This document shows, piece by piece, positions 1 to 64,000 of a stretch of DNA of 64,000 nucleotides. Every line of letters starts with the position of its first letter. Positions within the stretch are counted from its first letter, which is position 1. A program made the translations under genes and the position numbers. The stretch is from Calditrichales bacterium. Lineage in GTDB: Bacteria; Calditrichota; Calditrichia; Calditrichales; J004. The notes under the pieces are model-generated. The model saw nothing but the letters and a program-made list of their open reading frames with translations. It searched no databases and had not been told where the DNA came from. Location of the stretch: NCBI GenBank assembly GCA_965267575.1, contig OZ254086.1, forward strand, positions 1,312,001 to 1,376,000. Direction: 5' to 3'.

Positions 1-183
1 CAGGGAAAAGGCCGTGCGCGCCTGGCCAACCTCATAAATTTTACCATCCAGCGTGCAGACAGCCATGCCAAACTGGGAACGATTGATCTTAGCCAGCTCT
101 GGAATATAATCGGCCACTTCACCACTGTCCAGAAGCGGCATAACTTCCTTATATATCTCTTCAAGGATGTGCGTTATATTCAT
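1..183 (-). CDS. glsA: Glutaminase, N-terminal part (runs off the window edge)
   Basis: Manual translation from ATG at 183: MNITHILEEIYKEVMPLLDSGEVADYIPELAKINRSQFGMAVCTLDGKIYEVGQARTAFSL. GxVADYIPELA and FGMAVCTLDG are the glutaminase N-terminal signature. Not in the ORF track because truncated. Confidence 0.88.
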   Translation of the reverse strand, partial: MNITHILEEIYKEVMPLLDSGEVADYIPELAKINRSQFGMAVCTLDGKIYEVGQARTAFSL

Positions 184-214
184 AAGCTGACTTAAAAGCC
201 ACGGAAGCGGCTTG

Positions 215-1237
215 TTATTTTTTCAGGGCGATGCTGTCCAGTAAGACGTTGATTCCGCCGCCCAGCGGATCGGCCACGGGCAAACCCAGTTGTTGTTTCA
301 GCCGGCTTATCACATCACCGCGGTCTTCGGAAGAGGGTAGCTGAGCCAGGTTAATGCTTACCGCCAGCACCTGCGCCCCGTTAACCTGCTCCAGCAACAT
401 GCGCTGCAGTTCCAGCGCCCGTAAAGCGCCGCGCAGATCATTTGCCTGTTCCAGCCTGTAACACATAATAACGCCGTCCGGCTGTGAACCGTGAAGGATA
501 CCCAAAGACGCAGGCGCCTTCACCGGATCGGTAAATGCCCCCTGCCCCTGCACCAGGAGATATTCGAATTTACCGTTCAGCTCGTTCAACTCGTTTTCAA
601 CATGGCCGGCAATGATGTCCGCACCCATCGAATCTGCCGTCAGACCCTTGCCCTTTAGCAAATATCCGGCCAGGCTCGTTGGCAGCCAATCGGCAGACGT
701 GCCTTTTTTATGCAGGGCGTGCGTCAGCTCAATGGATGTTACCAGCTTGCCGGAGTAGCGGTTGCCCCCGCTTATCAATATTCTTTTCGATTGCTTGCCT
801 TCTTTGGGGCCGATAAATTTGAGCGGCCGGTTTTTCTCTTCGTCACGGCGTAAATCTATAATGCGTGCTTTATACTTCTCGGAAAGCAATTCAAATTCGG
901 CCAGGTCGTTCAGTGTCTGGTGCAGGCCATTCAACACGTGTACCTTATTCTGCAATGCCTGTATAACCATGGGATACCATTCCATCGGAAAAGCGGGCAC
1001 AAGAGAAGAGGCACCAAGTAGCAGGTAGTTGGGTTTGCGCGTAAACAGCTCATCCAGCGTTGAAGTCACAGGAATGGCGCCACCAAAACCCAGTACATCT
1101 TGAACTGTCTTACCGGCATTATTTTTATCTATAATACCAACTATTTCGTCGTTCAGATAACGGACCAGTGCGCTTTCGACCTGCGAAACAACAGGACGCA
1201 GCCGTGATTCACAATGTATTACAATGCGTCTTTTCAT
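215..1237 (-). CDS. DUF1611 / DgcN-like protein with degenerate motifs
   Basis: 340 aa; IVGIID..AGK, NGLH, IIDLR, QGQG and LHGSQPD match the DUF1611 layout; the P-loop-like motif is divergent (GGNRYSGKLVT). Confidence 0.75.
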   Translation of the reverse strand: MKRRIVIHCESRLRPVVSQVESALVRYLNDEIVGIIDKNNAGKTVQDVLGFGGAIPVTSTLDELFTRKPNYLLLGASSLVPAFPMEWYPMVIQALQNKVHVLNGLHQTLNDLAEFELLSEKYKARIIDLRRDEEKNRPLKFIGPKEGKQSKRILISGGNRYSGKLVTSIELTHALHKKGTSADWLPTSLAGYLLKGKGLTADSMGADIIAGHVENELNELNGKFEYLLVQGQGAFTDPVKAPASLGILHGSQPDGVIMCYRLEQANDLRGALRALELQRMLLEQVNGAQVLAVSINLAQLPSSEDRGDVISRLKQQLGLPVADPLGGGINVLLDSIALKK

Positions 1238-1297
1238 GGATTTCTTAATTCTATAATGTGGGGTAAATATATATAAATGTTTGTTTTAGCACAAAAA

Positions 1298-1765
1298 CTA
1301 AAGTGAGTCAGGTATAAAAATATAAGGACGGATTAACTCCAGTGTCTTCGGGCCGATTCGTGTTACGTTGTCCAGTTCTTCCAGGCTCTTAAAAGGGCCG
1401 TTTTGTTCGCGGTATTGTATAATATTACCTGCCGTCACAGGCCCTATCCGCGGTAAACGCTTTAAACTTTCAATCCCGGCCGTATTGATGTTTATGCTTT
1501 TAGCCGTCAGCTTTTGCTCCGGCTCAGACCGCCTCGTCTTTTTCTGCGATACCTCGTCCTCAGCCTGCTCCATTCCCGCAGGATCATTTTCCTGTTCCAC
1601 CATTGTATCTGCTGCCAACACATGGAAAAGACTGTCCTGTAATGTGTAATCGTACAATTCAGGATGAAAGCCATGCGGTTTAAGCCATTGCAGTGTAAAG
1701 GCGGCCAAAAACAAGATCGAAATCAGGCCGAAAGCTTTTTTCTCTGCCGGAGAAAATTGCGACAT
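1298..1765 (-). CDS. comEA: ComEA-family helix-hairpin-helix DNA-binding protein
   Basis: N-terminal TM helix; ININTAGIESLKRLPRIGPVTAGNIIQYREQNGPFKSLEELDNVTRIGPKTLE is a double HhH domain. Confidence 0.88.
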   Translation of the reverse strand: MSQFSPAEKKAFGLISILFLAAFTLQWLKPHGFHPELYDYTLQDSLFHVLAADTMVEQENDPAGMEQAEDEVSQKKTRRSEPEQKLTAKSININTAGIESLKRLPRIGPVTAGNIIQYREQNGPFKSLEELDNVTRIGPKTLELIRPYIFIPDSL

Positions 1766-1777
1766 CGCCCAACCCTG

Positions 1778-2944
1778 TTAGAAATTCAATGCTTCCTTGA
1801 ACTTTTCAAACATATTCTTGGAGCCAGAATCTTCCGATGGCTTCAGGTTGTCACTCTCCTTGAGTTCTTTCAGTAATTTTTTGTCCGAATCCGACAAGCG
1901 CACGGGCACATAAACCTGGACCTGTACAAGCTGATCACCGATGCCGGCGCCGTTGAGGTGCGGAATACCCTTGCCGCGCATACGCAGAATTTTGCCCGAT
2001 TGCGTTCCCTGATTAATGTTCAATTTGGCTTTGCCGGTCAGCGTTGGTACCTCCACGGAAGCGCCCAGGGCAGCATCGGGAAAACTGACGGGCAGAACAA
2101 CAATGACGTCATCTCCGCGTCGGTCAAATATCTTATGCTCTTTCTCTTCGATGTGAACGATCAGGTCGCCGGCAGCTCCACCGCGCATCCCGGCATGGCC
2201 TTCTCCGTTCAGCGGAATATAGTTGCCCGTTTTTACGCCGGCCGGAATATTCACTTCGATTGTCTTGGTGCCGTTTACGCGTCCTTCGCCGGCACAGGTA
2301 GCGCAGGGATTCTCGATAATCTGACCCTGGCCATTGCAGCGGTTGCAGGTTGTTATATTTACAAACTGACCAAACAACGACTGCGACACCTGGCGGATTT
2401 CACCGCTGCCTTTGCAAATGGGGCAGGAGACCGTCTTGCTGTATTTGGCCGCACCGGAGCCGTTACAGGTAGCGCATTCAATTTTTTTGTTTACTTTGAT
2501 TTTTTTACGGGTACCCGTGGCTATTTCTTCCAGAGTAAGCTTTAAGCGTATCTGCAGATCGGCACCGCGACGGTTTCCGCCACGCCGCCGTCTTGTTCCC
2601 GCGCCACCGCCGAAAATATCGCCAAAACCGCCAAAGCCCTGTTCCATAAACTGGCGCAACGCTTCAGACAGGTCGATGCCGCCAAAACCAAACGGATCAC
2701 CTCCGCCCATACCGCCCATGCTCTCCGCGGCATGTCCAAAGCGGTCATACTTCTGGCGTTTTTCATCGTCGCCCAAAACGGCGTAAGCTTCCGCCACTTC
2801 CTTAAATTTTTCTTCGGCATCCTTATCATCCGGGTTTTTGTCCGGGTGATACTTCATCGCCAGTTTTCGATACGCTTTTTTTATTTCATCCTTGCTGGCG
2901 TCCTTCGACAATCCAAGGACTTCATAATAATCTCGCTTTGCCAT
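1778..2944 (-). CDS. dnaJ: Chaperone DnaJ
   Basis: J-domain with HPD, G/F-rich linker, four CxxCxGxG repeats. Confidence 0.98.
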
Positions 2945-2952
2945 AATCTGTC

Positions 2953-3549
2953 CTATTTTGCTACCAATACCTGCGCGTGCCGGATCACTTTGTCATTGAG
3001 CTTGTAGCCTTTCAGGTGCTCATCTACAACCGTACCGCTTTCATATTCGTCCGAGTCCACCTGCATCAGCGCGTTATGCTCATCGGGGTTGAATTCGTTT
3101 CCTACGACTTGCAGCGGCTCCAAACCACGCTTGGTTAGCGTATTCAACATATTCTTGTAAACCAGCTGAACGCCCTTTAGCACCGGCGAATCCGGGTTCT
3201 CTTTTTCGGCATGGGAAATTGTGCGCTCAAAATCATCCAGCACCGGCAATAATTCCTCAATCAACTCGCGGCTGGCAGATTGAATATTATCGATGAACTC
3301 TTTTTCAGTCCGGCGCTTAAAGTTTTCAAATTCTGCCATCTTGCGCAGCAGCTGATCTCTCAGTTTTTGCTCTTCCATTTGCGATTTTTCCAATTCAGCC
3401 TCAAGCTGCTGAATCCTTTTTTCAGCTTCATCATTTACCGGCCTGTTCTTTGACGAGGCCTTTTTATCTTTTTTTGAATTAGACTTTTTCTCGTTCTTGG
3501 GCTTTTGCTTTTCTTCTTTTTCTGTTTCTTTTATTTCTTTATCACTCAT
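2953..3549 (-). CDS. grpE: Nucleotide exchange factor GrpE
   Basis: [44 protein letters not shown]. Confidence 0.96.
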
Positions 3550-3633
3550 TTTTAAACAACTCCAGTTTATACCTTTTTATAATATTTTGATAAACAATCC
3601 TAATGCCCGTTACAGGTATTTATTAAGCCGGGT

Positions 3634-3663
3634 AATTTAAGAAAGTATCCTTTCGGCTGTCAA
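3634..3663 (-). promoter_or_regulatory. Putative sigma70-type promoter for grpE-dnaJ
   Basis: Minus strand reads TTGACA-18 nt-TAAATT, upstream of grpE. Confidence 0.55.
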
Positions 3664-3671
3664 GGCAGCGA

Positions 3672-4532
3672 TCAGGACAAGCTCTCCAAATACTTAGCAA
3701 CGCTCAACCTGCTGGAGATAAATCCGATCGCCACACCCAGAAACGTAAGTGCTGCGTAGATTTCCTCCCGGAACACGATCGAGCTAAAAACAGTTCTGCT
3801 CAATCCATAGTTTAAAGCAGCCAGAAGCAGGCAGGCCAGGCCCGCGCCGATCAATCCCTGCAGAATGCCTTCCACCACAAAGGGTCTTTTTATAAAAGAG
3901 CGCTTGGCGCCGACAAGCTTCATGATCTCTATAATATCGCGTCTGGCAAAAATTGTCAGCCGAACCGTATTATACAACAGCACAATCGTTACCGCGGATA
4001 TCAGCGCTATGCCCAATGCCCCGGCCAGATAGGCAATAGTTAAGTAACGGTCAATCAGGGCGATCAATTCCTTTTGATAAATCACTTCGTCCACGGCATC
4101 GATGGCTGCAAGTTCGCCGGCCATGGCGTTTACCGCAGCGGCGTTCCGGGCCTCAGCTTTCGGCGTGATGATAAACGACGGTGGCAACGGGTTTACCTGA
4201 AGCACCTCATAAACGCTCTTGCCAAACTCCTGCTCAAAACGGCGCGCGGCATCCTCTTTTGAAACAAAGCGCAGGCTCTCCACATCATCGCGCTTTTGCA
4301 GCTCGCTGCGAACAAAATCAATGTCCTCCTGGCTGACAACGTTCTCCAGAAAAATCTCCACCTCCAGCCGCGAGCGAATGGTACTGATCCAGTTATCCAC
4401 ATTCAGGGCCACAAGAACGGCGGTCCCAATCAGAAAATGGCTGAATGTTATGGAGGAAATCGTAAGAAATGTCGCCAGCCGGGCGCGGCGAAATCCTTTG
4501 AGACCTTCCTTTATGGTAAACCAGAAATTCAT
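3672..4532 (-). CDS. ftsX: Cell division permease FtsX
   Basis: 286 aa, 4 TM; NPLP and NTVRLTIFARRDIIEIMKLVGA..FIKRPFVVEG. Confidence 0.93.
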   Translation of the reverse strand: MNFWFTIKEGLKGFRRARLATFLTISSITFSHFLIGTAVLVALNVDNWISTIRSRLEVEIFLENVVSQEDIDFVRSELQKRDDVESLRFVSKEDAARRFEQEFGKSVYEVLQVNPLPPSFIITPKAEARNAAAVNAMAGELAAIDAVDEVIYQKELIALIDRYLTIAYLAGALGIALISAVTIVLLYNTVRLTIFARRDIIEIMKLVGAKRSFIKRPFVVEGILQGLIGAGLACLLLAALNYGLSRTVFSSIVFREEIYAALTFLGVAIGFISSRLSVAKYLESLS

Positions 4533-5182
4533 TTCTCTACCACTTCTCCCTTGTCCAGGGCAATAGTGCGGTGTGGAAAGCGGCGCAAAATTTCGTCTGA
4601 GTGCGTGGCCATTAAAACAGCCGTCCCCTGCCGGTTAATTTTTTCCAGTATGGCAACAATCTCAAGCGATGTCTGCTGGTCCAGGTTTCCGGTGGGCTCG
4701 TCGGCCAGGACAATAAACGGGTTATTGACGATAGCACGGGCAATGGCCACACGCTGCTGTTCGCCGCCGGAAAGCTCCAGCGGATAATGAAATCTCTTCT
4801 GCCCCAGGTTGACCTCGGCCAGAACGCGCATAACCTTTCGCTTAATATCATGCGTTTGCGCGCCGGTTACACGCAGCGAAAAAGCAACATTGTCAAACAC
4901 ATTGCGGTCGTTGAGCAGCTTAAAATCCTGAAAAACCACACCCAGCTTGCGGCGCAAATAGGGGATATCTCTCTCCTTGATTTTGGCCGAAGTATAATTT
5001 TCAACCACAACCATTCCGCTGTCCGGCATCAGGTCCATATAAATATGGCGTAAAATGGTCGATTTGCCGGCGCCGGATGGACCCTTCAGATAGACGAATT
5101 CACCCTTGAGAATACGCATGGTTATATTTTTGAGAATGGTTTTATCGTCTATTGTTGTATGTACGTTGTAGAATTCTATCAT
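4529..5182 (-). CDS. ftsE: Cell division ATP-binding protein FtsE
   Basis: GPSGAGKST, GVVFQDFKLL, LSGGEQQR, LADEPTGNLD; overlaps ftsX. Confidence 0.95.
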   Translation of the reverse strand: MIEFYNVHTTIDDKTILKNITMRILKGEFVYLKGPSGAGKSTILRHIYMDLMPDSGMVVVENYTSAKIKERDIPYLRRKLGVVFQDFKLLNDRNVFDNVAFSLRVTGAQTHDIKRKVMRVLAEVNLGQKRFHYPLELSGGEQQRVAIARAIVNNPFIVLADEPTGNLDQQTSLEIVAILEKINRQGTAVLMATHSDEILRRFPHRTIALDKGEVVEK

Positions 5183-5910
5183 TGGGGTTTTGCGCAGATA
5201 AAATGAATACGTTCACTCTGTTTGCGGGCGTCTTTGTGTGTTAAGTTTTCGAAAGCTGCTTTCATATTCAGCGGACTTTGTGCAATAAGCTCGGTCCACA
5301 CTGCGTCGTTTCTGATCTTTTGAACATGGCGCTCTTTGTAACTTTCTCCATGGTAAAGAAAATAAAAGTCATTGTATTGCAGATTGTCTTTTTGGGAAAA
5401 CCAGCCATGCCGCTCATAGGCGAGCCCGTTCCAGCTGTCCGATTCGTAATAATTGTCAAAGCATTGTCGCACACCTTCGCGGGTTACCACATCAAAGATG
5501 AAAATACCGCGGGGCGCCAGAACGCGGGCTACCTCGCTAAAAAGAATCATAATATCCTGTTCTTCCAGCAAATAATTGATCGAATCGTAAAGCATGAGAA
5601 CGGCCTGCTGGCTTTCTGCGCGTAACGGCAGCGCCACGCTGTCGGATACCGCAAGCAAATTATGGCCGGATTTTCTGGCCTCCGCCAGCATCGGCAGCGA
5701 AAGGTCCAGCCCCACTACCAGCAAATCCTTTTTTTTTAAAAAACCCATATGTTTTCCCGTGCCGCAGGCTATGTCGGCAACTTTTTTTACCTTTCCCGGG
5801 TAGAAGGCAAACAAAGATGAAACGTAGCCGGCCCAGGCTTTGTAGTTTACATGGGCCATCACGCGATCATAAATTTGAGAAAGCATGCTGTAAGGGGCGG
5901 AATCGTTCAT
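5179..5910 (-). CDS. Class I SAM-dependent methyltransferase
   Basis: DIACGTG, GLDLS..ML, DSINY, GIFIFD. Start placed at MNDSAPY (5910). Confidence 0.85.
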   Translation of the reverse strand: MNDSAPYSMLSQIYDRVMAHVNYKAWAGYVSSLFAFYPGKVKKVADIACGTGKHMGFLKKKDLLVVGLDLSLPMLAEARKSGHNLLAVSDSVALPLRAESQQAVLMLYDSINYLLEEQDIMILFSEVARVLAPRGIFIFDVVTREGVRQCFDNYYESDSWNGLAYERHGWFSQKDNLQYNDFYFLYHGESYKERHVQKIRNDAVWTELIAQSPLNMKAAFENLTHKDARKQSERIHFICAKPQ

Positions 5911-5990
5911 GCGGCAATTTGCGAAAAACAATTTTCTGAAACAATTACATATATTTATTATACTGACAGACGCGATTAAACATACACCAT

Positions 5991-8024
5991 ATGATTGATT
6001 TTATAAACCCTGCTCTGCTCACAGCACTAATTGCCGCCGGCATCCCTCTTCTGCTTCATCTGCTTAAGAAGGAAAAAACACGCAAAATCGACTTCAGCGC
6101 CGTACGCTTCCTGAAACAGCTCGAGCAACAGCGCATAAAGCAAGTGCGATTGTATCAATACCTGATCATACTCATCCGCACACTGTTTATAATCTTTCTT
6201 GTGCTCACTTTTGCGAGGCCGACGTTAAGCGGTTCGTTTTGGGGCACGTTGGGCCAAAGCGCCGGCACAGCCGTTATCATCCTGGATGACAGCTACAGCA
6301 TGCAGACTTATCATACTGTTTCCACTTATTTTGACAGGGCGAAGGAGACGCTCGCGAGCATTTTACCGGCTTTTTCGGAAGAAGATAAAGTTTTTGTCGT
6401 GACCCCTTCGGACGTTAAAGCCAGGGCCATATCCGGTCCGGACGCCGCGATCAGCGATATTAAAGTCAGCAATCAGAAAGCAGGACTCGGTGACGCATTG
6501 ACCCTGGCCGATTCGCTGTTCCGCTATTACAAGAATCCCAACAACGAACTCTATGTCATTTCCGACTTTAGTTTTTCCGCACCCGGCGGGGAGGAAATTA
6601 CATCCGATTTTAGCGGCTTTATGCTGCCGGTTAGCGCGGGCGAATCAATAAACAGCGGAATTGACAGCGCTTTTATCAAAAACAGGCTTATCGAAAAGGA
6701 CAAGCCCATCGAGCTGAACGCACGCTTGTACAACCAGGCCGGCAATAACATAGAAACCGCGCTGGCGTTGAAAGATTCCGCAAAAACGTATGCCGTGGAT
6801 TATATCTCCCTGGCTGAGGGAGAGGAAAGGGATATTTCGCTTTCTTTCACGGCAACGCAGTACGGCCCGCTTTTCCTGGTGGCCGAGCTGGATGAAGATG
6901 ACCTCAGTCTAGACAATCGCTACTATATTTTTGCTGATGTGCCGTCTTCCGTTCGCGTGCTGTTTATAAATGACGACACCGCCTCCATGCTGCGCAGCGC
7001 CGGTGAAGTATTGGAAAGCCGCAGTGTTCTTGAGATTACCACTATGAGCCACACGCAGTGGCAGAGCGCTTCTCTCTCCGCATACAACCTGATTGTTGTA
7101 AGCGGCCCTGAAAAAGTAAATGCCTCCGGCATGTCTTTGTTGCGGCAATACCTGGCCAGTGGCCGCAGCATTGTGCTGCTGCCCGGCCAACAGACCTCGG
7201 CCGAAGCATTGAATCTATTTGGGCAAAATGTGGGAGCGCCGTTAAATGCGGACAGCCTGATACGCGCAACCGGACAATCTTATTTTAGCATTGAATCTGA
7301 AAAAAGGGCCAATCCGCTTTACCAGGAGCTTTTCCGCAATCTCAGCGGCAGCATCGACGTGCCAAGATTTAACAGTTATTTGAAAGCCGGTTCCGGCGGT
7401 GAAAGCCTTATCCGCTTCAGGAATAATGACATGTTTCTCGGATCATATTCATCGGGCGAAGGGGGCGATCTGCTTCTATTTACGGCTTCTTTCGATTTAC
7501 AAAACAGTAATATTCTGGTTAGCGGACTTTTTTTACCGTTGCTTTACCGCGTATTTTATAATGCCGGATATGACCGGGGCAATACCTTCTCGGCGCTGTG
7601 TGGTGAACGTGTTTTTGTAAGGAAAGATGACATTGATCTGACGCAATCGTATTATTTTATCCGGCCGGGTGGAAGCAGGGAAAGCATCATACCGGAACAG
7701 TTTTCCGATGGATTCCGTTTTGATTTAGGATCGCTGGATGAGCCCGGGTTTTACAAAATCTTAAATGACCGCAGCGATTTACTCTATGTGGTAACGGTGA
7801 ATAAGGCATCGGGAGAACTGAATCGGCCGGCAGCGGATGATCCTTTTTTTTCCGGGTTTAAATTACTCGACGTAAATGACGATGGCCTGGCCGCATCCAT
7901 CAGGGAACAGCGGCGCGGTGTTGAATTTTGGCCTTTGTTTTTGAGTTTGGCTTTGTTAATGTTGCTACTGGAAATGTTCGTTATCTATAAATTGGAAGGA
8001 AAGAAAAAAGCCGTTTATGAATGA
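5991..8024 (+). CDS. BatA/vWA domain membrane protein
   Basis: BatA-type N-terminus (IPLLLHLL..FSAVRFL..LTFARP), vWA MIDAS motif DDSYSM, ISDF, C-terminal TM. Confidence 0.8.
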   Translation: MIDFINPALLTALIAAGIPLLLHLLKKEKTRKIDFSAVRFLKQLEQQRIKQVRLYQYLIILIRTLFIIFLVLTFARPTLSGSFWGTLGQSAGTAVIILDDSYSMQTYHTVSTYFDRAKETLASILPAFSEEDKVFVVTPSDVKARAISGPDAAISDIKVSNQKAGLGDALTLADSLFRYYKNPNNELYVISDFSFSAPGGEEITSDFSGFMLPVSAGESINSGIDSAFIKNRLIEKDKPIELNARLYNQAGNNIETALALKDSAKTYAVDYISLAEGEERDISLSFTATQYGPLFLVAELDEDDLSLDNRYYIFADVPSSVRVLFINDDTASMLRSAGEVLESRSVLEITTMSHTQWQSASLSAYNLIVVSGPEKVNASGMSLLRQYLASGRSIVLLPGQQTSAEALNLFGQNVGAPLNADSLIRATGQSYFSIESEKRANPLYQELFRNLSGSIDVPRFNSYLKAGSGGESLIRFRNNDMFLGSYSSGEGGDLLLFTASFDLQNSNILVSGLFLPLLYRVFYNAGYDRGNTFSALCGERVFVRKDDIDLTQSYYFIRPGGSRESIIPEQFSDGFRFDLGSLDEPGFYKILNDRSDLLYVVTVNKASGELNRPAADDPFFSGFKLLDVNDDGLAASIREQRRGVEFWPLFLSLALLMLLLEMFVIYKLEGKKKAVYE

Positions 8025-9294
8025 TATTGTTATTGACGTCCAGACGGAGAGAGCCATATTGGTTGCGATCCGGCTTCCGCAGCAGGAGCGCTTTGTTGTG
8101 GAGGAGCATCTCGACGAGTTAAAGGAGCTTGCACTTACCGCAGGAGCTGAAGTTGTTGCCACGGTTGTCCAGGAACGCCCCTCTCCCGATTCCGCGTTTT
8201 TTATCGGTAAAGGCAAGCTTGATGAAATCGCCGCTCTTATCGATGATCTTAATGCCGGAATGCTGATTTTTGACGATGAACTTTCCCCTGCGCAGGCCAA
8301 AAATGTCGAGCAGAAAATAAAGGTAAAAGTTATTGACCGTACCGCGCTTATCCTGGATATTTTTGCCGATCACGCCCAAAGCCGCGAAGCTAAAACACAG
8401 GTGGAGCTGGCCCAGCTAAACTATTTGCTACCGCGATTGACCCGGCAGTGGCAGCACCTTAGCCGCCAGGTGGGAGGTATCGGAACCAAGGGGCCGGGCG
8501 AAACCCAGCTTGAGACCGACCGTCGGCTGGTTCGTAACAGGATTTCCCGGCTGCACAGCAAACTGGAGGAGATTGAGCGGCAGGGAGCCACGCGCCGCCA
8601 AAACCGCGATACGCTTTTCCGCGTTGCCCTTGTCGGCTACACCAATGCCGGTAAATCTACCCTGATGAATGCATTAACGGATTCATCCGTTCTGATGCAA
8701 AACAAACTTTTTGCCACGCTGGATACAACGGTGCGGCGCATGAATGATGAGGAAACACCCGGAGAGATCCTCGTCAGCGATACCGTCGGATTTATCCGCA
8801 AATTGCCCACACAGCTTGTTGCCTCTTTCCGTACAACGCTTTCCGAAGCGCGTGAGGCCGACCTGCTTTTGCACGTCATCGACATTGCCCATCCTTATTT
8901 TGAAGAGCAGATCCGTGTTGTGAATGAAGTTCTTGCTGAGCTGGATATTACCAACAAGCAGATCATTCATGTTTTTAACAAAGTCGATATTCTTGATAAA
9001 AGCGAACGTATAGAGCAAATGCGCACCCTGTATGGTGAAGATTCCGTTTTTATATCTGCCAAAAAGCAAATCGGGGTTCAGACGCTTAAGGATAAGATCA
9101 TTGCCCGTATGGAATCGCATTATAAAACCCGAAAGTTGCGACTCAGTTATATGCGCGGCGCCAATGAGCATTTGGTTATGCCTTATGCCACTATCTTAGA
9201 TAAGTCTTTCGATGAGAATTTTATATATCTGACAGTCAAATATCCTCCGGAAAACGAGTATCAAATTGAGCGTATACAAAAGAATTTTAGTTAG
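8017..9294 (+). CDS. hflX: GTPase HflX
   Basis: GPGETQLETDRR, GYTNAGKS, LFATLDTT, DTVGFI, NKVD. Confidence 0.97.
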   Translation: MNDIVIDVQTERAILVAIRLPQQERFVVEEHLDELKELALTAGAEVVATVVQERPSPDSAFFIGKGKLDEIAALIDDLNAGMLIFDDELSPAQAKNVEQKIKVKVIDRTALILDIFADHAQSREAKTQVELAQLNYLLPRLTRQWQHLSRQVGGIGTKGPGETQLETDRRLVRNRISRLHSKLEEIERQGATRRQNRDTLFRVALVGYTNAGKSTLMNALTDSSVLMQNKLFATLDTTVRRMNDEETPGEILVSDTVGFIRKLPTQLVASFRTTLSEAREADLLLHVIDIAHPYFEEQIRVVNEVLAELDITNKQIIHVFNKVDILDKSERIEQMRTLYGEDSVFISAKKQIGVQTLKDKIIARMESHYKTRKLRLSYMRGANEHLVMPYATILDKSFDENFIYLTVKYPPENEYQIERIQKNFS

Positions 9295-10822
9295 TCTGCT
9301 TTTCCTGATGCTGACCGGCGCCTCGCTAAAGTCTCAGGTAGTACATACAAAATATTTTGATCGTTTTAGTCACTATTCCATTGATGACTGGATCACCTAC
9401 GCCTATGCCAATCATATTACCTCGATTGACGTCGGATCGGATTATGTCTATTTCGGTACAACGCAGGGCGGCATTCTGCGCTTCGATGTTTTTGATCAGA
9501 GCTGGGATTTTCCTTTCACCGTAAGCAGCGGCTTGAGGAGTAACACCATTCTACGGCTAAGCTATGACCCGCTTTCCGACCAGCTTTACGCGCAAACACC
9601 CGAGGGCATAGACGTTTACAACAAGGCTTTCCGTTACTGGGAGAGGGCCGCAATAAGCGAACTGCCGCGGCAACGCACACCGCAGAATTTCCAGCGTGGC
9701 AATGACTTCCGTTATCCGCCGTACAGCCGTCCCGGCCTGGATATTCTAAACAATTTCTTTACGGACGGGCAGTACGATTACCTTCCTCGCGGTACGGTAA
9801 TTTCTCCAGACAATTACCGCTACGAAGTTACCGACATGGTTGTCGACTTTCGTAACACGTTGTGGATCGGAACAAGCGGGGCTGGGATCGGCAATGTGGA
9901 TCTGGACGGCCTGACCATGCATTTTGAGCCGAGGTCGGTTGCCGCAATCAGCCCGAGTGATCTATTGTTTGACGGTGATTATGTCTGGATAGCCGGGGAT
10001 CCTCTCCGCCGCCCGGAAGCCGCCATAACCCGCTGGGATTCTTATGAAAATAGCTGGCAATATTTCCGTGAAGGTATTTACGCTTCGATTATTTCGCTGC
10101 GGATAAATACGATCGAGTGGTTTAACGGAAACGTGTTTTTCGGAAGTGATCGCGGACTGTTTTATTTCAACACCCAAAAAGGCTCCTGGCAAAGGCTGCG
10201 CAACGAATTTGTGGGCGATGATTTCATTTTTGATTTACAGGCAATGGACTCCGTGCTTTTTGCGGCAACGGAATCAGGCTTGCTCAAAATTTCAAAAAGC
10301 CTGGATTTTGCCACAGAAGTATCTCCTAAATTGCTGCGCCATAGCTCTGTCTATCATCTTGCTTCGGCGGGCGGGGAAGTTTACCTGGCAACCGATCGTG
10401 GTCTTTTTGTTTTGGATTCCGTCTCTGCCGGAGCCCGTTTTTTGGCCACAGGCAGCGCGGTAAGTGATCTCTTTCTAACAGCCGTCGGTGTTCAGAATGA
10501 TACGGTCTGGTTTGCGGGAAGCGGGGGTGTGGCCATGGGTATTCCGGGCCAGCGCGACTGGCGTTCATTTCCCGGAGTACGGTTGTCTGTTACGTCCCGC
10601 ATAAATGATATTGCTTTCAGCGGGGAGAATGTCTGGTTTGCCAGCAACAGCGGCCTGATCAAGTATGATAAAGGGCGCGACTACTGGTATCTTTATACCG
10701 AGCAGGACGGCCTGCCTTCGCCGGAAATACGAAAAATCGATGTAGCCGGTGATGACCTTTGGCTTTCCACCGCCGGCGGTATTACTGTCTTTCGCTGGAA
10801 TGAGCCGGGCAGGGAAGAATAA
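9266..10822 (+). CDS. Secreted beta-propeller (Reg_prop-like repeat) protein
   Basis: Signal peptide; repeated LWIGT/VYFGT/VWFAS..GL and DGLPS blades; no signalling output domain. Confidence 0.7.
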   Translation: MSVYKRILVSLLFLMLTGASLKSQVVHTKYFDRFSHYSIDDWITYAYANHITSIDVGSDYVYFGTTQGGILRFDVFDQSWDFPFTVSSGLRSNTILRLSYDPLSDQLYAQTPEGIDVYNKAFRYWERAAISELPRQRTPQNFQRGNDFRYPPYSRPGLDILNNFFTDGQYDYLPRGTVISPDNYRYEVTDMVVDFRNTLWIGTSGAGIGNVDLDGLTMHFEPRSVAAISPSDLLFDGDYVWIAGDPLRRPEAAITRWDSYENSWQYFREGIYASIISLRINTIEWFNGNVFFGSDRGLFYFNTQKGSWQRLRNEFVGDDFIFDLQAMDSVLFAATESGLLKISKSLDFATEVSPKLLRHSSVYHLASAGGEVYLATDRGLFVLDSVSAGARFLATGSAVSDLFLTAVGVQNDTVWFAGSGGVAMGIPGQRDWRSFPGVRLSVTSRINDIAFSGENVWFASNSGLIKYDKGRDYWYLYTEQDGLPSPEIRKIDVAGDDLWLSTAGGITVFRWNEPGREE

Positions 10823-10847
10823 AAAAAAGGCGTCATTAAGACGCCTT
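10821..10847. terminator. Rho-independent terminator between convergent genes
   Basis: AAGGCGTC-ATTAA-GACGCCTT hairpin; A8 on + gives a U-tract after the minus-strand citrate synthase. Confidence 0.75.
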
Positions 10848-12143
10848 CTTTGCAATTTCTTCAAGCATGCTGGTCGTAAGTGATTTCGGCCGCTCAAGTG
10901 CCTGGCCCACTGCACGATCCCAAATGATATTACTAAGCACGCCTATCGCACGGCCCACACCAAACATGACCGTGTAGAAGTCATATTCGCGCACGCCATA
11001 GTGCCACTGTATTACACCGGAATGGGCATCCACATTCGGCCAGGGGTTTTTGGCCTTACCCTGTTCACGCAAGATATCCGGCACTACGTCATAGAGCATG
11101 CTTACGACTTTGAACAGATCGTCGTCTTTAAGATGCTTGAGGGAAAATTCCCGTTGTGCCGTGTAACGCGGATCGGTTTTACGCAGAACGGCGTGTCCGT
11201 AGCCCGGTATAACCTGTCCTGAATTAAGCGTATCCCATACAAACTTGCTCAGCTCATCTTTGGACGGAATCTTGTTGTCCATTTTGTGCATCAGGCTCTG
11301 AACCCAGCGCAATACTTCCTGATTGGCCAAACCATGAAGAGGCCCTGCCAGACCGTTCAATCCTGCGCTGAAAGCATAATATGCATCGGACAAAGCGGAG
11401 GCGACCAGGTGCGTGGTATGGGCGCTTACGTTACCGCTTTCGTGATCGCTGTGCAGAATAAAATAGAGCCGCGCTACTTCATCATAGGGATGGCCAATAC
11501 CCATCATATGAGCAAAGTTAGCACCGAAATCGAGATCGTTATTCGGTGCAATCGGCGTGTCGGCTTTATATTTCATCCGGTAAATATAGGCGGCAATGTG
11601 CGGCAGTTTTGCCAGCAGGTTAATGGAATCTTCGTACATCGGATCCCAGTAGTCCATTTTGCTCATGCCTTCTTCGTAGCGCTTTACAAAAACAGATTCT
11701 CTTTGCATGGCTACGATCGCCGCGGAAAACATACTCATCGGATGCGAATCGCGTGGCATCGTTCTTAATAAATCAAAAACGTACTGCGGCACCTTGCTTC
11801 TGGAGCGGAACTCTTCAACAACATCTTTGATGTCGTCTTTCGTTGGAATTTCGCCGGTGAGCAACAGATAGAAATGGCCTTCCACGAAGGGCATTTCCGC
11901 ACCATTGGCTTTGGGCAGCTTTGCAAGGCATTCCGGTATCGTATAGCCGCGGAAGCGGATACCTTCGTTCGGATCAAGATAAGAAATGTCGGTCGTTAGC
12001 GACTTTATGCCACGCATACCGCCATAGATTTGCGAAATACGGACCTGATCGACTACAACATCACCATGCTCCTTGAGCAGCTTCTGAATACGCTCGCGGT
12101 ATTCAGGCAGCTTTTCCTGAAGTTTTTGTTTAAGCCGGGACAT
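10836..12143 (-). CDS. gltA: Citrate (Si)-synthase, eukaryote-like type
   Basis: HSDHESGNVSAH, GLAGPLHGLANQEV, PGYGHAVLRKTDPRY, NPWPNVDAHSGV, ERPKS. Confidence 0.95.
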   Translation of the reverse strand: MSRLKQKLQEKLPEYRERIQKLLKEHGDVVVDQVRISQIYGGMRGIKSLTTDISYLDPNEGIRFRGYTIPECLAKLPKANGAEMPFVEGHFYLLLTGEIPTKDDIKDVVEEFRSRSKVPQYVFDLLRTMPRDSHPMSMFSAAIVAMQRESVFVKRYEEGMSKMDYWDPMYEDSINLLAKLPHIAAYIYRMKYKADTPIAPNNDLDFGANFAHMMGIGHPYDEVARLYFILHSDHESGNVSAHTTHLVASALSDAYYAFSAGLNGLAGPLHGLANQEVLRWVQSLMHKMDNKIPSKDELSKFVWDTLNSGQVIPGYGHAVLRKTDPRYTAQREFSLKHLKDDDLFKVVSMLYDVVPDILREQGKAKNPWPNVDAHSGVIQWHYGVREYDFYTVMFGVGRAIGVLSNIIWDRAVGQALERPKSLTTSMLEEIAKKAS

Positions 12144-12170
12144 TGTTACATCCTTTCCTTTAAGCTGTGA

Positions 12171-12443
12171 TTAATTATGTTTTTGCGGAGCCTTTGGTTT
12201 TTCTTTCTTTTCGCCTTTGTCAGTTTTCTCTGCCGTATCGCTCTTTTTTGATTGGGACTTATTACCTTTATAGTCTGTGATGTAAAAGCCGGACCCTTTA
12301 AACAAAAGCCCAGCACCGCCTCCAATCTTACGCTCCACTTTTCCGCCACACTCCGGACAGACGGAAAGCGGATCATCAGTCATCTTCTGAAAGGCTTCAA
12401 AGTTATGGGCACACTCCTTACAAATATAATCATAAGTTGGCAT
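12171..12443 (-). CDS. FmdB-family zinc-ribbon regulatory protein
   Basis: MPTYDYICKEC...CPECGG...FKGSGFYITDY; GGAG RBS upstream of 12443. Confidence 0.9.
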   Translation of the reverse strand: MPTYDYICKECAHNFEAFQKMTDDPLSVCPECGGKVERKIGGGAGLLFKGSGFYITDYKGNKSQSKKSDTAEKTDKGEKKEKPKAPQKHN

Positions 12444-12463
12444 AAATAAATATCTCCGGTGAT

Positions 12464-13441
12464 TTAATTTGATAATACACTGCAAATAGCGGCCACACTG
12501 ACGATATCGTCGGTGCTGCATCCGCGCGAAAGATCGTTAAATGGTTTCGCCAATCCCTGAATTACCGGGCCTATGGCTTCAGCGCCGGCCAGACGTTGTG
12601 TAATTTTATAACCAATATTTCCTGCATCCAGGTCCGGGAAAATATATACATTGGCTTTTCCGGCCACGGGACTATCCGCTGCCTTGCGTTTGCCAACGCT
12701 TTCCAGAAGGGCTGTATCAAACTGCAAATCCCCGTCAATGTTTAGTGCCGGTTGCTGCTCTTTGGCCATTTTTGTGGCCTGTACAACTTTGTCCACATGC
12801 GGGTGATCCGCGCTGCCTTTACTGGAAAAGGAAAGCATGGCCACATTGGGGGTCTGCCCGGTTAGCCGTAAATGCGTTTGTGCCGTGCTAAGCGCTATGC
12901 CGGCAAGCTGTTCAACATCAGGGTCGGGTATTACGGCGCAATCGCCATAGGTAAAAATTCTGCCGTCCTTTAAAACCATAACGAAGCTGCTGGAAACAGC
13001 CTTTATGCCCGGTGCCATACGGATCACCTGGATGGCCGCCCGCAATACATCTCCCGTTGTACTGACCGATCCGGCTACACCGCCATCGGCTCTGCCGCTG
13101 CGCACAAGAAATGCGCCATAAAACAGATTGTTATATAAAATGTCGGCTGCTTGTTCCGGCGTCATGCCTTTGTGTTTTCTCAACGCAACGAGCTCGTCAA
13201 TATAAGCTTGCCTGTCCGAATCCGTATGGGGATTAATAATCTCGATTCCGGCCAGATCAACCTTCAGGGCACCGGCACTCCGGGCAATTTCTTCGGGTAT
13301 ACCAACCAGCAGTGGTGTCGCGATTTTTTCCCTTTTAAGAATCTCTGCCGCCTTTAAAACCCGCTCATCGCCGCTTTCCGGTAATACAATCTTTTTGTTA
13401 AGCAACGCCGCGTTGCTGCGGACCTGTTCTATAAAATTCAT
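12464..13441 (-). CDS. pta: Phosphate acetyltransferase (short form)
   Basis: IVLPESGDERVL, DCAVIPDP, AMLSFSSKGS, DGDLQFD, FPDLDAGNIGYK, NDLSRG. Confidence 0.95.
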   Translation of the reverse strand: MNFIEQVRSNAALLNKKIVLPESGDERVLKAAEILKREKIATPLLVGIPEEIARSAGALKVDLAGIEIINPHTDSDRQAYIDELVALRKHKGMTPEQAADILYNNLFYGAFLVRSGRADGGVAGSVSTTGDVLRAAIQVIRMAPGIKAVSSSFVMVLKDGRIFTYGDCAVIPDPDVEQLAGIALSTAQTHLRLTGQTPNVAMLSFSSKGSADHPHVDKVVQATKMAKEQQPALNIDGDLQFDTALLESVGKRKAADSPVAGKANVYIFPDLDAGNIGYKITQRLAGAEAIGPVIQGLAKPFNDLSRGCSTDDIVSVAAICSVLSN

Positions 13442-13926
13442 TTTACTTCCAACTTCTCTTTTAATTTTTGCGCTACATGCGCTGTTACAAAACTATCTAC
13501 ATTCCCGCCAAATTTAGCAACATCTTTTACGATTGTCGAGTTCAGATAAGTATATTTTTCATTGGGCATCAGAAAAACAGTCGTTATCTCATTGGCCAGC
13601 TTTCTGTTCATCAGGGCCATCTGGAATTCGTATTCAAAATCGGTTACGGCGCGCAACCCACGGATTAAAACCAGCGCGTTTTTGCTTTGCGCAAAGTCCA
13701 CCAGCAGGCCATCGAAAGAGCTGACGCTTACATTATCAAAACCATTGATCGCGTCTTTAATCATCTCTATCCGCTCGTCAATCGTAAACAAAGGTTTTTT
13801 GGATTGGTTTTTAGCGATCGTAACGATCACCTGGCCAAAAATATGGCGGGCTCTTTCAATTATATCTATATGGCCCCGCGTTATCGGGTCAAAAGTCCCG
13901 GGATATATGGCAATATTTTTTCGCAT
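13438..13926 (-). CDS. coaD: Phosphopantetheine adenylyltransferase
   Basis: YPGTFDPITRGH, RGLRAVTDFEYE. Confidence 0.97.
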   Translation of the reverse strand: MRKNIAIYPGTFDPITRGHIDIIERARHIFGQVIVTIAKNQSKKPLFTIDERIEMIKDAINGFDNVSVSSFDGLLVDFAQSKNALVLIRGLRAVTDFEYEFQMALMNRKLANEITTVFLMPNEKYTYLNSTIVKDVAKFGGNVDSFVTAHVAQKLKEKLEVK

Positions 13927-14477
13927 TAGCGCATCCTTTTTTCAATAAAAGATACAAAGCTTCTGCCCATTTTCTTTTGCTTAAATATATTATACGCGGG
14001 ATCGGATTGCGGCAAGGGATTTATTACTTCGTGCTCAACAACCAGAAGATCACCCGCCCGAAAAATTTCCGATGTACAATAATTGCGGACCAATGTAGGT
14101 AAGGTGGGATAGTGAAAGGGCGGGTCCATGAACGTAACCTCAAACGGTCGTTCACGTTTTTCTGCAAAGGATTCCGTTGTAAGGCTGAGTATGGAAAAAA
14201 GTGAAGGGGCTATTTCAAGTTGCTGCAAATTCTTTTTCAAAACAGCGATAGACGTTTCGCTCTTTTCAACGAACGTTACGTGGCCGGCACCTCGGCTTAA
14301 GGCCTCAATCCCCAGGCTGCCGCTGCCGGCGAAACAATCCGCCACACTTTTAGAGGAAACAAAATCCTGCAGAATAGAAAAGATATATTCCTTAACACGA
14401 TCGGTGGTGGGCCTTATGGAAAGGTCTTTTCCGGCACCAAGCTTTCTGCCCTTGAATTTTCCCGATATCACCCTCAT
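13926..14477 (-). CDS. rsmD: 16S rRNA m2G966 methyltransferase
   Basis: MRVISGKFKGRKL, RPTTDRVKE, FAGSGSLGIEALSRGA, DPPF. Confidence 0.95.
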   Translation of the reverse strand: MRVISGKFKGRKLGAGKDLSIRPTTDRVKEYIFSILQDFVSSKSVADCFAGSGSLGIEALSRGAGHVTFVEKSETSIAVLKKNLQQLEIAPSLFSILSLTTESFAEKRERPFEVTFMDPPFHYPTLPTLVRNYCTSEIFRAGDLLVVEHEVINPLPQSDPAYNIFKQKKMGRSFVSFIEKRMR

Positions 14478-14482
14478 CGCTT

Positions 14483-15694
14483 TTAAACAAATACTTCGAG
14501 AACAAAAGAAAGCCTGTAATTAGCATCTTTGTAGGTGCTCTGATTGGTTGAGCTCAGGCTCATCTTGTAAATGCTGAAATGTACGCCCTCACCGGAAATC
14601 TGGTTAATCAAAGCCTGGCAAGCGCTTAGGGAACCAACAAACTGGCCTGTTACATGAAACTTCTGAAATTCATTTTGCTTGGTGATATACTGGTTCTCAA
14701 GTCCGCGCAGTTGCGCCCCCCGCGATTGTGATATCGATTTCAGCCAGTCTTCGGCTTCCTTGATCGTGCTGAAACGCAGTTCAGGGTTTTGCGCACTGGC
14801 AGAGGATCCGCCCGCACCTGCCAGGTTTCCTTTAAAGACATTCAGGATGCCGTTGCCGGGCCGGTCGGTGGAAGAAACAACTTCAACAGACATTTTGTCT
14901 TTAATGGCCATATTAAAGCGGGCCAGGTCTGCGCGATCGTCTCCGTAAACTTCAAACAGAAACTCATCACCGTAAATATGCAGAATAGAGAGTCGTGCGG
15001 AATTGTTGTTAAGCAGTGAAAGCACGTTGCCAACAGAGGCCTGGGTCTGCTGCGAGCGGCTGTTCAGGCTTCCCAGGAAAGCCCGCTTTTGCTGCAGAAG
15101 CTGTTGCTGCTGCTGTTGCTCTGCGGTCAGCGCCTGCTCGTCGGTCTGCTCGGTTTGGGCCTGTTGTTCTTCACCGTTGCCAAGAAAGAAATAATCGATG
15201 GCAAAATAGGCCGAAACCAAAACTACGAGGGCGATCGCCGCAATCAGAATGGGCTTGTAGTTCGGGGAATCCTGTTTTTCGTCCTGATACTCTTCGGTTT
15301 CCGGCCCTGGCTGCTTTTCTTCTCTGTGAGTTTCAGGTTCAACTTCTGTAAATGATGGTGCGGCTGTTTTTTCAAAGGTGTCCAGCTCTTCGGAAAAAGA
15401 TTCGTCCTCTTCGTCTTCAAAATCCTCTATTTCAGGCTCAAAGGTCTCTTCTTCATCAGCCAGAAGGTCATCCGGCTCTTCATGCGCTTCATCTTCGGAA
15501 AGCAATTCTTCATCTTCAACGGAGGTTATATCAAGAAGATCTTCGTCCTCTTCAACGGACCGTTTTTCTTCCTGGAATTCTTCCTCTTGCTTAGCGGATT
15601 CCTGATCCTTTTTTTCCTTTTTTTCTTCACGACCGAAGATATCATCATCTTCTTTAAAAATGTCGTCGTCTTCCAGCAGATTATATTTTGCCAT
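14483..15694 (-). CDS. Membrane protein with acidic N-terminal tail and PilN-like plus PilO-like periplasmic domains
   Basis: N-terminal YNLL motif, about 140 aa D/E-rich region, one TM, Q-rich coil, two ferredoxin-like segments resembling PilN and PilO. Confidence 0.6.
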   Translation of the reverse strand: MAKYNLLEDDDIFKEDDDIFGREEKKEKKDQESAKQEEEFQEEKRSVEEDEDLLDITSVEDEELLSEDEAHEEPDDLLADEEETFEPEIEDFEDEEDESFSEELDTFEKTAAPSFTEVEPETHREEKQPGPETEEYQDEKQDSPNYKPILIAAIALVVLVSAYFAIDYFFLGNGEEQQAQTEQTDEQALTAEQQQQQQLLQQKRAFLGSLNSRSQQTQASVGNVLSLLNNNSARLSILHIYGDEFLFEVYGDDRADLARFNMAIKDKMSVEVVSSTDRPGNGILNVFKGNLAGAGGSSASAQNPELRFSTIKEAEDWLKSISQSRGAQLRGLENQYITKQNEFQKFHVTGQFVGSLSACQALINQISGEGVHFSIYKMSLSSTNQSTYKDANYRLSFVLEVFV

Positions 15695-15717
15695 AACTCC
15701 TCCCAGATCGGAATCAA

Positions 15718-16614
15718 TTAAAGGATCGAACCATAGGCTTCGAGATACTTAAAGGCATCTCTTCCGGGAAGCTCATTCAGCCTGGCCTTGCTCACCGGCG
15801 AAGATATCCCGGATACGATCGTATCAAAATCCTTGTTTGTTAGAGCGCTGCCAAATACAATTATATTAATAGTTGGTGTATTTACAAAAGGCAATTGTGC
15901 CGTAAGCTGAGAAATCTGTTTATAGCGCTCACGTGTCAGATCGGAAATATTTTGCAAACGGCTCTTGTCCGCAGTCGGTGCAATTGAATCCACATAGGAT
16001 GAATAATAATTTCCCGAAAAAAAGATGTGGTGTTCCAGGTAATATTCTCCCAGCTTAATCACGATAAAATTATCACCCGGCTTTAGTTCCTTCTCGCGCA
16101 AAAGATAGTTTTCCAGCGAAAAACAGTTTATTAAAATGCCCTGTAATTGCGATTGTGTGTTGTCCGCCATTTCCTTTAAAGTCTTTAACATGCTTTTGCT
16201 AATGGCAACAACCGTTGCTTCCGAAATTGCCTTGTCTCGTTCTATCTGCTTTAAAACCGATACCCTGTACTTGTCTATTTCCTCCGGCAAACTGTGCGAA
16301 AACTCCCATGCTATGTGCTGGCGAATTTCCTCTTTTGTTTCATCCGAGGGATAAATAACGTTTTTAGTGTATGCCTGGTTAAAGGGCAGGGCAACGATAA
16401 TACCGTTTTCCGTGATACCGCTTTCCTGCTTTAAGGCCGAGATGGCGTCCGCTATCTGCCGAATATTTGCTTCGTTAAAAAGCATATCCGGACGGTAGTC
16501 ATCTTTATAAAGATGCTCTTCGGCCTTTACGATATGACAGGACGAATCGTCGGTCTGAGCGTAAACGAGCTGAAATGCGCGGTCTGACAGTGATAAGCTG
16601 ATAACGTGATCCAT
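15718..16614 (-). CDS. PilM-like actin-fold protein with degenerate nucleotide-binding motifs
   Basis: GIIVALP, EIRQHIAWEFSHSLP, VVAISKSML, SLEN and FIVIKLG follow the PilM pattern; the DxG phosphate motifs are not conserved. Confidence 0.65.
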   Translation of the reverse strand: MDHVISLSLSDRAFQLVYAQTDDSSCHIVKAEEHLYKDDYRPDMLFNEANIRQIADAISALKQESGITENGIIVALPFNQAYTKNVIYPSDETKEEIRQHIAWEFSHSLPEEIDKYRVSVLKQIERDKAISEATVVAISKSMLKTLKEMADNTQSQLQGILINCFSLENYLLREKELKPGDNFIVIKLGEYYLEHHIFFSGNYYSSYVDSIAPTADKSRLQNISDLTRERYKQISQLTAQLPFVNTPTINIIVFGSALTNKDFDTIVSGISSPVSKARLNELPGRDAFKYLEAYGSIL

Positions 16615-16616
16615 AG

Positions 16617-16649
16617 AAAAAATATACGGCCACCCATGGGTGACCGTAT
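16617..16649 (-). terminator. Intrinsic terminator/attenuator after the 565-aa gene
   Basis: Minus strand ATACGGTCACCC-AT-GGGTGGCCGTAT followed by ATTTTTT. Confidence 0.7.
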
Positions 16650-16665
16650 TTCGCTTTAAACAGGC

Positions 16666-18363
16666 TTACTGGTTGTTTTCTTTTTCTTCCCAGCTTTTGG
16701 TGTTTTTATGAACATAGCCCATATTTTGAATGGTCTTTTTAAATACGCCCATTACCGTAATCTTTTTACCTTCTTCGGCAAAACGGAAAGCATCTTCCAG
16801 CTGCGCCTGAAGAGATTTAAATTTTTCTGTTGAAACCGCTCCGGAAGGCTGTTTGATATCAGCCAGCAGCGTTTCCAGCTGCTCTTTTTCCGCATCAAAC
16901 GGCTCTACTCCCCGCGGAAGCCTTCTCAGGTCAGCCAGCAGTCCGTTAAAGTCGGTCAGATCGTTTTGAATACCGGTATGTAATGAATCGATGTTGTCAA
17001 AAAGATTACCGCCATAAAGCTGTTCAAAAATGATAATGGAATTGCGCGCATTTTCAACCGCCTTTTCCAACTCACTGAAACTATTTGAATTATTATAGAC
17101 GTTTACAAAATTGCGCAGGTCGGCAGCCGCAGTATACTCGCTGCTTTGCAGAAACTTATTGATCTTCTCTTCGATCTCTTTGTTTTTCACGGTAATTTCT
17201 ATATTACGGCGCAATTCGCCTTTGATATCCAAACCTTTTTGGTAGATCGCTTCCAGCGTATCGTGATAGGTGAAAAACGCGTTTAAAAAACCGAATCCGG
17301 TTACTTCATCCACAACAGGCTTTACTTTTTCTTTAAGGTCATCCAGCAGTAACGGACTTTCCACTTTTACATCTTTACCGTCCTCATCAATTTCAATCAA
17401 ATACAACTTACCGCTAACAGGGCTGGAGAACTTTTCCTTTGTCAAGGTCAGGATCATGGAATCGCTTTCCGAAAGGCGATACATAGCGCTGCGACTCGTT
17501 ACAATAAAATCGGCCAGAAACTGCTGGTACGTTTTTTCCAGAGATTCTCTTAATTCTTCTGCCCGGGAAAGATCTTCCGTACTGTTAGCCTTCTTGATCG
17601 TTTGCAGGCCGGACGTTACATCTGCAGCAAAATCCTTGATGCGGTCTGCCACACTGGTAAACTGACTTACCTCTGAGTTGTCTACGCGATCATTAAACGC
17701 AGCCAGACGGTTATCCAGTGTTGTCCATTCGCTTTCAAAATTCGTCCAGTTTACCGACGGCAAATAAGGATTGAGATGGGTTACGTTGTCTTTAGCCCGG
17801 GAAGCAGCTGTTTGCAGATTGTAATCTGACAGGTCGCGGCGAAGCTGATGCAGTGAATCCAATGAGTGAACGGCTACGGCCAGATTGGGATAGGCCACGT
17901 CGTTTTCAAACTCTGAAAGCTGGAGACGTAACTCACTGGCTTCATTGAGAATAGATTCATCCGCCCGGAAATATCGCTCGTTTGCTTCCAGGTCGTCTTT
18001 AATGTTATCGATATTTTGATATACCTTCACAAAACCATCTATCGTTGGGATGGAAAGATAATTATCTATTTGATTCATAAGCTGGATCGTGTAGTCGACG
18101 ATTTTTTGATTTTGATGTATGGCGGAATCGTTTTTAACGACCTGCAGCAGAGTATCAATGTCCGTGGTAAAAGAGCCGGTTAAACGGGAAAAATATTTTT
18201 CTGCTTCGTAGATGCTGGACATGTTATATCGGGATTGCTCTTGTTCCAATGCTTCTTCTTCCCAGATACTGTCCGGAATTTTGATTACGGCGATAAGAGC
18301 TCCAATTAAAACTACGATCAATATTTTATATAAAATGGAACCCTTTCCAGAAGACCTAGCCAT
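16666..18363 (-). CDS. Large N-terminally anchored pilin-like protein with two helical inserts
   Basis: Short basic leader and TM; SRYNMSSIYEAEKYFSRLTGSFTTDIDTL resembles the pilin alpha1-C segment; GGAGG RBS. The ORF is clear, the function uncertain. Confidence 0.55.
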   Translation of the reverse strand: MARSSGKGSILYKILIVVLIGALIAVIKIPDSIWEEEALEQEQSRYNMSSIYEAEKYFSRLTGSFTTDIDTLLQVVKNDSAIHQNQKIVDYTIQLMNQIDNYLSIPTIDGFVKVYQNIDNIKDDLEANERYFRADESILNEASELRLQLSEFENDVAYPNLAVAVHSLDSLHQLRRDLSDYNLQTAASRAKDNVTHLNPYLPSVNWTNFESEWTTLDNRLAAFNDRVDNSEVSQFTSVADRIKDFAADVTSGLQTIKKANSTEDLSRAEELRESLEKTYQQFLADFIVTSRSAMYRLSESDSMILTLTKEKFSSPVSGKLYLIEIDEDGKDVKVESPLLLDDLKEKVKPVVDEVTGFGFLNAFFTYHDTLEAIYQKGLDIKGELRRNIEITVKNKEIEEKINKFLQSSEYTAAADLRNFVNVYNNSNSFSELEKAVENARNSIIIFEQLYGGNLFDNIDSLHTGIQNDLTDFNGLLADLRRLPRGVEPFDAEKEQLETLLADIKQPSGAVSTEKFKSLQAQLEDAFRFAEEGKKITVMGVFKKTIQNMGYVHKNTKSWEEKENNQ

Positions 18364-18425
18364 CCTACCTCCAAAAACTTAGGTGTGAGCAAAAAGTGGA
18401 ATCTATATAAAGTATTAGGGAAATT

Positions 18426-18454
18426 AAATTAACCATTACTTAAATTAATGTCAA
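18426..18454 (-). promoter_or_regulatory. Putative strong promoter for the 565-aa gene
   Basis: Minus strand TTGACA-17 nt-TAATTT. Confidence 0.65.
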
Positions 18455-18529
18455 TTGTTTTGGCGTCTTGTTTTTTGCCGTAAGATATCGAAAATTCAGG
18501 CATTTATAAAGGTTTATGAGGATAAAATT

Positions 18530-20515
18530 GTGAATAAATTAATGCTTTTGACAATCTGTGCTTTTTGCATGATGAACTGTTCAAAAAGTCCTTCCGTTAA
18601 CAAGGAATTTGTAAGCCAAATCAAAGGCCTTGAATATGGCAGAGTGACTTCCCCGGCAAGGTGGGATAAGATTTACAACGAAGCCACCGGTCAGGATCAG
18701 AAGATGCTTATTGCAGAAGCCGCCGGAAAAGTCAAGTCCGACTCGCTTCTTTCTGCTTTTGAAGGTTGGCTCAGGCCTGAAAACAATGATACCTTAAACA
18801 GCGCTCTTCTTTTTGCGATTGGACAAACACAAAGCGCCAGGGCGGAATCACTGCTTCTTGAATTAAGTAAGGGCTTTTCAGATGCTGACGGTCTTAGAAT
18901 GATAATTAGCGGTCTTCGTCAATGCGGCAGCGAAAAATCTTTTCCGCTGTTATATGAACTTGCACAACGCGACCCTTTACGTGACGATGCGCTTGTGGCG
19001 GCCGGTGTATTGTCCCGCAAAAATCCTGTCGATAAAGCCTTTCTTGATATGGTTTCCGATTCCCTTTGGCCATATCATGGTCACTTTTCCACGGCCTATT
19101 TTTTGTATAACAGCCGAGATAAAAAGGACATACCCTTTTTTCTTACAAAAGCCCTCGAAAGTGATTCAGTTGCCAGGCAATACTACATAAAGGCAGCCGC
19201 CGCTAAAATAAACGATCGTTATCAGCTGGCGTCTGCGGTTGACTCCGTAACCTTTTCCGCTTTGCAATCCGGTATGCGCCAATTGCTCAAGTCCAGATCT
19301 TCCTGGATGGAAAAGCTTCACCTGCTTGCTGTTGCGCCGGTGTTCGCGGACAGCACGGATATTCCTGTTTTAAAACGCTTTATGGGCTCCGCCAATCCTC
19401 ACTTAAAGGAAGCCGCTATTTCAGCGTTCTCCAGGACTTTTGGCCCAAAATCCATTCAGGACCTGATACGAATTATGGAGCAGGAGCAAAGCTGGAGCCT
19501 GCATGGCCATATTATTTATCAGATAACACTGCTCGATCCGCGTTTGGGCTACCGCTACATAAACCAAAACCTTGACAAGGGCAGTGAGACATTTAAACAA
19601 AAACTGTTGGAAGCGCTCAGCCTGATCGATGAACCGATCGCCGTGCAAACGCTGAGAAGCTTTCTGAACGTTAATTCCGACCGGCTGGCCTACACTGCTT
19701 TTCGTATCCTGAGTCAGAAAAATATTGTCACCCGTGACGAGGCCCGGCAGCTGCTTATGCGCAATGATTTTGCCCTTGTACATGATGTTTTGCAGTGGCA
19801 CATAGACAAAGGTCTTGACATCCCAAAAGAAAAACTACTAATGCTTTATGCGGATAATGACCGGCAGGATATGCCTGAAATACAGTCACAGGTACTTAAA
19901 ATAATTTCGGATCGCAATATATCTCTTTCAGCTGAAGAAAAATCGTTGCTGGTTAATAACGGTACCTATGCGGTATGTGAAAAAGTAAAGTTACTAACGG
20001 AAGACATGCCCGAAGCCAGCTTATCCTCAACACGTCCTGCTTTTGCAGATGGAGATAGTGTCGCGGCCTTGTTTGGTGAAGATTATTTTGCCAAGATCAA
20101 AACAAGCAAGGGTTCATTTACAATAATTTTTCTTGCCGAAGAGGCGCCGCTTACAGTATTAAGTTTCATTCGCTTAAGTGAAAAAGGGTTTTATAATGGA
20201 TTAACCTTTCACCGGGTGGTGCCCGATTTCGTAGTACAAGGAGGGGATCCCTCGGGTGGGGGCTGGGGCGGACCCGGATATACCATACCTTCGGAAGATA
20301 ATGACGTTCCCTTCATGCGCGGTTCCGTTGGTATCGCAACTGCCGGTTTCGATACAGGCGGCAGCCAGTTTTTTATTTGTCATTCACGGCAGCCGCACTT
20401 GCTGGGCAATTACGCAAATTTTGCGTTTGTGATTGATGGGATGGAAATTGTAGATACTATCGTAAAGGATGATGTAATAGAGGAAATTACAGTTTATCGT
20501 GGCTCCCCTAACTAA
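18530..20515 (+). CDS. HEAT-repeat lipoprotein with C-terminal cyclophilin-type PPIase
   Basis: GTG start after GAGGA; lipobox-like MMNC; HEAT-like repeats; FYNGLTFHRVVPDFVVQGGDP and GGSQFFI. Confidence 0.85.
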   Translation: MNKLMLLTICAFCMMNCSKSPSVNKEFVSQIKGLEYGRVTSPARWDKIYNEATGQDQKMLIAEAAGKVKSDSLLSAFEGWLRPENNDTLNSALLFAIGQTQSARAESLLLELSKGFSDADGLRMIISGLRQCGSEKSFPLLYELAQRDPLRDDALVAAGVLSRKNPVDKAFLDMVSDSLWPYHGHFSTAYFLYNSRDKKDIPFFLTKALESDSVARQYYIKAAAAKINDRYQLASAVDSVTFSALQSGMRQLLKSRSSWMEKLHLLAVAPVFADSTDIPVLKRFMGSANPHLKEAAISAFSRTFGPKSIQDLIRIMEQEQSWSLHGHIIYQITLLDPRLGYRYINQNLDKGSETFKQKLLEALSLIDEPIAVQTLRSFLNVNSDRLAYTAFRILSQKNIVTRDEARQLLMRNDFALVHDVLQWHIDKGLDIPKEKLLMLYADNDRQDMPEIQSQVLKIISDRNISLSAEEKSLLVNNGTYAVCEKVKLLTEDMPEASLSSTRPAFADGDSVAALFGEDYFAKIKTSKGSFTIIFLAEEAPLTVLSFIRLSEKGFYNGLTFHRVVPDFVVQGGDPSGGGWGGPGYTIPSEDNDVPFMRGSVGIATAGFDTGGSQFFICHSRQPHLLGNYANFAFVIDGMEIVDTIVKDDVIEEITVYRGSPN

Positions 20516-20527
20516 AAGGAGGGAAAT

Positions 20528-21286
20528 ATGTGGCGGGTGTTCTTTTTTTCTTTTTTGATTGTCGCCTTTTCAAAGGCACAGCTTGTTGAAGAATCTGTCG
20601 ATTATTATATGGCTGAGGGGGATTCTGCATATGCCAATTTCGAAAATGAGGAGGCGCTTGAGAATTATCTTAAGGTCATCGAGCTTGATGCGGATAATTA
20701 TGATGCCCACTGGAAAGCGTCCCGGGCTTATCTTGACATAGGTGAAATTCTGACCGGAGAGAAACGGCCTGAATATTACAAAAAGGGAGAGGAGCACGCG
20801 CGGCGGGCCATCGAGATACAGCCTGAAGGCAGTATGGGTCACTTGTTTTTGAGCGTGGCGCTTGGCCGCGTTGCGCTGGATGCCAGTGCCAAGGAGCGCA
20901 TTCGCATGTCCAAGGAAATAAAAAAAGAGGTGGATCTTGCCATTCAGTACGATCCGCGTAATGACATAGCCTACCACGTGCTCGGACGCTGGCACAGAAA
21001 AATAGCTAATCTCAGCTGGATTGAAAAGGGCTTTGCCAACATGTTTTTAGGTGGCGTCCCGGAAGAGGCCTCCAACGAAAGGGCCGTTGAAAACTTCAAA
21101 AAAGCGATTGAATTAAATCCCATGCATATAAATCACCATCTGGAATTGGGAATTACTTACATGTCTATGGGTAATGATAATGAGGCAATTATAGCGTTTA
21201 AAAAAGTTCTGGATCTGCCCCAAAGTGATGCTGATGATTTAAAATACAAGGCTGAAGCCAGCGAGTACCTGGAGGATTTACAGTAG
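20528..21286 (+). CDS. Secreted TPR protein, RMDN/RMD1-3-like
   Basis: Signal peptide; TPR pattern; YHVLGRWHRKIANLSWIEKGFANMFLGGVP segment. Confidence 0.75.
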   Translation: MWRVFFFSFLIVAFSKAQLVEESVDYYMAEGDSAYANFENEEALENYLKVIELDADNYDAHWKASRAYLDIGEILTGEKRPEYYKKGEEHARRAIEIQPEGSMGHLFLSVALGRVALDASAKERIRMSKEIKKEVDLAIQYDPRNDIAYHVLGRWHRKIANLSWIEKGFANMFLGGVPEEASNERAVENFKKAIELNPMHINHHLELGITYMSMGNDNEAIIAFKKVLDLPQSDADDLKYKAEASEYLEDLQ

Positions 21287-22486
21287 TTGCAGCGCATTTT
21301 TACCAAATATTCCGCAAACTTTAAAGGCATTTTATTTTTGCTGGCTTTATCGCTTATTGTGGGCGCGCTCTGGTACACACAGCAACTGGTAAATACATTA
21401 AAGGAAAAGTCGACTGAGTACATCAGTTTTCGGATAAAGGTGTTCGAAGAGAATATCAATAATCCCAATGCCGACATTGATGTCGGCTTTTTTTTTAATG
21501 AGGTTATACGTGGTTCGGACTATCCCATTATTTACACGGATACGGAAGGAAGGCCGCAGAGCTGGGTAAATATTTCTGCGCACCTGGATACGGTGACCAT
21601 TTTATCGCGCGAAGATTCTATTTTGCTAAGCAGCCGGTTGAATAAAATGAAGGTGGAAAACGAACCGCTTCCGATTACTTACCAGGGATCCGTTCTGGGT
21701 TATTATTATTATGGCCTTTCCCCTGAAATTTACCAGCTAAAGAATCTGCCCTTTATTGCCATTGGCGCCGGAATTGTTTTTGTTTTGATTGCTTATCTGG
21801 GTTTCGCTTATATCAAGAAAAGCGAGCAGCGCAATATATGGGTTGGCATGGCCAAGGAAACGGCCCATCAGCTTGGCACACCGCTTAGTTCACTTTCAGG
21901 GTGGATTGAGCTTCTGCGTGAAAGCAATCCTGAGGACGGCCATTTGGTTGACGAAATGGCCAATGACCTGAAACGGCTTAACAAAATTGCCACGCGGTTC
22001 AGCAAAATTGGCTCCAAACCTAACCTGGACAGGGTCAATTTAGAGGAAGTAATAAAGGACGTTACCGTTTATTTCGGAAAGAGGCTGCCTCATATTCAGA
22101 AACAGGTTGGCATAGAATTATCATGTCCGCCGAATCTCATGGTTCTGCTCAACCGCGATCTTTTTGAATGGGTGCTGGAAAACATGCTCAAAAACGCCAT
22201 TGATGCAATCGAAAAAAAGAAAGGGAAAATAAAAATTACGGCTGGCCCGGAAGAACGTAACGATTTGGTGGCTATAGACATCAAAGACAATGGCAAGGGA
22301 ATGAATACTACTGAAAAGAAGAACATTTTCAAACCCGGCTATAGCACTAAAACGAGGGGTTGGGGTCTCGGGTTAAGCCTTGCCAAAAGGATTATTGAAG
22401 AGTATCATGACGGTAAGTTATTGCTTAAGGAGACCCGGCCGGGAAATGGAACGACTTTCCGTATCCTTCTTAAAATGCCGAAATGA
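21287..22486 (+). CDS. Sensor histidine kinase
   Basis: 2 TM; H-box ETAHQLGTPLS; N-box ENMLKNAIDA; DNGKG; FKPGYSTKTRGWGLGL. Confidence 0.93.
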   Translation: MQRIFTKYSANFKGILFLLALSLIVGALWYTQQLVNTLKEKSTEYISFRIKVFEENINNPNADIDVGFFFNEVIRGSDYPIIYTDTEGRPQSWVNISAHLDTVTILSREDSILLSSRLNKMKVENEPLPITYQGSVLGYYYYGLSPEIYQLKNLPFIAIGAGIVFVLIAYLGFAYIKKSEQRNIWVGMAKETAHQLGTPLSSLSGWIELLRESNPEDGHLVDEMANDLKRLNKIATRFSKIGSKPNLDRVNLEEVIKDVTVYFGKRLPHIQKQVGIELSCPPNLMVLLNRDLFEWVLENMLKNAIDAIEKKKGKIKITAGPEERNDLVAIDIKDNGKGMNTTEKKNIFKPGYSTKTRGWGLGLSLAKRIIEEYHDGKLLLKETRPGNGTTFRILLKMPK

Positions 22487-22503
22487 AAACATCCGGAGAT
22501 AAA

Positions 22504-23097
22504 ATGAAAAGAGCGACTTTTACTCGTCAAAAAGAATTTTCAGAACTGGCAGAACCGCATCTTTCGTCTTTGTACAGCACGGCCATGCGCATGACCCGCA
22601 ACAATCAGGATGCTGAAGATCTTGTACAGGATACGCTCTATAAAGCATATCGCGCGCTTAACCAGTTTCAGAAAAATACCAATTTCAGGGCCTGGATTTT
22701 CAAAATCCTTGTAAACACCTTTATTACCGGATACCGTAAAGCCGTCAAGCAGCCTAAAAAGGTGAGCTATGAGGATATTCATGAGTTCATTTTGTATAAG
22801 GGCGCCAAAATCGATGAAAGCCTGCTCTCTGATGACAGCAAAGTGGATATCATAAACCACTATTTTGATGACGAAATAAAGGAGGCACTTGAAAATCTTC
22901 CTTATCAGTTCAGGCTGGTCGTGCTGCTTTGTGACATTGAAGGGTTTTCCTATAACGAAATAGCACACATCATCGATGTGCCTCTTGGAACGGTTATGTC
23001 CCGGCTTTACAGGGGACGCCGTTTACTGCAACGAACGCTGTGGGATTACGCCAAAGAAAAAGGGTACGTCGGAGAACATACTCGGGTAAAAAAATAG
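22504..23097 (+). CDS. ECF RNA polymerase sigma factor (SigH/SigR-like)
   Basis: DAEDLVQDT, NFRAWIFKI, EGFSYNEIA..PLGTVMSRLYRGR; GGAGA RBS before 22504. Confidence 0.92.
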   Translation: MKRATFTRQKEFSELAEPHLSSLYSTAMRMTRNNQDAEDLVQDTLYKAYRALNQFQKNTNFRAWIFKILVNTFITGYRKAVKQPKKVSYEDIHEFILYKGAKIDESLLSDDSKVDIINHYFDDEIKEALENLPYQFRLVVLLCDIEGFSYNEIAHIIDVPLGTVMSRLYRGRRLLQRTLWDYAKEKGYVGEHTRVKK

Positions 23098-23099
23098 AC

Positions 23100-23894
23100 C
23101 TAGTTATTTATCAATTGTAAGGAGCGGTTGAATAAATAATTCCTGAATTTTACAGCGTCAAAATAGGTTACGCCGGGTGTCTTTGATTGCTGCACGGTAA
23201 TCAGAAAGGTATCCGGCACCCAAACCCCGTTTATCTCGCGGTTTGTAATCTTTATAATCAATCCCGTTTCAATCTCACCATTTACACGCATCTGCACTTC
23301 CCACCCTTCGCACAACCATTTGGATTTAACAACTTTAAAAGAAGGGTATGTTTCAACGATTGTATTTTTTGCGGGCTGAAACGTTTCTACTTTCAGCAGG
23401 AGCCCGTTCAGCCCAAAGAAATATTTGTAATGGCTGGTATCGTCTTCCGTTGTTGTGGTAAAACGAACTTCAACAATTTGCTCCATTGGCCGGATTGTGT
23501 AATCGTCTTCAATCACATTATAAACGCCATCGAGGTAGAAGCGCTTAAGGTCCCATATCAGACCCGTAATCTGGCTTTTCATATCCGATATCAGTTCCTG
23601 TTGCCGCGAAATATCTGCGGAATCCTTTAAAGCCGGAGTTCCCTGCTCGGTAAGAAATAACCGTCCGTTAGACAACCAGATAAACTGCAGGGGAAATGTC
23701 TCGCGATTGTCCCATTGCTCGCTGGCAAAAGTTTCAAATCGGGAATTGGTAACCAGGGCCGTAAAATTATTGATGCCGCTCTGACTCATCGAGTAATAAG
23801 ATTTCTGCAGCGCGTTAAAAAAACTCTTTTCGTCAAACTCCTGCGCCGGTAAAAGCGCCAGGCTTAGCAAAAGAAAAAAAATCACGTTTTTCAC
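23100..23894 (-). CDS. Secreted hypothetical protein, beta-rich
   Basis: 264 aa ORF with signal peptide; no family recognised. Confidence 0.6.
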   Translation of the reverse strand: MKNVIFFLLLSLALLPAQEFDEKSFFNALQKSYYSMSQSGINNFTALVTNSRFETFASEQWDNRETFPLQFIWLSNGRLFLTEQGTPALKDSADISRQQELISDMKSQITGLIWDLKRFYLDGVYNVIEDDYTIRPMEQIVEVRFTTTTEDDTSHYKYFFGLNGLLLKVETFQPAKNTIVETYPSFKVVKSKWLCEGWEVQMRVNGEIETGLIIKITNREINGVWVPDTFLITVQQSKTPGVTYFDAVKFRNYLFNRSLQLINN

Positions 23895-23966
23895 AACGGT
23901 ACTCCAGCATTTGAAAAGATTTAGTCTATTGTTTAGCTTTAGAATTCAATAAAATGTTTAAAACTT

Positions 23967-24992
23967 ATGCAACTTGAAACGATTCAATTCAAAGATCGCA
24001 CTCTCTCGATAATAGATCAAACGCTGCTTCCAAATTCATTTAAGGTTATTCCCATAAAAACGATCGGGGAGGCGGTGGAGGCGATCCGTTCTCTGCGTGT
24101 ACGCGGAGCTCCCGCCATTGGGATTTTCGCTGCTTACGCCCTTGTTCAGGAAGCCGTTAATTTAGCCAATAATGATAAATTAACAACAGAATCATTCAGG
24201 GAGGCGGCGCATCTTCTTTCTCAAAGTCGCCCGACCGCGGTTAATCTCGCCTGGGCAGTAAATGAGATCAGGCAGGTTTTTGAAAGTTCTTATGGCAAAA
24301 ATGACTGGGCGGAAAAGCTGTACATGCGGGCCGCTGAATTACACCGGGAAGATCGTGAAATGTGCCTGCAGATCGGGCTAAACGGCGCGCCCTATTTTTC
24401 GGGTTTTAGCAATATTCTTACGCACTGTAATGCCGGTATTCTTGCAACCGGTGGCCAGGGAACGGCGCTTTCCGTGATTTATAAGGCAGCTATGGCCAAC
24501 CCCCGTATGCACGTTTTTGTTGATGAAACCCGGCCGCTCGGGCAGGGCGCGCGACTTACATGTTTTGAGTTGCAGAAAAATAATGTAAATTGTACGCTCT
24601 TGACGGATAATGCGGCAGCTTCGCTTTTCGCATCGCGCCGGGTAGATGCCGTAATTACCGGGGCGGACCGCATTGCTTTAAACGGAGACGCTGCAAATAA
24701 AATCGGGACCTATAATCTTGCTGTTCTGGCGCGTGCTCATAAGGTACCGTTTTATATTGCGGCACCGTTTTCGACTTTCGATCTGACGATTGAAAGCGGA
24801 GGTGAAATACCGATTGAACAAAGAGATCCTGCTGAAGTAGTATCTTTTTGGAAAATTGAAAATTCGGATATTAATATTTACAATCCCGCTTTTGACGTAA
24901 CTCCCGCCGACCTTATCACTGCGATTATTACCGATAAGGGAGTTATCGAGAAACCGGACGTGCAAAAAATACAAACCTTGTTCAAAAATTGA
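23967..24992 (+). CDS. mtnA: Methylthioribose-1-phosphate isomerase
   Basis: VRGAPAIG, RPTAVNL, LTHCNAG, ETRP..QGARLT, GADRI..NGD.ANKIGT, NPAFDVTP. Confidence 0.96.
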   Translation: MQLETIQFKDRTLSIIDQTLLPNSFKVIPIKTIGEAVEAIRSLRVRGAPAIGIFAAYALVQEAVNLANNDKLTTESFREAAHLLSQSRPTAVNLAWAVNEIRQVFESSYGKNDWAEKLYMRAAELHREDREMCLQIGLNGAPYFSGFSNILTHCNAGILATGGQGTALSVIYKAAMANPRMHVFVDETRPLGQGARLTCFELQKNNVNCTLLTDNAAASLFASRRVDAVITGADRIALNGDAANKIGTYNLAVLARAHKVPFYIAAPFSTFDLTIESGGEIPIEQRDPAEVVSFWKIENSDINIYNPAFDVTPADLITAIITDKGVIEKPDVQKIQTLFKN

Positions 24993-24999
24993 GGAGAAT

Positions 25000-26085
25000 A
25001 TGATGAAGCGTTTATCTGCCATATTAATATTGTTCCTGGCAGCACTCATGCTAAGCAACTGCCGTCCCCCGGAGCTGGAGGGTGCAGTCGTTGATTTTAA
25101 TGCAGGCCGTTTTGATAACGCCCTGGCCAATGCGGAAACAGCCGTAGAAAAATATCCTGATAATGCGGAAGCCTGGTTTTATCTTGGCCGTATCTACGGC
25201 AAGAAAGATCGTATGGCCGACATGATGAAGGCTTTTGAGCGGTCACTTGCTTTGGCTACAACCTATGAGAGCCAGATCCAGGCCGAAAAGAGTCTTTACT
25301 TTTCGCAAAAATTTAATGCCGGTGTTAACAGCTACAATAAGTTCAAGCAAATCGAGGATAAGAAAAGCGAGGCAGCTGAAAAAGCATTGCGTGATGCCAT
25401 CGAAAATTTCAAGGCTTCTGCGTTGATCCGCGACGATTATACCGCCAACCGCCTTATTGCTGTGAGCTACCAATTGCTGGGCGATAAGGTTAATGCAATC
25501 AGCCGGTATGAAACATTGATGGAAATCCGTCCTGACACTGCTGATGTTTACGTTGACCTTGGAAGTCTCTATTTCTTCGATAAGGAATATGACAAAGCAA
25601 CGGGACTTTTCGAAAAAGCCCTTGAAGTAGATCCGGAAAACCTTGAGGCGGCGACATTCCTGGCCCAAGCCTACGATGTGCAGAAAAAAACCGAACAGGC
25701 TATCGTAGCCTACAAAAGGGCTGTAAGCCTGAATCCTGAAGAAAAAGCGATGCCTTTTAATCTTGGCTTGTTGCTGTTTAACGAAGCCAACAAAAAGGAT
25801 CAGAATCCCGAGACCAAAAAGCAATATCTGTCTGAGGCCGCCACCTATTTCGGCAAGGCGCTGGCCATTGATGATAGCTTTAAGGAAGGTTATCAGCTAA
25901 AGGGCCAGGCCGAACTTCTGCTCGAAAGATATGAGGATGCGAAAGAAACATATCTTGCCGGCTTGGATAAATTCCCTGAAGACAGCAACATGTGGTATAA
26001 CCTGGGTGTTAGTTATGCCCGGCTGAATGATAAGGCCAAGGCTGAAGAGGCTTTTGCAAAAGCGGAGGAACTTGAAGGTCAATAA
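25000..26085 (+). CDS. TPR-repeat lipoprotein
   Basis: Lipobox LSNC; multiple TPR motifs. Confidence 0.82.
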   Translation: MMKRLSAILILFLAALMLSNCRPPELEGAVVDFNAGRFDNALANAETAVEKYPDNAEAWFYLGRIYGKKDRMADMMKAFERSLALATTYESQIQAEKSLYFSQKFNAGVNSYNKFKQIEDKKSEAAEKALRDAIENFKASALIRDDYTANRLIAVSYQLLGDKVNAISRYETLMEIRPDTADVYVDLGSLYFFDKEYDKATGLFEKALEVDPENLEAATFLAQAYDVQKKTEQAIVAYKRAVSLNPEEKAMPFNLGLLLFNEANKKDQNPETKKQYLSEAATYFGKALAIDDSFKEGYQLKGQAELLLERYEDAKETYLAGLDKFPEDSNMWYNLGVSYARLNDKAKAEEAFAKAEELEGQ

Positions 26086-26103
26086 GTGTTGAGGTTTTGT
26101 AAT

Positions 26104-26131
26104 AAGGGGAGTCTTTCGGCTCCCCTTTTTT
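26104..26131. terminator. Terminator between the convergent TPR gene and rex
   Basis: AAGGGGAGTC-TTTC-GGCTCCCCTT followed by a T-tract. Confidence 0.85.
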
Positions 26132-26756
26132 ATTTCTTATTGTTAAGGAAAAAGGAAAGAGCTTCCAGCTCGATGGACATATTTTCATTTTTTACAATAA
26201 CGCCATCGGGACTCTTTACGCTAATCGGAGCAAAATTTAAAAACGCCTTTACGCCACACTCCACAAACGTGTCAATAACCTTTTGCGCATATTTGCCTGG
26301 TACGGCCACGATAATGATTTCGATTTTATATTCGCTGATTTGTTTACAGGCACCATCCATCGCATAGACGTTAATGCCGTCTATATCCTGGCCAATCTTG
26401 CTTTCATCATTATCAAAGATCGCTTTTATATAAAAACCCTGCTTTTTGAACTCACCGTAGTGCACTAATGCGTGACCAATATTACCAAACCCGGCAAGCC
26501 CCACATTCCATTGCCTTTGCAGACCAAGTATTCTGCCGATTTCTTCACGCAACTCGGTTGTATTATAGCCCAAACCGCGTTTACCAAAAGTACCAAAAAA
26601 GGACAGATCCTTACGAACCTGGGCTGAAGTTATGCTATTGATGCTTGCTATTTCGCCCGATGAAATCGTTTCCACATTCCGTTCGATCAGATCCGTCAGC
26701 GTACGATAATAACGGCTCAACCGGTTAATGGTGGAGTCGGATATTTTTTTTGACAT
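26130..26756 (-). CDS. rex: Redox-sensing transcriptional repressor Rex
   Basis: TINRLSRYYR, QVRKDLSFFGTFGKRGLGY, GFGNIG, LNFAP. Confidence 0.96.
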   Translation of the reverse strand: MSKKISDSTINRLSRYYRTLTDLIERNVETISSGEIASINSITSAQVRKDLSFFGTFGKRGLGYNTTELREEIGRILGLQRQWNVGLAGFGNIGHALVHYGEFKKQGFYIKAIFDNDESKIGQDIDGINVYAMDGACKQISEYKIEIIIVAVPGKYAQKVIDTFVECGVKAFLNFAPISVKSPDGVIVKNENMSIELEALSFFLNNKK

Positions 26757-26770
26757 ATGTCCCGTCCGCT

Positions 26771-29227
26771 TTACTCTTCTTGATTATCTTCTTCTTCTAT
26801 TACTTCATCTTCCGATGCAACAATCCTGGCCATATCACCAACCACATCATTTTCCATAAGCCGGATGATCCGCACGCCTTGTGTATTTCGTCCTATAATA
26901 CTGATAAACTTTACCTTCTGGCGAATCACAATTCCGTTTTGGGTGATGACCATAATATCTTCTTCTTCATCCACTTCCGCCGCAGCAACAAGATTGCCGG
27001 TTTTGCCGGTTGTCTTCATGGCTATAATGCCGCTTCCACCTCTCTTTTGCAAGCGAAATTCTTCAACCGCTGTTCTTTTGCCATAGCCGTTTTCAGACAA
27101 GGTAAGCAGTGTTTTTGTCTCATCCGCCGGAACGGCTCCGATAACAAAGTCATCATCTTTGAGGCTGATCGCTTTTACACCGGTTGAGTTTCTGCCCATG
27201 CTTCTTACATCTTTTTCCGCAAAGCGTATCGATTTTCCATGGTGTGTAACGACGATAATATCATCTTCTCCGGATGTAACGTGTGCAGCTATAAGTCGGT
27301 CATTATCGCGGATATTTATAGCGATAATGCCGCCTTTGCGGGGACGGCTGTATTTAATCAATTCCGTTTTTTTAATGATTCCATTACGGGTAATCATCGT
27401 TATGTAACCGCCCAATGTAAAATCACGGATGGTTATAAACGTCTGGACTTTTTCATCTTTTTCAATATTGATCATATTGATAATAGGGCGTCCGCGAGAA
27501 GCTTTTCCACCTTGCGGGATGGCATAGACCTTAAGCCAGTAACAGCGCCCTTTGTCTGTGAAAAAGAGGATGTAATCATGTGTGCTGGCAACAAAAAGAT
27601 GCTCAACAAAGTCCTCATCGCGGAGCGATGCCCCGCTTACGCCTCTGCCGCCGCGGCGTTGCGTTTTATAGGCCGCAGCCGAAAAACGCTTGATAAATCC
27701 GCCATGGGAAATTGTGATAACGGTTTCTTCTTCCGTGATCAGGTCTTCCATGGTTATTTCTTCATAATTGGGAATGATTTCCGTAAGACGGTCATCCCCG
27801 TATTTTTCTTTTATTTCAGTCAGTTCATCTTTTACAATATCCAGCTGCTTCTGATCACTGGCCAGTATCGATTTTAACTCGTCAATAAGCTTTAACAGCT
27901 GCTGATACTCTTCCTCAATTTTATCACGCTCGAGGCCGGTTAATCGCTGCAATCTCATATCCAGGATTGCTTTTGCCTGAACTTCGGTAAGGCCAAACCG
28001 CTCCATCAGATTTTCCCTGGCCACATCAGGGTCGGAGGACGCGCGAATCATTGCAATAATCTCATCGATGTTGTCAATCGCAATACGCAGGCCCTCGAGG
28101 ATATGGGCCCGCTTTTCGGCCTGGTCCAGATCGAATCTTGTCCTGCGAACGATAATATCCACGCGATGGCGGATAAAATGCGTGATGATCTCTTTGAGAT
28201 TTAGCACGCGGGGCTGGCCGTTGACCAATGCCAGAAGAATGATACCAAATGTGATCTGCATTTGCGTTTGCTTATAGAGCACATTGAGGATTGCGTCCGG
28301 ATCAAAATCCCTTTTAACCTCGATAACAACACGCAATCCGCGTCTGTCCGATTCATCGCGCAGATCCGATATACCCTCCAGCTTTTTCTCCTTCACCAGT
28401 TCAACAATCTTTTTTATGAGGTTTAGTTTATTGACCTGGTAAGGGATTTCGGTGATCACGATTCTGGTTCTGCCGTTCTTAAGCTCCTCGGTATGCGAGC
28501 GTGCACGAACAATCACCTTACCGCGCCCGGTCAGATAAGCCCGCTTAACCTCTTCAATACCGTAAATGATACCGGCGGTCGGAAAATCCGGACCCTTAAG
28601 GTGCTGCATCAAATCCAGAATATCTATTTCAGGGTCATCGATCACGGCCTTTACTGCGTCAACAACTTCACTGAGATTATGCGGCGGAATGTTTGTTGCC
28701 ATACCAACGGCAATACCGGCCGAACCGTTTACCAGAAGAGTGGGAACGCGCGAAGGCAAGACCGTCGGTTCATCGAGGGTGTCGTCAAAATTGCGCACAT
28801 AGTCTACAGTGTTTTTATCAATATCTGCCAGCAGCTCATCGCTGATTCTGGCCAGGCGAACCTCGGTGTATCGCATGGCCGCAGGGGAATCGCCATCCAC
28901 AGACCCGAAGTTACCCTGTCCGTCAACAAGAGTATATCTAAGTGAAAAGGGCTGCGCCATCCGCACGATTGTATCGTAAACGGCGGAGTCTCCGTGAGGG
29001 TGGTATTTACCAAGTACCTCACCGACAATTCTGGCGGATTTTTTGTGCGGCCGGCTAAAGGAAATACCCAGCTCGCGCATACCATACAGCACGCGGCGGT
29101 GTACCGGTTTCAGACCATCTCTAACATCGGGAAGAGCTCTCGCAACGATGACGGACATCGAATAATCGAGATAAGAATCCCGCATTTCCTCTTCAATTAA
29201 TATGGGAAGAATTCTTTCATCAGCCAT
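26771..29227 (-). CDS. gyrA: DNA gyrase subunit A
   Basis: [17 protein letters not shown], GyrA-box QRRGGRG. Confidence 0.98.
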
Positions 29228-29242
29228 AATCAGATGGATCTC

Positions 29243-31153
<1,911 letters not shown>

Positions 31154-31167
31154 TTATTCTATTTTCC

Positions 31168-31458
31168 TCAAACAATTCTAAGACCGCTAATCTTAAAAGA
31201 ACGAAATTCATTTTTAATTCTTGTAAGTATGATTTCACTGTTTTCTAAAAACTCCTTTTTCCAGGCAGGATCATCAACCTGCATTACAATCAGCCCGGAC
31301 TCTATGTCATAACGAACAAAAGATACATGACGTGTTATCTTTGGATCCCATTTTTTCCATCTTTTTTCAAAGTCCTTGCTTTCAACTAGCGCTTGCAGGT
31401 TACTATCCTTTAGCACTTTTTTTAATGTATCTCCGATAGGTTTATATCTACGCTTCAT
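31168..31458 (-). CDS. dciA: DciA / DUF721 family protein
   Basis: 96 aa in the canonical position between recF and gyrB; VDDPAWKKEF resembles the family motif. Confidence 0.72.
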   Translation of the reverse strand: MKRRYKPIGDTLKKVLKDSNLQALVESKDFEKRWKKWDPKITRHVSFVRYDIESGLIVMQVDDPAWKKEFLENSEIILTRIKNEFRSFKISGLRIV

Positions 31459-32566
31459 AATAAATCTGTTTATCAGCTACCTTTATCATTTTTGCTTCGT
31501 TACCCAGGCGGGCGTAAAAAGACTGTTTTGAAGTAGTTGTTATAAATGTTTGTCCGGATGAATTAAAGTTAATTAAAAAATTTTTAATCCGGTTATCATC
31601 AAGTTCCCCAAAAACATCATCCATCAGAAAAATAGCTGTCTTCTTTTTTGAATCCGATATGAATTCATTTTCAAGTAACTTTAGTGCTATGAGAAAGGTT
31701 TTGTTTTCGCCCTGTGAACCAAAGGCTTTTATCGGTTTTCCTTCTTTTAAAAACTCGATATCGTCCCTGTGTGGACCAATCGTCGCCCGAGCATTTTTTC
31801 TTTCTGATAGCTCATTATCAGCAAGTGCTTTTGTAAAATTTTCAGCCAGCTTTTTTGCTGAATATTCTCCGTTTGTCTTTACCGTCGAATTATAAATAAT
31901 ACTTATTTTCTCTTCCTTACTGGAGATTTTTCTGTAATAATCTCCAATTCTTTCATTTAGATATTGAACCAATTCAAGCCGGCTTTTAACTATTTCCGAT
32001 CCGTAAACCGCCATTTGCTGATTCCATAAATCGAGCTCTTTATCAATTAATCTTTTATCTTCAGAATTAAGCAGCCTGTTTTTTTGATTAACAACGCGTT
32101 TGTAATTCTGTAGATTTATCAAATATTCTTTACTTACCTGTGATAACAGAATGTCTGCAAAACGTCTTCTTGACGACGGAACACCGTATGTGATGTCCAA
32201 ATCTTCCAAAGAAAGGAGGGTCACGGGGATATAACCGATTAACTCCGAAAATGCTTTTATTTTTTGATTATTCAAAAAGGCGTGTTTGCCATCTTTAGAA
32301 GAATAATAAAGTCTCAATTTGGTTGTACGGTCAACACCGTCAAAAAGGCTCCCTGTAATATCAAAAAAGCTGGCACTATTATTAACAGCCACTGCATCAT
32401 TTCCGGATCTAAAGCTTTTTGTTATAGCCAGATAATAGATGGCCTCCAAAAGCGTGGTTTTACCCTGGGCGTTAAGTCCGTGAATAATGTTTACAGCAGG
32501 GTGGAAATCAATTTCAATATTTTCAAAAAGTCGAAAATTTTTTAAAACTAATTTATTCAAAAACAT
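31448..32566 (-). CDS. recF: DNA replication and repair protein RecF
   Basis: GLNAQGKTTLLEAIY, GPHRDD, GSQGE, LMDDVFGELD. Confidence 0.96.
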   Translation of the reverse strand: MFLNKLVLKNFRLFENIEIDFHPAVNIIHGLNAQGKTTLLEAIYYLAITKSFRSGNDAVAVNNSASFFDITGSLFDGVDRTTKLRLYYSSKDGKHAFLNNQKIKAFSELIGYIPVTLLSLEDLDITYGVPSSRRRFADILLSQVSKEYLINLQNYKRVVNQKNRLLNSEDKRLIDKELDLWNQQMAVYGSEIVKSRLELVQYLNERIGDYYRKISSKEEKISIIYNSTVKTNGEYSAKKLAENFTKALADNELSERKNARATIGPHRDDIEFLKEGKPIKAFGSQGENKTFLIALKLLENEFISDSKKKTAIFLMDDVFGELDDNRIKNFLINFNSSGQTFITTTSKQSFYARLGNEAKMIKVADKQIYYEA

Positions 32567-33681
32567 TAATTTATGCGCACAGGCATAATTAACATAACAA
32601 TGTTTAGACCGTTACTTTCTTCCTGTACAGGATAAACAAGTGCGGGTCCGTCAGCATCGTTTACTGTAAAACGGATTGAACTGGTATCCAAGTGTCGCAA
32701 TAGATCTATCAGATAGTTTGCATTATAGGCTATATCCAGGGCATCGCCGGCATAATCACACTCTATCCGCTCATTAGCTTCTCCGCCAAAATCAATATCC
32801 TGTGCTGAAACACTTACTATATTTGTGTTCAACCCGAGGCGTATTTGAGACGTAATAGGATTTGAAAAAAGCGAAACACGTTTGACGGAGGAAATAAAAT
32901 TACTTCTTTCAATAACAAATTCTTTAGAAAATTCAGCCGGGATAACCCGTTCATAATCAGGATAAGGTTCATTTATTATACGTGAGTAAATCTTTGTTTC
33001 AGGAAGTTCAAACAGAACGTGGTTTTCGCTAAGAGTAAATACCTGATCGCCGTTTTCAGGAAGGTTGCGTGCAACAAAGTTGAGTGCTTTAGTCGGAATA
33101 ATTAAATCGCGCGTAAACCCGGAACCCTTAAATTCCGTATCGAGAATTTTTACAAGGCGATGGCCATCGGTCGCAACCATTCTGAATTCATTTTCAAGAA
33201 TCTGGCATAATACGCCTGTTAATGCCGGACGAAAATGATCGGTTGAACAAGCAAAAATTGTTTTTTCAATCATCTTTTTAAAATGATTGTTTGATATGCT
33301 TGTCTTTTGTTCGGTATCGACTTCAGGAGTAGAAGGAAAGTCAGACTTACTTTCTCCGGAAAGTTTATATTCTCCCAAATCGGATTTTATCAATATTTTA
33401 AGATTTGAATCAGCGGTGAATTCAATTTTAGTATTAGGCAGTTCCCGAATGATATCCATCAACAGTTTTCCGGGAATGGTAATTTCACCTTCCGTTTCAA
33501 CATCACAATCAGTCCAGGATATCTGTGTTATTTCGAGATCAGTTGCAGTTATTTGAAGACGACCGTCTTTTGCGGATAATAATACGTTATATAAAATATC
33601 AACGGTAGATTTAGTAGGAATTACATTTATTACCTTTTGAAGAGCTTTGTGAAAACCGTCGCGCGCAACTGTAAATTTCAT
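32566..33681 (-). CDS. dnaN: DNA polymerase III beta sliding clamp
   Basis: ATDLEI, RPALTGV, VATDGHRL, YPDYERVIP, LIMPVR; GGAGG RBS. Confidence 0.97.
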   Translation of the reverse strand: MKFTVARDGFHKALQKVINVIPTKSTVDILYNVLLSAKDGRLQITATDLEITQISWTDCDVETEGEITIPGKLLMDIIRELPNTKIEFTADSNLKILIKSDLGEYKLSGESKSDFPSTPEVDTEQKTSISNNHFKKMIEKTIFACSTDHFRPALTGVLCQILENEFRMVATDGHRLVKILDTEFKGSGFTRDLIIPTKALNFVARNLPENGDQVFTLSENHVLFELPETKIYSRIINEPYPDYERVIPAEFSKEFVIERSNFISSVKRVSLFSNPITSQIRLGLNTNIVSVSAQDIDFGGEANERIECDYAGDALDIAYNANYLIDLLRHLDTSSIRFTVNDADGPALVYPVQEESNGLNIVMLIMPVRIN

Positions 33682-33710
33682 CGATCCTCCCTGTCCCTTA
33701 AAAACTTTCG

Positions 33711-33739
33711 AAATTAACCAAATAGTAGGAATAGGTCAA
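33711..33739 (-). promoter_or_regulatory. Putative dnaN promoter
   Basis: Minus strand TTGACC-17 nt-TAATTT, about 30 nt upstream of the start codon. Confidence 0.6.
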
Positions 33740-34080
33740 GGTAACAATTAGATGTCTTTTTATCATTATTAATATTAAGAATTTAATATATAATTCATTT
33801 TAGTAGTATATGATGTTGATATGTTTATAACCCTGCTTAAGACCCGAAAAATAAGAGAAGGATTAAAAAATAATTATGTGTATGAAAAAGCAAAATCAAT
33901 GGATAATACAATTTAAATCGAAGATTGAATTATGAAATTAATGCTTATTAACATGCAATAAAGATTTTGTACACATAGTTATTAACAACACATATAGATT
34001 AAATAAGCTGTTGTTTTTACTTATTTTGCAGTTAAAAAAATAAAAAAATACATATTTTGCTTGCACAGATATTTTTTATT
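33740..34080. other. Chromosomal replication origin (oriC)
   Basis: Very AT-rich intergenic region between dnaN and rpmH. DnaA-box-like 9-mers (each 7/9 to TTATCCACA) at 33814, 33822, 33877, 33898 (minus) and 33945, 33967, 33979 (plus). TAGTAG trios next to the tandem boxes. Gene orientation diverges here. Confidence 0.85.
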
Positions 34081-34118
34081 TAAATTATGAGTCTTTTACG
34101 AAAATAATTGGAGGTAAA

Positions 34119-34277
34119 ATGAAACGCACTTTTCAACCAAGCAATAGAAAGAGAAAAAATAAGCACGGGTTTAGGGAAAGAATGCAATCCAAAAACGGAC
34201 GTGCTGTTTTGGCCAGAAGACGCGCAAAGGGAAGAAAACGCCTGTCTGTTAGTGATGAATATAATAGGTCAGCCTAG
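34119..34277 (+). CDS. rpmH: 50S ribosomal protein L34
   Basis: Manual translation [60 protein letters not shown]; below the ORF-track length cutoff. Confidence 0.97.
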
Positions 34278-34596
34278 TATTTCGACAATTACTAAGAAAA
34301 ACGAAATTAGCCGAATATTTAAAGAGGGTAAAAAAGTACATACCGTATTTGGCCCGGTATTTTTATTAAAAACAAAAGATACCGATATGCGGACAGCTAT
34401 ACTTGTAAAAAGTAAAATAGGTAATGCCGTATACAGGAATAAACTAAAGAGACGCGTACGTCATTTTATAAGAACACATATCACCCTGTTTGATGAATAT
34501 AACAGGGTGATATTTTTATTAAGAGCAGATAAAGAAAATTCTGCTTCTTATAAAAATATAAAAAAAGAATTTGAGTTAAGGCTTCATTTAGGATGA
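34255..34596 (+). CDS. rnpA: Ribonuclease P protein component
   Basis: [16 protein letters not shown] (RNR motif); position after rpmH; start at ATG 34255. Confidence 0.9.
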
Positions 34597-34826
34597 AAGT
34601 CCTTTTGTTAATTATTCGCCTGTATCAAAAATGGATATCTCCATTATTCCCGCCTTCTTGTCGTTTTTATCCGACTTGCAGTGAGTATGCTTACCAATCA
34701 CTTAAAGTGCATGGTTTTTTTAAGGGTAGCTGGTATTCTGTAATCAGGATTTTGAAATGTCATCCGTTTCATCCGGGCGGTTTTGATCCCGTAAAGGAAA
34801 AAAAGGAAGTTTTGAAAAATGGATAA
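34593..34826 (+). CDS. yidD: Membrane protein insertion efficiency factor
   Basis: [30 protein letters not shown]. Confidence 0.96.
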
Positions 34827-36588
34827 AAAGTCACTCATCGCAATGTTGTTTATTGCGGTCATTCTGATATTGATGCCCTATTATAATGAATATATCCTGG
34901 GCGTTAAACCACAAGAGGAAACGCAGCAACAGAGTGCCGCGGATACAACTGCTATTAATGATACTGTTATTTCAGAGGTTACACAGCCGGAAACTGAATT
35001 GCCCGTAGCAGATGAAAATATCAGGCAAAAGGAGGTTATCAACGATTCCTTGAAGAGAATCATTGTTATAAATACTGAAAATTATAGCGCTGAGTTTTCT
35101 AATATAGGTGGAGGCAGTCTAAAGAATTTTGTTCTGAATGATTACATCAAATATGATTCCACGCAGGTAAATATGATAAGCGAGGAATTACAAAATGGGA
35201 TCACTGTTTCATTTCAGGATGTTAGTGGAAAATATATATCATTAGAAGATTTTGTTTTTAAAGTAAATGAAGATAGAGAAGAAGTAGAAATCAAGCCAGG
35301 TGAAAAATACGTTTTAAAGTATAGCTATAACTATAACGGAAGCCTAATTGAAAAGACGTTTATTTTTTATGGCAGCACATATCATTTTGATTTTGTGGTT
35401 TCCTTTTCTGAGCCGGATGAAGTACTCTTAAATAGGCAATACCAGGTTAACTGGGTTAACGGCCTTCCCTCGACAGAAACATATTTGGCTGATGATAATG
35501 AATATAAATTGGCAATCGCTTATATGGCCGATGAGTTGGTGGATTTTAAAGTAAGCGAAGCCGGTGAAACAGAAAGGCAAAGTCTATCCGGTACGGCTGA
35601 ATGGATAGCACTGCGCACGAAGTACTTTATTTCCAGTATCTCCAATAAAAATGCCAATGTTTCTGAAGGTGTTTATTTTGAAGGATTTGGTATAGAGTTT
35701 CCTGATTTTATTAAAAGGATTTATAACGCTGGCTATTATGTCAATTATGAAGGAAAGCCGGATAGTTTTATGGTCTATATTGGTCCTTTGGATCATAGGC
35801 AGCTGGGTCAGTATTCCAATCACCTTGATGAAATGATCATGAACAATGGTTGGTATGAGAGGCTGTTCCGGCCAATTAGCCTTTTGATTTTGCCGATTCT
35901 TGAGTTTCTGTATTCCTTTATTCCTAATTACGGGATAGTAATAATAATTTTTTCGATAATTATTAAGCTTGTTCTTTATCCATTGACCAAAAAGAGCTAC
36001 CACTCAATGAAAAAGATGCAGGTGGTTCAACCTAAAATGGCCGAGCTGCGGGAAAAATATAAAGGTGATCCGCAACGCCTTAATAAAGAAATGATGAAGA
36101 TGTACCAGGAGTACGGTGTTAATCCTTTAGGTGGTTGTTTGCCGATGCTGCTGCAGATGCCTTTGCTTATCGCGCTATTTATTGTATTCAGAAGTACAAT
36201 TCAGTTGCGGGGTGCAGGTTTCATCCCGGGGTGGATTCCGGATCTATCGCAAACGGATACACTTTTTACACTGCCTTTTTCATTACCGTTTTACGGAAAT
36301 GAGTTTAACCTTCTTCCCGTATTAATGGCGTTAACGATGTTTTTTCAAACCAAAATGACCATGCAGGATCCAAAGCAAAAGGCCATAGCTTATATCATGC
36401 CGATATTCATGCTGGCTATATTTAACAGATTTCCTGCAGGATTAAACCTTTATTATACAATGTTTAATCTGCTTACGATTATTCAGCAAAAGTTTATTCA
36501 CGTTGATGCAGAGAAAAAGGACAGCGGCGGCAAAAAAGGACTTGCTCCCGGAAAGAGCAATAAAAAACCAGGGAATAGAAAAAGATAA
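34819..36588 (+). CDS. yidC: Membrane protein insertase YidC
   Basis: [43 protein letters not shown]. Confidence 0.96.
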
Positions 36589-36616
36589 AAGACAGCTCTG
36601 TTAAAAAGAGCTTTAC

Positions 36617-38008
36617 ATGACCGCAATCACGAAAGAAACCGACACCATAATCGCTCCGCTTACTTCGACAGGGGGCGGTACGGTGGCATTAATACGAATA
36701 TCCGGGCCTGATGCTATTACCATCTGTGCCCGTTTTTTTAAGCCTCATAATTTGCTTGATAGTGAAGGAGGGCGCTTTTTTTATGGTCGCCTGATCAAAC
36801 CCGATAAGGCGATTGTAGATGAAGTATTGGTATATGTTTTTAAATCGCCAAATTCCTTTACGGGTGAGGATGTAATTGAAATAAGCTGCCATAATAATAT
36901 CTTTATCCTGGAAGATATTATTCAAATGCTTGTTGACGCCGGATGCAGGCTGGCTGAACCGGGAGAGTTTTCCAAGCGGGCTTTTCTAAATAATAAAATA
37001 GATTTGGTTCAGGCTGAAGCTATCGCTGATCTGATTGCGGCAAAATCCAGGGCGAGCACGCGAAATTCTCTTAAAATGCTTGAAGGTCGCCTTTCCAATG
37101 AGCTAAAAATGCTTAAGGAAAAGCTTATTAAAGCAGCGTCGATGTTGGAACTAGAACTAGATTTTAGCGAGGAAGATCTCGAAATCATCCCGGATGAAGA
37201 ATTACTTAAGATTCTGGATGGGATTATTTCTTTTACGAGGAAATTACAATCGAGCTATAAAAACAGTAGAATGCTTCATAAAGGCGCAGAAGTACTTATT
37301 GCCGGAAAACCAAATGTTGGAAAGTCCAGCTTGATGAATGCGCTCTTAAACAAGGACCGCGTTATCGTTTCAAGCATTCCCGGTACGACGCGTGATCTAA
37401 TACATGAAGACATTTTGATGGATGATGTTCTTGTCCGGCTTATAGACACAGCCGGAATCCGGTTTACTGAGGATGAAATTGAAGCTGAAGGAGTAAACAG
37501 AGCAAAAAGCCTTCTGCATGATTCTGATATGGTACTTTTTCTAATAGACCTGTCTGATGAAGTAAGTGCCGATGAAAAGGAAATGCTTGAAAGTCTGCTT
37601 AATCATGTTGGCGAACACGTCATTCTGGTAGGGAATAAAACAGATTTAAAGCATCACCCGCAGAGCAGAGACTTTTACGGTAAAACAAAAGCGCACAAGG
37701 TAAATATATCGGCCCATGACGGGGAGGGCCTTGACGGCCTAAAAAAGCTGATCACCAATACGGTTAAGAAGTCTTTTACCCAATCTCAAGAGGATATTCT
37801 CATTACAAATCAGCGCCAGTTCAACGTATTGGGTCGTGTTGAAAAAGGGTTGGCACAAGCAAAAGAAGCCTTGAATTCAAAAATGAGTTCCGAGTTTATA
37901 GCGATTCACATACGCGATGCTATAGACGCTTTGTCCGAGCTGACAGGTGTTATTAGCACAGATGACATTTTAAATTCAATATTTAAGGGTTTTTGTATCG
38001 GCAAATAA
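36617..38008 (+). CDS. mnmE: tRNA modification GTPase MnmE
   Basis: SFTGED, GEFSKRAFLN, GKPNVGKSS, GTTRD, DTAG, FCIGK. Confidence 0.97.
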   Translation: MTAITKETDTIIAPLTSTGGGTVALIRISGPDAITICARFFKPHNLLDSEGGRFFYGRLIKPDKAIVDEVLVYVFKSPNSFTGEDVIEISCHNNIFILEDIIQMLVDAGCRLAEPGEFSKRAFLNNKIDLVQAEAIADLIAAKSRASTRNSLKMLEGRLSNELKMLKEKLIKAASMLELELDFSEEDLEIIPDEELLKILDGIISFTRKLQSSYKNSRMLHKGAEVLIAGKPNVGKSSLMNALLNKDRVIVSSIPGTTRDLIHEDILMDDVLVRLIDTAGIRFTEDEIEAEGVNRAKSLLHDSDMVLFLIDLSDEVSADEKEMLESLLNHVGEHVILVGNKTDLKHHPQSRDFYGKTKAHKVNISAHDGEGLDGLKKLITNTVKKSFTQSQEDILITNQRQFNVLGRVEKGLAQAKEALNSKMSSEFIAIHIRDAIDALSELTGVISTDDILNSIFKGFCIGK

Positions 38009-38017
38009 GCGCCGAAT

Positions 38018-38033
38018 AGTTCCACGTGAAACA
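38018..38033. promoter_or_regulatory. parS site
   Basis: AGTTCCACGTGAAACA, 14/16 to the TGTTTCACGTGAAACA consensus; in the mnmE-mnmG spacer. Confidence 0.88.
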
Positions 38034-38044
38034 TATAATGATTT

Positions 38045-39937
38045 ATGAACAGATATTTTGATATAGCCGTGGTTGGCGGCGGACATGCCGGAATTGAAGC
38101 AGCGCTTGTTGCTGCCAATATGGGTCTTAGGACTGCTTTGATTTCTCTTGAGGCCAATAAAATTGGACTGATGTCCTGTAATCCTGCTATCGGAGGCTTG
38201 GCCAAAGGTCAGTTGGTTCGGGAAATAGATGCCCTTGGTGGCTACATGGGCAAAATAATAGACAGGGCAGGCATTCATTTTAAGATGCTAAACATGTCCA
38301 AGGGTCCGGCAGTGCAATCTCCGAGGGCCCAGGCCGACCGTAAAATGTATGCCTCTGTGGCGCAGGATTTTATCCGCCAAAATACGAATATTACGATAAT
38401 TGAAGACATGGCTACGGCTCTTTCCGTTGATGGCGAAACGGTCGACGCTGTTTTGCTTGAGAAGGGCGGGTGGTTGCCGGTGAAGGCGGCGGTGATAACG
38501 GCGGGTACGTTCTTAAACGGCATTATCCATGTTGGAACCCAGCATATGGCTGCGGGCAGGGCAGGGGAGTTGCCCGCCAGAGGCATAACCGAATCGCTGA
38601 TTGAGCTGGGTTTTCGATCGGGGCGACTTAAAACCGGAACACCCCCGCGCATTGATCGGCGTAGTATTGATTACTCGAAGCTGGAAAAGCAGGCAGCGGA
38701 CGAATCGCCCACACCATTCTCTTTCTCAAACGAGCAAATAAAGCAAAAACAGATTGATTGCTATATTACTTATACCAACGGCAAAACCCATGATATTTTG
38801 CGCGAGGGCTTTAGCCGTTCTCCCATGTTTACCGGCAGAATCAAAGCCATCGGACCGCGGTATTGTCCCTCTATTGAGGATAAAATAGACCGTTTCGCTG
38901 ACAAGCTGCGTCATCAAATCTTCCTGGAGCCGGAGGGCTACATCAATAATGAGGTGTATGTGAACGGTTTTTCCACCAGCTTGCCAGGCGAAATTCAGGA
39001 GCGCGCATTGCGTACCGTGGCCGGCCTGGAGAAAGCACATATATTAAGATTGGGTTATGCCGTAGAATATGACTTTTTTCCGCCGGATCAACTCAAAGCT
39101 TCGCTCGAAACAAAAATGGTTTCAAACCTCTTTTTTGCCGGACAAATAAACGGTACCTCCGGATACGAGGAAGCAGCAGCCCAGGGATTTATGGCTGGCC
39201 TTAACGCTGCGTTAAAGCTAAAGGGCGAAAAAAGGCCGTTCATATTAAAAAGATCGGAAGCTTATATCGGCGTGCTGGTGGATGATTTAATAAATAAAAT
39301 CCATGAAGAGCCGTACCGCATGTTTACCTCGCGGGCTGAGTTTAGGCTTATTCTTCGTCAGGACAATGCGGATCTCAGGCTAATGGCCTATGGCAGGGAA
39401 TTTGGACTTATCGATGATAAAACCTGGTCACGATTTAACAAGCGCGTAGCTGACATAGAGGCAATCAAAGAAAAAGAGCTGAACAAAAAAGTTGACCCTG
39501 CGATATTTAATGAGAGCTTTGAGGGTAAGAGTTCTCCTTTGGCGCACGCACAGACCGTAAAGCAATTAATAAAACGGCCGGAGTTGAAGTTAGCCGATTT
39601 GCTGGACCTTGTAAGCGATGAAAAATATATCGAATCTTCCGTAAAGGAGGTCGAATACGAAATAAAATACAGTGGTTACCTCGACAGACAACAGGCTTTG
39701 CTCGACAAATTTAACAAGATGGAATCCCAAAAAGTCCCGAATGATATTGATTACTATGCAATAACGGCTCTTTCCGCTGAAGCCAGGGAAAAGCTTGCGG
39801 CCATCCGGCCGGCTAATCTTGGTCAGACTTCCAGGGTTACCGGAGTAACCCCGGCCGATATTTCGGTATTGTTAATATATATCGAAAAGAGAAATTCATC
39901 GCGTAGCGTTTCACGTGAAACAGTTGATGCACGCTGA
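38045..39937 (+). CDS. mnmG: tRNA uridine modification enzyme MnmG (GidA)
   Basis: GGGHAG, MSCNPAIGG, LKTGTPPR, GPRYCPSIEDK, AGQINGTSGYEEAAAQG. Confidence 0.98.
   Translation: MNRYFDIAVVGGGHAGIEAALVAANMGLRTALISLEANKIGLMSCNPAIGGLAKGQLVREIDALGGYMGKIIDRAGIHFKMLNMSKGPAVQSPRAQADRKMYASVAQDFIRQNTNITIIEDMATALSVDGETVDAVLLEKGGWLPVKAAVITAGTFLNGIIHVGTQHMAAGRAGELPARGITESLIELGFRSGRLKTGTPPRIDRRSIDYSKLEKQAADESPTPFSFSNEQIKQKQIDCYITYTNGKTHDILREGFSRSPMFTGRIKAIGPRYCPSIEDKIDRFADKLRHQIFLEPEGYINNEVYVNGFSTSLPGEIQERALRTVAGLEKAHILRLGYAVEYDFFPPDQLKASLETKMVSNLFFAGQINGTSGYEEAAAQGFMAGLNAALKLKGEKRPFILKRSEAYIGVLVDDLINKIHEEPYRMFTSRAEFRLILRQDNADLRLMAYGREFGLIDDKTWSRFNKRVADIEAIKEKELNKKVDPAIFNESFEGKSSPLAHAQTVKQLIKRPELKLADLLDLVSDEKYIESSVKEVEYEIKYSGYLDRQQALLDKFNKMESQKVPNDIDYYAITALSAEAREKLAAIRPANLGQTSRVTGVTPADISVLLIYIEKRNSSRSVSRETVDAR
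39907..39922. promoter_or_regulatory. parS site within the mnmG 3' end
   Basis: CGTTTCACGTGAAACA, 15/16 to consensus; translated as VSRET. Confidence 0.9.
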
Positions 39938-40577
39938 GCGGTTTTTCGAATTCCTGATAGATCAGGGGATAGAAATTACTCAGGGGCAGGCGGAATCAAT
40001 CCTGGTTTTCAAGAGAGAGTTGGAGTTAAATGCCCGTCTACACAGGTTTATTAGCCACAGCGACGTCGACCGTATAATCGAAAACCATTTGAGCGCCTCG
40101 TTCTATTTTGTAAAGCAGTTTCAAGCCTATTCTTCAGAACGGCTAAAATATGCCGATTTTGGCACCGGTGCAGGACTGCCCGGTTTTGTGGTTACCATCA
40201 TGTTCCCACAATGGGACTGCCGGTTAATTGACAGCAATAAGAAAAAGATCAACTTTCTTAAAAGAGTTGCCGCGTTAACGCCTAAAAAGCTTTCTAATGG
40301 TTTTCTGGACTGCCGTATTGAGGCACTGGGCTCAGAAACCGGATATAATTTAATTTCTGCCCGGGCCTTAACTTCGCTTGAAAATCTGGCTTCGATGGCG
40401 CAACGCTACTTGTTGCCGGGAGGCGAACTGCACACATTAAAGGGCGCCGAAAGCTACAAAGAGGAAGCTTCACAAGAGACGATTAAAAATATTGCCATAA
40501 CGCCTGTGGACAAGGAGTGGTCGGACGAGTTCCCAAAACTGAAAGACAAGGTTTACATAAGGATATTTAGGAAATGA
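39927..40577 (+). CDS. rsmG: 16S rRNA m7G527 methyltransferase (GidB)
   Basis: DFGTGAGLPG, IDSNKKK..FL, SARAL, LKG; follows mnmG. Confidence 0.9.
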   Translation: MHAERFFEFLIDQGIEITQGQAESILVFKRELELNARLHRFISHSDVDRIIENHLSASFYFVKQFQAYSSERLKYADFGTGAGLPGFVVTIMFPQWDCRLIDSNKKKINFLKRVAALTPKKLSNGFLDCRIEALGSETGYNLISARALTSLENLASMAQRYLLPGGELHTLKGAESYKEEASQETIKNIAITPVDKEWSDEFPKLKDKVYIRIFRK

Positions 40578-41503
40578 ATGAAAACAGCATCTTTAATGAG
40601 CTTTCTCTGCTCGTAACAGAAAAGAGAAATCCTAATTCGGAAAGAATTGACGAACTGGATAGCGCCGGTATTCTTAAGGTTATTAATACGGAGGATCATC
40701 TTGTTGCCCAAGCAGTAAAGCAGGAAATTCCTTACATAGCCCGGGCCGTAGACGTTATAACCGAGCAGTTCAAAAAAGGTGGCCGTCTCGTTTATGTCGG
40801 TGCCGGGACATCCGGCAGGTTGGGTGTGCTTGATGCATCAGAGTGTCCTCCGACATTTGGCGTGCCGAATGGTATGGTTGTTGGTTTGATTGCCGGCGGA
40901 TACGAAGCTTTACGTAAGGCTGTGGAGGGATACGAGGATTATAAGGAAAACGGCGCCAAAGATGTTGATTCAGTTAACCTTACCGACAAAGATGTACTTT
41001 GCGGAATAGCCGCCAGTAAAAGGACGCCATACGTTATCGGCGCGATTGAAGAGGCTAAAAAAAGAAAAGCCAAGACGATTGTTGTTGTCTGCAATCCGCG
41101 CGAGCAGGTAAACTATGATGTCGACATCGCCATATGTCCTGTGCCCGGGCCGGAAGTGGTAATGGGTTCCACCAGGATGAAAGCAGGCACCGCCCAGAAA
41201 ATGGTCCTGAATATGCTTACTACGGCATCCATGATAAAACTGGGCAAAGTCTACCAAAACATGATGATTGACCTGCAGCAGAACAACAAAAAGCTCGTGG
41301 AGCGCTCCAAGAAAATTATTATGATGGCCTGCGACTGTGACTATAAGGAAGCTTCTGAATTGCTCGCCGCATCAAACGGACATGTTAAAACCGCCATATT
41401 TATGGGATTGACAGAGGCAACGGCCGAAACAGCAAGGAAATTAATCAATGAACATGACGGCTTTCTGAAAAAGGCTGTTCAATCTTACTTGTCAAAAAGC
41501 TAA
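40574..41503 (+). CDS. murQ: N-acetylmuramic acid 6-phosphate etherase
   Basis: TEKRNP, GAGTSGRLGVLDASECPPTF, GPEVVMGSTRMKAGTAQK. Confidence 0.96.
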   Translation: MNENSIFNELSLLVTEKRNPNSERIDELDSAGILKVINTEDHLVAQAVKQEIPYIARAVDVITEQFKKGGRLVYVGAGTSGRLGVLDASECPPTFGVPNGMVVGLIAGGYEALRKAVEGYEDYKENGAKDVDSVNLTDKDVLCGIAASKRTPYVIGAIEEAKKRKAKTIVVVCNPREQVNYDVDIAICPVPGPEVVMGSTRMKAGTAQKMVLNMLTTASMIKLGKVYQNMMIDLQQNNKKLVERSKKIIMMACDCDYKEASELLAASNGHVKTAIFMGLTEATAETARKLINEHDGFLKKAVQSYLSKS

Positions 41504-41524
41504 ACCGCTGTTTTTAAATAACTT

Positions 41525-42691
41525 ATGTCAACTTTAAGCGCCATAGTTATTCTGTTTATCGTATCATTCGCTTTTTACCTGTTTATAAAAAAGCTTTCCA
41601 CCGCAAATATGTTTTTGCACGAGCTTTCATACAGCGGTATCGGGTATATAGCCATAGGATTTTTACTCGGCCCCAAAATACTTGGTGTTTTTAATGCTAC
41701 CCTGCTTGAGCAGCTGGATATTTTTATTTTTCTGATTCTGGGCTGGGCCGGATTTCTTGTTGGCTTACAAACGCAATTAAAAGGGCTACGGCGGTTTTCT
41801 GCAGAATACTATTCTTACAGCATAAGCTTTTTTGTTCTGTCTGCCCTGCTGGCCTTTGTGTTGCTTTATTATTCAACGGCACTTTTGAATATCGAGCTGG
41901 GTTTGAATTATATCATTTTTCTGTCCATTGTTAATGCCTGCACATCCCCAATTCTTATTGCTCTAATGAGCAAAAAACTAAAAGGACAACTTTCCTTTCT
42001 TTTACGTTTTAATTCCGCTTTTGATAATGTAATTGCCGTAATCGTGTATGGCATCCTGATAGTTTATTTTTTGCAGCGTGCCCATGAAGGCTCAATCGGA
42101 ATGGCGCTTTTGTCTTTCCTGATTGTATGCGTGGCCACGTTCGCCGCTGTGCTCGTTTATCGTGTTCTTGATAAACAGGTAAGCGACAATTATGAAAACC
42201 AGCTCTATGTGGTGGGTCTGCTCCTGGTGATAATCGGGCTCTCCTATTACATGCATCAGAGCATTATCCTTTTTTCCTTTATCTTTGGTGTTGTTCTTTC
42301 CAACATGAAGATCAATACCAAAAAGATTTACTTGAGCATCGATGAGCTGCAAAAGCCACTCTATATATTGCTGCTATTTATAGTTGGAGCTCAGATAGAA
42401 TACAGTCTAAATATTTTATTATTAACGATTGTATTTATCGCCGTGCACGTATTTAGCAAATGGGTGTCGGGCTACTTTACAAACCGATTGTTTTGGAAGG
42501 GCAAAGCCATAGATAATCACATCGGGCTTGCCAACCTGGGCATGGGCGGGATTGTGCTAGCCTTTTTTCTGGAGCTTTCATACCTGGATGATAGTACGAT
42601 AACACAGATGATGCTTTTTCTGCTGGCCATATCCATCATAGTCAGTGACATAATCAGCAACCGATACCTTAAACAATTACAGGCTAAATAA
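41525..42691 (+). CDS. Cation:proton antiporter family membrane protein
   Basis: About 12 TM; IGFLLGP, GFLVGLQ, TSP and FDN motifs. Confidence 0.72.
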   Translation: MSTLSAIVILFIVSFAFYLFIKKLSTANMFLHELSYSGIGYIAIGFLLGPKILGVFNATLLEQLDIFIFLILGWAGFLVGLQTQLKGLRRFSAEYYSYSISFFVLSALLAFVLLYYSTALLNIELGLNYIIFLSIVNACTSPILIALMSKKLKGQLSFLLRFNSAFDNVIAVIVYGILIVYFLQRAHEGSIGMALLSFLIVCVATFAAVLVYRVLDKQVSDNYENQLYVVGLLLVIIGLSYYMHQSIILFSFIFGVVLSNMKINTKKIYLSIDELQKPLYILLLFIVGAQIEYSLNILLLTIVFIAVHVFSKWVSGYFTNRLFWKGKAIDNHIGLANLGMGGIVLAFFLELSYLDDSTITQMMLFLLAISIIVSDIISNRYLKQLQAK

Positions 42692-43483
42692 ATGGCCATC
42701 CACTTAATCGGATCCGAACCCGTTTTTACGCTGGCCGGTTCAAGCGGGATATTAATGATACACGGTTTTACCAGCACGCCTTTCGAGTTCAGGGAAATGT
42801 CGGAACACTTTGTAAGGCAGGGTATTTCTGTTTCTGTGCCGCTAATCCGCGGACACGGCACAACTCCGGAAGACCTGAATGAAGTGAAGTGGTACGAATG
42901 GTTTGAGGATGTTAAAGGCGCCCTATTTGAACTGAGAAAACATTGTAAAAAGGTGATCGTGATTGGTCAGTCCATGGGCGGAACTCTGGCCCTGCACCTT
43001 GCTTCACACTACCAGGTGGAGGGGGTTGTTACTCTTGCAGCGGGCGTTTTTGTCAAGCAAAAAAAGAAAAGTCGCCTGCTCCCGTTTGTCACACCATTTG
43101 TTAAGGTTGCCAGGAATAATCGCGGACCGGACATCTTTGATGAAACGGCAAAGAAAACAGCCATATCATATAAGGAGACCCCGCTCTCAGCGGCGCAGCA
43201 ATTGCAGAAGATGTTTACGCATGTAAAGCGCGATTTAAGTGAAGTGTATGCGCCGGCCCTCTTAATACATTCCACAAATGATCACGTTATTGATTATAAA
43301 AGCTCCAGGTATATATATGATCATATTTCCTCAAGGGACAAGAGGTTATTGTCATTAAGCAAATCCTATCATGTTCTTACACTGGACACGGACAAGGCAA
43401 TCGTCCTTTCGGAAACGGACAAATTTGTAAGACGCATTTTCAGGATAAAACAGAGCAGCACCTTCTACAAGCCGTCATCTTGA
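42692..43483 (+). CDS. Carboxylesterase (alpha/beta hydrolase)
   Basis: IHGFTSTP, GHGT, nucleophile elbow GQSMGG, DHVI, SYHV. Confidence 0.9.
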   Translation: MAIHLIGSEPVFTLAGSSGILMIHGFTSTPFEFREMSEHFVRQGISVSVPLIRGHGTTPEDLNEVKWYEWFEDVKGALFELRKHCKKVIVIGQSMGGTLALHLASHYQVEGVVTLAAGVFVKQKKKSRLLPFVTPFVKVARNNRGPDIFDETAKKTAISYKETPLSAAQQLQKMFTHVKRDLSEVYAPALLIHSTNDHVIDYKSSRYIYDHISSRDKRLLSLSKSYHVLTLDTDKAIVLSETDKFVRRIFRIKQSSTFYKPSS

Positions 43484-43508
43484 TTAAAGTCTATAAAAAT
43501 CTTAAATT
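43480..43508 (+). promoter_or_regulatory. Putative promoter upstream of the GT5 gene
   Basis: TTGATT-17 nt-TAAATT. Confidence 0.45.
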
Positions 43509-43684
43509 TAGCCGATGAAAATTTGCCTTGACAAATATCTGTAAATTTAGTGACCTAACACCCCAGAAAAAGGTAAAAACCAGCCCATATATTTTTTCCG
43601 GAATTCCACAAACCATAGTATTGACCACATCCGGCAAGCAGGTGCGGACTTCCGGGGATAAACCATGTGAAAGGCGAGGCTAAA

Positions 43685-45163
43685 ATGGACCAAATAAAAA
43701 TCTTGTATCTTGCTTCGGAAGTAGCGCCTTTTGCGCGTTCCAGCAGTGTTGCGGACGTGACGGGCGCCCTGCCAAAGGCGCTAAAAAATCTCGATCACGA
43801 GATCCGCATAATTATGCCCAAGTACAAGTTTATCAATGAACGAAAATTTGTACTGCGGGAAGTAATACGTTTGCGCGAAATACCGGTTACCCTTAACGGA
43901 AAAACTGAAGTAGCCAGTGTGAAATCCGCATTTTTGCCGGACAGCAAGGTACAGGTTTATTTTGTTGATATCCCCAACAACTTTGACCGGCCCGGCCTCT
44001 ATATAGATCCTGTTAAGAATGCGCCTTATCCGGATAACGCGGAGCGTTTCGCCTTCTTTTGTAAAGCTGCCATGGAAACCTTGAAAACCCTCTCCTGGCA
44101 ACCGGATGTGATCCATTGTAATGACTGGCAAACGGCATACGTACCTGTTTATCTGAAAACAATATACCAGGGCGAGGATTTCTTTAAGGGTATCAAGACA
44201 ATCTATACTCTGCACAACCTTCATTTTCAGGGGGATTTTGATCCCTCCAAGGCCGCAAAAATTGAATTTGACGAAAACGAGGCACGTAAAGGCGGTATGT
44301 TCGAAAAGGACGGAAAACTGAACCTTACCAAGGCAGCCATTTACTTTTCAGATTTTATTACGACTGTTTCTGAAAATTATGCCAATGAGATCATAGAAAA
44401 TAATGAAAAGGGTTTCGGTTTCGGCGACCTGCTTGATCAAAAAGGCGAAAACTTCGAGGGCATTTTGAACGGAGTGGACTATTCCGTATGGTCTCCGGAG
44501 AAAAACAAGAACCTGCCCGTCAGCTATTCGCAGGAAGATTTAAGCGGTAAAGAAGAGAATAAGAAAACCCTGCTTACACGGCTGGGCATGCAATACGAGG
44601 AAGGCAAGGCTCAAATAGGCGTTATTGCCAATATAAATGAGCAAAAAGGCATGGATATCGTACTTAATGCCATTCCCGAAATAATGAAACTTGATGTTAA
44701 AATGTGTGTTTTGGGCGAGGGAGATCCTGATTTGATAGACGCTTTCATGGATGCCCAGCAAAAGTTCCAGGGCAGACTTACCGTAAATGTTACTTACGAT
44801 GATAAAATCGCTCACCTGATGGAAGCCGGTTCGGACATATTTTTAATTCCATCGCGCAATGAGCCGTGCGGCTTGTACCAGATTTTCAGCATGAAGTACG
44901 GAACCGTGCCCGTGGTTGCGCCCACCGGAGGCCTTCTGGATACGGTTGACGAATATGACCCCAAAATCGAAGAAGGTTCCGGATTCATCATGGAAAAGCA
45001 TGATGCTAAAAGCCTGGTCAATGCGATCAAAAAAGCCCTTGATGTTTATGCAGACAAAGAAAAATGGAGCAAACTGCAAAAAGGAATAATGCAGGAGGAC
45101 TACTCGTGGGATATTTCGGCAAAACGCTATGTGGACATTTATAAACGCATCTTAGCTGTCTGA
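43685..45163 (+). CDS. Glycogen/starch synthase-like GT5 protein with degenerate motifs
   Basis: YPDNAERFAFF, HCNDWQT, TLHN, GILNGVD and PSRNEPCGL are present; KxGG is replaced by RSSS and the RLxxQKG Arg by Asn. Confidence 0.85.
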   Translation: MDQIKILYLASEVAPFARSSSVADVTGALPKALKNLDHEIRIIMPKYKFINERKFVLREVIRLREIPVTLNGKTEVASVKSAFLPDSKVQVYFVDIPNNFDRPGLYIDPVKNAPYPDNAERFAFFCKAAMETLKTLSWQPDVIHCNDWQTAYVPVYLKTIYQGEDFFKGIKTIYTLHNLHFQGDFDPSKAAKIEFDENEARKGGMFEKDGKLNLTKAAIYFSDFITTVSENYANEIIENNEKGFGFGDLLDQKGENFEGILNGVDYSVWSPEKNKNLPVSYSQEDLSGKEENKKTLLTRLGMQYEEGKAQIGVIANINEQKGMDIVLNAIPEIMKLDVKMCVLGEGDPDLIDAFMDAQQKFQGRLTVNVTYDDKIAHLMEAGSDIFLIPSRNEPCGLYQIFSMKYGTVPVVAPTGGLLDTVDEYDPKIEEGSGFIMEKHDAKSLVNAIKKALDVYADKEKWSKLQKGIMQEDYSWDISAKRYVDIYKRILAV

Positions 45164-45171
45164 AAAAAGGC

Positions 45172-45199
45172 GCCATCCGAAAGGGTGGCTTTTTTTTTT
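45172..45199 (+). terminator. Intrinsic terminator after the GT5 gene
   Basis: GCCATCC-GAAA-GGGTGGC followed by T10. Confidence 0.85.
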
Positions 45200-45202
45200 G
45201 AA

Positions 45203-45793
45203 ATGAAACCAAACAAAGCAATCTTTCTGGACAGGGACGGAACACTCAATGAGGAGGCAGGTTATATCAACCATGTTTCCAGGCTGAAATTTCTACCGGG
45301 CATCTGGGAGGCAATAAGAGTGCTGAAAGAAGCGCGATATAAAATTATCGTTTTAACAAACCAGGCCGGGCTTGCCAGAGGTTATTTTAATGAGGAAACA
45401 CTCGGGCAGGTACACGGCAAGCTTATGCAGACGGCGAAAAAAAATAATGCTGAAATCGACGCGCTCTACTTTTGCCCGCATTTGCCGGGAGCCACTGTCG
45501 AAAAGTATAACCACGAATGCGATTGCAGAAAGCCAAAACCGGGCATGCTGATTAAGGCGCAGAAAGAACACAATATCGACCTGAAACAATCGTTTATGAT
45601 CGGTGATCGATTTAAAGATGTTGAATTCGGAAAGGGACAAGGGCTTTCGACGGTTTTTTTGCTAACGGGATACGGACTGGGCGAGTACTGCAACGAGCGA
45701 AAGACCTGGCCTTTTCAACCGGATTATATTTGCAAGGATCTGGAAACAGCCGCCAATGTCATCCTTGCAAAACGGCATAAAACGCATAATTGA
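45203..45793 (+). CDS. gmhB: D-glycero-D-manno-heptose 1,7-bisphosphate phosphatase (HAD IIIA)
   Basis: FLDRDGT, TNQAG, CPH..CDCRKPKPGM, MIGDR..D. Confidence 0.88.
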   Translation: MKPNKAIFLDRDGTLNEEAGYINHVSRLKFLPGIWEAIRVLKEARYKIIVLTNQAGLARGYFNEETLGQVHGKLMQTAKKNNAEIDALYFCPHLPGATVEKYNHECDCRKPKPGMLIKAQKEHNIDLKQSFMIGDRFKDVEFGKGQGLSTVFLLTGYGLGEYCNERKTWPFQPDYICKDLETAANVILAKRHKTHN

Positions 45794-45818
45794 CTCATAA
45801 AAACATGATACTTAAATT
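45790..45818 (+). promoter_or_regulatory. Putative promoter for the lipoprotein-barrel-TPR operon
   Basis: TTGACT-17 nt-TAAATT. Confidence 0.6.
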
Positions 45819-45845
45819 CGCTTTCTTTTCAATTTTAGGATAATA

Positions 45846-47042
45846 ATGAGATTTCTATTTTTTGCATTACTGACAGTACTGATTTCTTCTTGTGCCAATC
45901 TTGATCCGAATGATAACCCAAACAGCGAATATGGAGGGACGGACCGTTACGGAAATCTTACTGCTGATACGTTGTACGCGCTTCAGGATACGGTAAGACA
46001 ATTTGATTACGTTTCTTCCGGAACGAGTTTGAAATTGTCCTTGGCCGATCTGGGCGGCTTAAAGGCCGGCTTTTTTATTCGCTTTACAACATTACCGGAT
46101 TCGCTGGAGAGATTACTTTCTGCCCAGGTTGATTTTATAACCAATGAATCATTCGGTTTGAATATCGGTGATTCTATGCAGGTGGATGTCTTTTCCGTTT
46201 CGCGTGAATGGATCTCCACGGATGTCAATACGACCGAAGATTTCCGCAATAATCCACCGGCTGACTACATTGAGACGATATCCTTTAGCGCCGCTGATTC
46301 CGCCCGAAGCAGCTACGTTCTGCCGATGAACCTGGCGGAACAATGGATTCTGAATGACTCGCTGAATTATGGCCTTTATTTTACACCAAGAGCAGGCCAG
46401 GGAGACGTGGCCATAAACGTTGGTGCGCTTGGAGCGTCCCTTGCGCCACAGCTTATTATTGAAAGAAGCACGGATTCCACAGCTGTCAGAGATACACTTG
46501 CCACGGGACCAGACGCGACGCTGTTTTCCATGAACATGAATCCGCCTGCTCTGCAAATAAGCGGAGAGCAGGTAGTCGTTGCCAGCGGCGTACCGGTAAG
46601 AACTTTTTTAAAGTTTGACCTATCCAGCCTGCCACGTAATGCGATCTACTATGACGCTTATGTAACATTATTTGATGTAGAAGATAATCCATACGAAAAC
46701 CCGGAAAAGAATAATTTGTTTTATTTGCGCAATATTTCGGAAGCAGGCCCTGATCTGTCGACATTTACAATAGATTCCAGCTTCACAACCAACTTCAGGC
46801 AAAGCTTTTCCCTGGAGCAGACTTCATCCAATAATTTTGCCAAGCTGCGCGGTTTTGAGCGCAATTATTTCGCTGAGGATTTTATTCAGCTCTACCTCAA
46901 TGGCGAAATTGATCATGAATGGTTTTTGCTGCATTACATCAACGAAGGAACCGATCTTTCTGTAAAAAGGTTTTATGGAGCAGGCGTAGCAGACAAAAAT
47001 CTGAGACCGATACTGGTCGTTAAATATATAAACGGAAATTAA
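45846..47042 (+). CDS. Lipoprotein, DUF4270-like
   Basis: Lipobox LISSC; beta-rich; C-terminal RPILVVKY. The family call rests on resemblance and on position downstream of the GT5 gene. Confidence 0.55.
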   Translation: MRFLFFALLTVLISSCANLDPNDNPNSEYGGTDRYGNLTADTLYALQDTVRQFDYVSSGTSLKLSLADLGGLKAGFFIRFTTLPDSLERLLSAQVDFITNESFGLNIGDSMQVDVFSVSREWISTDVNTTEDFRNNPPADYIETISFSAADSARSSYVLPMNLAEQWILNDSLNYGLYFTPRAGQGDVAINVGALGASLAPQLIIERSTDSTAVRDTLATGPDATLFSMNMNPPALQISGEQVVVASGVPVRTFLKFDLSSLPRNAIYYDAYVTLFDVEDNPYENPEKNNLFYLRNISEAGPDLSTFTIDSSFTTNFRQSFSLEQTSSNNFAKLRGFERNYFAEDFIQLYLNGEIDHEWFLLHYINEGTDLSVKRFYGAGVADKNLRPILVVKYINGN

Positions 47043-47046
47043 TATT

Positions 47047-48243
47047 GTGAGACAGCTAATTATTTGTACCCTAATAGGATTTACTTTTGCCTTTGCCGGA
47101 GAGAGCCGTTTCGGGCTTGTGACCAATTCTCTTGGAAAGCTGGATACCCATTATGGAGCGGCGGGCAGTGGACGCAATTTTAGTATTGCGCTGCGCGATT
47201 CCCTTCAAATCAACTTCCGGAATTTTAGTACCAGCACGGATATATCGCGAGCGACGTTTACTATAAACGCAGGCTACAATGCCATCTGGGGCGATAACAG
47301 CATATCTAAAAATTTCATCGATGATGCCAATTTCAGCGGCGCTTTTCTTGGTATTCCGCTGATGGAAAAAAAGATGTCCATGGTTGCCAGTGTAACACCG
47401 TACACATCCCTTGAACAGCGCATAGAGAACAGAACAACATTTCAAGGGCAGCCGGTAGTTGAAAACCTGGTAGTGCGCGGCGGTATCGCGCGAACCAATC
47501 TTAACCTGGCTTATAAATTTTCCGATCAGCTGTCCGTCGCAGCCGGATACGAATTTACGTTCGGCCGCATTTCCGAGGACATCGTTTACGACATTGAAGA
47601 CGATCTTAATTCTCAGGTCGAATTCAGCTACGATAACCAGGTCCGTGGCCAGGGAGTTTTATTATCCGCTTATTACCGCCCGGTTGATCGTTTGCATTTG
47701 GGATTTGCGGTGCGTCCGCCCGTTGTAGGTACTTTTTCGAGAATGGGCAATACCGGTTCAAATGAGCTTGACCTGGAAAGAGAAGTGGACCTGCTGTTAC
47801 CGGCAGAGTACAGCCTGGGCATGGTTTATGACTTGAGTGAGTTTTATGCGCTGGGAACAGATCTTATTTACCAGGGCTGGAAGAAAGGTTATGAGCTGGA
47901 TAACCAATCCGTTTCTAACCATAATGACTATTTCAGGCTGGGAGTAGGCCTGGAAAGAAAAGCAACCGACAGGCGTTTTGTAAACTATGGCGAGCAAGTA
48001 AGCTACCGCGCCGGTCTCTATTACAGTACATTGGCGCAGACTTTTAATAATAAAACCGTTAATGAATATGGATTTTCAGTTGGTGTTTCATTGCCCGTAC
48101 AAAGATTCCGTTCCAAGGTGGATCTTGCATTGATTGCCGGGCGCCGGGGAGATGCTGGAGTTGTCGGCCTGGAGGAAACATTCCTTGGAATTGGTTTTTC
48201 AATAAGTGCAAATGAAACATGGTTTGTTAATATAGAGGATTAG
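47047..48243 (+). CDS. Outer membrane beta-barrel, OmpP1/FadL-like
   Basis: Signal peptide; N-terminal plug-like segment; amphipathic strands; YRAGLYY, EYGFSVGVSLP, NETWF. Confidence 0.8.
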   Translation: MRQLIICTLIGFTFAFAGESRFGLVTNSLGKLDTHYGAAGSGRNFSIALRDSLQINFRNFSTSTDISRATFTINAGYNAIWGDNSISKNFIDDANFSGAFLGIPLMEKKMSMVASVTPYTSLEQRIENRTTFQGQPVVENLVVRGGIARTNLNLAYKFSDQLSVAAGYEFTFGRISEDIVYDIEDDLNSQVEFSYDNQVRGQGVLLSAYYRPVDRLHLGFAVRPPVVGTFSRMGNTGSNELDLEREVDLLLPAEYSLGMVYDLSEFYALGTDLIYQGWKKGYELDNQSVSNHNDYFRLGVGLERKATDRRFVNYGEQVSYRAGLYYSTLAQTFNNKTVNEYGFSVGVSLPVQRFRSKVDLALIAGRRGDAGVVGLEETFLGIGFSISANETWFVNIED

Positions 48244-48257
48244 AGAAGGGGCGGATT

Positions 48258-49526
48258 ATGAAGCGTACACTAATACTTTTGCTTTTTGGCTTGTCCAGCC
48301 TGCTTTACGCACAGGATGAAGATATGCTGCTTTTTGATACTGAAGAAGAGCAGGAAGAGACTCAATGCGTTCCGGATGATCTGACGGTGCCGTATGAGAA
48401 ATTTGCCAATACGGCTGAGGGTGAAACGCAGGTGAGGCAGTGGTATTCTTTTGGCAGTGAGCACCATAAAAATCAGAACTACCGGGCCGGCCTGACCTAT
48501 TTGTGGAAAGTGTTTTTCAATGACAGCACCCGTTATGCGGAACTGGCCATCGGAAAAGTAGCAGAAGCCTATTTTTATCTGCAAAACGCAGACAGCTCTC
48601 TTATTGCCTGTTACCTTGGGCTGGACCGCTACCCGGACCAGCAGAAGCTGCATTATTACGCCGGCTATTTACAGGAAAAGCTGGGCCGCGGCTCATGTGC
48701 CATACCTCATTACGAAGCTCTGGTAAATGCCAATCCCCAGCAAAAGTCTTATTTGTCTACTCTTGCGCGCCTTTATTATAAAGAAGGCGACGAAAGATGT
48801 ATCGATATGCAGCAACGTGTTGTCGATCTCGATCCGTCCGATTCCCAGGCCAGCGGGGCCCTGGCCGAGATGATCACACAAATACGAGGTGAAGGCGCTG
48901 CGCTGGAAATTCGCGAATCCACCTGGAGAAACGAACCGGATAATCTTTCCTATGCTCTGGCCTTTGCGCGCGAAGCGGTTAATGCCGGCAGCTATAAAAA
49001 ATCCCTGGAACCACTGGACAAAATAATTTCCACGGAACCCTCGGCAGAAGCGTATCGTTTGCGGGCCCGTGCCTATGAAAACATGTCTCAGTACAGCAAT
49101 GCCGTGCAGGATTATGAAGGCGTTCTGAATTTTGAAAAAGACAATGCAGACGTCATGCTTGAAATTTCTAAAAACTATGTATATGCCAAACAATTCAAAT
49201 CGGCAGACGCTTGGATCAACCGCGCTTTATCCGCGCGTTCCGGTTACGGTAAGGCCTACATTGCCCGCGGAGAAATGATTGAATCCCTGGTAAGTTATTG
49301 CCAGGACCAGCGCGGGGATGGCAAGTTATCGCTGCAGGATAAAATGGCTTACGAGATCGCCCAGTCACAATATCGCCGTGCGCAGCAGGATCTTGGGTTT
49401 AAGGCACAGGCCGAGTCCAAATTCAACAACCTTGCCGGCTTTATCCGTACAGCAGAAGATAAATTTATGGAGCCAAACGCCAAAATTGACGACACCTGCT
49501 ATAGCTGGATCGTAAAATATCAATAG
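48258..49526 (+). CDS. Periplasmic TPR protein
   Basis: Signal peptide and TPR-like helical repeats. Confidence 0.8.
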   Translation: MKRTLILLLFGLSSLLYAQDEDMLLFDTEEEQEETQCVPDDLTVPYEKFANTAEGETQVRQWYSFGSEHHKNQNYRAGLTYLWKVFFNDSTRYAELAIGKVAEAYFYLQNADSSLIACYLGLDRYPDQQKLHYYAGYLQEKLGRGSCAIPHYEALVNANPQQKSYLSTLARLYYKEGDERCIDMQQRVVDLDPSDSQASGALAEMITQIRGEGAALEIRESTWRNEPDNLSYALAFAREAVNAGSYKKSLEPLDKIISTEPSAEAYRLRARAYENMSQYSNAVQDYEGVLNFEKDNADVMLEISKNYVYAKQFKSADAWINRALSARSGYGKAYIARGEMIESLVSYCQDQRGDGKLSLQDKMAYEIAQSQYRRAQQDLGFKAQAESKFNNLAGFIRTAEDKFMEPNAKIDDTCYSWIVKYQ

Positions 49527-49537
49527 GTTAAATTTTT

Positions 49538-49978
49538 ATGAAAGTTGCCATTGGCGCAGACCATGCCGGTTATCTAATGAAAGAAACGGTAAAAAAATAT
49601 CTTCATGATAAGGAGATTCAATTTACCGATTTTGGTACGTTTAAAATGGAACGCACCGACTACCCGGATTACGCCTATAAAGTGGCAAACGTTGTCTCCA
49701 AACAGGAAGCGGATCTGGGAATACTTATTTGTGGTACCGGCATTGGAATGTGTATTGCCGCGAACAAAGTAAAGGGAGTCCGGGCGGGATCTGCCTGGAA
49801 CACCAGGTCGGCGGAGCTAAGCCGCTTGCATAATAATGCCAATATTCTATGCCTTGGCGCGCGCCTTCTTGAAGAAGAAGAGGCGATCATGATTGTCGAG
49901 ACCTGGCTGAATACATCATTTGAAGGCGGTCGGCACGAAAAGCGCATTGAAAAGATTCATTCTATAACCGGCATTTAA
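49538..49978 (+). CDS. rpiB: Ribose 5-phosphate isomerase B
   Basis: GADHAG, DYPD, CGTGIG..IAANK, HNNAN, FEGGRH. Confidence 0.96.
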
Positions 49979-49992
49979 GCCTGGGGATTAAA

Positions 49993-51279
49993 ATGTTAGA
50001 TCACGTCAGAGAGCAGGACAAGGAAATTTTTGATTCTATTTCCCGGGAAACTGACAGACAAAATAATACCATTGAGTTGATAGCATCGGAGAATTTCGTT
50101 TCCCATGCCGTTCTGGAAGCGGCCGGCAGCGTCATGACCAACAAATACGCCGAAGGCTATCCGGGCAAACGTTATTATGGTGGCTGTGAGTTTGTCGATG
50201 AAGCAGAAGACCTCGCCCGTGATCGCGCAAAAAAGCTTTTTGATTGTGAATATGCCAACGTCCAGCCGCACTCCGGTTCACAAGCCAACATGGCGGTCTA
50301 TTTTACCTACCTCAATCCGGGAGATACTGTTCTCGGGATGGACCTTGCCCACGGCGGACACCTGACCCACGGTTCGCCCGTAAATTTTTCAGGGAAACTC
50401 TACAATTTTATTAGCTATGGCGTGGATAAGGAGACGGGCCGCATCGATATGAGCCATGTCTCCACGCTGGCCAGGGAAAACAAACCCAAAATGATCGTTG
50501 TGGGCGCTTCCGCTTATTCGCGTCATTATGAGTTTGAAAAATTCCGCGAGATTGCAGATGCAGTGGGCGCCATTCTGTTTTGCGATATCGCCCATCCCGC
50601 AGGCTTGGTAGCCGCAGGTGTTCACCCTTCGCCGATCCCTTATTGTGATATTGTAGCAACTACAACGCACAAAACCCTGCGCGGACCGCGGGGCGGTATG
50701 CTCATGATGGGCAAGGACAGCGAAAACAAACTGGGTATTGTCGCTCCAAAATCCGGCCGCACAAAAATGATGTCGGAGTTGTTTGACAGTACCGTGATGC
50801 CTGGTATACAGGGCGGACCGCTGATGCATGTCATCGCGGCCAAAGCCGTTGCCTTTAAAGAGGCGTTGCAGCCCGGTTTTAAAAACTACGCCAGGCAGAT
50901 CATAAATAACGCGCAGGAGTTGGCCAATGCCCTTGTTGAGCACGGCTATGATATTGTATCCGGCGGAACCGATAACCATGTATTTCTCGTGGATCTCAGT
51001 AAAAAAGATATAACGGGCAAAGCGGCGGAAAATGCGCTGCATGCTGCCGGAATCACGGTTAACAAAAATATGGTTCCTTTTGACCAGAGAAGCCCCTTTG
51101 TAACAAGTGGCATTCGCCTCGGAACGGCTGCGATGACGACAAAGGGCATGAAAGAAGAACAAATGCGCAGCATCGCGAACATGATTGATACGGTATTGCG
51201 TGATGTTGAATCGCAGGACGTGCAAAATAAGGTCCTGCAGCAAGTACGCGACTTAAACAAAGATTTTCAACTGTACTAA
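49993..51279 (+). CDS. glyA: Serine hydroxymethyltransferase
   Basis: [34 protein letters not shown]. Confidence 0.98.
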
Positions 51280-51300
51280 AATCTAACTACGATTTTTACG

Positions 51301-51326
51301 GCCTCCACGATGGGGGCTTTTTTTTT
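51301..51326 (+). terminator. Intrinsic terminator after glyA
   Basis: GCCTCCA-CGA-TGGGGGC followed by T9. Confidence 0.8.
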
Positions 51327-51336
51327 AGGCCTGAAT

Positions 51337-52062
51337 ATGGAAATGTCATTTCTCGATCACCTTGAAGAGTTGCGCTGGCGCCTGCTCAAAAGCATTGTCA
51401 GTATTGTCGTTTTCATGCTGGGTGCCTTTTTTATCTCCGATTATGTGCTGGACTTTTTGCTTCTACCGATGCAGGACATCAATGCGCAGATCTCCATGCA
51501 GGTACTTAAGGTTCAGACTATTTTTGTTATAAAGCTGGAGATTGCCTTAATACTCGGGATAATTTTGAGCCTGCCGGTAATTCTTTATCAACTTTGGGCG
51601 TTTATCGCACCCGGTTTACTGCCCAAAGAAAAAAAATATATCTGGCCGATTATCTTCTTTGCTATGCTAAGCTTCCTTATAGGCGCATCGTTTGCCTACT
51701 TTATAATAATACCCTATGCCCTGGAGTTTTTTCTTGGCCTGGCGCCGTCAACCGTGAGCAATAATATTGCCATCGATTTTTACATGGGCTTTATCCTGCG
51801 CCTTATCCTGGTGTTCGGTATTGTATTCGAGCTGCCCATTTTAAGTGTCGTGCTGGCCAAACTGGGGCTGATCTCACCCCAGTTTCTGCGCAAATACAGG
51901 CGCCACGCTATTGTAACAATTTTTATAATCGGGGCTATACTTACACCACCGGACCCTACAACACAGGTCTTTCTGGCAATCCCGCTGGTTATCCTCTATG
52001 AGGTCACCATATGGATGGCTGCCGTTTTCGGGAAAAAGAGAAACGTGCAATTGAATCAATAG
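51337..52062 (+). CDS. tatC: Twin-arginine translocase TatC
   Basis: MSFLDHLEELRWRL, YQLWAFIAPGL, FELP, TPPDP, LYE. Confidence 0.96.
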   Translation: MEMSFLDHLEELRWRLLKSIVSIVVFMLGAFFISDYVLDFLLLPMQDINAQISMQVLKVQTIFVIKLEIALILGIILSLPVILYQLWAFIAPGLLPKEKKYIWPIIFFAMLSFLIGASFAYFIIIPYALEFFLGLAPSTVSNNIAIDFYMGFILRLILVFGIVFELPILSVVLAKLGLISPQFLRKYRRHAIVTIFIIGAILTPPDPTTQVFLAIPLVILYEVTIWMAAVFGKKRNVQLNQ

Positions 52063-52111
52063 CACCAAATGTTTATTTTCCCTGTCTGTTATTTTTAAAC
52101 CCACACATTTT

Positions 52112-53089
52112 ATGGCTAAAAAATTAAGCGCTATTAAGAAACCTTTTGAGGCTGAGCTAAAAGCATACGACCGGGTTTTTAACGAGATCATGTCTTCAAA
52201 TGTGAAGCTGATCGATACGATCCTTAAGTATATTATAAAGCATAAAGGCAAGAATCTGCGTCCCCTGCTTGTGCTGATGTCAGCGAAAATTACCGGCGCA
52301 CCCAACGAAAACACCTATATCGTCGCGTCAATCATTGAAATGCTGCACAGCGCCACCCTGATCCATGATGATGTTGTGGATGATGCGGAACTGCGGCGCT
52401 CTTTTCCCTCGATCAACGCGGTCTGGAAGAATAAGATAGCCGTCCTTATGGGCGATTACCTTCTTTCCAAGTGCCTTATAGGCGGCACAAAAACCGGCAG
52501 CCTGGAGGTGATGAATATTCTGGCAGACTCATCGCGGCGTTTGAGCAAAGGCGAGCTTCTCCAGATAGAACGTTCGCGAACGCTCAACATCACCGAGGAA
52601 GAGTTTATCGATATGATTTCAGATAAGACAGCGGCTTTGATTGGTGCTTCCGCGGAGTTGGGAGCGATTACCGTAAGCGAAAAGCAGGAAGACCGCGACA
52701 ACCTGCGGCGCTATGGCGAAAACCTCGGCATCGCCTTTCAGATCAAAGACGATCTTCTGGATTATTATGGCAAGCAAAGCATTGTCGGCAAACCCGTCGG
52801 AAACGACTTCAAGGATAAAAAACTGACTTTGCCACTGATACATGCCTTTAGCAAGGCGCCGGAAAAAGAAGTAAAGTCAATCAAAAAGATGATTAAAAAC
52901 GGCGTGAAGAGTAAGGACATTCGCACAATTATTCAGTTTGCAGAATCCTTCGACGGCATATCATACGCGCGACAAAAACAGGATGACTATGCCGAAAAGG
53001 CAACGCAGGCTTTGCAGAGTTACCCGGAAAGTCCGGAAAAGCAAGCAATGATCCGCTTTGTGGATTATGTAATTGAGCGGTCCATGTAG
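52112..53089 (+). CDS. Long-chain polyprenyl diphosphate synthase (IspB-like)
   Basis: GKNLRP, HDDVVD, GDYL, KTA, FQIKDDLLD. Confidence 0.93.
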   Translation: MAKKLSAIKKPFEAELKAYDRVFNEIMSSNVKLIDTILKYIIKHKGKNLRPLLVLMSAKITGAPNENTYIVASIIEMLHSATLIHDDVVDDAELRRSFPSINAVWKNKIAVLMGDYLLSKCLIGGTKTGSLEVMNILADSSRRLSKGELLQIERSRTLNITEEEFIDMISDKTAALIGASAELGAITVSEKQEDRDNLRRYGENLGIAFQIKDDLLDYYGKQSIVGKPVGNDFKDKKLTLPLIHAFSKAPEKEVKSIKKMIKNGVKSKDIRTIIQFAESFDGISYARQKQDDYAEKATQALQSYPESPEKQAMIRFVDYVIERSM

Positions 53090-54109
53090 ATGGAGCGGAC
53101 GAAAATTTTGATAATCCGGTTAAGTTCAATCGGAGATATAATTTTAACCAGCGCTTTTGTAAGGCAGACCCGCCGGGCTTTTCCGCAGGCGGAAATACAT
53201 TTTACCGTAAAGAAAAAATTCGCCGATCTGCTGCGTTTTAATCCGCACATAGATAAACTGATTGAGTTTGATGATGCCGGCGGCTATAAAGAGTTGCAGA
53301 AACTGGCGTCCACCATACGGGCCAGCAACTACAGCCATATCTTTGATCTGCATAATAATCTGCGCAGCAACCGGATAACGCGGGGCATAAAACCTTCCTA
53401 CCTAAAAAGAATCAGTAAAGACAAGATCAGGCGGGCGGTTCTGGTATACCTGAAAATTAATCTCTATAAAAGAGCGATCGCCATTCCCCAGCGCTATCTT
53501 GCCGTGGGTGCTGAAGCCGGTGTACAGGATGACCAAAAAGGGCTGGAGCTGTTTTGGGATGATGCGATCGAAAAGAAGCTTGATAACGCCTTAAGCGCCA
53601 ACGGAATAGGGCAACGTTTTTGGGCGGTTGCGCCGGGGGCCGGTTTTGCTACCAAAATGTGGCCTCATGACTACCTGAACAAACTGCTCAAAGAGCTGGC
53701 CGGCCATGAAGATGATCTGCCCGTTGTTTTGTTGGGTTCCCAGGCGGAACGTGCGATGTTTTCCAGACTGGCAAAAACAAAAAAAGTGTATAACCTGGCC
53801 GGAAAGCTTAGTTTGCTGGAGTCGGCCGCCGTTTTGAAAAGAGCTGACTTTCTGCTTACCAACGATTCCGGCCTTATGCATATGGCCAGCGCCGTCGGCA
53901 CGCCGGTAACGGCTATTTTCGGTTCAACGGTGCGCGAGCTGGGCTTTTTTCCCTACCGCGTGCAGAATAAAGTTTTGGAGCAGCAGCTGTGGTGCCGCCC
54001 CTGTTCGCACGTTGGCAGAAGAACCTGTCCCCTTGGCCATTTTAAATGCATGCGTGAGATAACGCCGGATATTGTGCAAAAACATTTAAACAAAGCCTAT
54101 TCTTTATGA
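53090..54109 (+). CDS. GT9 ADP-heptose:LPS heptosyltransferase (WaaF-like)
   Basis: IRLSSIGDIIL, NDSGLMHMASAVGTP..IFGST, CRPCS..C..C. Confidence 0.9.
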   Translation: MERTKILIIRLSSIGDIILTSAFVRQTRRAFPQAEIHFTVKKKFADLLRFNPHIDKLIEFDDAGGYKELQKLASTIRASNYSHIFDLHNNLRSNRITRGIKPSYLKRISKDKIRRAVLVYLKINLYKRAIAIPQRYLAVGAEAGVQDDQKGLELFWDDAIEKKLDNALSANGIGQRFWAVAPGAGFATKMWPHDYLNKLLKELAGHEDDLPVVLLGSQAERAMFSRLAKTKKVYNLAGKLSLLESAAVLKRADFLLTNDSGLMHMASAVGTPVTAIFGSTVRELGFFPYRVQNKVLEQQLWCRPCSHVGRRTCPLGHFKCMREITPDIVQKHLNKAYSL

Positions 54110-55377
54110 GCCGCCTTTTTTACAATTTTTTTGTTTTGCCGCTTTTGTGTCTGTTTGCCCACGTCGCAGCTGTTTTCGATCGCAAATGGCGCGCGGCGAT
54201 AAGCGCGAGATATAAAACGGTTAAACGCTATAAAGAATGGGTTGAAAAAATTCCACGCGAGCGGTCTGTTGTTTATTTCCACGCTGCTTCAATGGGCGAG
54301 TTCGAGCACATAAAGCCGCTTCTGCAAAACCTGGCAAGCGCAGGCCGGGGCAATGTAGAGATTGTCGTTTCATTTTTCTCACCGTCGGCCTATGACCATG
54401 TTCAATCCCATGAAGGCGTCGGATTGTTTATCTACCTGCCGTTCGATTTTACCTTTACCTGGAAGAAATTATTCAACGCACGCAAACCCGATGCCATCCT
54501 GATCTCCAAGCATGATGTCTGGCCCAACATGACGCATACCGCGCGGCGCTATGACATCAAGGCTTTTCTCGTAAACGCTTCTTTGTCAGAAAAATCCAGT
54601 CGTGGCGGCGCACCCTCGCGCTGGTTCCTGGCGCCGGCCTACAGAAATCTTGAGAAGATATATGCTATCAGTAAACAGGATGCGGCACGCTTTGAAAACC
54701 TGTTTAATTGTAAAAATGTCGTTATTAACGGGGACACAAAGTTTGACCAGGTCTTTGAAAGAAAAAAAAGCGCCGAACAAAAAAAGCGTTTGGACCAAAG
54801 CTGGGAAGAGGCTACCGTTCTGCTGTATGGCAGTATTTGGCCGCAGGATGGAGCGGCCGTTCTGCCGCACCTGGAAAAATTTCTAAACGGTTCGGGCAAG
54901 CGCCGCGCGATCATTGTTCCTCATCAGCCCAAAAATGAAATTATTGATCAGCTTACGACGCATATTAAGAAGACGAAAACAGCCCGGTTTTCGGAGAACG
55001 ATTTTAAAACCAGCATTCTTATTGTTGACAGGATTGGCCTTTTAGCAGAACTGTACAGCTATGCAGATATCGCTTACGTAGGCGGCAGTTTTAGACAGGG
55101 TGTGCATAATGTGATGGAACCGGCTGTATATGGCATACCCGTTTTGTACGGACCGGTACACAAAAACGCCTATGAGGCGGTTGAGCTGGCAGAATTTGGT
55201 GCGGGCATTGTTATTAACAACGCGAACGAATTCTACGAAACTGCAGAAAAACTGGCCACGGATAGCGCATACAGAAAAAGCATTGGCGAGAAAGCGGCGG
55301 CATTCGCCCAAAAACATACCGGCGCCACAAAGCGTGTCATGGACGATTTAAAGACTTTCCTTAAAACTTCAGGTTGA
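54106..55377 (+). CDS. waaA: Kdo transferase
   Basis: FHAASMGE, YLPFD, GDTKFD, VGGSF..HNVMEPA.YG.PV..GP. Confidence 0.92.
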   Translation: MSRLFYNFFVLPLLCLFAHVAAVFDRKWRAAISARYKTVKRYKEWVEKIPRERSVVYFHAASMGEFEHIKPLLQNLASAGRGNVEIVVSFFSPSAYDHVQSHEGVGLFIYLPFDFTFTWKKLFNARKPDAILISKHDVWPNMTHTARRYDIKAFLVNASLSEKSSRGGAPSRWFLAPAYRNLEKIYAISKQDAARFENLFNCKNVVINGDTKFDQVFERKKSAEQKKRLDQSWEEATVLLYGSIWPQDGAAVLPHLEKFLNGSGKRRAIIVPHQPKNEIIDQLTTHIKKTKTARFSENDFKTSILIVDRIGLLAELYSYADIAYVGGSFRQGVHNVMEPAVYGIPVLYGPVHKNAYEAVELAEFGAGIVINNANEFYETAEKLATDSAYRKSIGEKAAAFAQKHTGATKRVMDDLKTFLKTSG

Positions 55378-55402
55378 ACTGAGGCACATCTCCCTTTAAT
55401 AT
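55374..55402 (+). promoter_or_regulatory. Putative promoter for the kinase gene
   Basis: TTGAAC-17 nt-TAATAT; favours a start codon at 55433. Confidence 0.45.
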
Positions 55403-55432
55403 ATGGCTGTTTCATTCAGGGGAAGCTGTATT

Positions 55433-58400
55433 ATGCTGGCTTTGCGCGTGCTGTTAGCGGCGGCTGTGCTTTTATCCGCCAGTGCATTTAATCCGGATTT
55501 TAAACATATTACAATTGAGGATGGCTTATCTCAGGGTACGGTCTTTGCTATCCTTCAGGACAGCCAGGGCTTTATGTGGTTTGGTACCGAAGACGGCCTT
55601 AACCGCTATAACGGTTATGAGTTTACTATATTTAAAAATGATCCAACCGATAGCACAAGCCTGCACAATAATTTTGTAACTGCCCTCCTGGAAGACGAGG
55701 AAGGATATATCTGGATAGGCACGATCCAGGGCCTTTCGCGTTATAACCCGCGCACAGAAAATTTCTTGCAAATAGACCAACCTAAACTGGCGGACGTTTA
55801 TGTCAACAATCTTAGCCAGGACCAGGCGGGAGCCATTTGGATTGCCACCCTAAAGAATGGCGTTTTTTCCTTTGATCATGCAGACGAGAGGATTAAACAT
55901 TACAACAGCAAAACAGGCCTTTCCGATGACCGCACCTGGAAAGTCATCGCGGATAAAGACGGCGCATGGATCGCAACCTCGTCCGGATTGAATTATCTGG
56001 ACCTTACCGTCGGCACGGTTAAAACATACCGTTTCCCGCAAGCGGACGATAACGCCGTTCGTGATTTTATAATTAACAGCGATAGCTCTCTGTGGATATG
56101 CTTTTACAGCTCGGGAATCGGTTATCTTGACACGACGCGCAGCATTCAAAATATATATGCGACAGGGTTTGAAGGACAAAACGCGCGAAAAATTATGAAG
56201 GACGGAGAAGGACGCATTTGGATCGCCACGATGTTTGACGGCGTAAATGTTTTCGATCCTGAAAACGGCACACTTCAAAGCTTGCACTATGAAAAGGATA
56301 ATCCAAGCAGCCTGAGCGGCAATTATGTTGAATCTATTTACCTCGACAAAAACGGATTGATCTGGGTGGGCTGTAACGCAAACGGAGTAAATTTATACGA
56401 TCCGAACAAAAAAAAATTTACGCATATCGGTGCCGAAGACGGACTTAGCGACGTGATGGTGTACGAAGTTTACGAAGACCCAAAATACGGTGGCGAAATT
56501 GTCTGGATCGGGACAGACAAAGGCGGACTGAACAAGCTGGAAAAGAGCACAGGCCAGATTACCGTTTACAGTAAGAATGAGAACAATCCGAATTCCCTGC
56601 AAAATAATTCCGTTCGCGTGGTTTTCCGGGATATAAACTCCCGCCTGTGGATTGGCACCGCCGACGGGCTTTACTTGTTTGATGAAGCAAATGAGCATTT
56701 TAGCAGGCTGGAAAGTGAAAACCCGAAACTATCGACAATTTCCGTTCGAGCGCTGTTGAATCGCCCAGGTGAGGACGGCGATGTGTTGTGGATAGGCGGC
56801 GCCAGCATGGGCTTTGTGCGCTACGATTTGAAAAACCGCACCTATAGAACTTTTGCAGCTAAGGAAGACGGCGGGATATTAAGTTCGGGATTTGTGCGTT
56901 CGGCCATGTTCGACCACGGGGGCGATTTATGGATAGGCACACTGGGCGGCGGCTTGAACAGATTGTATCCGGATAAAGATACGGTTGACATATTTTTGAA
57001 TGATCCGCAAAACCCAAACAGCCTAAGCAATAACATTGTGCTTAGCATAATTGAGGACATCAGTCCGCAGAAAAAGGATGTTTTGTGGCTGGGCACGGCG
57101 GCCGGCATCTCCAGGCTTGAACCGCAAACCGGGATATTCAGCTCGCTTACTCAAAAAGACGGATTACCCAATGATGTTATTTATGCGGTCCTTCAGGATG
57201 AAAAAGGCCGTCTGTGGGCATCAACCAATAAGGGGATCTCTCGTTATAATCCCGCTGACAGCACCTTTAAAAATTTTGACGTAACCGATGGTTTGCAGGG
57301 TGAGGAATTTAATGCCGGGGCTTACGATAAAAGCGTCACCGGTTACCTCTATTTTGGCGGCGTAAACGGTGTTAACTACTTTCATCCGGACAGCATCATG
57401 ATCAACACATCACCGCCAAGGGTGCACATAACAAGTTTTAAAAAGTTCAACAAAGAGACGGACCTTCCGCAATCGATCACCTTTACTGAACAGGTCGATC
57501 TATCCTACAAGGATGATTTTTTTTCGTTTGAGTTTGCGGCGATAGACTACGGTGCCCCGGAAAAAGTTGAATATGCCTATATGATGGAGGGCTTTGACAA
57601 GGATTGGATTTATGGCGGAAACCGGCGTTACGCGGGTTATACCAATCTTGATCCCGGTGAATATATGTTCAGAGTAAAAGCCGCGAATTCCGACGGAGTA
57701 TGGAATGAACAGGGGGCGTCAATGGCAGTTACTATCGCTACGCCGCCCTGGAAAAGCTGGTGGGCTTACCTGCTTTATGCCCTGGTGCTTGTCTTGCTGG
57801 TGCAGGGCCTGCGTTGGGCTGTCAAAAACCGTAAAAGCATTCTGGCCCTGCGCAAGAGAAAGATATCGCACTATAAATTGATTGAAGTGATTGGCGAGGG
57901 CGGACTGGGCATTGTTTACAAGGCTTTAGATTTTAATACAAACGAGCAGGTCGCTGTAAAGTTGTTAAAGCCCGATTTGCTTGAAGATGAAAAGAACCGG
58001 CAGCGATTTGCCAACGAAGGCCGCATGCTTACGGAGCTGGAGCATGAACATATTATAAATGCATATGAAATCGGTGAAGCGGACAAGCAGGGCTATATCG
58101 CAATGGAGTATTTGCCGGGCGGTACATTGCAGCAGTACCTCCACCGATCCCATCCACTGGAAATAAAGGAAATCCAACGCATTTGCCTGCAAATTACGGA
58201 TGCACTTGAACTGATCCATGCAAAGAATATTATACATCGTGACCTGAAGACGTCAAACATCATGCTGGATGAGAACGGTAATGTCCGCGTTATGGATTTC
58301 GGATTGTCAAAGTCGCCCATCGTTGCTACAATGACAACCCTGGGGACGGTGATGGGCACGCTGGGTTATGTGGCACCGGAGCAAATAACCAACATTGATG

Positions 58401-58675
58401 TTGATCACCGGGTGGATATATTCAGCTTTGGAGTGATTTTATATGAAATGCTAACGAATACACTTCCTTTTATCGGAGAAAACGAAATGGCTATGATCCA
58501 TGCGATCTTTAACGCACGGCCTGAAAAACCAAGCGTGCTTCGCGATGACATTGTGCCGGATTGGGATACAATTGTCTTTCGCTGCCTTAAAAAAGAACCA
58601 TCCCGGCGCTATCAGAGCTTTTCTGAGATCCGCGTTGAACTCAAAGAACTCACACTTATCCCGGTTAGATTGTAA
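55433..58675 (+). CDS. Receptor-type Ser/Thr kinase: Reg_prop propellers + Y_Y_Y + TM + Hanks kinase
   Basis: DGLSQ/QDSQGFMWFGTEDGL repeats; YTNLDPGEYMFRVKAANSDGVW; PPWKSWWAYLLY TM; GEGGLG, VAVK, HRDLKTSN, DFG, APE, DIFSFG. Confidence 0.92.
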   Translation: MLALRVLLAAAVLLSASAFNPDFKHITIEDGLSQGTVFAILQDSQGFMWFGTEDGLNRYNGYEFTIFKNDPTDSTSLHNNFVTALLEDEEGYIWIGTIQGLSRYNPRTENFLQIDQPKLADVYVNNLSQDQAGAIWIATLKNGVFSFDHADERIKHYNSKTGLSDDRTWKVIADKDGAWIATSSGLNYLDLTVGTVKTYRFPQADDNAVRDFIINSDSSLWICFYSSGIGYLDTTRSIQNIYATGFEGQNARKIMKDGEGRIWIATMFDGVNVFDPENGTLQSLHYEKDNPSSLSGNYVESIYLDKNGLIWVGCNANGVNLYDPNKKKFTHIGAEDGLSDVMVYEVYEDPKYGGEIVWIGTDKGGLNKLEKSTGQITVYSKNENNPNSLQNNSVRVVFRDINSRLWIGTADGLYLFDEANEHFSRLESENPKLSTISVRALLNRPGEDGDVLWIGGASMGFVRYDLKNRTYRTFAAKEDGGILSSGFVRSAMFDHGGDLWIGTLGGGLNRLYPDKDTVDIFLNDPQNPNSLSNNIVLSIIEDISPQKKDVLWLGTAAGISRLEPQTGIFSSLTQKDGLPNDVIYAVLQDEKGRLWASTNKGISRYNPADSTFKNFDVTDGLQGEEFNAGAYDKSVTGYLYFGGVNGVNYFHPDSIMINTSPPRVHITSFKKFNKETDLPQSITFTEQVDLSYKDDFFSFEFAAIDYGAPEKVEYAYMMEGFDKDWIYGGNRRYAGYTNLDPGEYMFRVKAANSDGVWNEQGASMAVTIATPPWKSWWAYLLYALVLVLLVQGLRWAVKNRKSILALRKRKISHYKLIEVIGEGGLGIVYKALDFNTNEQVAVKLLKPDLLEDEKNRQRFANEGRMLTELEHEHIINAYEIGEADKQGYIAMEYLPGGTLQQYLHRSHPLEIKEIQRICLQITDALELIHAKNIIHRDLKTSNIMLDENGNVRVMDFGLSKSPIVATMTTLGTVMGTLGYVAPEQITNIDVDHRVDIFSFGVILYEMLTNTLPFIGENEMAMIHAIFNARPEKPSVLRDDIVPDWDTIVFRCLKKEPSRRYQSFSEIRVELKELTLIPVRL

Positions 58676-59742
58676 TGATACGGTTTATCAGTATTCCCGC
58701 GCTCATCGCCGCTATTCCACTATTAAACGGCCTGGCCCTGGTCGTTTACATGTATGCTCACCCGGATCAGTCACTTGCCATTAAAGTGTGGAATTACCTG
58801 GAATCAGACACTTTTAAGCTTATCAGCGGTTCGCTGATTATTCCGTTGTTCTTTTCCGTGCTGGAAAAGCGTTACAGTTTTTTGGAAAGTCTGCGCAAGC
58901 AGCGTGAAGACAAGCACCGCCAATTGAGAGACGAAAAAAGAGCGGCCAGGAGAAAGGTGATTGATGAAACCCTTGAGATGTGGCGCAAATTGTACGACCT
59001 GGCCGGAAAGCTTATCTTTTTTGTGCCTCAGAAGGATGATCCGGAAAAAATGAATAGCATTGTCTCGGAGATGATGGCATTTACCTCCTTCGCCGAGCAA
59101 ATCGTCAACAAGTGGTCGCATCAGTTTCCCGTATTAAGCCGCCGCGACCAGGACCTTTTTCTTGAATTTATAAATGTTCTCTACCAGTCATCCTTAAGTG
59201 TTGCCTTTTTTATCCAGGACGAAAAGGACGAAAAAATCCGCGGATATTATCAAAATATGCTATACCTCATCCAGGACCAGATAAAGTCCATTGCCCATCA
59301 TCGAATTTTGAATTCCCTAAAATATGCTTTAAACGTGATGGAGTTGCGCGAGGATTACGCGGAAAAAGCAGCGATCGAGCAAGCTGAGAGTCAGTTGCAG
59401 GAGGTATTGAAGCAGTTGCGCGAATGGTATGATCACCTACGCAGGCTGGATGACAAGTTCGATAACTTTATGTCGCCGGCAACCGGAAAAGCCATAGAAG
59501 AGCTGCGATCGACGGCGCGGAAAATAGAAACGTGGCTGAAGGAAGATGAGAAAAGGCTTGTATGGAATCATGACGAATACTGGCCGGTATTTGAAAAGCA
59601 GTACAATGCGTTGACGCTGGAAGAAAAACTGGCCTCTTACCGCGCGCCTTATTCAAAGGAGTATCTGGAAGCACTGGCGCATGACTTCAGTTTGTCGTCC
59701 GCGTGCGAATATATTTATAACAGAGCACATGGTATTTGGTAG
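58675..59742 (+). CDS. Hypothetical membrane protein (2 N-terminal TM + helical domain)
   Basis: 355 aa; start overlaps the kinase stop (TAATG). Confidence 0.7.
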   Translation: MIRFISIPALIAAIPLLNGLALVVYMYAHPDQSLAIKVWNYLESDTFKLISGSLIIPLFFSVLEKRYSFLESLRKQREDKHRQLRDEKRAARRKVIDETLEMWRKLYDLAGKLIFFVPQKDDPEKMNSIVSEMMAFTSFAEQIVNKWSHQFPVLSRRDQDLFLEFINVLYQSSLSVAFFIQDEKDEKIRGYYQNMLYLIQDQIKSIAHHRILNSLKYALNVMELREDYAEKAAIEQAESQLQEVLKQLREWYDHLRRLDDKFDNFMSPATGKAIEELRSTARKIETWLKEDEKRLVWNHDEYWPVFEKQYNALTLEEKLASYRAPYSKEYLEALAHDFSLSSACEYIYNRAHGIW

Positions 59743-59748
59743 ATAAGA

Positions 59749-59788
59749 AAAAACCCGTGCACGCCGGGAAATGTATGCACGGGTTTTT
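59749..59788. terminator. Bidirectional terminator
   Basis: AAAAACCCGTGCA...TGCACGGGTTTTT inverted repeat between convergent genes. Confidence 0.85.
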
Positions 59789-59806
59789 GGGGTTTGGGGG
59801 CAGGTT

Positions 59807-60259
59807 TTAGAAGCTGTCTAAAGACGCGTAAATATTTTTCACGGTCTGCTCAACGACGTGTTCTCCGTGCCGCGCAGCCGTGAGGATTAATACGATCTTA
59901 TCTTTTACGGCGTCATCTTTTTCAAATTTTTGTGTTCTTTCCAGAAAATCCAGCGCCCAGCTGTTGTTCATTTTATAAAGTGTTATAAGCGAGAGCATGC
60001 GTACTTTACGGTTCTCGTTGTTGCGGAACTCGCGCATTACGTCATAGACGGCGTCTGACACATTTACATAATCGCTGTGGCGGATGACGAGCTGCATCGC
60101 AGAATACTTAACGCCGATGTTATCGGACTTGAGGGCCTGGGTAAGATTGTCCGAGAAGCGCGTCCAGTTTACTTGATCGGGAGAGTCAGGAGTCGTTTGG
60201 GAAATGGCCAGTGAGAAGGTTACTAATAAGGCGACAACGCCGGGTAACAACTTTTTCAT
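59807..60259 (-). CDS. Small secreted HEAT-like helical protein
   Basis: GGAGG RBS before MKKLLPG; signal peptide; LKSDNIGVKYSA and VRMLSLITL HEAT-like pairs. Confidence 0.65.
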   Translation of the reverse strand: MKKLLPGVVALLVTFSLAISQTTPDSPDQVNWTRFSDNLTQALKSDNIGVKYSAMQLVIRHSDYVNVSDAVYDVMREFRNNENRKVRMLSLITLYKMNNSWALDFLERTQKFEKDDAVKDKIVLILTAARHGEHVVEQTVKNIYASLDSF

Positions 60260-60386
60260 TTCTTCCTCCTGCACATAATGTGCTTTGATTTTGATTGTAT
60301 CTACGGCCTGGGCGCGGCAAGGTTACGAATAAAGCCGGAATTATTTTTTAACAGCCTGAAAGAAAGGGTGAAAGGTAGAAACGTCT

Positions 60387-60863
60387 ATGTCATTGGAGAT
60401 TCGCTTTGCGCAGGAAAGTGATGTCAAGCTGATCCTGGAGTTTATCAGGGGCCTGGCCGTATATGAAAAGCTGGCACATGAAGTGGTGGCAGATGAAGGG
60501 CAGCTCAGAAATACACTATTCGGAAAGCACGCCTATGCAGAAGTGTTGCTGGCATTTGAAGGCGCAAGCGCAGTAGGCTTTGCTTTGTTCTTTCATAATT
60601 ACTCAACATTCCTGGGTAAACCGGGCATTCATCTGGAAGATCTTTTTGTTCCGGAGAAATACAGGGGTCGCGGATATGGCAAAGCACTATTAAAGAAATT
60701 GGCACGAATTACCGTAGAACGCGACTGCGGCCGTTTGGAGTGGGCGGTACTTGACTGGAACAAGCCGGCGATAGAGTTTTATGAAAGCATAGAAGCAAAG
60801 GCCATGGACGAATGGATTACGTACCGCATGACAGGCGATACGCTGATAAAGTTTGCCAAATGA
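60387..60863 (+). CDS. GNAT acetyltransferase (diamine/SSAT-like)
   Basis: LAVYEK, YSTFLGKPGIHLEDLFV, RGRGYG, VLDWNKPAIEFY. Confidence 0.92.
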   Translation: MSLEIRFAQESDVKLILEFIRGLAVYEKLAHEVVADEGQLRNTLFGKHAYAEVLLAFEGASAVGFALFFHNYSTFLGKPGIHLEDLFVPEKYRGRGYGKALLKKLARITVERDCGRLEWAVLDWNKPAIEFYESIEAKAMDEWITYRMTGDTLIKFAK

Positions 60864-61396
60864 ATGAGAGACCGGAAATTGGCGAGATAGTAACAGACAG
60901 GTTGATCCTTACAGCACTCCGTTATGAGAAGCATTATTTGCTTATCAAAGAGCTTTTTAAAAACGATCCATCCATGTTTTTTCACGACGATGCGGCTATA
61001 AGCGCCGCTGCCGAACATTGGTTTGAGAAATATGCTGCCAGTAAAACAAGCCCGGTCTTTGGTTACCGCGCGTGCGTCTTAAAAAAGACGAACCAGCCAA
61101 TCGGGCAGTGCGGCTTTTTGTCGTCGGAAAATCCGGAAAACCCAGAACTTGGGATTTCTATTTTAAGGCCATTCTGGAACAAGGGTTATGCGACGGAAGC
61201 GATCACAGCCTTGATGGATTGGGCCGAAGTTAACCACAGTGTGTGTGGGTTCAGCGCTTTTGCTATGACTTATAATGAAGGGGCCAAAAGAATTCTTGAA
61301 AAGGCCGGATTTTCTTTTCTGCGGGAAACGACGCAAAATGGCCACCCCGCCTGCCATTATACGCGTTTATTAAATAAGCGCAACGCCGGCAGCTGA
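60860..61396 (+). CDS. GNAT acetyltransferase, RimJ/RimL type
   Basis: TDRLIL, IGQCG, ELG, WNKGYATEA, N..AKRILEKAGF; ATGA overlap with the upstream gene. Confidence 0.88.
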   Translation: MNERPEIGEIVTDRLILTALRYEKHYLLIKELFKNDPSMFFHDDAAISAAAEHWFEKYAASKTSPVFGYRACVLKKTNQPIGQCGFLSSENPENPELGISILRPFWNKGYATEAITALMDWAEVNHSVCGFSAFAMTYNEGAKRILEKAGFSFLRETTQNGHPACHYTRLLNKRNAGS

Positions 61397-62203
61397 ACAA
61401 TCAACATGGCGCTTAACATTAAAACCATACCGGTCATTTTTCTTCCATCCACACCCTCGCCAAGGAAATAAAACCCAAACAACGCGGCAAAAACAGTTTC
61501 CAGCGAAAGAATGATACCTGCCTGAGATGCGCTGGCATGACGCTGTCCGAAAAGCTGTAACGTATAACCAAAGGCAATTGAAATTACTCCCGTATACAGG
61601 ATAGCCGGTGTTGCAAGGTAGAGCATTTCAAAATGAAGGCTTTCGCTAAACAAAGCAGCCAACAGGCTAAACGCAGCGCAGCTAAAATATTGCCCGACAG
61701 CAAGGTCCACGGGCGCCAGGTGCTGTACGATACGTGAAATAAGCAGTACGTGGGCGGCCCAGAAAAAGGCACCAAAAAAGACCAGGATATCACCAGGGTT
61801 AACATGCAATGAAGCATCAAAACTGATCAGGTAAAGCCCCGCCAGGGACAGCGCTACGGAAATCCAGACAACAGCAGGAATACGTTCTTTAAATTTCAAA
61901 ACAGCCATCAGTGGGATAAGCACGACATAGAGACCGGTAATAGGTGGTGTGCTCGATACCGGCCTGCTGAAAAAAGCTGCCTAAAAAGAGCAGAGCACCA
62001 GGCAGGATCGTTTGTTTCCAGTATGGAGCACTGCGTTTAAAAGGCCGGCTGATAAAGGGCAGTAATACAATCGCGCCGATTAGAAAGCGGCTGGCATTAA
62101 AAGAAAAAGGGCCCACGTAGCGGGCCCCGATACTTTGCGCCACAAAAGCGCTGCCCCAAAAAATGGCGGCAAGAAGCAGAAACAGATGACCTTTGAAGCG
62201 CAT
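61357..62203 (-). pseudogene. EamA/DMT transporter split by a frameshift near 61942
   Basis: Two ORF pieces join as FWGSAFVAQ...QQAGIEHTT | ITGLYVVLIP with one extra base between them. Confidence 0.82.
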
Positions 62204-62222
62204 TTCAGTTCGCGCGTATCAT

Positions 62223-63644
62223 TTAGTGAACTCCAAAATAGCTCTTCTTTTTTGCCGTTTGTTCGATATCGCTTATCGACCTGGGCGCGGCTTTGGAAAG
62301 ATTGACATACCCATCCTCCGTAACCAGAATATCGTCCTCGATACGTACACCTATATTCTTGTACTTTTCAAAAACGGGACGCACTTTTTCAATAAACGTG
62401 GTAAGCTCATTGGTGTCGCTAATAAATCGCCCAAACATATGGGGCAGATTGTCCAGGGCATCAGGCGCAAAATAGAGACCGGGCTCAACCGTTAAAACCA
62501 TACCGGGTTCCAGAACCCTGCCTGTGGCCATATCCCCGGAACGGTAGCCGGAAGCGTCGTGTGTATCCAATCCCAGCCAATGCGACGTACCGTGCATAAA
62601 CCAGACGCGGGTCTGCCATGTGCTGTTCGGGCTTGTTATCAAACCCAGTTCAAACAATCCTTCGGAAAGTACGCGCTGCGCGATACGGTGGATTTCCCGG
62701 AATCCTACAGCGGGCTTAACAGCTTCGATCGCTTCGTTCTGTGCTTTTAATACCAGGTTATATATCTGCGTTTGCTCCTTGGTAAACCTTCCGTTTACGG
62801 GAATAGTACGGGTAACATCCGCGGAATACATACCGTACTCCGCGCCGATGTCCATTAACAACAGGTCACCGTCCTGCATGGTATCATTGTTATCCGAATA
62901 GTGCAAAATAGTAGCATTTGCGCCAGAGGCTACGATAGAGGGAAATCCGACACGGGGACTGCCGTTTTTGGTATAGGTGTATTCTATCAGAGCGGCGATT
63001 TCGTTTTCGGTTGCTCCGGGAGCCGCGGCCATCATGGCCTGGACCTGGGCTTCAACCGTAATGTCAATAGACTTTTGCAACATTTGTATTTCATAAGCGC
63101 TCTTGTAAAGACGCATTTCGCCAATAATCGGCGTAAGGTTCTGCATTATGTCGGGCCCGCTGAACCAGGCTCCACCCGTATTGTTAATTTCTTCAAGCAG
63201 TTCATCATCACTAAAGGGCAGATACACTTTTTCGTTTCCGCGCAGCAGCGCGGCCAGTTCGTCGGTAAAACGATCAACGGTATAAACAGTATCGGCGCCG
63301 TATTTCTCCTGGGCGCTTTGAGGAGTATGGTGCTTACCTTCCCATACGGCGTGCAGAGGATTATAAGGTTTGATAAAGAGGATAAAGCTCCGGACGTTCT
63401 CACCAGACGTGAAGACAGCAATGGCCCCCGGTTCATCAAAACCGGTTAAATAATAGAAATCGCTGTTTTGCCGGAAAGGATAATTAATATCGTTGTTGCG
63501 CACCACTTCCACACCGCCCTTAATGACCGCGACGCCGTCGATCTCGCTATAAAGCTTTTGTCTTCTTTGGGCAAACTCTTCAACCGGGAATTCCTGCGCA
63601 TAGGAAGTGCAAAAAATTAGAACAACTGCAATCCAAAATTTCAT
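62223..63644 (-). CDS. pepP: Xaa-Pro aminopeptidase (M24B) with signal peptide
   Basis: FRQNSDFYYLTGF, DIGAE..Y.ADVTRT, HGTSHWLGLDTHD, TVEPG, GVRIEDD. Confidence 0.92.
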   Translation of the reverse strand: MKFWIAVVLIFCTSYAQEFPVEEFAQRRQKLYSEIDGVAVIKGGVEVVRNNDINYPFRQNSDFYYLTGFDEPGAIAVFTSGENVRSFILFIKPYNPLHAVWEGKHHTPQSAQEKYGADTVYTVDRFTDELAALLRGNEKVYLPFSDDELLEEINNTGGAWFSGPDIMQNLTPIIGEMRLYKSAYEIQMLQKSIDITVEAQVQAMMAAAPGATENEIAALIEYTYTKNGSPRVGFPSIVASGANATILHYSDNNDTMQDGDLLLMDIGAEYGMYSADVTRTIPVNGRFTKEQTQIYNLVLKAQNEAIEAVKPAVGFREIHRIAQRVLSEGLFELGLITSPNSTWQTRVWFMHGTSHWLGLDTHDASGYRSGDMATGRVLEPGMVLTVEPGLYFAPDALDNLPHMFGRFISDTNELTTFIEKVRPVFEKYKNIGVRIEDDILVTEDGYVNLSKAAPRSISDIEQTAKKKSYFGVH

Positions 63645-63711
63645 ATCTTGCTCCTTGAAAAACAGAGCGTATTTTAGACCATTGAGGGTTAAAACTCAAC
63701 ACGGAGGAAGA

Positions 63712-64000
63712 ATGAAAAAAAAGAAATCAGAAACGATTTCAAGTTGGGACATTGTTTTTCCAAACGATGCAAACCCGCTGGGGACGATGTTTGGCGGTAA
63801 AATGATGGCGGTTATGGATGAGATCGCCGGTATCGCTGCGGCACGCTATTGCGGCAGGCCATCCGTGACAGCCTCAACCGAGGCCATCATCTTTAAAAGT
63901 CCCGTAAAGGTAGGAGACAGGATAGAGTCCGTGGCGCGGGTGGTTTTTACCGGCAACACATCGTTGGTCGTTAAAGTTGATGTATATGCTGAAAATCCGA
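63712..64000 (+). CDS. Acyl-CoA thioesterase (YciA-type hotdog fold), truncated by the window edge
   Basis: Manual translation: VFPNDANPLGTMFGGKMMAVMDEIAGIAAARY...VTAS..FKSPVKVGD; GGAGG RBS. Confidence 0.9.
   Translation, partial: MKKKKSETISSWDIVFPNDANPLGTMFGGKMMAVMDEIAGIAAARYCGRPSVTASTEAIIFKSPVKVGDRIESVARVVFTGNTSLVVKVDVYAENP

Follow-up and report, generated by a model that had tools for sequence, protein, structure and literature searches.

A pilin-like protein with PilM-like and PilN-PilO-like partners beside rsmD-coaD in Calditrichota: a putative type IV filament-derived platform without its own motor

Three adjacent genes of a Calditrichales bacterium raise the question of what proteins resembling a type IV filament (T4F) assembly platform might do among housekeeping genes. 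The window, that is the whole stretch of 64,000 nucleotides analysed here, covers positions 1,312,001-1,376,000 of contig OZ254086.1 (assembly GCA_965267575.1), and all feature coordinates are window positions. The trio, named A, B and C, is encoded in one direction on the minus strand, immediately 5' of rsmD, which is followed on the same strand by genes for a coaD-type cytidylyltransferase, Pta, a Zn_ribbon_8 (FmdB-type) protein and citrate synthase (gltA):

16666-18363, minus strand: gene A, 565 aa, pilin fold with two large helical inserts ('giant pilin')
15718-16614, minus strand: gene B, 298 aa, divergent PilM-like actin fold, predicted to be unable to bind ATP
14483-15694, minus strand: gene C, 403 aa, bitopic, PilN/GspL-type and PilO/GspM-type C-terminal domains in a single chain
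13926-14477, minus strand: rsmD (PF03602, 1.5e-44; TIGR00095, 3.5e-44)

Coordinates and family matches agree with the initial annotation, which had placed three open reading frames at these positions upstream of rsmD-coaD-pta-FmdB-gltA. The rsmD gene starts 5 nt past the stop codon of C and is probably co-transcribed with it. We found no published description of the trio.

The trio has no motor, PilC platform protein, secretin or prepilin peptidase of its own. No PilB/PilT, PilC, secretin or prepilin peptidase is encoded in the window, as had been noted before, and all matches of the genome to PF00437, PF00482, PF00263 and PF01478 fall at 4.018-4.032 Mb. The genome search proposed earlier uncovered a complete canonical pilus cluster at this position, 2.7 Mb from the trio, with genes for PilB, PilT, PilC, PilD, a secretin and three small pilins as well as for PilM-like (656 aa), PilO-like and GspC-like proteins.

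Homology of the three proteins to filament components

The B-family profile matched PilM of M. xanthus (3jc8_M, E 3.2e-15) and P. aeruginosa (5eox, E 1e-4), and PF11104 matched 30 of the 56 B-family members (best value 5.6e-24). The window protein itself scores below the curated cut-offs (PF11104, 16.9 vs 27 bits; TIGR01175, 25.8 vs 133). The predicted structures of window proteins cover A and C; the evidence for the fold of B is the Atlas model of the family member P0048, which reaches TM values of 0.79-0.88 in full-length alignments to PilM clusters. These matches bear out the earlier proposal that B is a PilM homologue with an actin-like fold. The column aligned to the phosphate-1 aspartate of PilM holds serine in 41/56 sequences and aspartate in none, and the phosphate-2 column holds lysine in 35/56 and aspartate in 3/56. 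The alignments identify B as a predicted actin-fold member of the PilM family with both phosphate-binding aspartates replaced, which is predicted to be unable to bind ATP.

The features of protein C are as follows:

15656-15694, minus strand: residues 1-13, PilN-like motif M-A-K-Y-N-L-L-E-D-D-D-I-F, conserved in the C-family alignment
15185-15256, minus strand: residues 147-170, sole transmembrane helix, a helix in the model
14819-15061, minus strand: residues 212-292, ferredoxin-like domain 1 of the GspL/PilN C-terminal-domain type (VIA-align)
14486-14770, minus strand: residues 309-403, ferredoxin-like domain 2 of the PilO/GspM type (VIA-align, profiles)

F13 is present in at least 90% of the rows of the C-family alignment, and the N-terminal motif reads M-A-K-I-N-L-K or M-V-K-I-N-L-L (plain K-I-N-L-L) in deep families. 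Between this peptide and the membrane lies an acidic cytoplasmic tail of 132 residues with a net charge of -47 and five short acidic-hydrophobic motifs, and a conserved N-Y-K-P stretch immediately precedes the transmembrane helix. The model contains two beta-alpha-beta domains (pLDDT 84-95), for which Foldseek returned probabilities of 1.00 in the PilO, XcpY and PulL rows. In VIA-align, domain 1 superposed on the C-terminal domain of PulL (8a9w, Z 6.9, rmsd 1.3, 72/75), XcpY (5n7l, Z 6.6) and EpsL (2w7v, Z 5.8), and domain 2 on the PilO core (5uvr, Z 7.2, rmsd 2.2, 89/98), the C-terminal domain of PulM (8a9x_D, Z 6.2) and EpsM (1uv7, Z 5.6). In addition, the C profile matched 3jc8_O (E 1e-3), and T2SSM_b matched 8/19 orthologues. 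The chain is shown by the model as a predicted succession of PilN-type peptide, acidic tail, membrane helix, coiled coil, GspL/PilN-type domain and PilO/GspM-type domain, and the PilN-PilO fusion read from the sequence is upheld.

Protein A begins with a helix of the pilin type:

18178-18336, minus strand: residues 10-62, pilin-type alpha-1 helix (G8 is position -1, S9 is +1, P30 is +22)

The A profile aligned in register with residues 3-59 of M. xanthus PilA (8tj2_C, E 4.7e-6), in agreement with its description as a pilin-like subunit. In the predicted structure (pLDDT 89), a single helix spans residues 10-62 and two helical bundles are inserted. Residues 35-564 of the model matched the minor pilin PilE (4noa) with Z 7.8 over 92/108 residues, but only at rank 35, below generic helical-bundle matches of up to Z 10.7, and Z values of such size may reflect common arrangements. 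The model shows A as a putative pilin-fold protein that is anchored in the membrane and carries two inserted helical bundles. G-1, S+1 and P22 were found in 29/29 orthologue N-termini compared; this is the look of a prepilin peptidase substrate, which argues for cleavage, at least where a peptidase exists.

This class III signal-like N-terminus and the register with PilA raise the possibility that the trio is an accessory platform using the canonical machinery, whose genes the genome does carry. PilD would cleave A, PilB and PilC would build a pilus or pseudopilus either from A alone or with A as a minor or tip subunit, and B-C would serve as a dedicated docking station. The residue at +5 can be cited both ways: it is glutamate in 9/29 orthologues, of which eight come from genomes where an A24 peptidase was matched, and lysine in 18/29, the window protein included. 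The canonical cluster, however, already owns its PilM-like, PilO-like and GspC-like proteins, and B is only 11% identical to this PilM-like protein and lacks the ATP-site aspartates. Moreover, A contains no cysteine and hence no disulphide-bonded D-region. Identities to the window proteins, taken from the same loci, are 28-50% for A, 19-36% for B and 25-36% for C; A is thus not a fast-evolving surface protein, unlike exposed pilins. We regard the accessory platform as possible but rather unlikely.

Expression signals and conservation across Calditrichota

Three candidate signals flank gene A:

18426-18454, minus strand: promoter-like TTGACA-17 nt-TAATTT upstream of A (read by eye, weak evidence)
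18368-18372, minus strand: GGAGG ribosome-binding site, 5 nt ahead of the ATG of A
16615-16649, minus strand: terminator-like hairpin with an 11-bp stem and a T-run, between A and B

A had been credited with a ribosome-binding site and a terminator of its own, and both are found, with the hairpin and T-run mapped to 16624-16649. The claim of a near-consensus promoter stands only in part: TTGACA and the 17-nt spacer can be read by eye, but the promoter scanner did not list the site because TAATTT agrees with the consensus at only 3/6 positions, and the region holds 8 promoter-like sites, no excess over the 7.5 +/- 2.5 in shuffled sequences. The GGAGG context before A recurs in the relatives' loci listed. 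Because 17/18 A-B spacers folded contain a hairpin, of differing sequence, with a T-rich run behind it, and because A and C but not B have a GGAGG site, A is probably made in excess. Such a layout, a strong ribosome-binding site followed by a terminator, is also that of a pilin gene, as the accessory-platform reading would have it.

The order A-B-C-rsmD-coaD was found in 28/28 relatives' loci fetched for synteny across the phylum, so that these are real genes and no chance open reading frames; the conservation beside rsmD-coaD asked about earlier is thereby established. A was found in 80/86 Calditrichota genomes, mostly as a single match each, and B in 38/41. A is deleted in genus g28, in which B and C are kept: in both genomes (G044, G045), A is absent between the PPIase gene and B, and B, rsmD and coaD are present; C is one frame in G045 and split across two frames in G044. 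We read the trio as a single-copy branch of the T4F assembly platform that is ancient and has been passed on vertically.

An A24 peptidase was matched in 60/86 genomes and a T2SSE ATPase in 75/86, absences being called on draft assemblies except for the closed genomes G065 and G082. A occurs without an A24 match in 24 genomes, 13 of which, G065 and G082 among them, are at least 90% complete; these two closed genomes lack an A24 match even at E<=1 and still have T2SSE ATPases. In nine genomes, A is present but T2SSE and A24 matches are both lacking, and five of these (G024, G025, G042, G046, G048) are at least 90% complete. The intact trio in these nine genomes speaks against a platform that depends on the canonical machinery, although the trio may use that machinery in trans in genomes having A24 and T2SSE. 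The same nine genomes bear on another reading, in which the trio is part of a competence pseudopilus for DNA uptake; this we consider highly improbable, as there is also no ComEA-like gene among the neighbours examined in the window (PPIase, TPR protein, rsmD, coaD and pta).

Since the trio is kept without a detected T4F ATPase or prepilin peptidase, and B-C without A, the complex most likely spins out no fibre and more likely is a fixed scaffold, a role that is argued from missing parts. We lean, with some caution, towards a T4F-derived platform that has no motor of its own and probably is a fixed complex of the envelope. The homology of all three proteins supports the divergent alignment subcomplex with a pilin-like subunit put forward in the initial annotation: an actin-like fold for B, ferredoxin-like domains for C and a trio conserved in relatives were all found. 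In this platform, B would bind C at its N-terminal peptide, in the way PilM docks on PilN, the periplasmic domains of C would mimic the PilN-PilO (GspL-GspM) heterodimer in a single chain, and alpha-1 of A would lie in the inner membrane beside C, like pilins at PilNO or GspLM. As g28 keeps B-C after the loss of A, B-C would form the core of this inner-membrane and periplasmic scaffold and A would be an abundant periplasmic client.

Comparison with known systems

DUF3822 (PF12864) is an actin-fold family. In Bacteroides, an uncharacterised DUF3822 gene directly adjoins an RsmD-family methyltransferase gene, and the passage on this pair reports no pilin-like or PilN/O-like partner (10.1101/2025.05.12.653583). 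With this adjacency, one might speculate that B-C forms a scaffold of the envelope or linked to the cytoskeleton, outside filament biology and in the style of FtsA with a bitopic partner, that A is an add-on and that the rsmD-coaD link goes back to an old housekeeping operon in common with the DUF3822-RsmD pair of Bacteroides. The retention of B-C without A in g28, the constant position among housekeeping genes, a weak match of the B profile to FtsA (3wt0, E 0.011) and the acidic tail of C would fit; we know of no canonical PilN with a long acidic tail of this kind. Yet PF12864 did not match B in the window's genome, is absent among the 25 families listed of the 32 matched by B-family members, and does not occur in the family rows shown for the 30 nearest Atlas models of P0048. 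Thus, of the DUF3822 idea in the initial annotation, the adjacency to RsmD stands, and these searches gave no support for a family relationship. The best matches of all B and C domains are T4P/T2SS platform proteins and not divisome proteins, and A with its pilin alpha-1 accompanies B-C in 80/86 genomes. We consider a scaffold outside filament biology quite improbable.

Returning to the T4F-derived platform, the trio resembles the type IVa system PilM-PilN-PilO (M. xanthus 3jc8; P. aeruginosa 5eox/5eou, 2rjz, 5uvr) in its actin-fold PilM homologue B, in the bitopic C with a short I/Y-N-L-L-type N-terminal peptide, a periplasmic coiled coil and ferredoxin-like domains, and in a pilin-type alpha-1 protein encoded alongside. 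It differs in the fusion of PilN-like and PilO-like domains, the 132-residue acidic linker from peptide to membrane, the missing ATP-site aspartates of B, and the size of A and its mostly lysine +5 position. The operon also lacks PilP, PilQ, ATPase, PilC and PilD and runs on into rsmD-coaD.

The Akkermansia Amuc_1098-1102 pilus-like cluster includes a secretin. The periplasmic part of C matches Amuc_1100 (6kny, Z 7.3 over 104 residues; 6laf, Z 6.5), a likeness of fold only, with Z values that are middling by the tool's scale. Amuc_1101_fam matches B weakly (E 0.039) and the canonical PilM-like protein better (1.1e-18).

The cytoplasmic domain of GspL from type II secretion systems has an actin-like fold and binds no ATP. 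The trio is similar to GspL-GspM (PulL/PulM 8a9w, 8a9x, 8ab1; XcpY 5n7l; EpsL 2w7v; EpsM 1uv7) in that the C-terminal domains of GspL give the best superposition for domain 1 of C and those of GspM superpose on domain 2, and PF05134 (T2SSL) matches 6/56 B-family members. No GspE, GspF, GspC or GspD is encoded beside the trio. Whereas GspL joins the actin-like and periplasmic domains and GspM is separate, in the trio the actin-like protein B stands alone and the L-type and M-type domains are fused in C.

Layout and distribution of the gene trio

Three co-oriented open reading frames had been reported upstream of rsmD-coaD-pta-Zn_ribbon_8-citrate synthase, and they are indeed present on the minus strand of the window (G000:C1:1312001-1376000; the genome is closed and 4.73 Mb in size). 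The genes, referred to here as A, B and C, and the adjoining rsmD are:

16666-18363, minus strand, gene A, open reading frame of 565 aa
15718-16614, minus strand, gene B, open reading frame of 298 aa
14483-15694, minus strand, gene C, open reading frame of 403 aa
13926-14477, minus strand, rsmD (PF03602 1.5e-44, TIGR00095 3.5e-44)

Only 5 nt separate the stop codon of C from rsmD, which is followed by genes for a coaD-type cytidylyltransferase, pta, a Zn_ribbon_8 protein and citrate synthase. On the other side, divergent from A, lie genes coding for a 686-aa protein with HEAT repeats and a C-terminal cyclophilin PPIase domain (18455-20515, plus strand; PF00160 8.4e-32) and for an RMD1-3/TPR protein (20528-21286, plus strand), both pointing away from A. 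As this pair adjoins the trio in 17 of the 18 order-level loci but in only two of ten loci from deep families, we place it outside the core. Further along the plus strand (21287-23097), judged from the translations only, a 399-aa open reading frame with a histidine-kinase-like C-terminal sequence overlaps by 4 nt the start of a 204-aa open reading frame that is sigma-70/ECF-like.

The ribosome-binding site and the terminator that the initial annotation had assigned to A were both found, the former as a GGAGG sequence 5 nt before the ATG and the latter as a hairpin with an 11-bp stem and a T-run between A and B. The promoter fared less well, as TTGACA-17 nt-TAATTT can be recognised by eye upstream of A but is absent from the list of the promoter scanner. 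The T-run of the hairpin extends up to the ATG of B. Folding of the A-B spacers of the window and 17 relatives (L021, which has a broken A frame, and the ten deep-family loci were omitted) gave a stable hairpin followed by a T-rich run in 17 of the 18, with unrelated sequences; the exception is locus L033, in which the spacer measures 15 nt. GGAGG sites precede A and C in most loci and B in none. In the window and most relatives, the start of B lacks any sequence resembling a Shine-Dalgarno site, and it is abutted by the terminator T-run. From these sequence features, the layout is the one that would be expected if A were produced in larger amounts than B and C.

B was found in 38 of 41 genomes of relatives, the window's own included, and 18 synteny loci were fetched from the 37 relatives with a B match. 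A tblastn search of these loci detected A, rsmD and coaD in all 18, C in 17 and B in 16, and the missing B and C frames of L031 and L033 were recovered by inspection of the reading frames. The four deepest families contributed ten more loci, all with the order A-B-C-rsmD-coaD, so that the supposed conservation of the trio in relatives holds, in the same order beside rsmD-coaD, across the fetched Calditrichota loci. Frame breaks split A or B in L021 (G007:C108), L050 (G042:C1; B) and L056 (G046:C6; A, B and gltA). Those of L056 look like assembly errors: since gltA is also split, into four pieces, sequencing errors are likelier than pseudogenes.

Across the phylum, a profile of A matches 80 of 86 genomes and 51 of the 53 high-quality ones, and five of the six misses were examined. 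Two of these genomes (G021 and G028) also lack coaD, indicating that the region is unassembled, and in a third (G038) coaD lies 1.8 kb from a contig end. The remaining two (G044 and G045) belong to a single genus, g28, in which the locus is complete and A is absent, the PPIase gene and B being approximately 200 nt apart. Both keep B, rsmD, coaD, pta and gltA; C occupies a single frame in G045 and is divided between two in G044. The retention of B and C without A in one genus suggests that the B-C pair is the core of the module.

Related-locus searches with single proteins returned one Calditrichia locus among genome contigs. The same search with protein P0059 returned nothing, and with P0116 it returned four short, Calditrichota-like metagenome contigs (A profile 1e-198). 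The sole hint of the module in a related phylum, an Atlas feature match to a 743-aa Fidelibacterota cluster (score 0.92), is taken as a lead and not as evidence.

Relationship of the encoded proteins to type IV filament components

The homology of all three proteins to platform parts and pilins of type IV filaments is well supported. The window B protein on its own scores below the cut-offs of PF11104 (16.9 bits, cut-off 27) and TIGR01175 (25.8 bits, cut-off 133), and word-based protein searches found the window's own B only, or three proteins when run with the B profile. When 1.84 billion representatives were searched exhaustively with HMMER, 66 proteins were obtained at E<=0.001, 56 of which were used to build the B profile, with fragments and two long proteins omitted. 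This profile matches M. xanthus PilM (3jc8_M) with an E-value of 3.2e-15, P. aeruginosa PilM with 1e-4 and FtsA with 0.011. PF11104 is matched by 30 of the 56 members (best 5.6e-24) and T2SSL by six. The actin-like fold proposed for B was borne out indirectly, through a relative, the family member P0048, whose Atlas model (pLDDT 0.85) aligns over residues 1-310, a full-length match, to PilM clusters with TM values of 0.79-0.88. The column of the phosphate-1 aspartate of the PilM D-I-G motif holds serine in 41 of the 56 sequences and aspartate in none, and that of the phosphate-2 aspartate holds lysine in 35 and aspartate in three. As both phosphate motifs are gone, we read B as a PilM-fold protein that is predicted not to bind ATP. 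It shares 11% identity with the canonical PilM-like protein of this genome (hhalign probability 90%), which makes it an old paralogue. A relationship to DUF3822 was not detected: PF12864 has no match to B, the sole PF12864 match in the genome lies elsewhere (4.698 Mb, E 0.05), and the family is absent among the matches listed for the members of the B-family alignment (25 of 32 families).

Protein C was analysed with an alignment of 19 orthologues. Its N-terminus is conserved, reading M-A-K-Y-N-L-L-E-D-D-D-I-F in the window, with F13 present in at least 90% of the rows, and M-A-K-I-N-L-K or M-V-K-I-N-L-L in the deep families. PilN carries an I-N-L-L-P-type motif in a short cytoplasmic N-terminus, which is bound by PilM; the N-terminal motif of C appears close to it, and a chimeric 'PilM, PilN' entry (5eou) was among the results of the B profile search. 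After the motif, conservation is low across an acidic stretch and returns at an N-Y-K-P box, which precedes a hydrophobic helix and two conserved blocks at the C-terminal end. With 60 acidic and 13 basic residues, the tail (residues 14-145) has a net charge of -47; five short acidic-hydrophobic motifs lie within it. In an AlphaFold model based on the 19 sequences, pLDDT stays under 50 for most of residues 1-141 and reaches 84-95 within the domains, and a TM helix (147-170) and a long helix (191-230) precede a first domain of the order beta-beta-alpha-beta-beta (234-290) and a second of the order alpha-beta-beta-alpha-beta-beta (311-402). The model thus has the single TM helix, coiled coil and ferredoxin-like periplasmic domain by which PilN and GspL are recognised.

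Foldseek returned PilO, XcpY and PulL as high-probability rows for C. With VIA-align, residues 212-292 align to GspL C-terminal domains (PulL 8a9w, Z 6.9, rmsd 1.3, 72 of 75 residues; XcpY, Z 6.6; EpsL, Z 5.8), and residues 309-403 to PilO (5uvr, Z 7.2, rmsd 2.2, 89 of 98 residues) and GspM (PulM 8a9x, Z 6.2; EpsM, Z 5.6), while C against full PilO (2rjz) gives a Z of 8.8. These Z values are in the range that the tool calls middling; we find the matches persuasive since, for either domain, the top rows belong to a single functional family and span almost the entire target domain. The ferredoxin-like PilN/PilO folds anticipated for C are therefore present, as two tandem domains, the first of the GspL C-terminal type and the second of the PilO/GspM type. 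At the sequence level, the C profile matches 3jc8_O (E 1e-3), and T2SSM_b and PilO were found in eight and three of the 19 orthologues, respectively. PF05137 (PilN) has no match in the window C protein or the orthologues scanned, and hhalign of the C profile against the canonical PilO-like protein of this genome gave nothing (probability 2.4%).

No Pfam family was found for A or its 17 aligned orthologues, PF07963 (N_methyl) has no match in A or any of 18 orthologues at E<=0.1, and all relatives of A with a source name are called 'hypothetical'. NCBIfam gave no match to TIGR02532 and a weak PilA_Myxo match only (0.065). The A profile aligns over residues 11-67, in register, with residues 3-59 of mature M. 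xanthus PilA (8tj2_C; E 4.7e-6); weaker alignments were obtained to a Geobacter pilin (2.3e-3) and GspG (0.022). G8, S9 and P30, positions -1, +1 and +22 relative to the presumed processing site, are invariant in the 18-row alignment and present in 29 of 29 N-termini, and A has the short basic leader, glycine at -1, hydrophobic alpha-1N and Pro22 of a class III signal. Position +5 is lysine in the window and, among 29 orthologues, lysine in 18, glutamate in nine and valine and isoleucine in one each. There is no cysteine in A.

The model of A is confident (pLDDT 89, pTM 0.72) and comprises one helix (10-62), helical bundles at approximately 69-290 and 340-531 and short strands at 322-335 and 533-552. 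Foldseek found nothing in the PDB at E<=0.001, and a wide VIA search was led mostly by generic helical bundles with Z up to 10.7. An McpS-type sensor domain was considered and rejected, as the match to the ligand-binding domain 2yfa is too loose (Z 10.7, rmsd 10.5). At rank 35, the minor pilin PilE (4noa) aligns with residues 35-564 of the model (Z 7.8, rmsd 3.1, 92 of 108 residues), and in the Atlas model of the A homologue P0070, small pilins align via the N and C termini with low TM. In our reading, A is a pilin fold into which two large segments are inserted; support is good for alpha-1 and weaker for the head.

The canonical pilus cluster, its motor and its peptidase

A separate canonical pilus cluster had been suspected elsewhere in the genome, and one full cluster was located at 4.018-4.032 Mb. 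It codes for PilT-like and PilB-like ATPases, a secretin, a GspC/T2SSB-like protein, a PilO-like protein, PilC and an A24 prepilin peptidase, as well as a 656-aa PilM-like protein (Amuc_1101_fam 1.1e-18), a 569-aa PilX_N protein and three small pilins. Since this cluster is complete, the trio fills no gap in it. The 569-aa PilX_N-type pilin-like protein (L044 14865-16574, minus strand, corresponding to G000:C1 approximately 4,024,864-4,026,573) matches no other family, so that this genome codes for two unrelated oversized pilin-like proteins.

The main rival to a motor-free module is that the trio uses canonical PilB, PilC and PilD in trans where these are present, and this explanation is kept alive by the invariant G-S-...-P signature of A. 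What bears on it is how often A occurs in genomes with no match to the prepilin peptidase (PF01478) or the motor ATPase (PF00437), families found in 60 and 75 of the 86 phylum genomes, respectively. Of the 24 genomes with A but no PF01478 match, 13 have a completeness of at least 90%. In the closed genomes G065 and G082, PF01478 is unmatched even at E<=1, though T2SSE ATPases are present in both. Nine A-positive genomes match neither family (G001, G024, G025, G035, G041, G042, G043, G046 and G048), five of which are 91-94% complete, though absence in draft genomes is no proof of absence. Overall, 11 genomes are without both families, and seven of these belong to family f6, a clustering that is hard to put down to chance gaps.

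As a separate observation, a T2SSE-family ATPase of approximately 600 aa (E ~1e-105) occurs without a detectable A24 peptidase in G065, G082, G063 and G060, two of which are closed, and in many genomes of families f5 and f8. Either the peptidase is very divergent in these genomes, or the ATPase serves something other than a prepilin-based filament.

A candidate motor-free platform compared with known filament machines

Our best inference is that the trio is a platform which no longer serves a motor. In such a platform, the N-terminal peptide and long acidic tail of C would serve as a tether for B, the PilN-PilO pair would be replaced by the two periplasmic domains of C, and A would be held in the membrane beside C by its alpha-1 helix. 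A fuller version, which we put forward tentatively and consider rather doubtful as a whole, is that the B-C pair, joined by A in most lineages, is an unrecognised derivative of type IV filaments in which the motor-free platform acts as a permanent trans-membrane scaffold. In it, an actin-fold protein, cytoplasmic and ATP-blind, would be anchored to the membrane by the long acidic tail, the periplasm would hold a giant pilin that does not polymerise, and the module would have been inherited with rsmD-coaD since before the Calditrichota radiation. It might even represent the ancestral state, in fuller form, of DUF3822, the actin-fold gene that stands alone beside rsmD in Bacteroidota.

No paper describing the trio was found in the literature on Calditrichaeota and Caldithrix abyssi pili, DUF3822 and PilM-PilN, and the part of the C. 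abyssi genome paper covered here mentions only a canonical 'Pili IV cluster' (PMC5317091). Source labels of all three proteins are 'hypothetical' or at most 'PilM family'. Given such labels, and the lack of a Pfam family for A, annotation across the whole phylum would gain from a name and a testable model. The module supplies what would be a natural single-chain PilN-PilO, a putatively ATP-blind PilM and a 565-residue pilin fold with a confident model.

Whereas PilN has a short N-terminus, C carries a 132-residue acidic tail after its N-terminal motif, and whereas PilO and GspM are separate bitopic proteins with their own TM helix, the PilO-like domain of C is a C-terminal domain without one. 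Type IV pilins and pseudopilins have a glutamate at +5, in contrast to the lysine of the window A protein. The predicted loss of ATP binding in B has a parallel in the cytoplasmic domain of GspL, which is likewise not known to bind ATP. The ATPase motor is the defining feature of type IV filament machines. A single-copy, phylum-wide platform-plus-pilin module that persists in genomes where neither motor nor peptidase is detected would show that such parts can lead an independent life.

Follow-up and report, generated by a model that had tools for sequence, protein, structure and literature searches.

A putative receptor Ser/Thr kinase in a Calditrichales bacterium, joining an HTCS-type double-propeller sensor to a Hanks kinase

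The window, a stretch of 64,000 nucleotides from a Calditrichales bacterium, carries a single uninterrupted plus-strand open reading frame (ORF; 55403..58675) that remains open over 3273 nt and encodes a sensor kinase. It is a genuine and intact bacterial gene, which confirms the initial observation. Translation from the ATG at 55403 yields 1090 aa and from the second ATG, at 55433, 1080 aa. The database copy of the protein (P0002; 1080 aa, 100% identical) begins at the second ATG, as does a relative with 89% identity (P0003), which aligns residues 11-1090 of the query to its own residues 1-1080; the sequence AGGGGA lies 8-13 nt upstream of this codon. Residue numbers refer throughout to the 1090-aa form, with residue 1 at 55403. 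The features of the locus are collected in Table 1.

Table 1. Genes at the receptor kinase locus and predicted segments of the encoded protein
Feature	Positions in the window	Strand	Basis and remarks
GT9 heptosyltransferase-family gene	53090-54109		Pfam; precedes the Kdo-transferase gene
Kdo transferase (WaaA-like) gene	54106..55377	+	Pfam; ends 25 nt before the ORF start
Receptor Ser/Thr kinase gene	55433..58675	+	Likely start at the second ATG, 55433; stop TAA, 58673-58675
Hydrophobic leader, residues 1-28, ending SASA before F	55403..55486	+	Hydropathy windows >1.6 at residues 1-12
First seven-bladed beta-propeller, blades 1-7, residues ~33-343	55499..56431	+	Motifs; four strands per blade; BT4663 match
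Second seven-bladed beta-propeller, blades 8-14, residues ~344-666	56432..57400	+	Motifs; model strands; Foldseek
Y_Y_Y all-beta domain, residues 673-781, eight strands, membrane-proximal	57419..57745	+	Pfam match at 715-778, 3.2e-19; model strands 673-778
Sole transmembrane helix, residues 786-808	57758..57826	+	Hydropathy peak 785-790; model helix 786-808
Basic juxtamembrane linker KNRKSILALRKRKIS, residues 809-823	57827..57871	+	Sequence; pLDDT <50 at 809-818
Hanks-type Ser/Thr kinase domain, residues 824-1085	57872..58657	+	Pfam; PknB/StkP sequence match; fold; family conservation
P0251, 355 aa, membrane N-terminus and helical domain	58675..59742	+	Start ATG shares 1 nt with the kinase stop codon (TAATG)

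The downstream gene product, P0251, was considered as a cognate partner or substrate and rejected as a conserved partner: it has no Pfam family and only seven homologs, none of them on a contig equal in length to that of a kinase relative, and its matches in the Atlas are to unnamed clusters only. Two 398-aa ORFs at 45846-48243 were ruled out as paralogs on comparison.

The ORF gives a Pfam match to Reg_prop at 1.8e-39, and its blades number 14, making two seven-bladed propellers; a motif scan found 13 of them, and the first, around residue 52, was added by eye. An AlphaFold model of the whole receptor kinase (mean pLDDT 86.9) shows the 14 blades, the Y_Y_Y domain, the transmembrane helix, and the kinase, with 56 strands (14 x 4) between residues 33 and 660; its pLDDT falls below 50 in the linker and the activation loop. 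Only two hydrophobic segments emerged from a hydropathy scan, at residues 1-30 (the leader) and 785-808. Leader residues 2-24 form a helix in the model, at low pLDDT; the leader could function as a signal peptide or as a signal anchor. The transmembrane helix is directly followed by KNRKSILALRKRK, and because of this basic stretch the kinase is placed in the cytoplasm; the predicted N-out/C-in topology holds. The first kinase strand begins at residue 824, and the protein ends five residues past the kinase domain.

The Pfam match to Pkinase (PF00069) spans residues 824-1071 (3.8e-59; 200.7 bits against a cut-off of 31.7), and the domain matches PknB and StkP in sequence at about 5e-48 to 5e-47. 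Its predicted bilobal fold superimposes on PknB (2FUM) with a TM-score of 0.91 and an rmsd of 1.9 (Foldseek). The Hanks motifs GEGGLG, VAVK (K853), E872, HRDLKTSN (D947 and N952), DFG (965-967), APE (991-993), DIFSFG, and R1069 can all be located. The catalytic signature (Gly loop, VAIK Lys, alphaC Glu, HRDxKxxN, DFG, APE) is hence complete, and it is invariant or nearly so both in an alignment of 30 family members (A1; 32-89% identity) and in 96 aligned kinase sequences, where K853 is retained in 96, D947 in 95, N952 in 96, and D965 in 92. Activation-loop residue T978, which aligns with the first T of the PknB motif SVTQT, is Thr in 83 of these 96 sequences and Ser in 4. On these grounds the kinase is predicted to be catalytically competent. 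PknB L33, which we take to be a back-to-back dimer contact, corresponds to T846, and titles of PDB entries among the Foldseek matches name L33D/E mutants of PknB. Since the T846 position varies across the family (T in 28, L in 16, D in 14, and S in 12 of the 96), a PknB-like dimer interface is not to be assumed.

Most of the architecture proposed in the initial annotation was recovered by these analyses: many Reg_prop-type blades, a Y_Y_Y domain, one transmembrane segment apart from the leader, a spacing of about 15 residues between membrane and kinase, and an intact Hanks kinase. The signal peptide that it also proposed stands as a hydrophobic N-terminal leader, which may serve as a signal anchor instead.

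Of the 150 best cluster representatives at 50% identity, 53 show the order Reg_prop-Y_Y_Y-TM-Pkinase, which is hence present in at least 53 clusters. The architecture is thus not rare; it is common in environmental bacteria, and named relatives include Marinimicrobia, Calditrichaeota, Melioribacteraceae, and Acidobacteria. That similar proteins would be present in databases and poorly characterized had been foreseen, and literature searches, one for reviews of kinase topology included, returned no paper on this design; the single match of one of them deals with plant kinase fusions. The claim that such an ectodomain normally feeds a histidine kinase-receiver-AraC output is not supported as worded. 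Among the best 120 relatives, a protein kinase is carried by 57 (56 without the gene's own copy, P0002) and an AraC-type helix-turn-helix (HTH) domain by a single one (P0106); others join the same ectodomain to several histidine-kinase types, SpoIIE, GGDEF, cyclase, or sigma-54 AAA domains. A pattern scan of genomes (HRDLK plus a blade motif) hit at least 77 loci, all ordinary kinases and none with the ectodomain among the matches listed, and these kinases supplied the outgroup for a kinase tree.

In that tree (FastTree; 94 kinases of the family and 70 others), the kinase domains separate into two clades, each corresponding to one linker class, and the query lies in the short-linker clade of 70 (support 98). 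By sequence, it belongs to this short-linker clade of Reg_prop-Y_Y_Y-TM-Pkinase receptor kinases, which stands apart from stand-alone kinases. Kinase-coupled ectodomains also cluster in the ectodomain tree: the label changes 14 times, whereas 200 shuffles gave a mean of 72 changes and never fewer than 62. They form 18 pure clades over a weakly supported backbone, and the ectodomain tree is not taken to favor one origin over several.

The closest structural counterparts of the ectodomain are the sugar-sensing hybrid two-component systems (HTCSs) of gut Bacteroides, which share two seven-bladed periplasmic Reg_prop propellers and a Y_Y_Y domain ahead of a transmembrane helix. BT4663 (PDB 4A2L/4A2M) matches it, as 4A2L, with a Foldseek E value of 1.7e-65, a TM-score of 0.81-0.83, 29% identity, and a sequence E value of 1.2e-106, and BT3049 (3V9F) with a TM-score of 0.81 (Foldseek). 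The output differs: HTCSs continue into HisKA, HATPase_c, receiver, and AraC HTH domains, none of which is present here (Pfam, E <= 0.01), and the Hanks kinase takes their place. Unlike the Bacteroides HTCS genes, this gene does not lie beside a polysaccharide utilization locus; at the Pfam thresholds used, the 58 other ORFs of the window include no SusC/D, glycoside hydrolase, PP2C phosphatase, or FHA protein.

PknB, StkP, and PrkC are likewise single-pass membrane receptors, and the kinase domain shares 34% identity with PknB; their activation-loop Thr aligns with T978 (PknB alignment). Their order is the opposite of the one found here, where the sensor forms the N-terminal part and the kinase the C-terminal part, and the literature bears out the earlier statement that studied bacterial receptor kinases run in this reverse direction. 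The protein also lacks PASTA repeats, and its match to the NCBIfam PASTA kinase model (NF033483, PknB_PASTA_kin; 299.9 bits, below the cut-off of 450) covers the kinase part only, at profile positions 8-268 of 563. In Mycobacterium tuberculosis PknD, the kinase comes first and a single propeller, which we take to be a six-bladed NHL propeller, is C-terminal, in contrast to the two N-terminal Reg_prop propellers and Y_Y_Y domain described here; the NCBIfam PknD score is 138.3, below the cut-off of 839. What the two proteins have in common is a Hanks kinase, one transmembrane helix, and an extracytoplasmic beta-propeller (PMC4601284).

Because the ectodomain is also joined to histidine kinase, SpoIIE, GGDEF, cyclase, and sigma-54 outputs, as expected of ordinary output swapping, the receptor kinase is most simply explained as an output swap on a modular bacterial sensor-TM chassis. 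Eukaryotic type-I receptor kinases, such as plant receptor-like kinases and TGF-beta receptors, also combine an ectodomain, one transmembrane helix, and a cytoplasmic Ser/Thr kinase. Their ectodomains are unrelated to the one described here, and the kinase domain most resembles bacterial PknB/StkP rather than eukaryotic kinases. The topology had been called eukaryote-like; the ectodomain-TM-kinase layout stands, but a special resemblance to eukaryotic receptors does not, the standard bacterial chassis being sufficient.

We favor, at a probability of roughly 0.6, an inner-membrane receptor Ser/Thr kinase in which a BT4663/HTCS-type periplasmic sensor is linked through the transmembrane helix and the short linker to a competent Hanks kinase, the whole acting as a putative carbohydrate-driven dimer switch. 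The receptor would be dimeric, as is BT4663, and would bind a periplasmic ligand, for which a carbohydrate is the likeliest candidate, at its propeller entry faces. Once the ligand is bound, the two Y_Y_Y/TM legs would be spaced differently, and the kinases would adopt a geometry in which they can trans-autophosphorylate the activation loop at T978. The active kinase would then phosphorylate cytoplasmic substrates that are not encoded beside its gene. We infer ligand-driven control of the kinase from BT4663, and a dimeric, ligand-switched mechanism of that kind is plausible by homology. BT4663 is described as a dimer that binds disaccharides at the propeller entry faces and adopts different bound and unbound conformations, with Y_Y_Y serving as a spacer and dimerization element (PMC5121618). 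Scissor-like signaling is described in PMC8534201, and activation of receptor kinases through dimerization and autophosphorylation in PMC4601284. A homodimer prediction for two copies of residues 680-1090 scored 0.01, a value that counts neither for nor against a dimer.

The ectodomain might instead be a scaffold or localization module that binds a protein or polymer of the periplasm or outer membrane, with the kinase constitutive or controlled from the cytoplasm. No family member has a known ligand, and the 15-residue linker contains no HAMP or other recognized transmitter domain (Pfam). Moreover, PorZ of the type IX secretion system (T9SS; PDB 5M11) also has two seven-bladed propellers, with an all-beta domain of related topology behind them, and this fold operates there without signaling (PMC5121618). 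PorZ differs in being secreted and monomeric, in carrying a T9SS C-terminal domain, and in lacking both a transmembrane helix and a kinase. This explanation is nevertheless doubtful. The same ectodomain and transmembrane helix occur in relatives on at least six kinds of signaling output, a distribution typical of an input (sensor) module, and the closest solved relative, BT4663, is a demonstrated ligand-switched sensor.

Genomic context suggests a further possibility, namely that the receptor reads LPS or core-oligosaccharide intermediates, or the state of the outer membrane, and feeds back on envelope biogenesis, being cotranscribed with the GT9 and Kdo-transferase genes. The kinase ORF follows the Kdo-transferase gene closely on the same strand, no terminator-like or strong promoter-like site lies between 55377 and 55433, and the two genes possibly form one transcription unit. 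The 89% relatives of the kinase and of WaaA are on contigs of equal size (309425), as are kinase P0016 and WaaA P0264 (9423), and the structurally related PorZ double propeller is named an anionic-LPS delivery protein by NCBIfam (NF052228; 120.8 bits, below the cut-off of 260). The putative linkage, however, is seen in these two relatives only, in a comparison of 57 kinase with 120 WaaA entries, and equal contig size is a mere proxy for the same contig that implies nothing about adjacency. In one Calditrichaeota genome, kinase and WaaA are on separate contigs (152690 and 998518). The PorZ fold similarity is weak, with a TM-score of 0.35 (Foldseek), and the surrounding genes (tatC, polyprenyl synthase, glyA, and rpiB) look like a mixed housekeeping run. 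Taken with these points, the envelope-glycan role seems improbable.

The sequence evidence indicates that the sensor-kinase junction is not a misassembly, because 93 of the 248 relatives fetched have the same order and none has an N-terminal kinase; the misassembly reading, raised alongside the original proposal, thus fails. An artefact, whether an assembly chimera at the junction or a decaying or inactive pseudokinase, is close to refuted by this shared order, by the reading frame remaining open over its whole length, by full-length alignments that run collinearly in a single stretch to independent assemblies (P0003, 11-1090; P0123, 27-1085; P0127, 32-1086; P0195, 16-1076; P0204, 33-1069), by continuous composition (GC of 0.474 across 57500-57999 versus 0.464 and 0.460 on the flanks, with no break), and by the presence and conservation of all catalytic residues.

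A bolder extension of the favored dimer switch would define a distinct class of bacterial type-I receptor kinases, in which an HTCS-type "scissor-blade" sensor directly sets the spacing of two Hanks kinase domains according to the activation logic of eukaryotic receptor kinases. Such a class would have arisen at least twice, once per kinase clade, each with its own linker length, and in this lineage would be wired to the LPS-core operon, reporting envelope glycans and not nutrients. We regard this extension as unlikely.

Specialists in signal transduction already know of outputs exchanged among shared sensor modules and will not be surprised by this receptor, and automatic annotation already calls such proteins sensor-domain protein kinases. 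Both the BT4663 sensor and PknB-type kinases are well understood on their own, so that their fusion offers a tractable system for sensor-to-Hanks-kinase switching across one transmembrane helix. Few bacterial receptor kinases have a known ligand, and this family has abundant members in phyla that have received little study (Calditrichaeota, Marinimicrobia, Acidobacteria, and Ignavibacteria-like lineages). Knowledge of its ligand class would allow many genes to be annotated.

Within the window (64,000 bp, 45.4% GC, zero N), the frame of the receptor kinase opens with an ATG at 55403, from which residues are numbered here. The start chosen in the initial annotation, 55433, is the second ATG and likely the true one, since the database copy of the protein (P0002; 1080 aa, on a 4,732,520-bp contig) and its 89% identical relative P0003 both begin there (residues 11-1090 align to P0003 1-1080) and AGGGGA sits 8-13 nt upstream. 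The domain description proposed earlier was borne out in all points, with a leader, Reg_prop blades, a Y_Y_Y domain, one transmembrane (TM) helix, and a Hanks kinase starting at residue 824, the beginning of the first kinase strand. Hydropathy revealed only two hydrophobic segments (residues 1-30 and 785-808), and motif scanning revealed 13 copies of the blade motif, a 14th being read in the sequence at about residue 52. Histidine-kinase, receiver, and HTH domains were all absent from the protein by Pfam. The sequence directly after the TM helix is KNRKSILALRKRK, which places the C terminus in the cytoplasm because basic residues flank the cytoplasmic side of membrane helices (the positive-inside rule).

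Features of the receptor kinase and its genomic neighbors
Feature	Location	Strand	Size	Basis or remark
Receptor kinase ORF	55403..58675	+	1090 aa	single long frame
Leader	residues 1-30			hydropathy; ends in SASA, followed by F
Reg_prop	ectodomain			Pfam 1.8e-39
Y_Y_Y	residues 715-778			Pfam 3.2e-19
Pkinase	residues 824-1071			Pfam 3.8e-59, 200.7 bits vs cut-off 31.7
Starch synthase, HAD hydrolase, rpiB, glyA	run with kinase	+		Pfam
tatC, polyprenyl synthase, GT9 heptosyltransferase-family gene	run with kinase	+		Pfam
Kdo transferase	ends 55377	+		Pfam
P0251	58675-59742	+	355 aa	ATG overlaps kinase stop by one base (TAATG)

In an AlphaFold2 model (mean pLDDT 86.9) computed from an alignment of 30 family proteins, residues 33-660 form 56 strands, i.e., 14 blades of four strands, followed by a beta domain of 8 strands (673-778), a helix (786-808), a short helix (810-816), and a bilobal kinase (824-1085). 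Low confidence is limited to residues 1-5, 809-818, 975-982 (the activation loop), and 1086-1090. The top Foldseek match in the PDB was the periplasmic domain of BT4663, a heparin-sensing hybrid two-component system (HTCS) of Bacteroides (4A2L; E 1.7e-65, 29% identity, target-normalised TM-score 0.81-0.83), with BT3049 next (3V9F; 0.81). The kinase resembles PknB kinase domains (TM-score to 0.91, 2FUM), and PorZ (5M11) is a distant match (0.35). Sequence searches agree (4A2L, 1.2e-106; PknB/StkP, ~5e-47). Classification as an HTCS was rejected, all histidine kinase, receiver, and AraC features tested being absent, as was assignment to PASTA kinases, PknD, or PorZ, whose NCBIfam scores fell under the respective cut-offs.

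Hanks motifs are complete (GEGGLG, K853, E872, HRDLKTSN, DFG, APE, DIFSFG, and R1069). Among 96 kinase-bearing rows, which take in the query, its database copy, and an unrelated four-kinase protein (P0230), the catalytic residues K853 (96/96), D947 (95/96), N952 (96/96), and D965 (92/96) are kept. By these motifs, the kinase qualifies as catalytically competent. Activation-loop residue T978, a Thr in 83 and a Ser in 4 of the same rows, pairs in the HMMER alignment with the first Thr of PknB SVTQT, which is T171, the main PknB autophosphorylation site. The position aligned to PknB L33 (T846 in the query) varies across the family, so that a dimer contact of the PknB kind should not be presumed; L33, which has a role in the back-to-back dimer of PknB, is named in the matched PDB titles only as L33D/E mutants. 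Almost certainly, the protein is an active receptor kinase of the membrane whose periplasmic sensor is of the HTCS type.

This architecture is recurrent. Among 250 proteins fetched by similarity, query and own copy included, the kinase follows Y_Y_Y/TM in 95 (93/248 without these two) and precedes it in none. Kinases occur in 57 of the best 120 90%-cluster matches (56 without the window's own copy) and in 54 of the best 150 50%-cluster representatives, 53 of them with the full architecture and one, P0230, without the ectodomain; both lists are biased to kinase-bearing proteins because the query itself carries a kinase, and the counts are lower bounds on clusters, not frequencies. Several relatives align to the query in a single full-length stretch (P0123, 27-1085; P0127, 32-1086; P0195, 16-1076; P0204, 33-1069). 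Named sources include Candidatus Marinimicrobia, Calditrichaeota, Melioribacteraceae, Blastocatellia, and Acidobacteria, and JGI annotates several relatives as 'ligand-binding sensor domain-containing protein/serine/threonine protein kinase'.

In the same best 120 matches, the ectodomain is also joined to HisKA/HATPase_c with or without receivers, to PAS-containing HisKA_2, HisKA_3, and HWE-type kinases, to SpoIIE phosphatases (e.g., P0065, P0093, P0115), to GGDEF (P0047, P0089), and to adenylate/guanylate cyclases (P0081, P0108); P0121 joins it to a sigma-54 AAA+ activator. The expectation that this sensor normally feeds a histidine kinase-receiver-AraC output holds for Bacteroides and fails for the query's relatives, as the AraC-type HTH of the classical HTCS appears in 1 of these 120 matches (P0106). 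Judged from these domain combinations, the ectodomain is a modular input, and the type-I topology of the receptor is simply that of the sensor chassis. A free-standing 518-aa protein at 9266-10822 has weak Reg_prop-like repeats without an output domain (22% identity to the kinase ectodomain, BLASTP E 2e-05; PorZ_N_b_propeller, 2.7e-06).

The linker, measured between the Y_Y_Y/TM match end and the first kinase residue, comes in two classes, ~3-31 and ~61-109 residues. When 94 kinase domains of the family were placed in a FastTree with 70 ordinary kinases from genome-scan loci, all 68 short-linker kinases, the query among them, grouped with 2 truncated proteins in a single clade (support 98), 23 long-linker kinases formed a separate clade (support 100), and a lone long-linker protein, P0147, lay outside both; the tree shows 3 label changes overall. 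This tree, with its small outgroup and midpoint root, is compatible with two separate fusion events as well as with a single ancient one. An ectodomain FastTree comprised 241 sequences after 8 of 249 rows were removed (P0013, P0057, P0070, P0108, P0120, P0130, P0228, P0230). The kinase/other label changes 14 times on it, against an average of 72 over 200 shuffles (lowest, 62); because relatives share labels, this result indicates clustering only. Kinase-coupled ectodomains make up 18 pure clades on a weak backbone. Some long-linker members carry tandem kinase pairs after the sensor (P0018, with two Pkinase stretches, and P0025), and the short-linker paralogs P0004 and P0011, on contigs of equal length (28074), suggest local duplication.

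Architecture, folds, and family membership of the receptor are established here; its mechanism is proposed by analogy. PMC5121618 describes the BT4663 sensor as a dimer that binds disaccharides at the entry face of each propeller and alternates between unbound and bound conformations, with Y_Y_Y as membrane spacer and dimerisation element. A scissor-like movement in such signalling appears in PMC8534201, and according to PMC4601284 receptor Hanks kinases are switched on when a ligand makes them dimerise and autophosphorylate. Binding of a periplasmic ligand, probably a carbohydrate, would bring the two membrane-proximal legs together, and the short basic linker would relay this change to the kinase domains, which would trans-phosphorylate T978 before acting on cytoplasmic substrates whose genes lie away from the kinase gene. 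We give this mechanism as a whole a probability of roughly 0.6; that the ligand is a carbohydrate acting via dimer geometry has at best an even chance. An ectodomain that serves as a scaffold without any sensing role, its fold being that of a ligand-binding HTCS sensor, is unlikely.

A sensor linked to the envelope or LPS is slightly less probable still. The gene sits in an extended plus-strand series of housekeeping genes, directly downstream of a WaaA-like Kdo transferase; the gap yielded no terminator-like or strong promoter-like site in a scan based on the sigma-70 consensus, which this organism may not follow. Linkage to LPS-core genes is patchy: an 89% relative of the Kdo transferase and P0003 are both on contigs of length 309425, and P0264 (a 47% relative) and the kinase P0016 on contigs of length 9423; one named Calditrichaeota genome has the two proteins on contigs that differ in length (152690, 998518). 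The closest named Kdo transferase relatives belong to Calditrichaeota/Calditrichales (42-47% identity); the organism probably belongs in that phylum or close to it. Downstream, P0251, a membrane-anchored helical protein that matched no Pfam family, may be translationally coupled to the kinase because its start overlaps the kinase stop. It was rejected as a conserved partner: 5.8 billion clusters held only 7 homologs (41-51% identity), none at the ~89% level of the kinase and Kdo-transferase relatives and none (0/7) on a contig equal in length to one carrying a kinase relative. At the Pfam thresholds used, the 58 other window ORFs included no PP2C phosphatase, FHA protein, SusC/D, or glycoside hydrolase. 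An artefact or pseudogene is very improbable. The recurrent order, the full-length relatives, and a GC profile unbroken across the junction rule out the misassembly considered in the initial annotation to the extent that sequence can.

Elsewhere in the window, dnaN (32566-33681, minus strand; followed by recF, a DciA-like gene, gyrB, and gyrA) and rpmH (34119-34277, plus strand; followed by rnpA, yidD, yidC, mnmE, mnmG, and rsmG) point away from each other across a 437-bp gap (33682-34118), an arrangement resembling a replication-origin region; among the window ORFs scanned, none matched the dnaA family. At 21287-22486, a gene for a histidine kinase (HisKA + HATPase_c) shares 4 nt with one for an ECF-type sigma factor (22483-23097), an unusual pairing in which the sigma factor takes the place of a response regulator. 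Overlapping minus-strand ORFs in different frames (61889-62203 and 61357-61923) carry single EamA domains that, joined, would make an ordinary two-domain DMT transporter of ~290 aa; a frameshift, pseudogene, or sequencing error could explain the split. For five sizeable ORFs (403, 298, 565, 398, and 398 aa) at 14483-18363 (minus) and 45846-48243 (plus), no Pfam match passed the thresholds applied. The adjacent 398-aa ORFs were rejected as paralogs on comparison, and the second of them gave a very weak FadL/TodX-like match (E 0.057).

The receptor belongs to a populous, unnamed database family; full-text literature searches, with most subscription journals outside their coverage, returned no paper describing Reg_prop-Y_Y_Y-kinase proteins. 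Output shuffling of this kind is expected for bacterial sensor modules, and the family is already common in databases; the fusion of sensor and kinase is nonetheless tidy and attractive for experiment.
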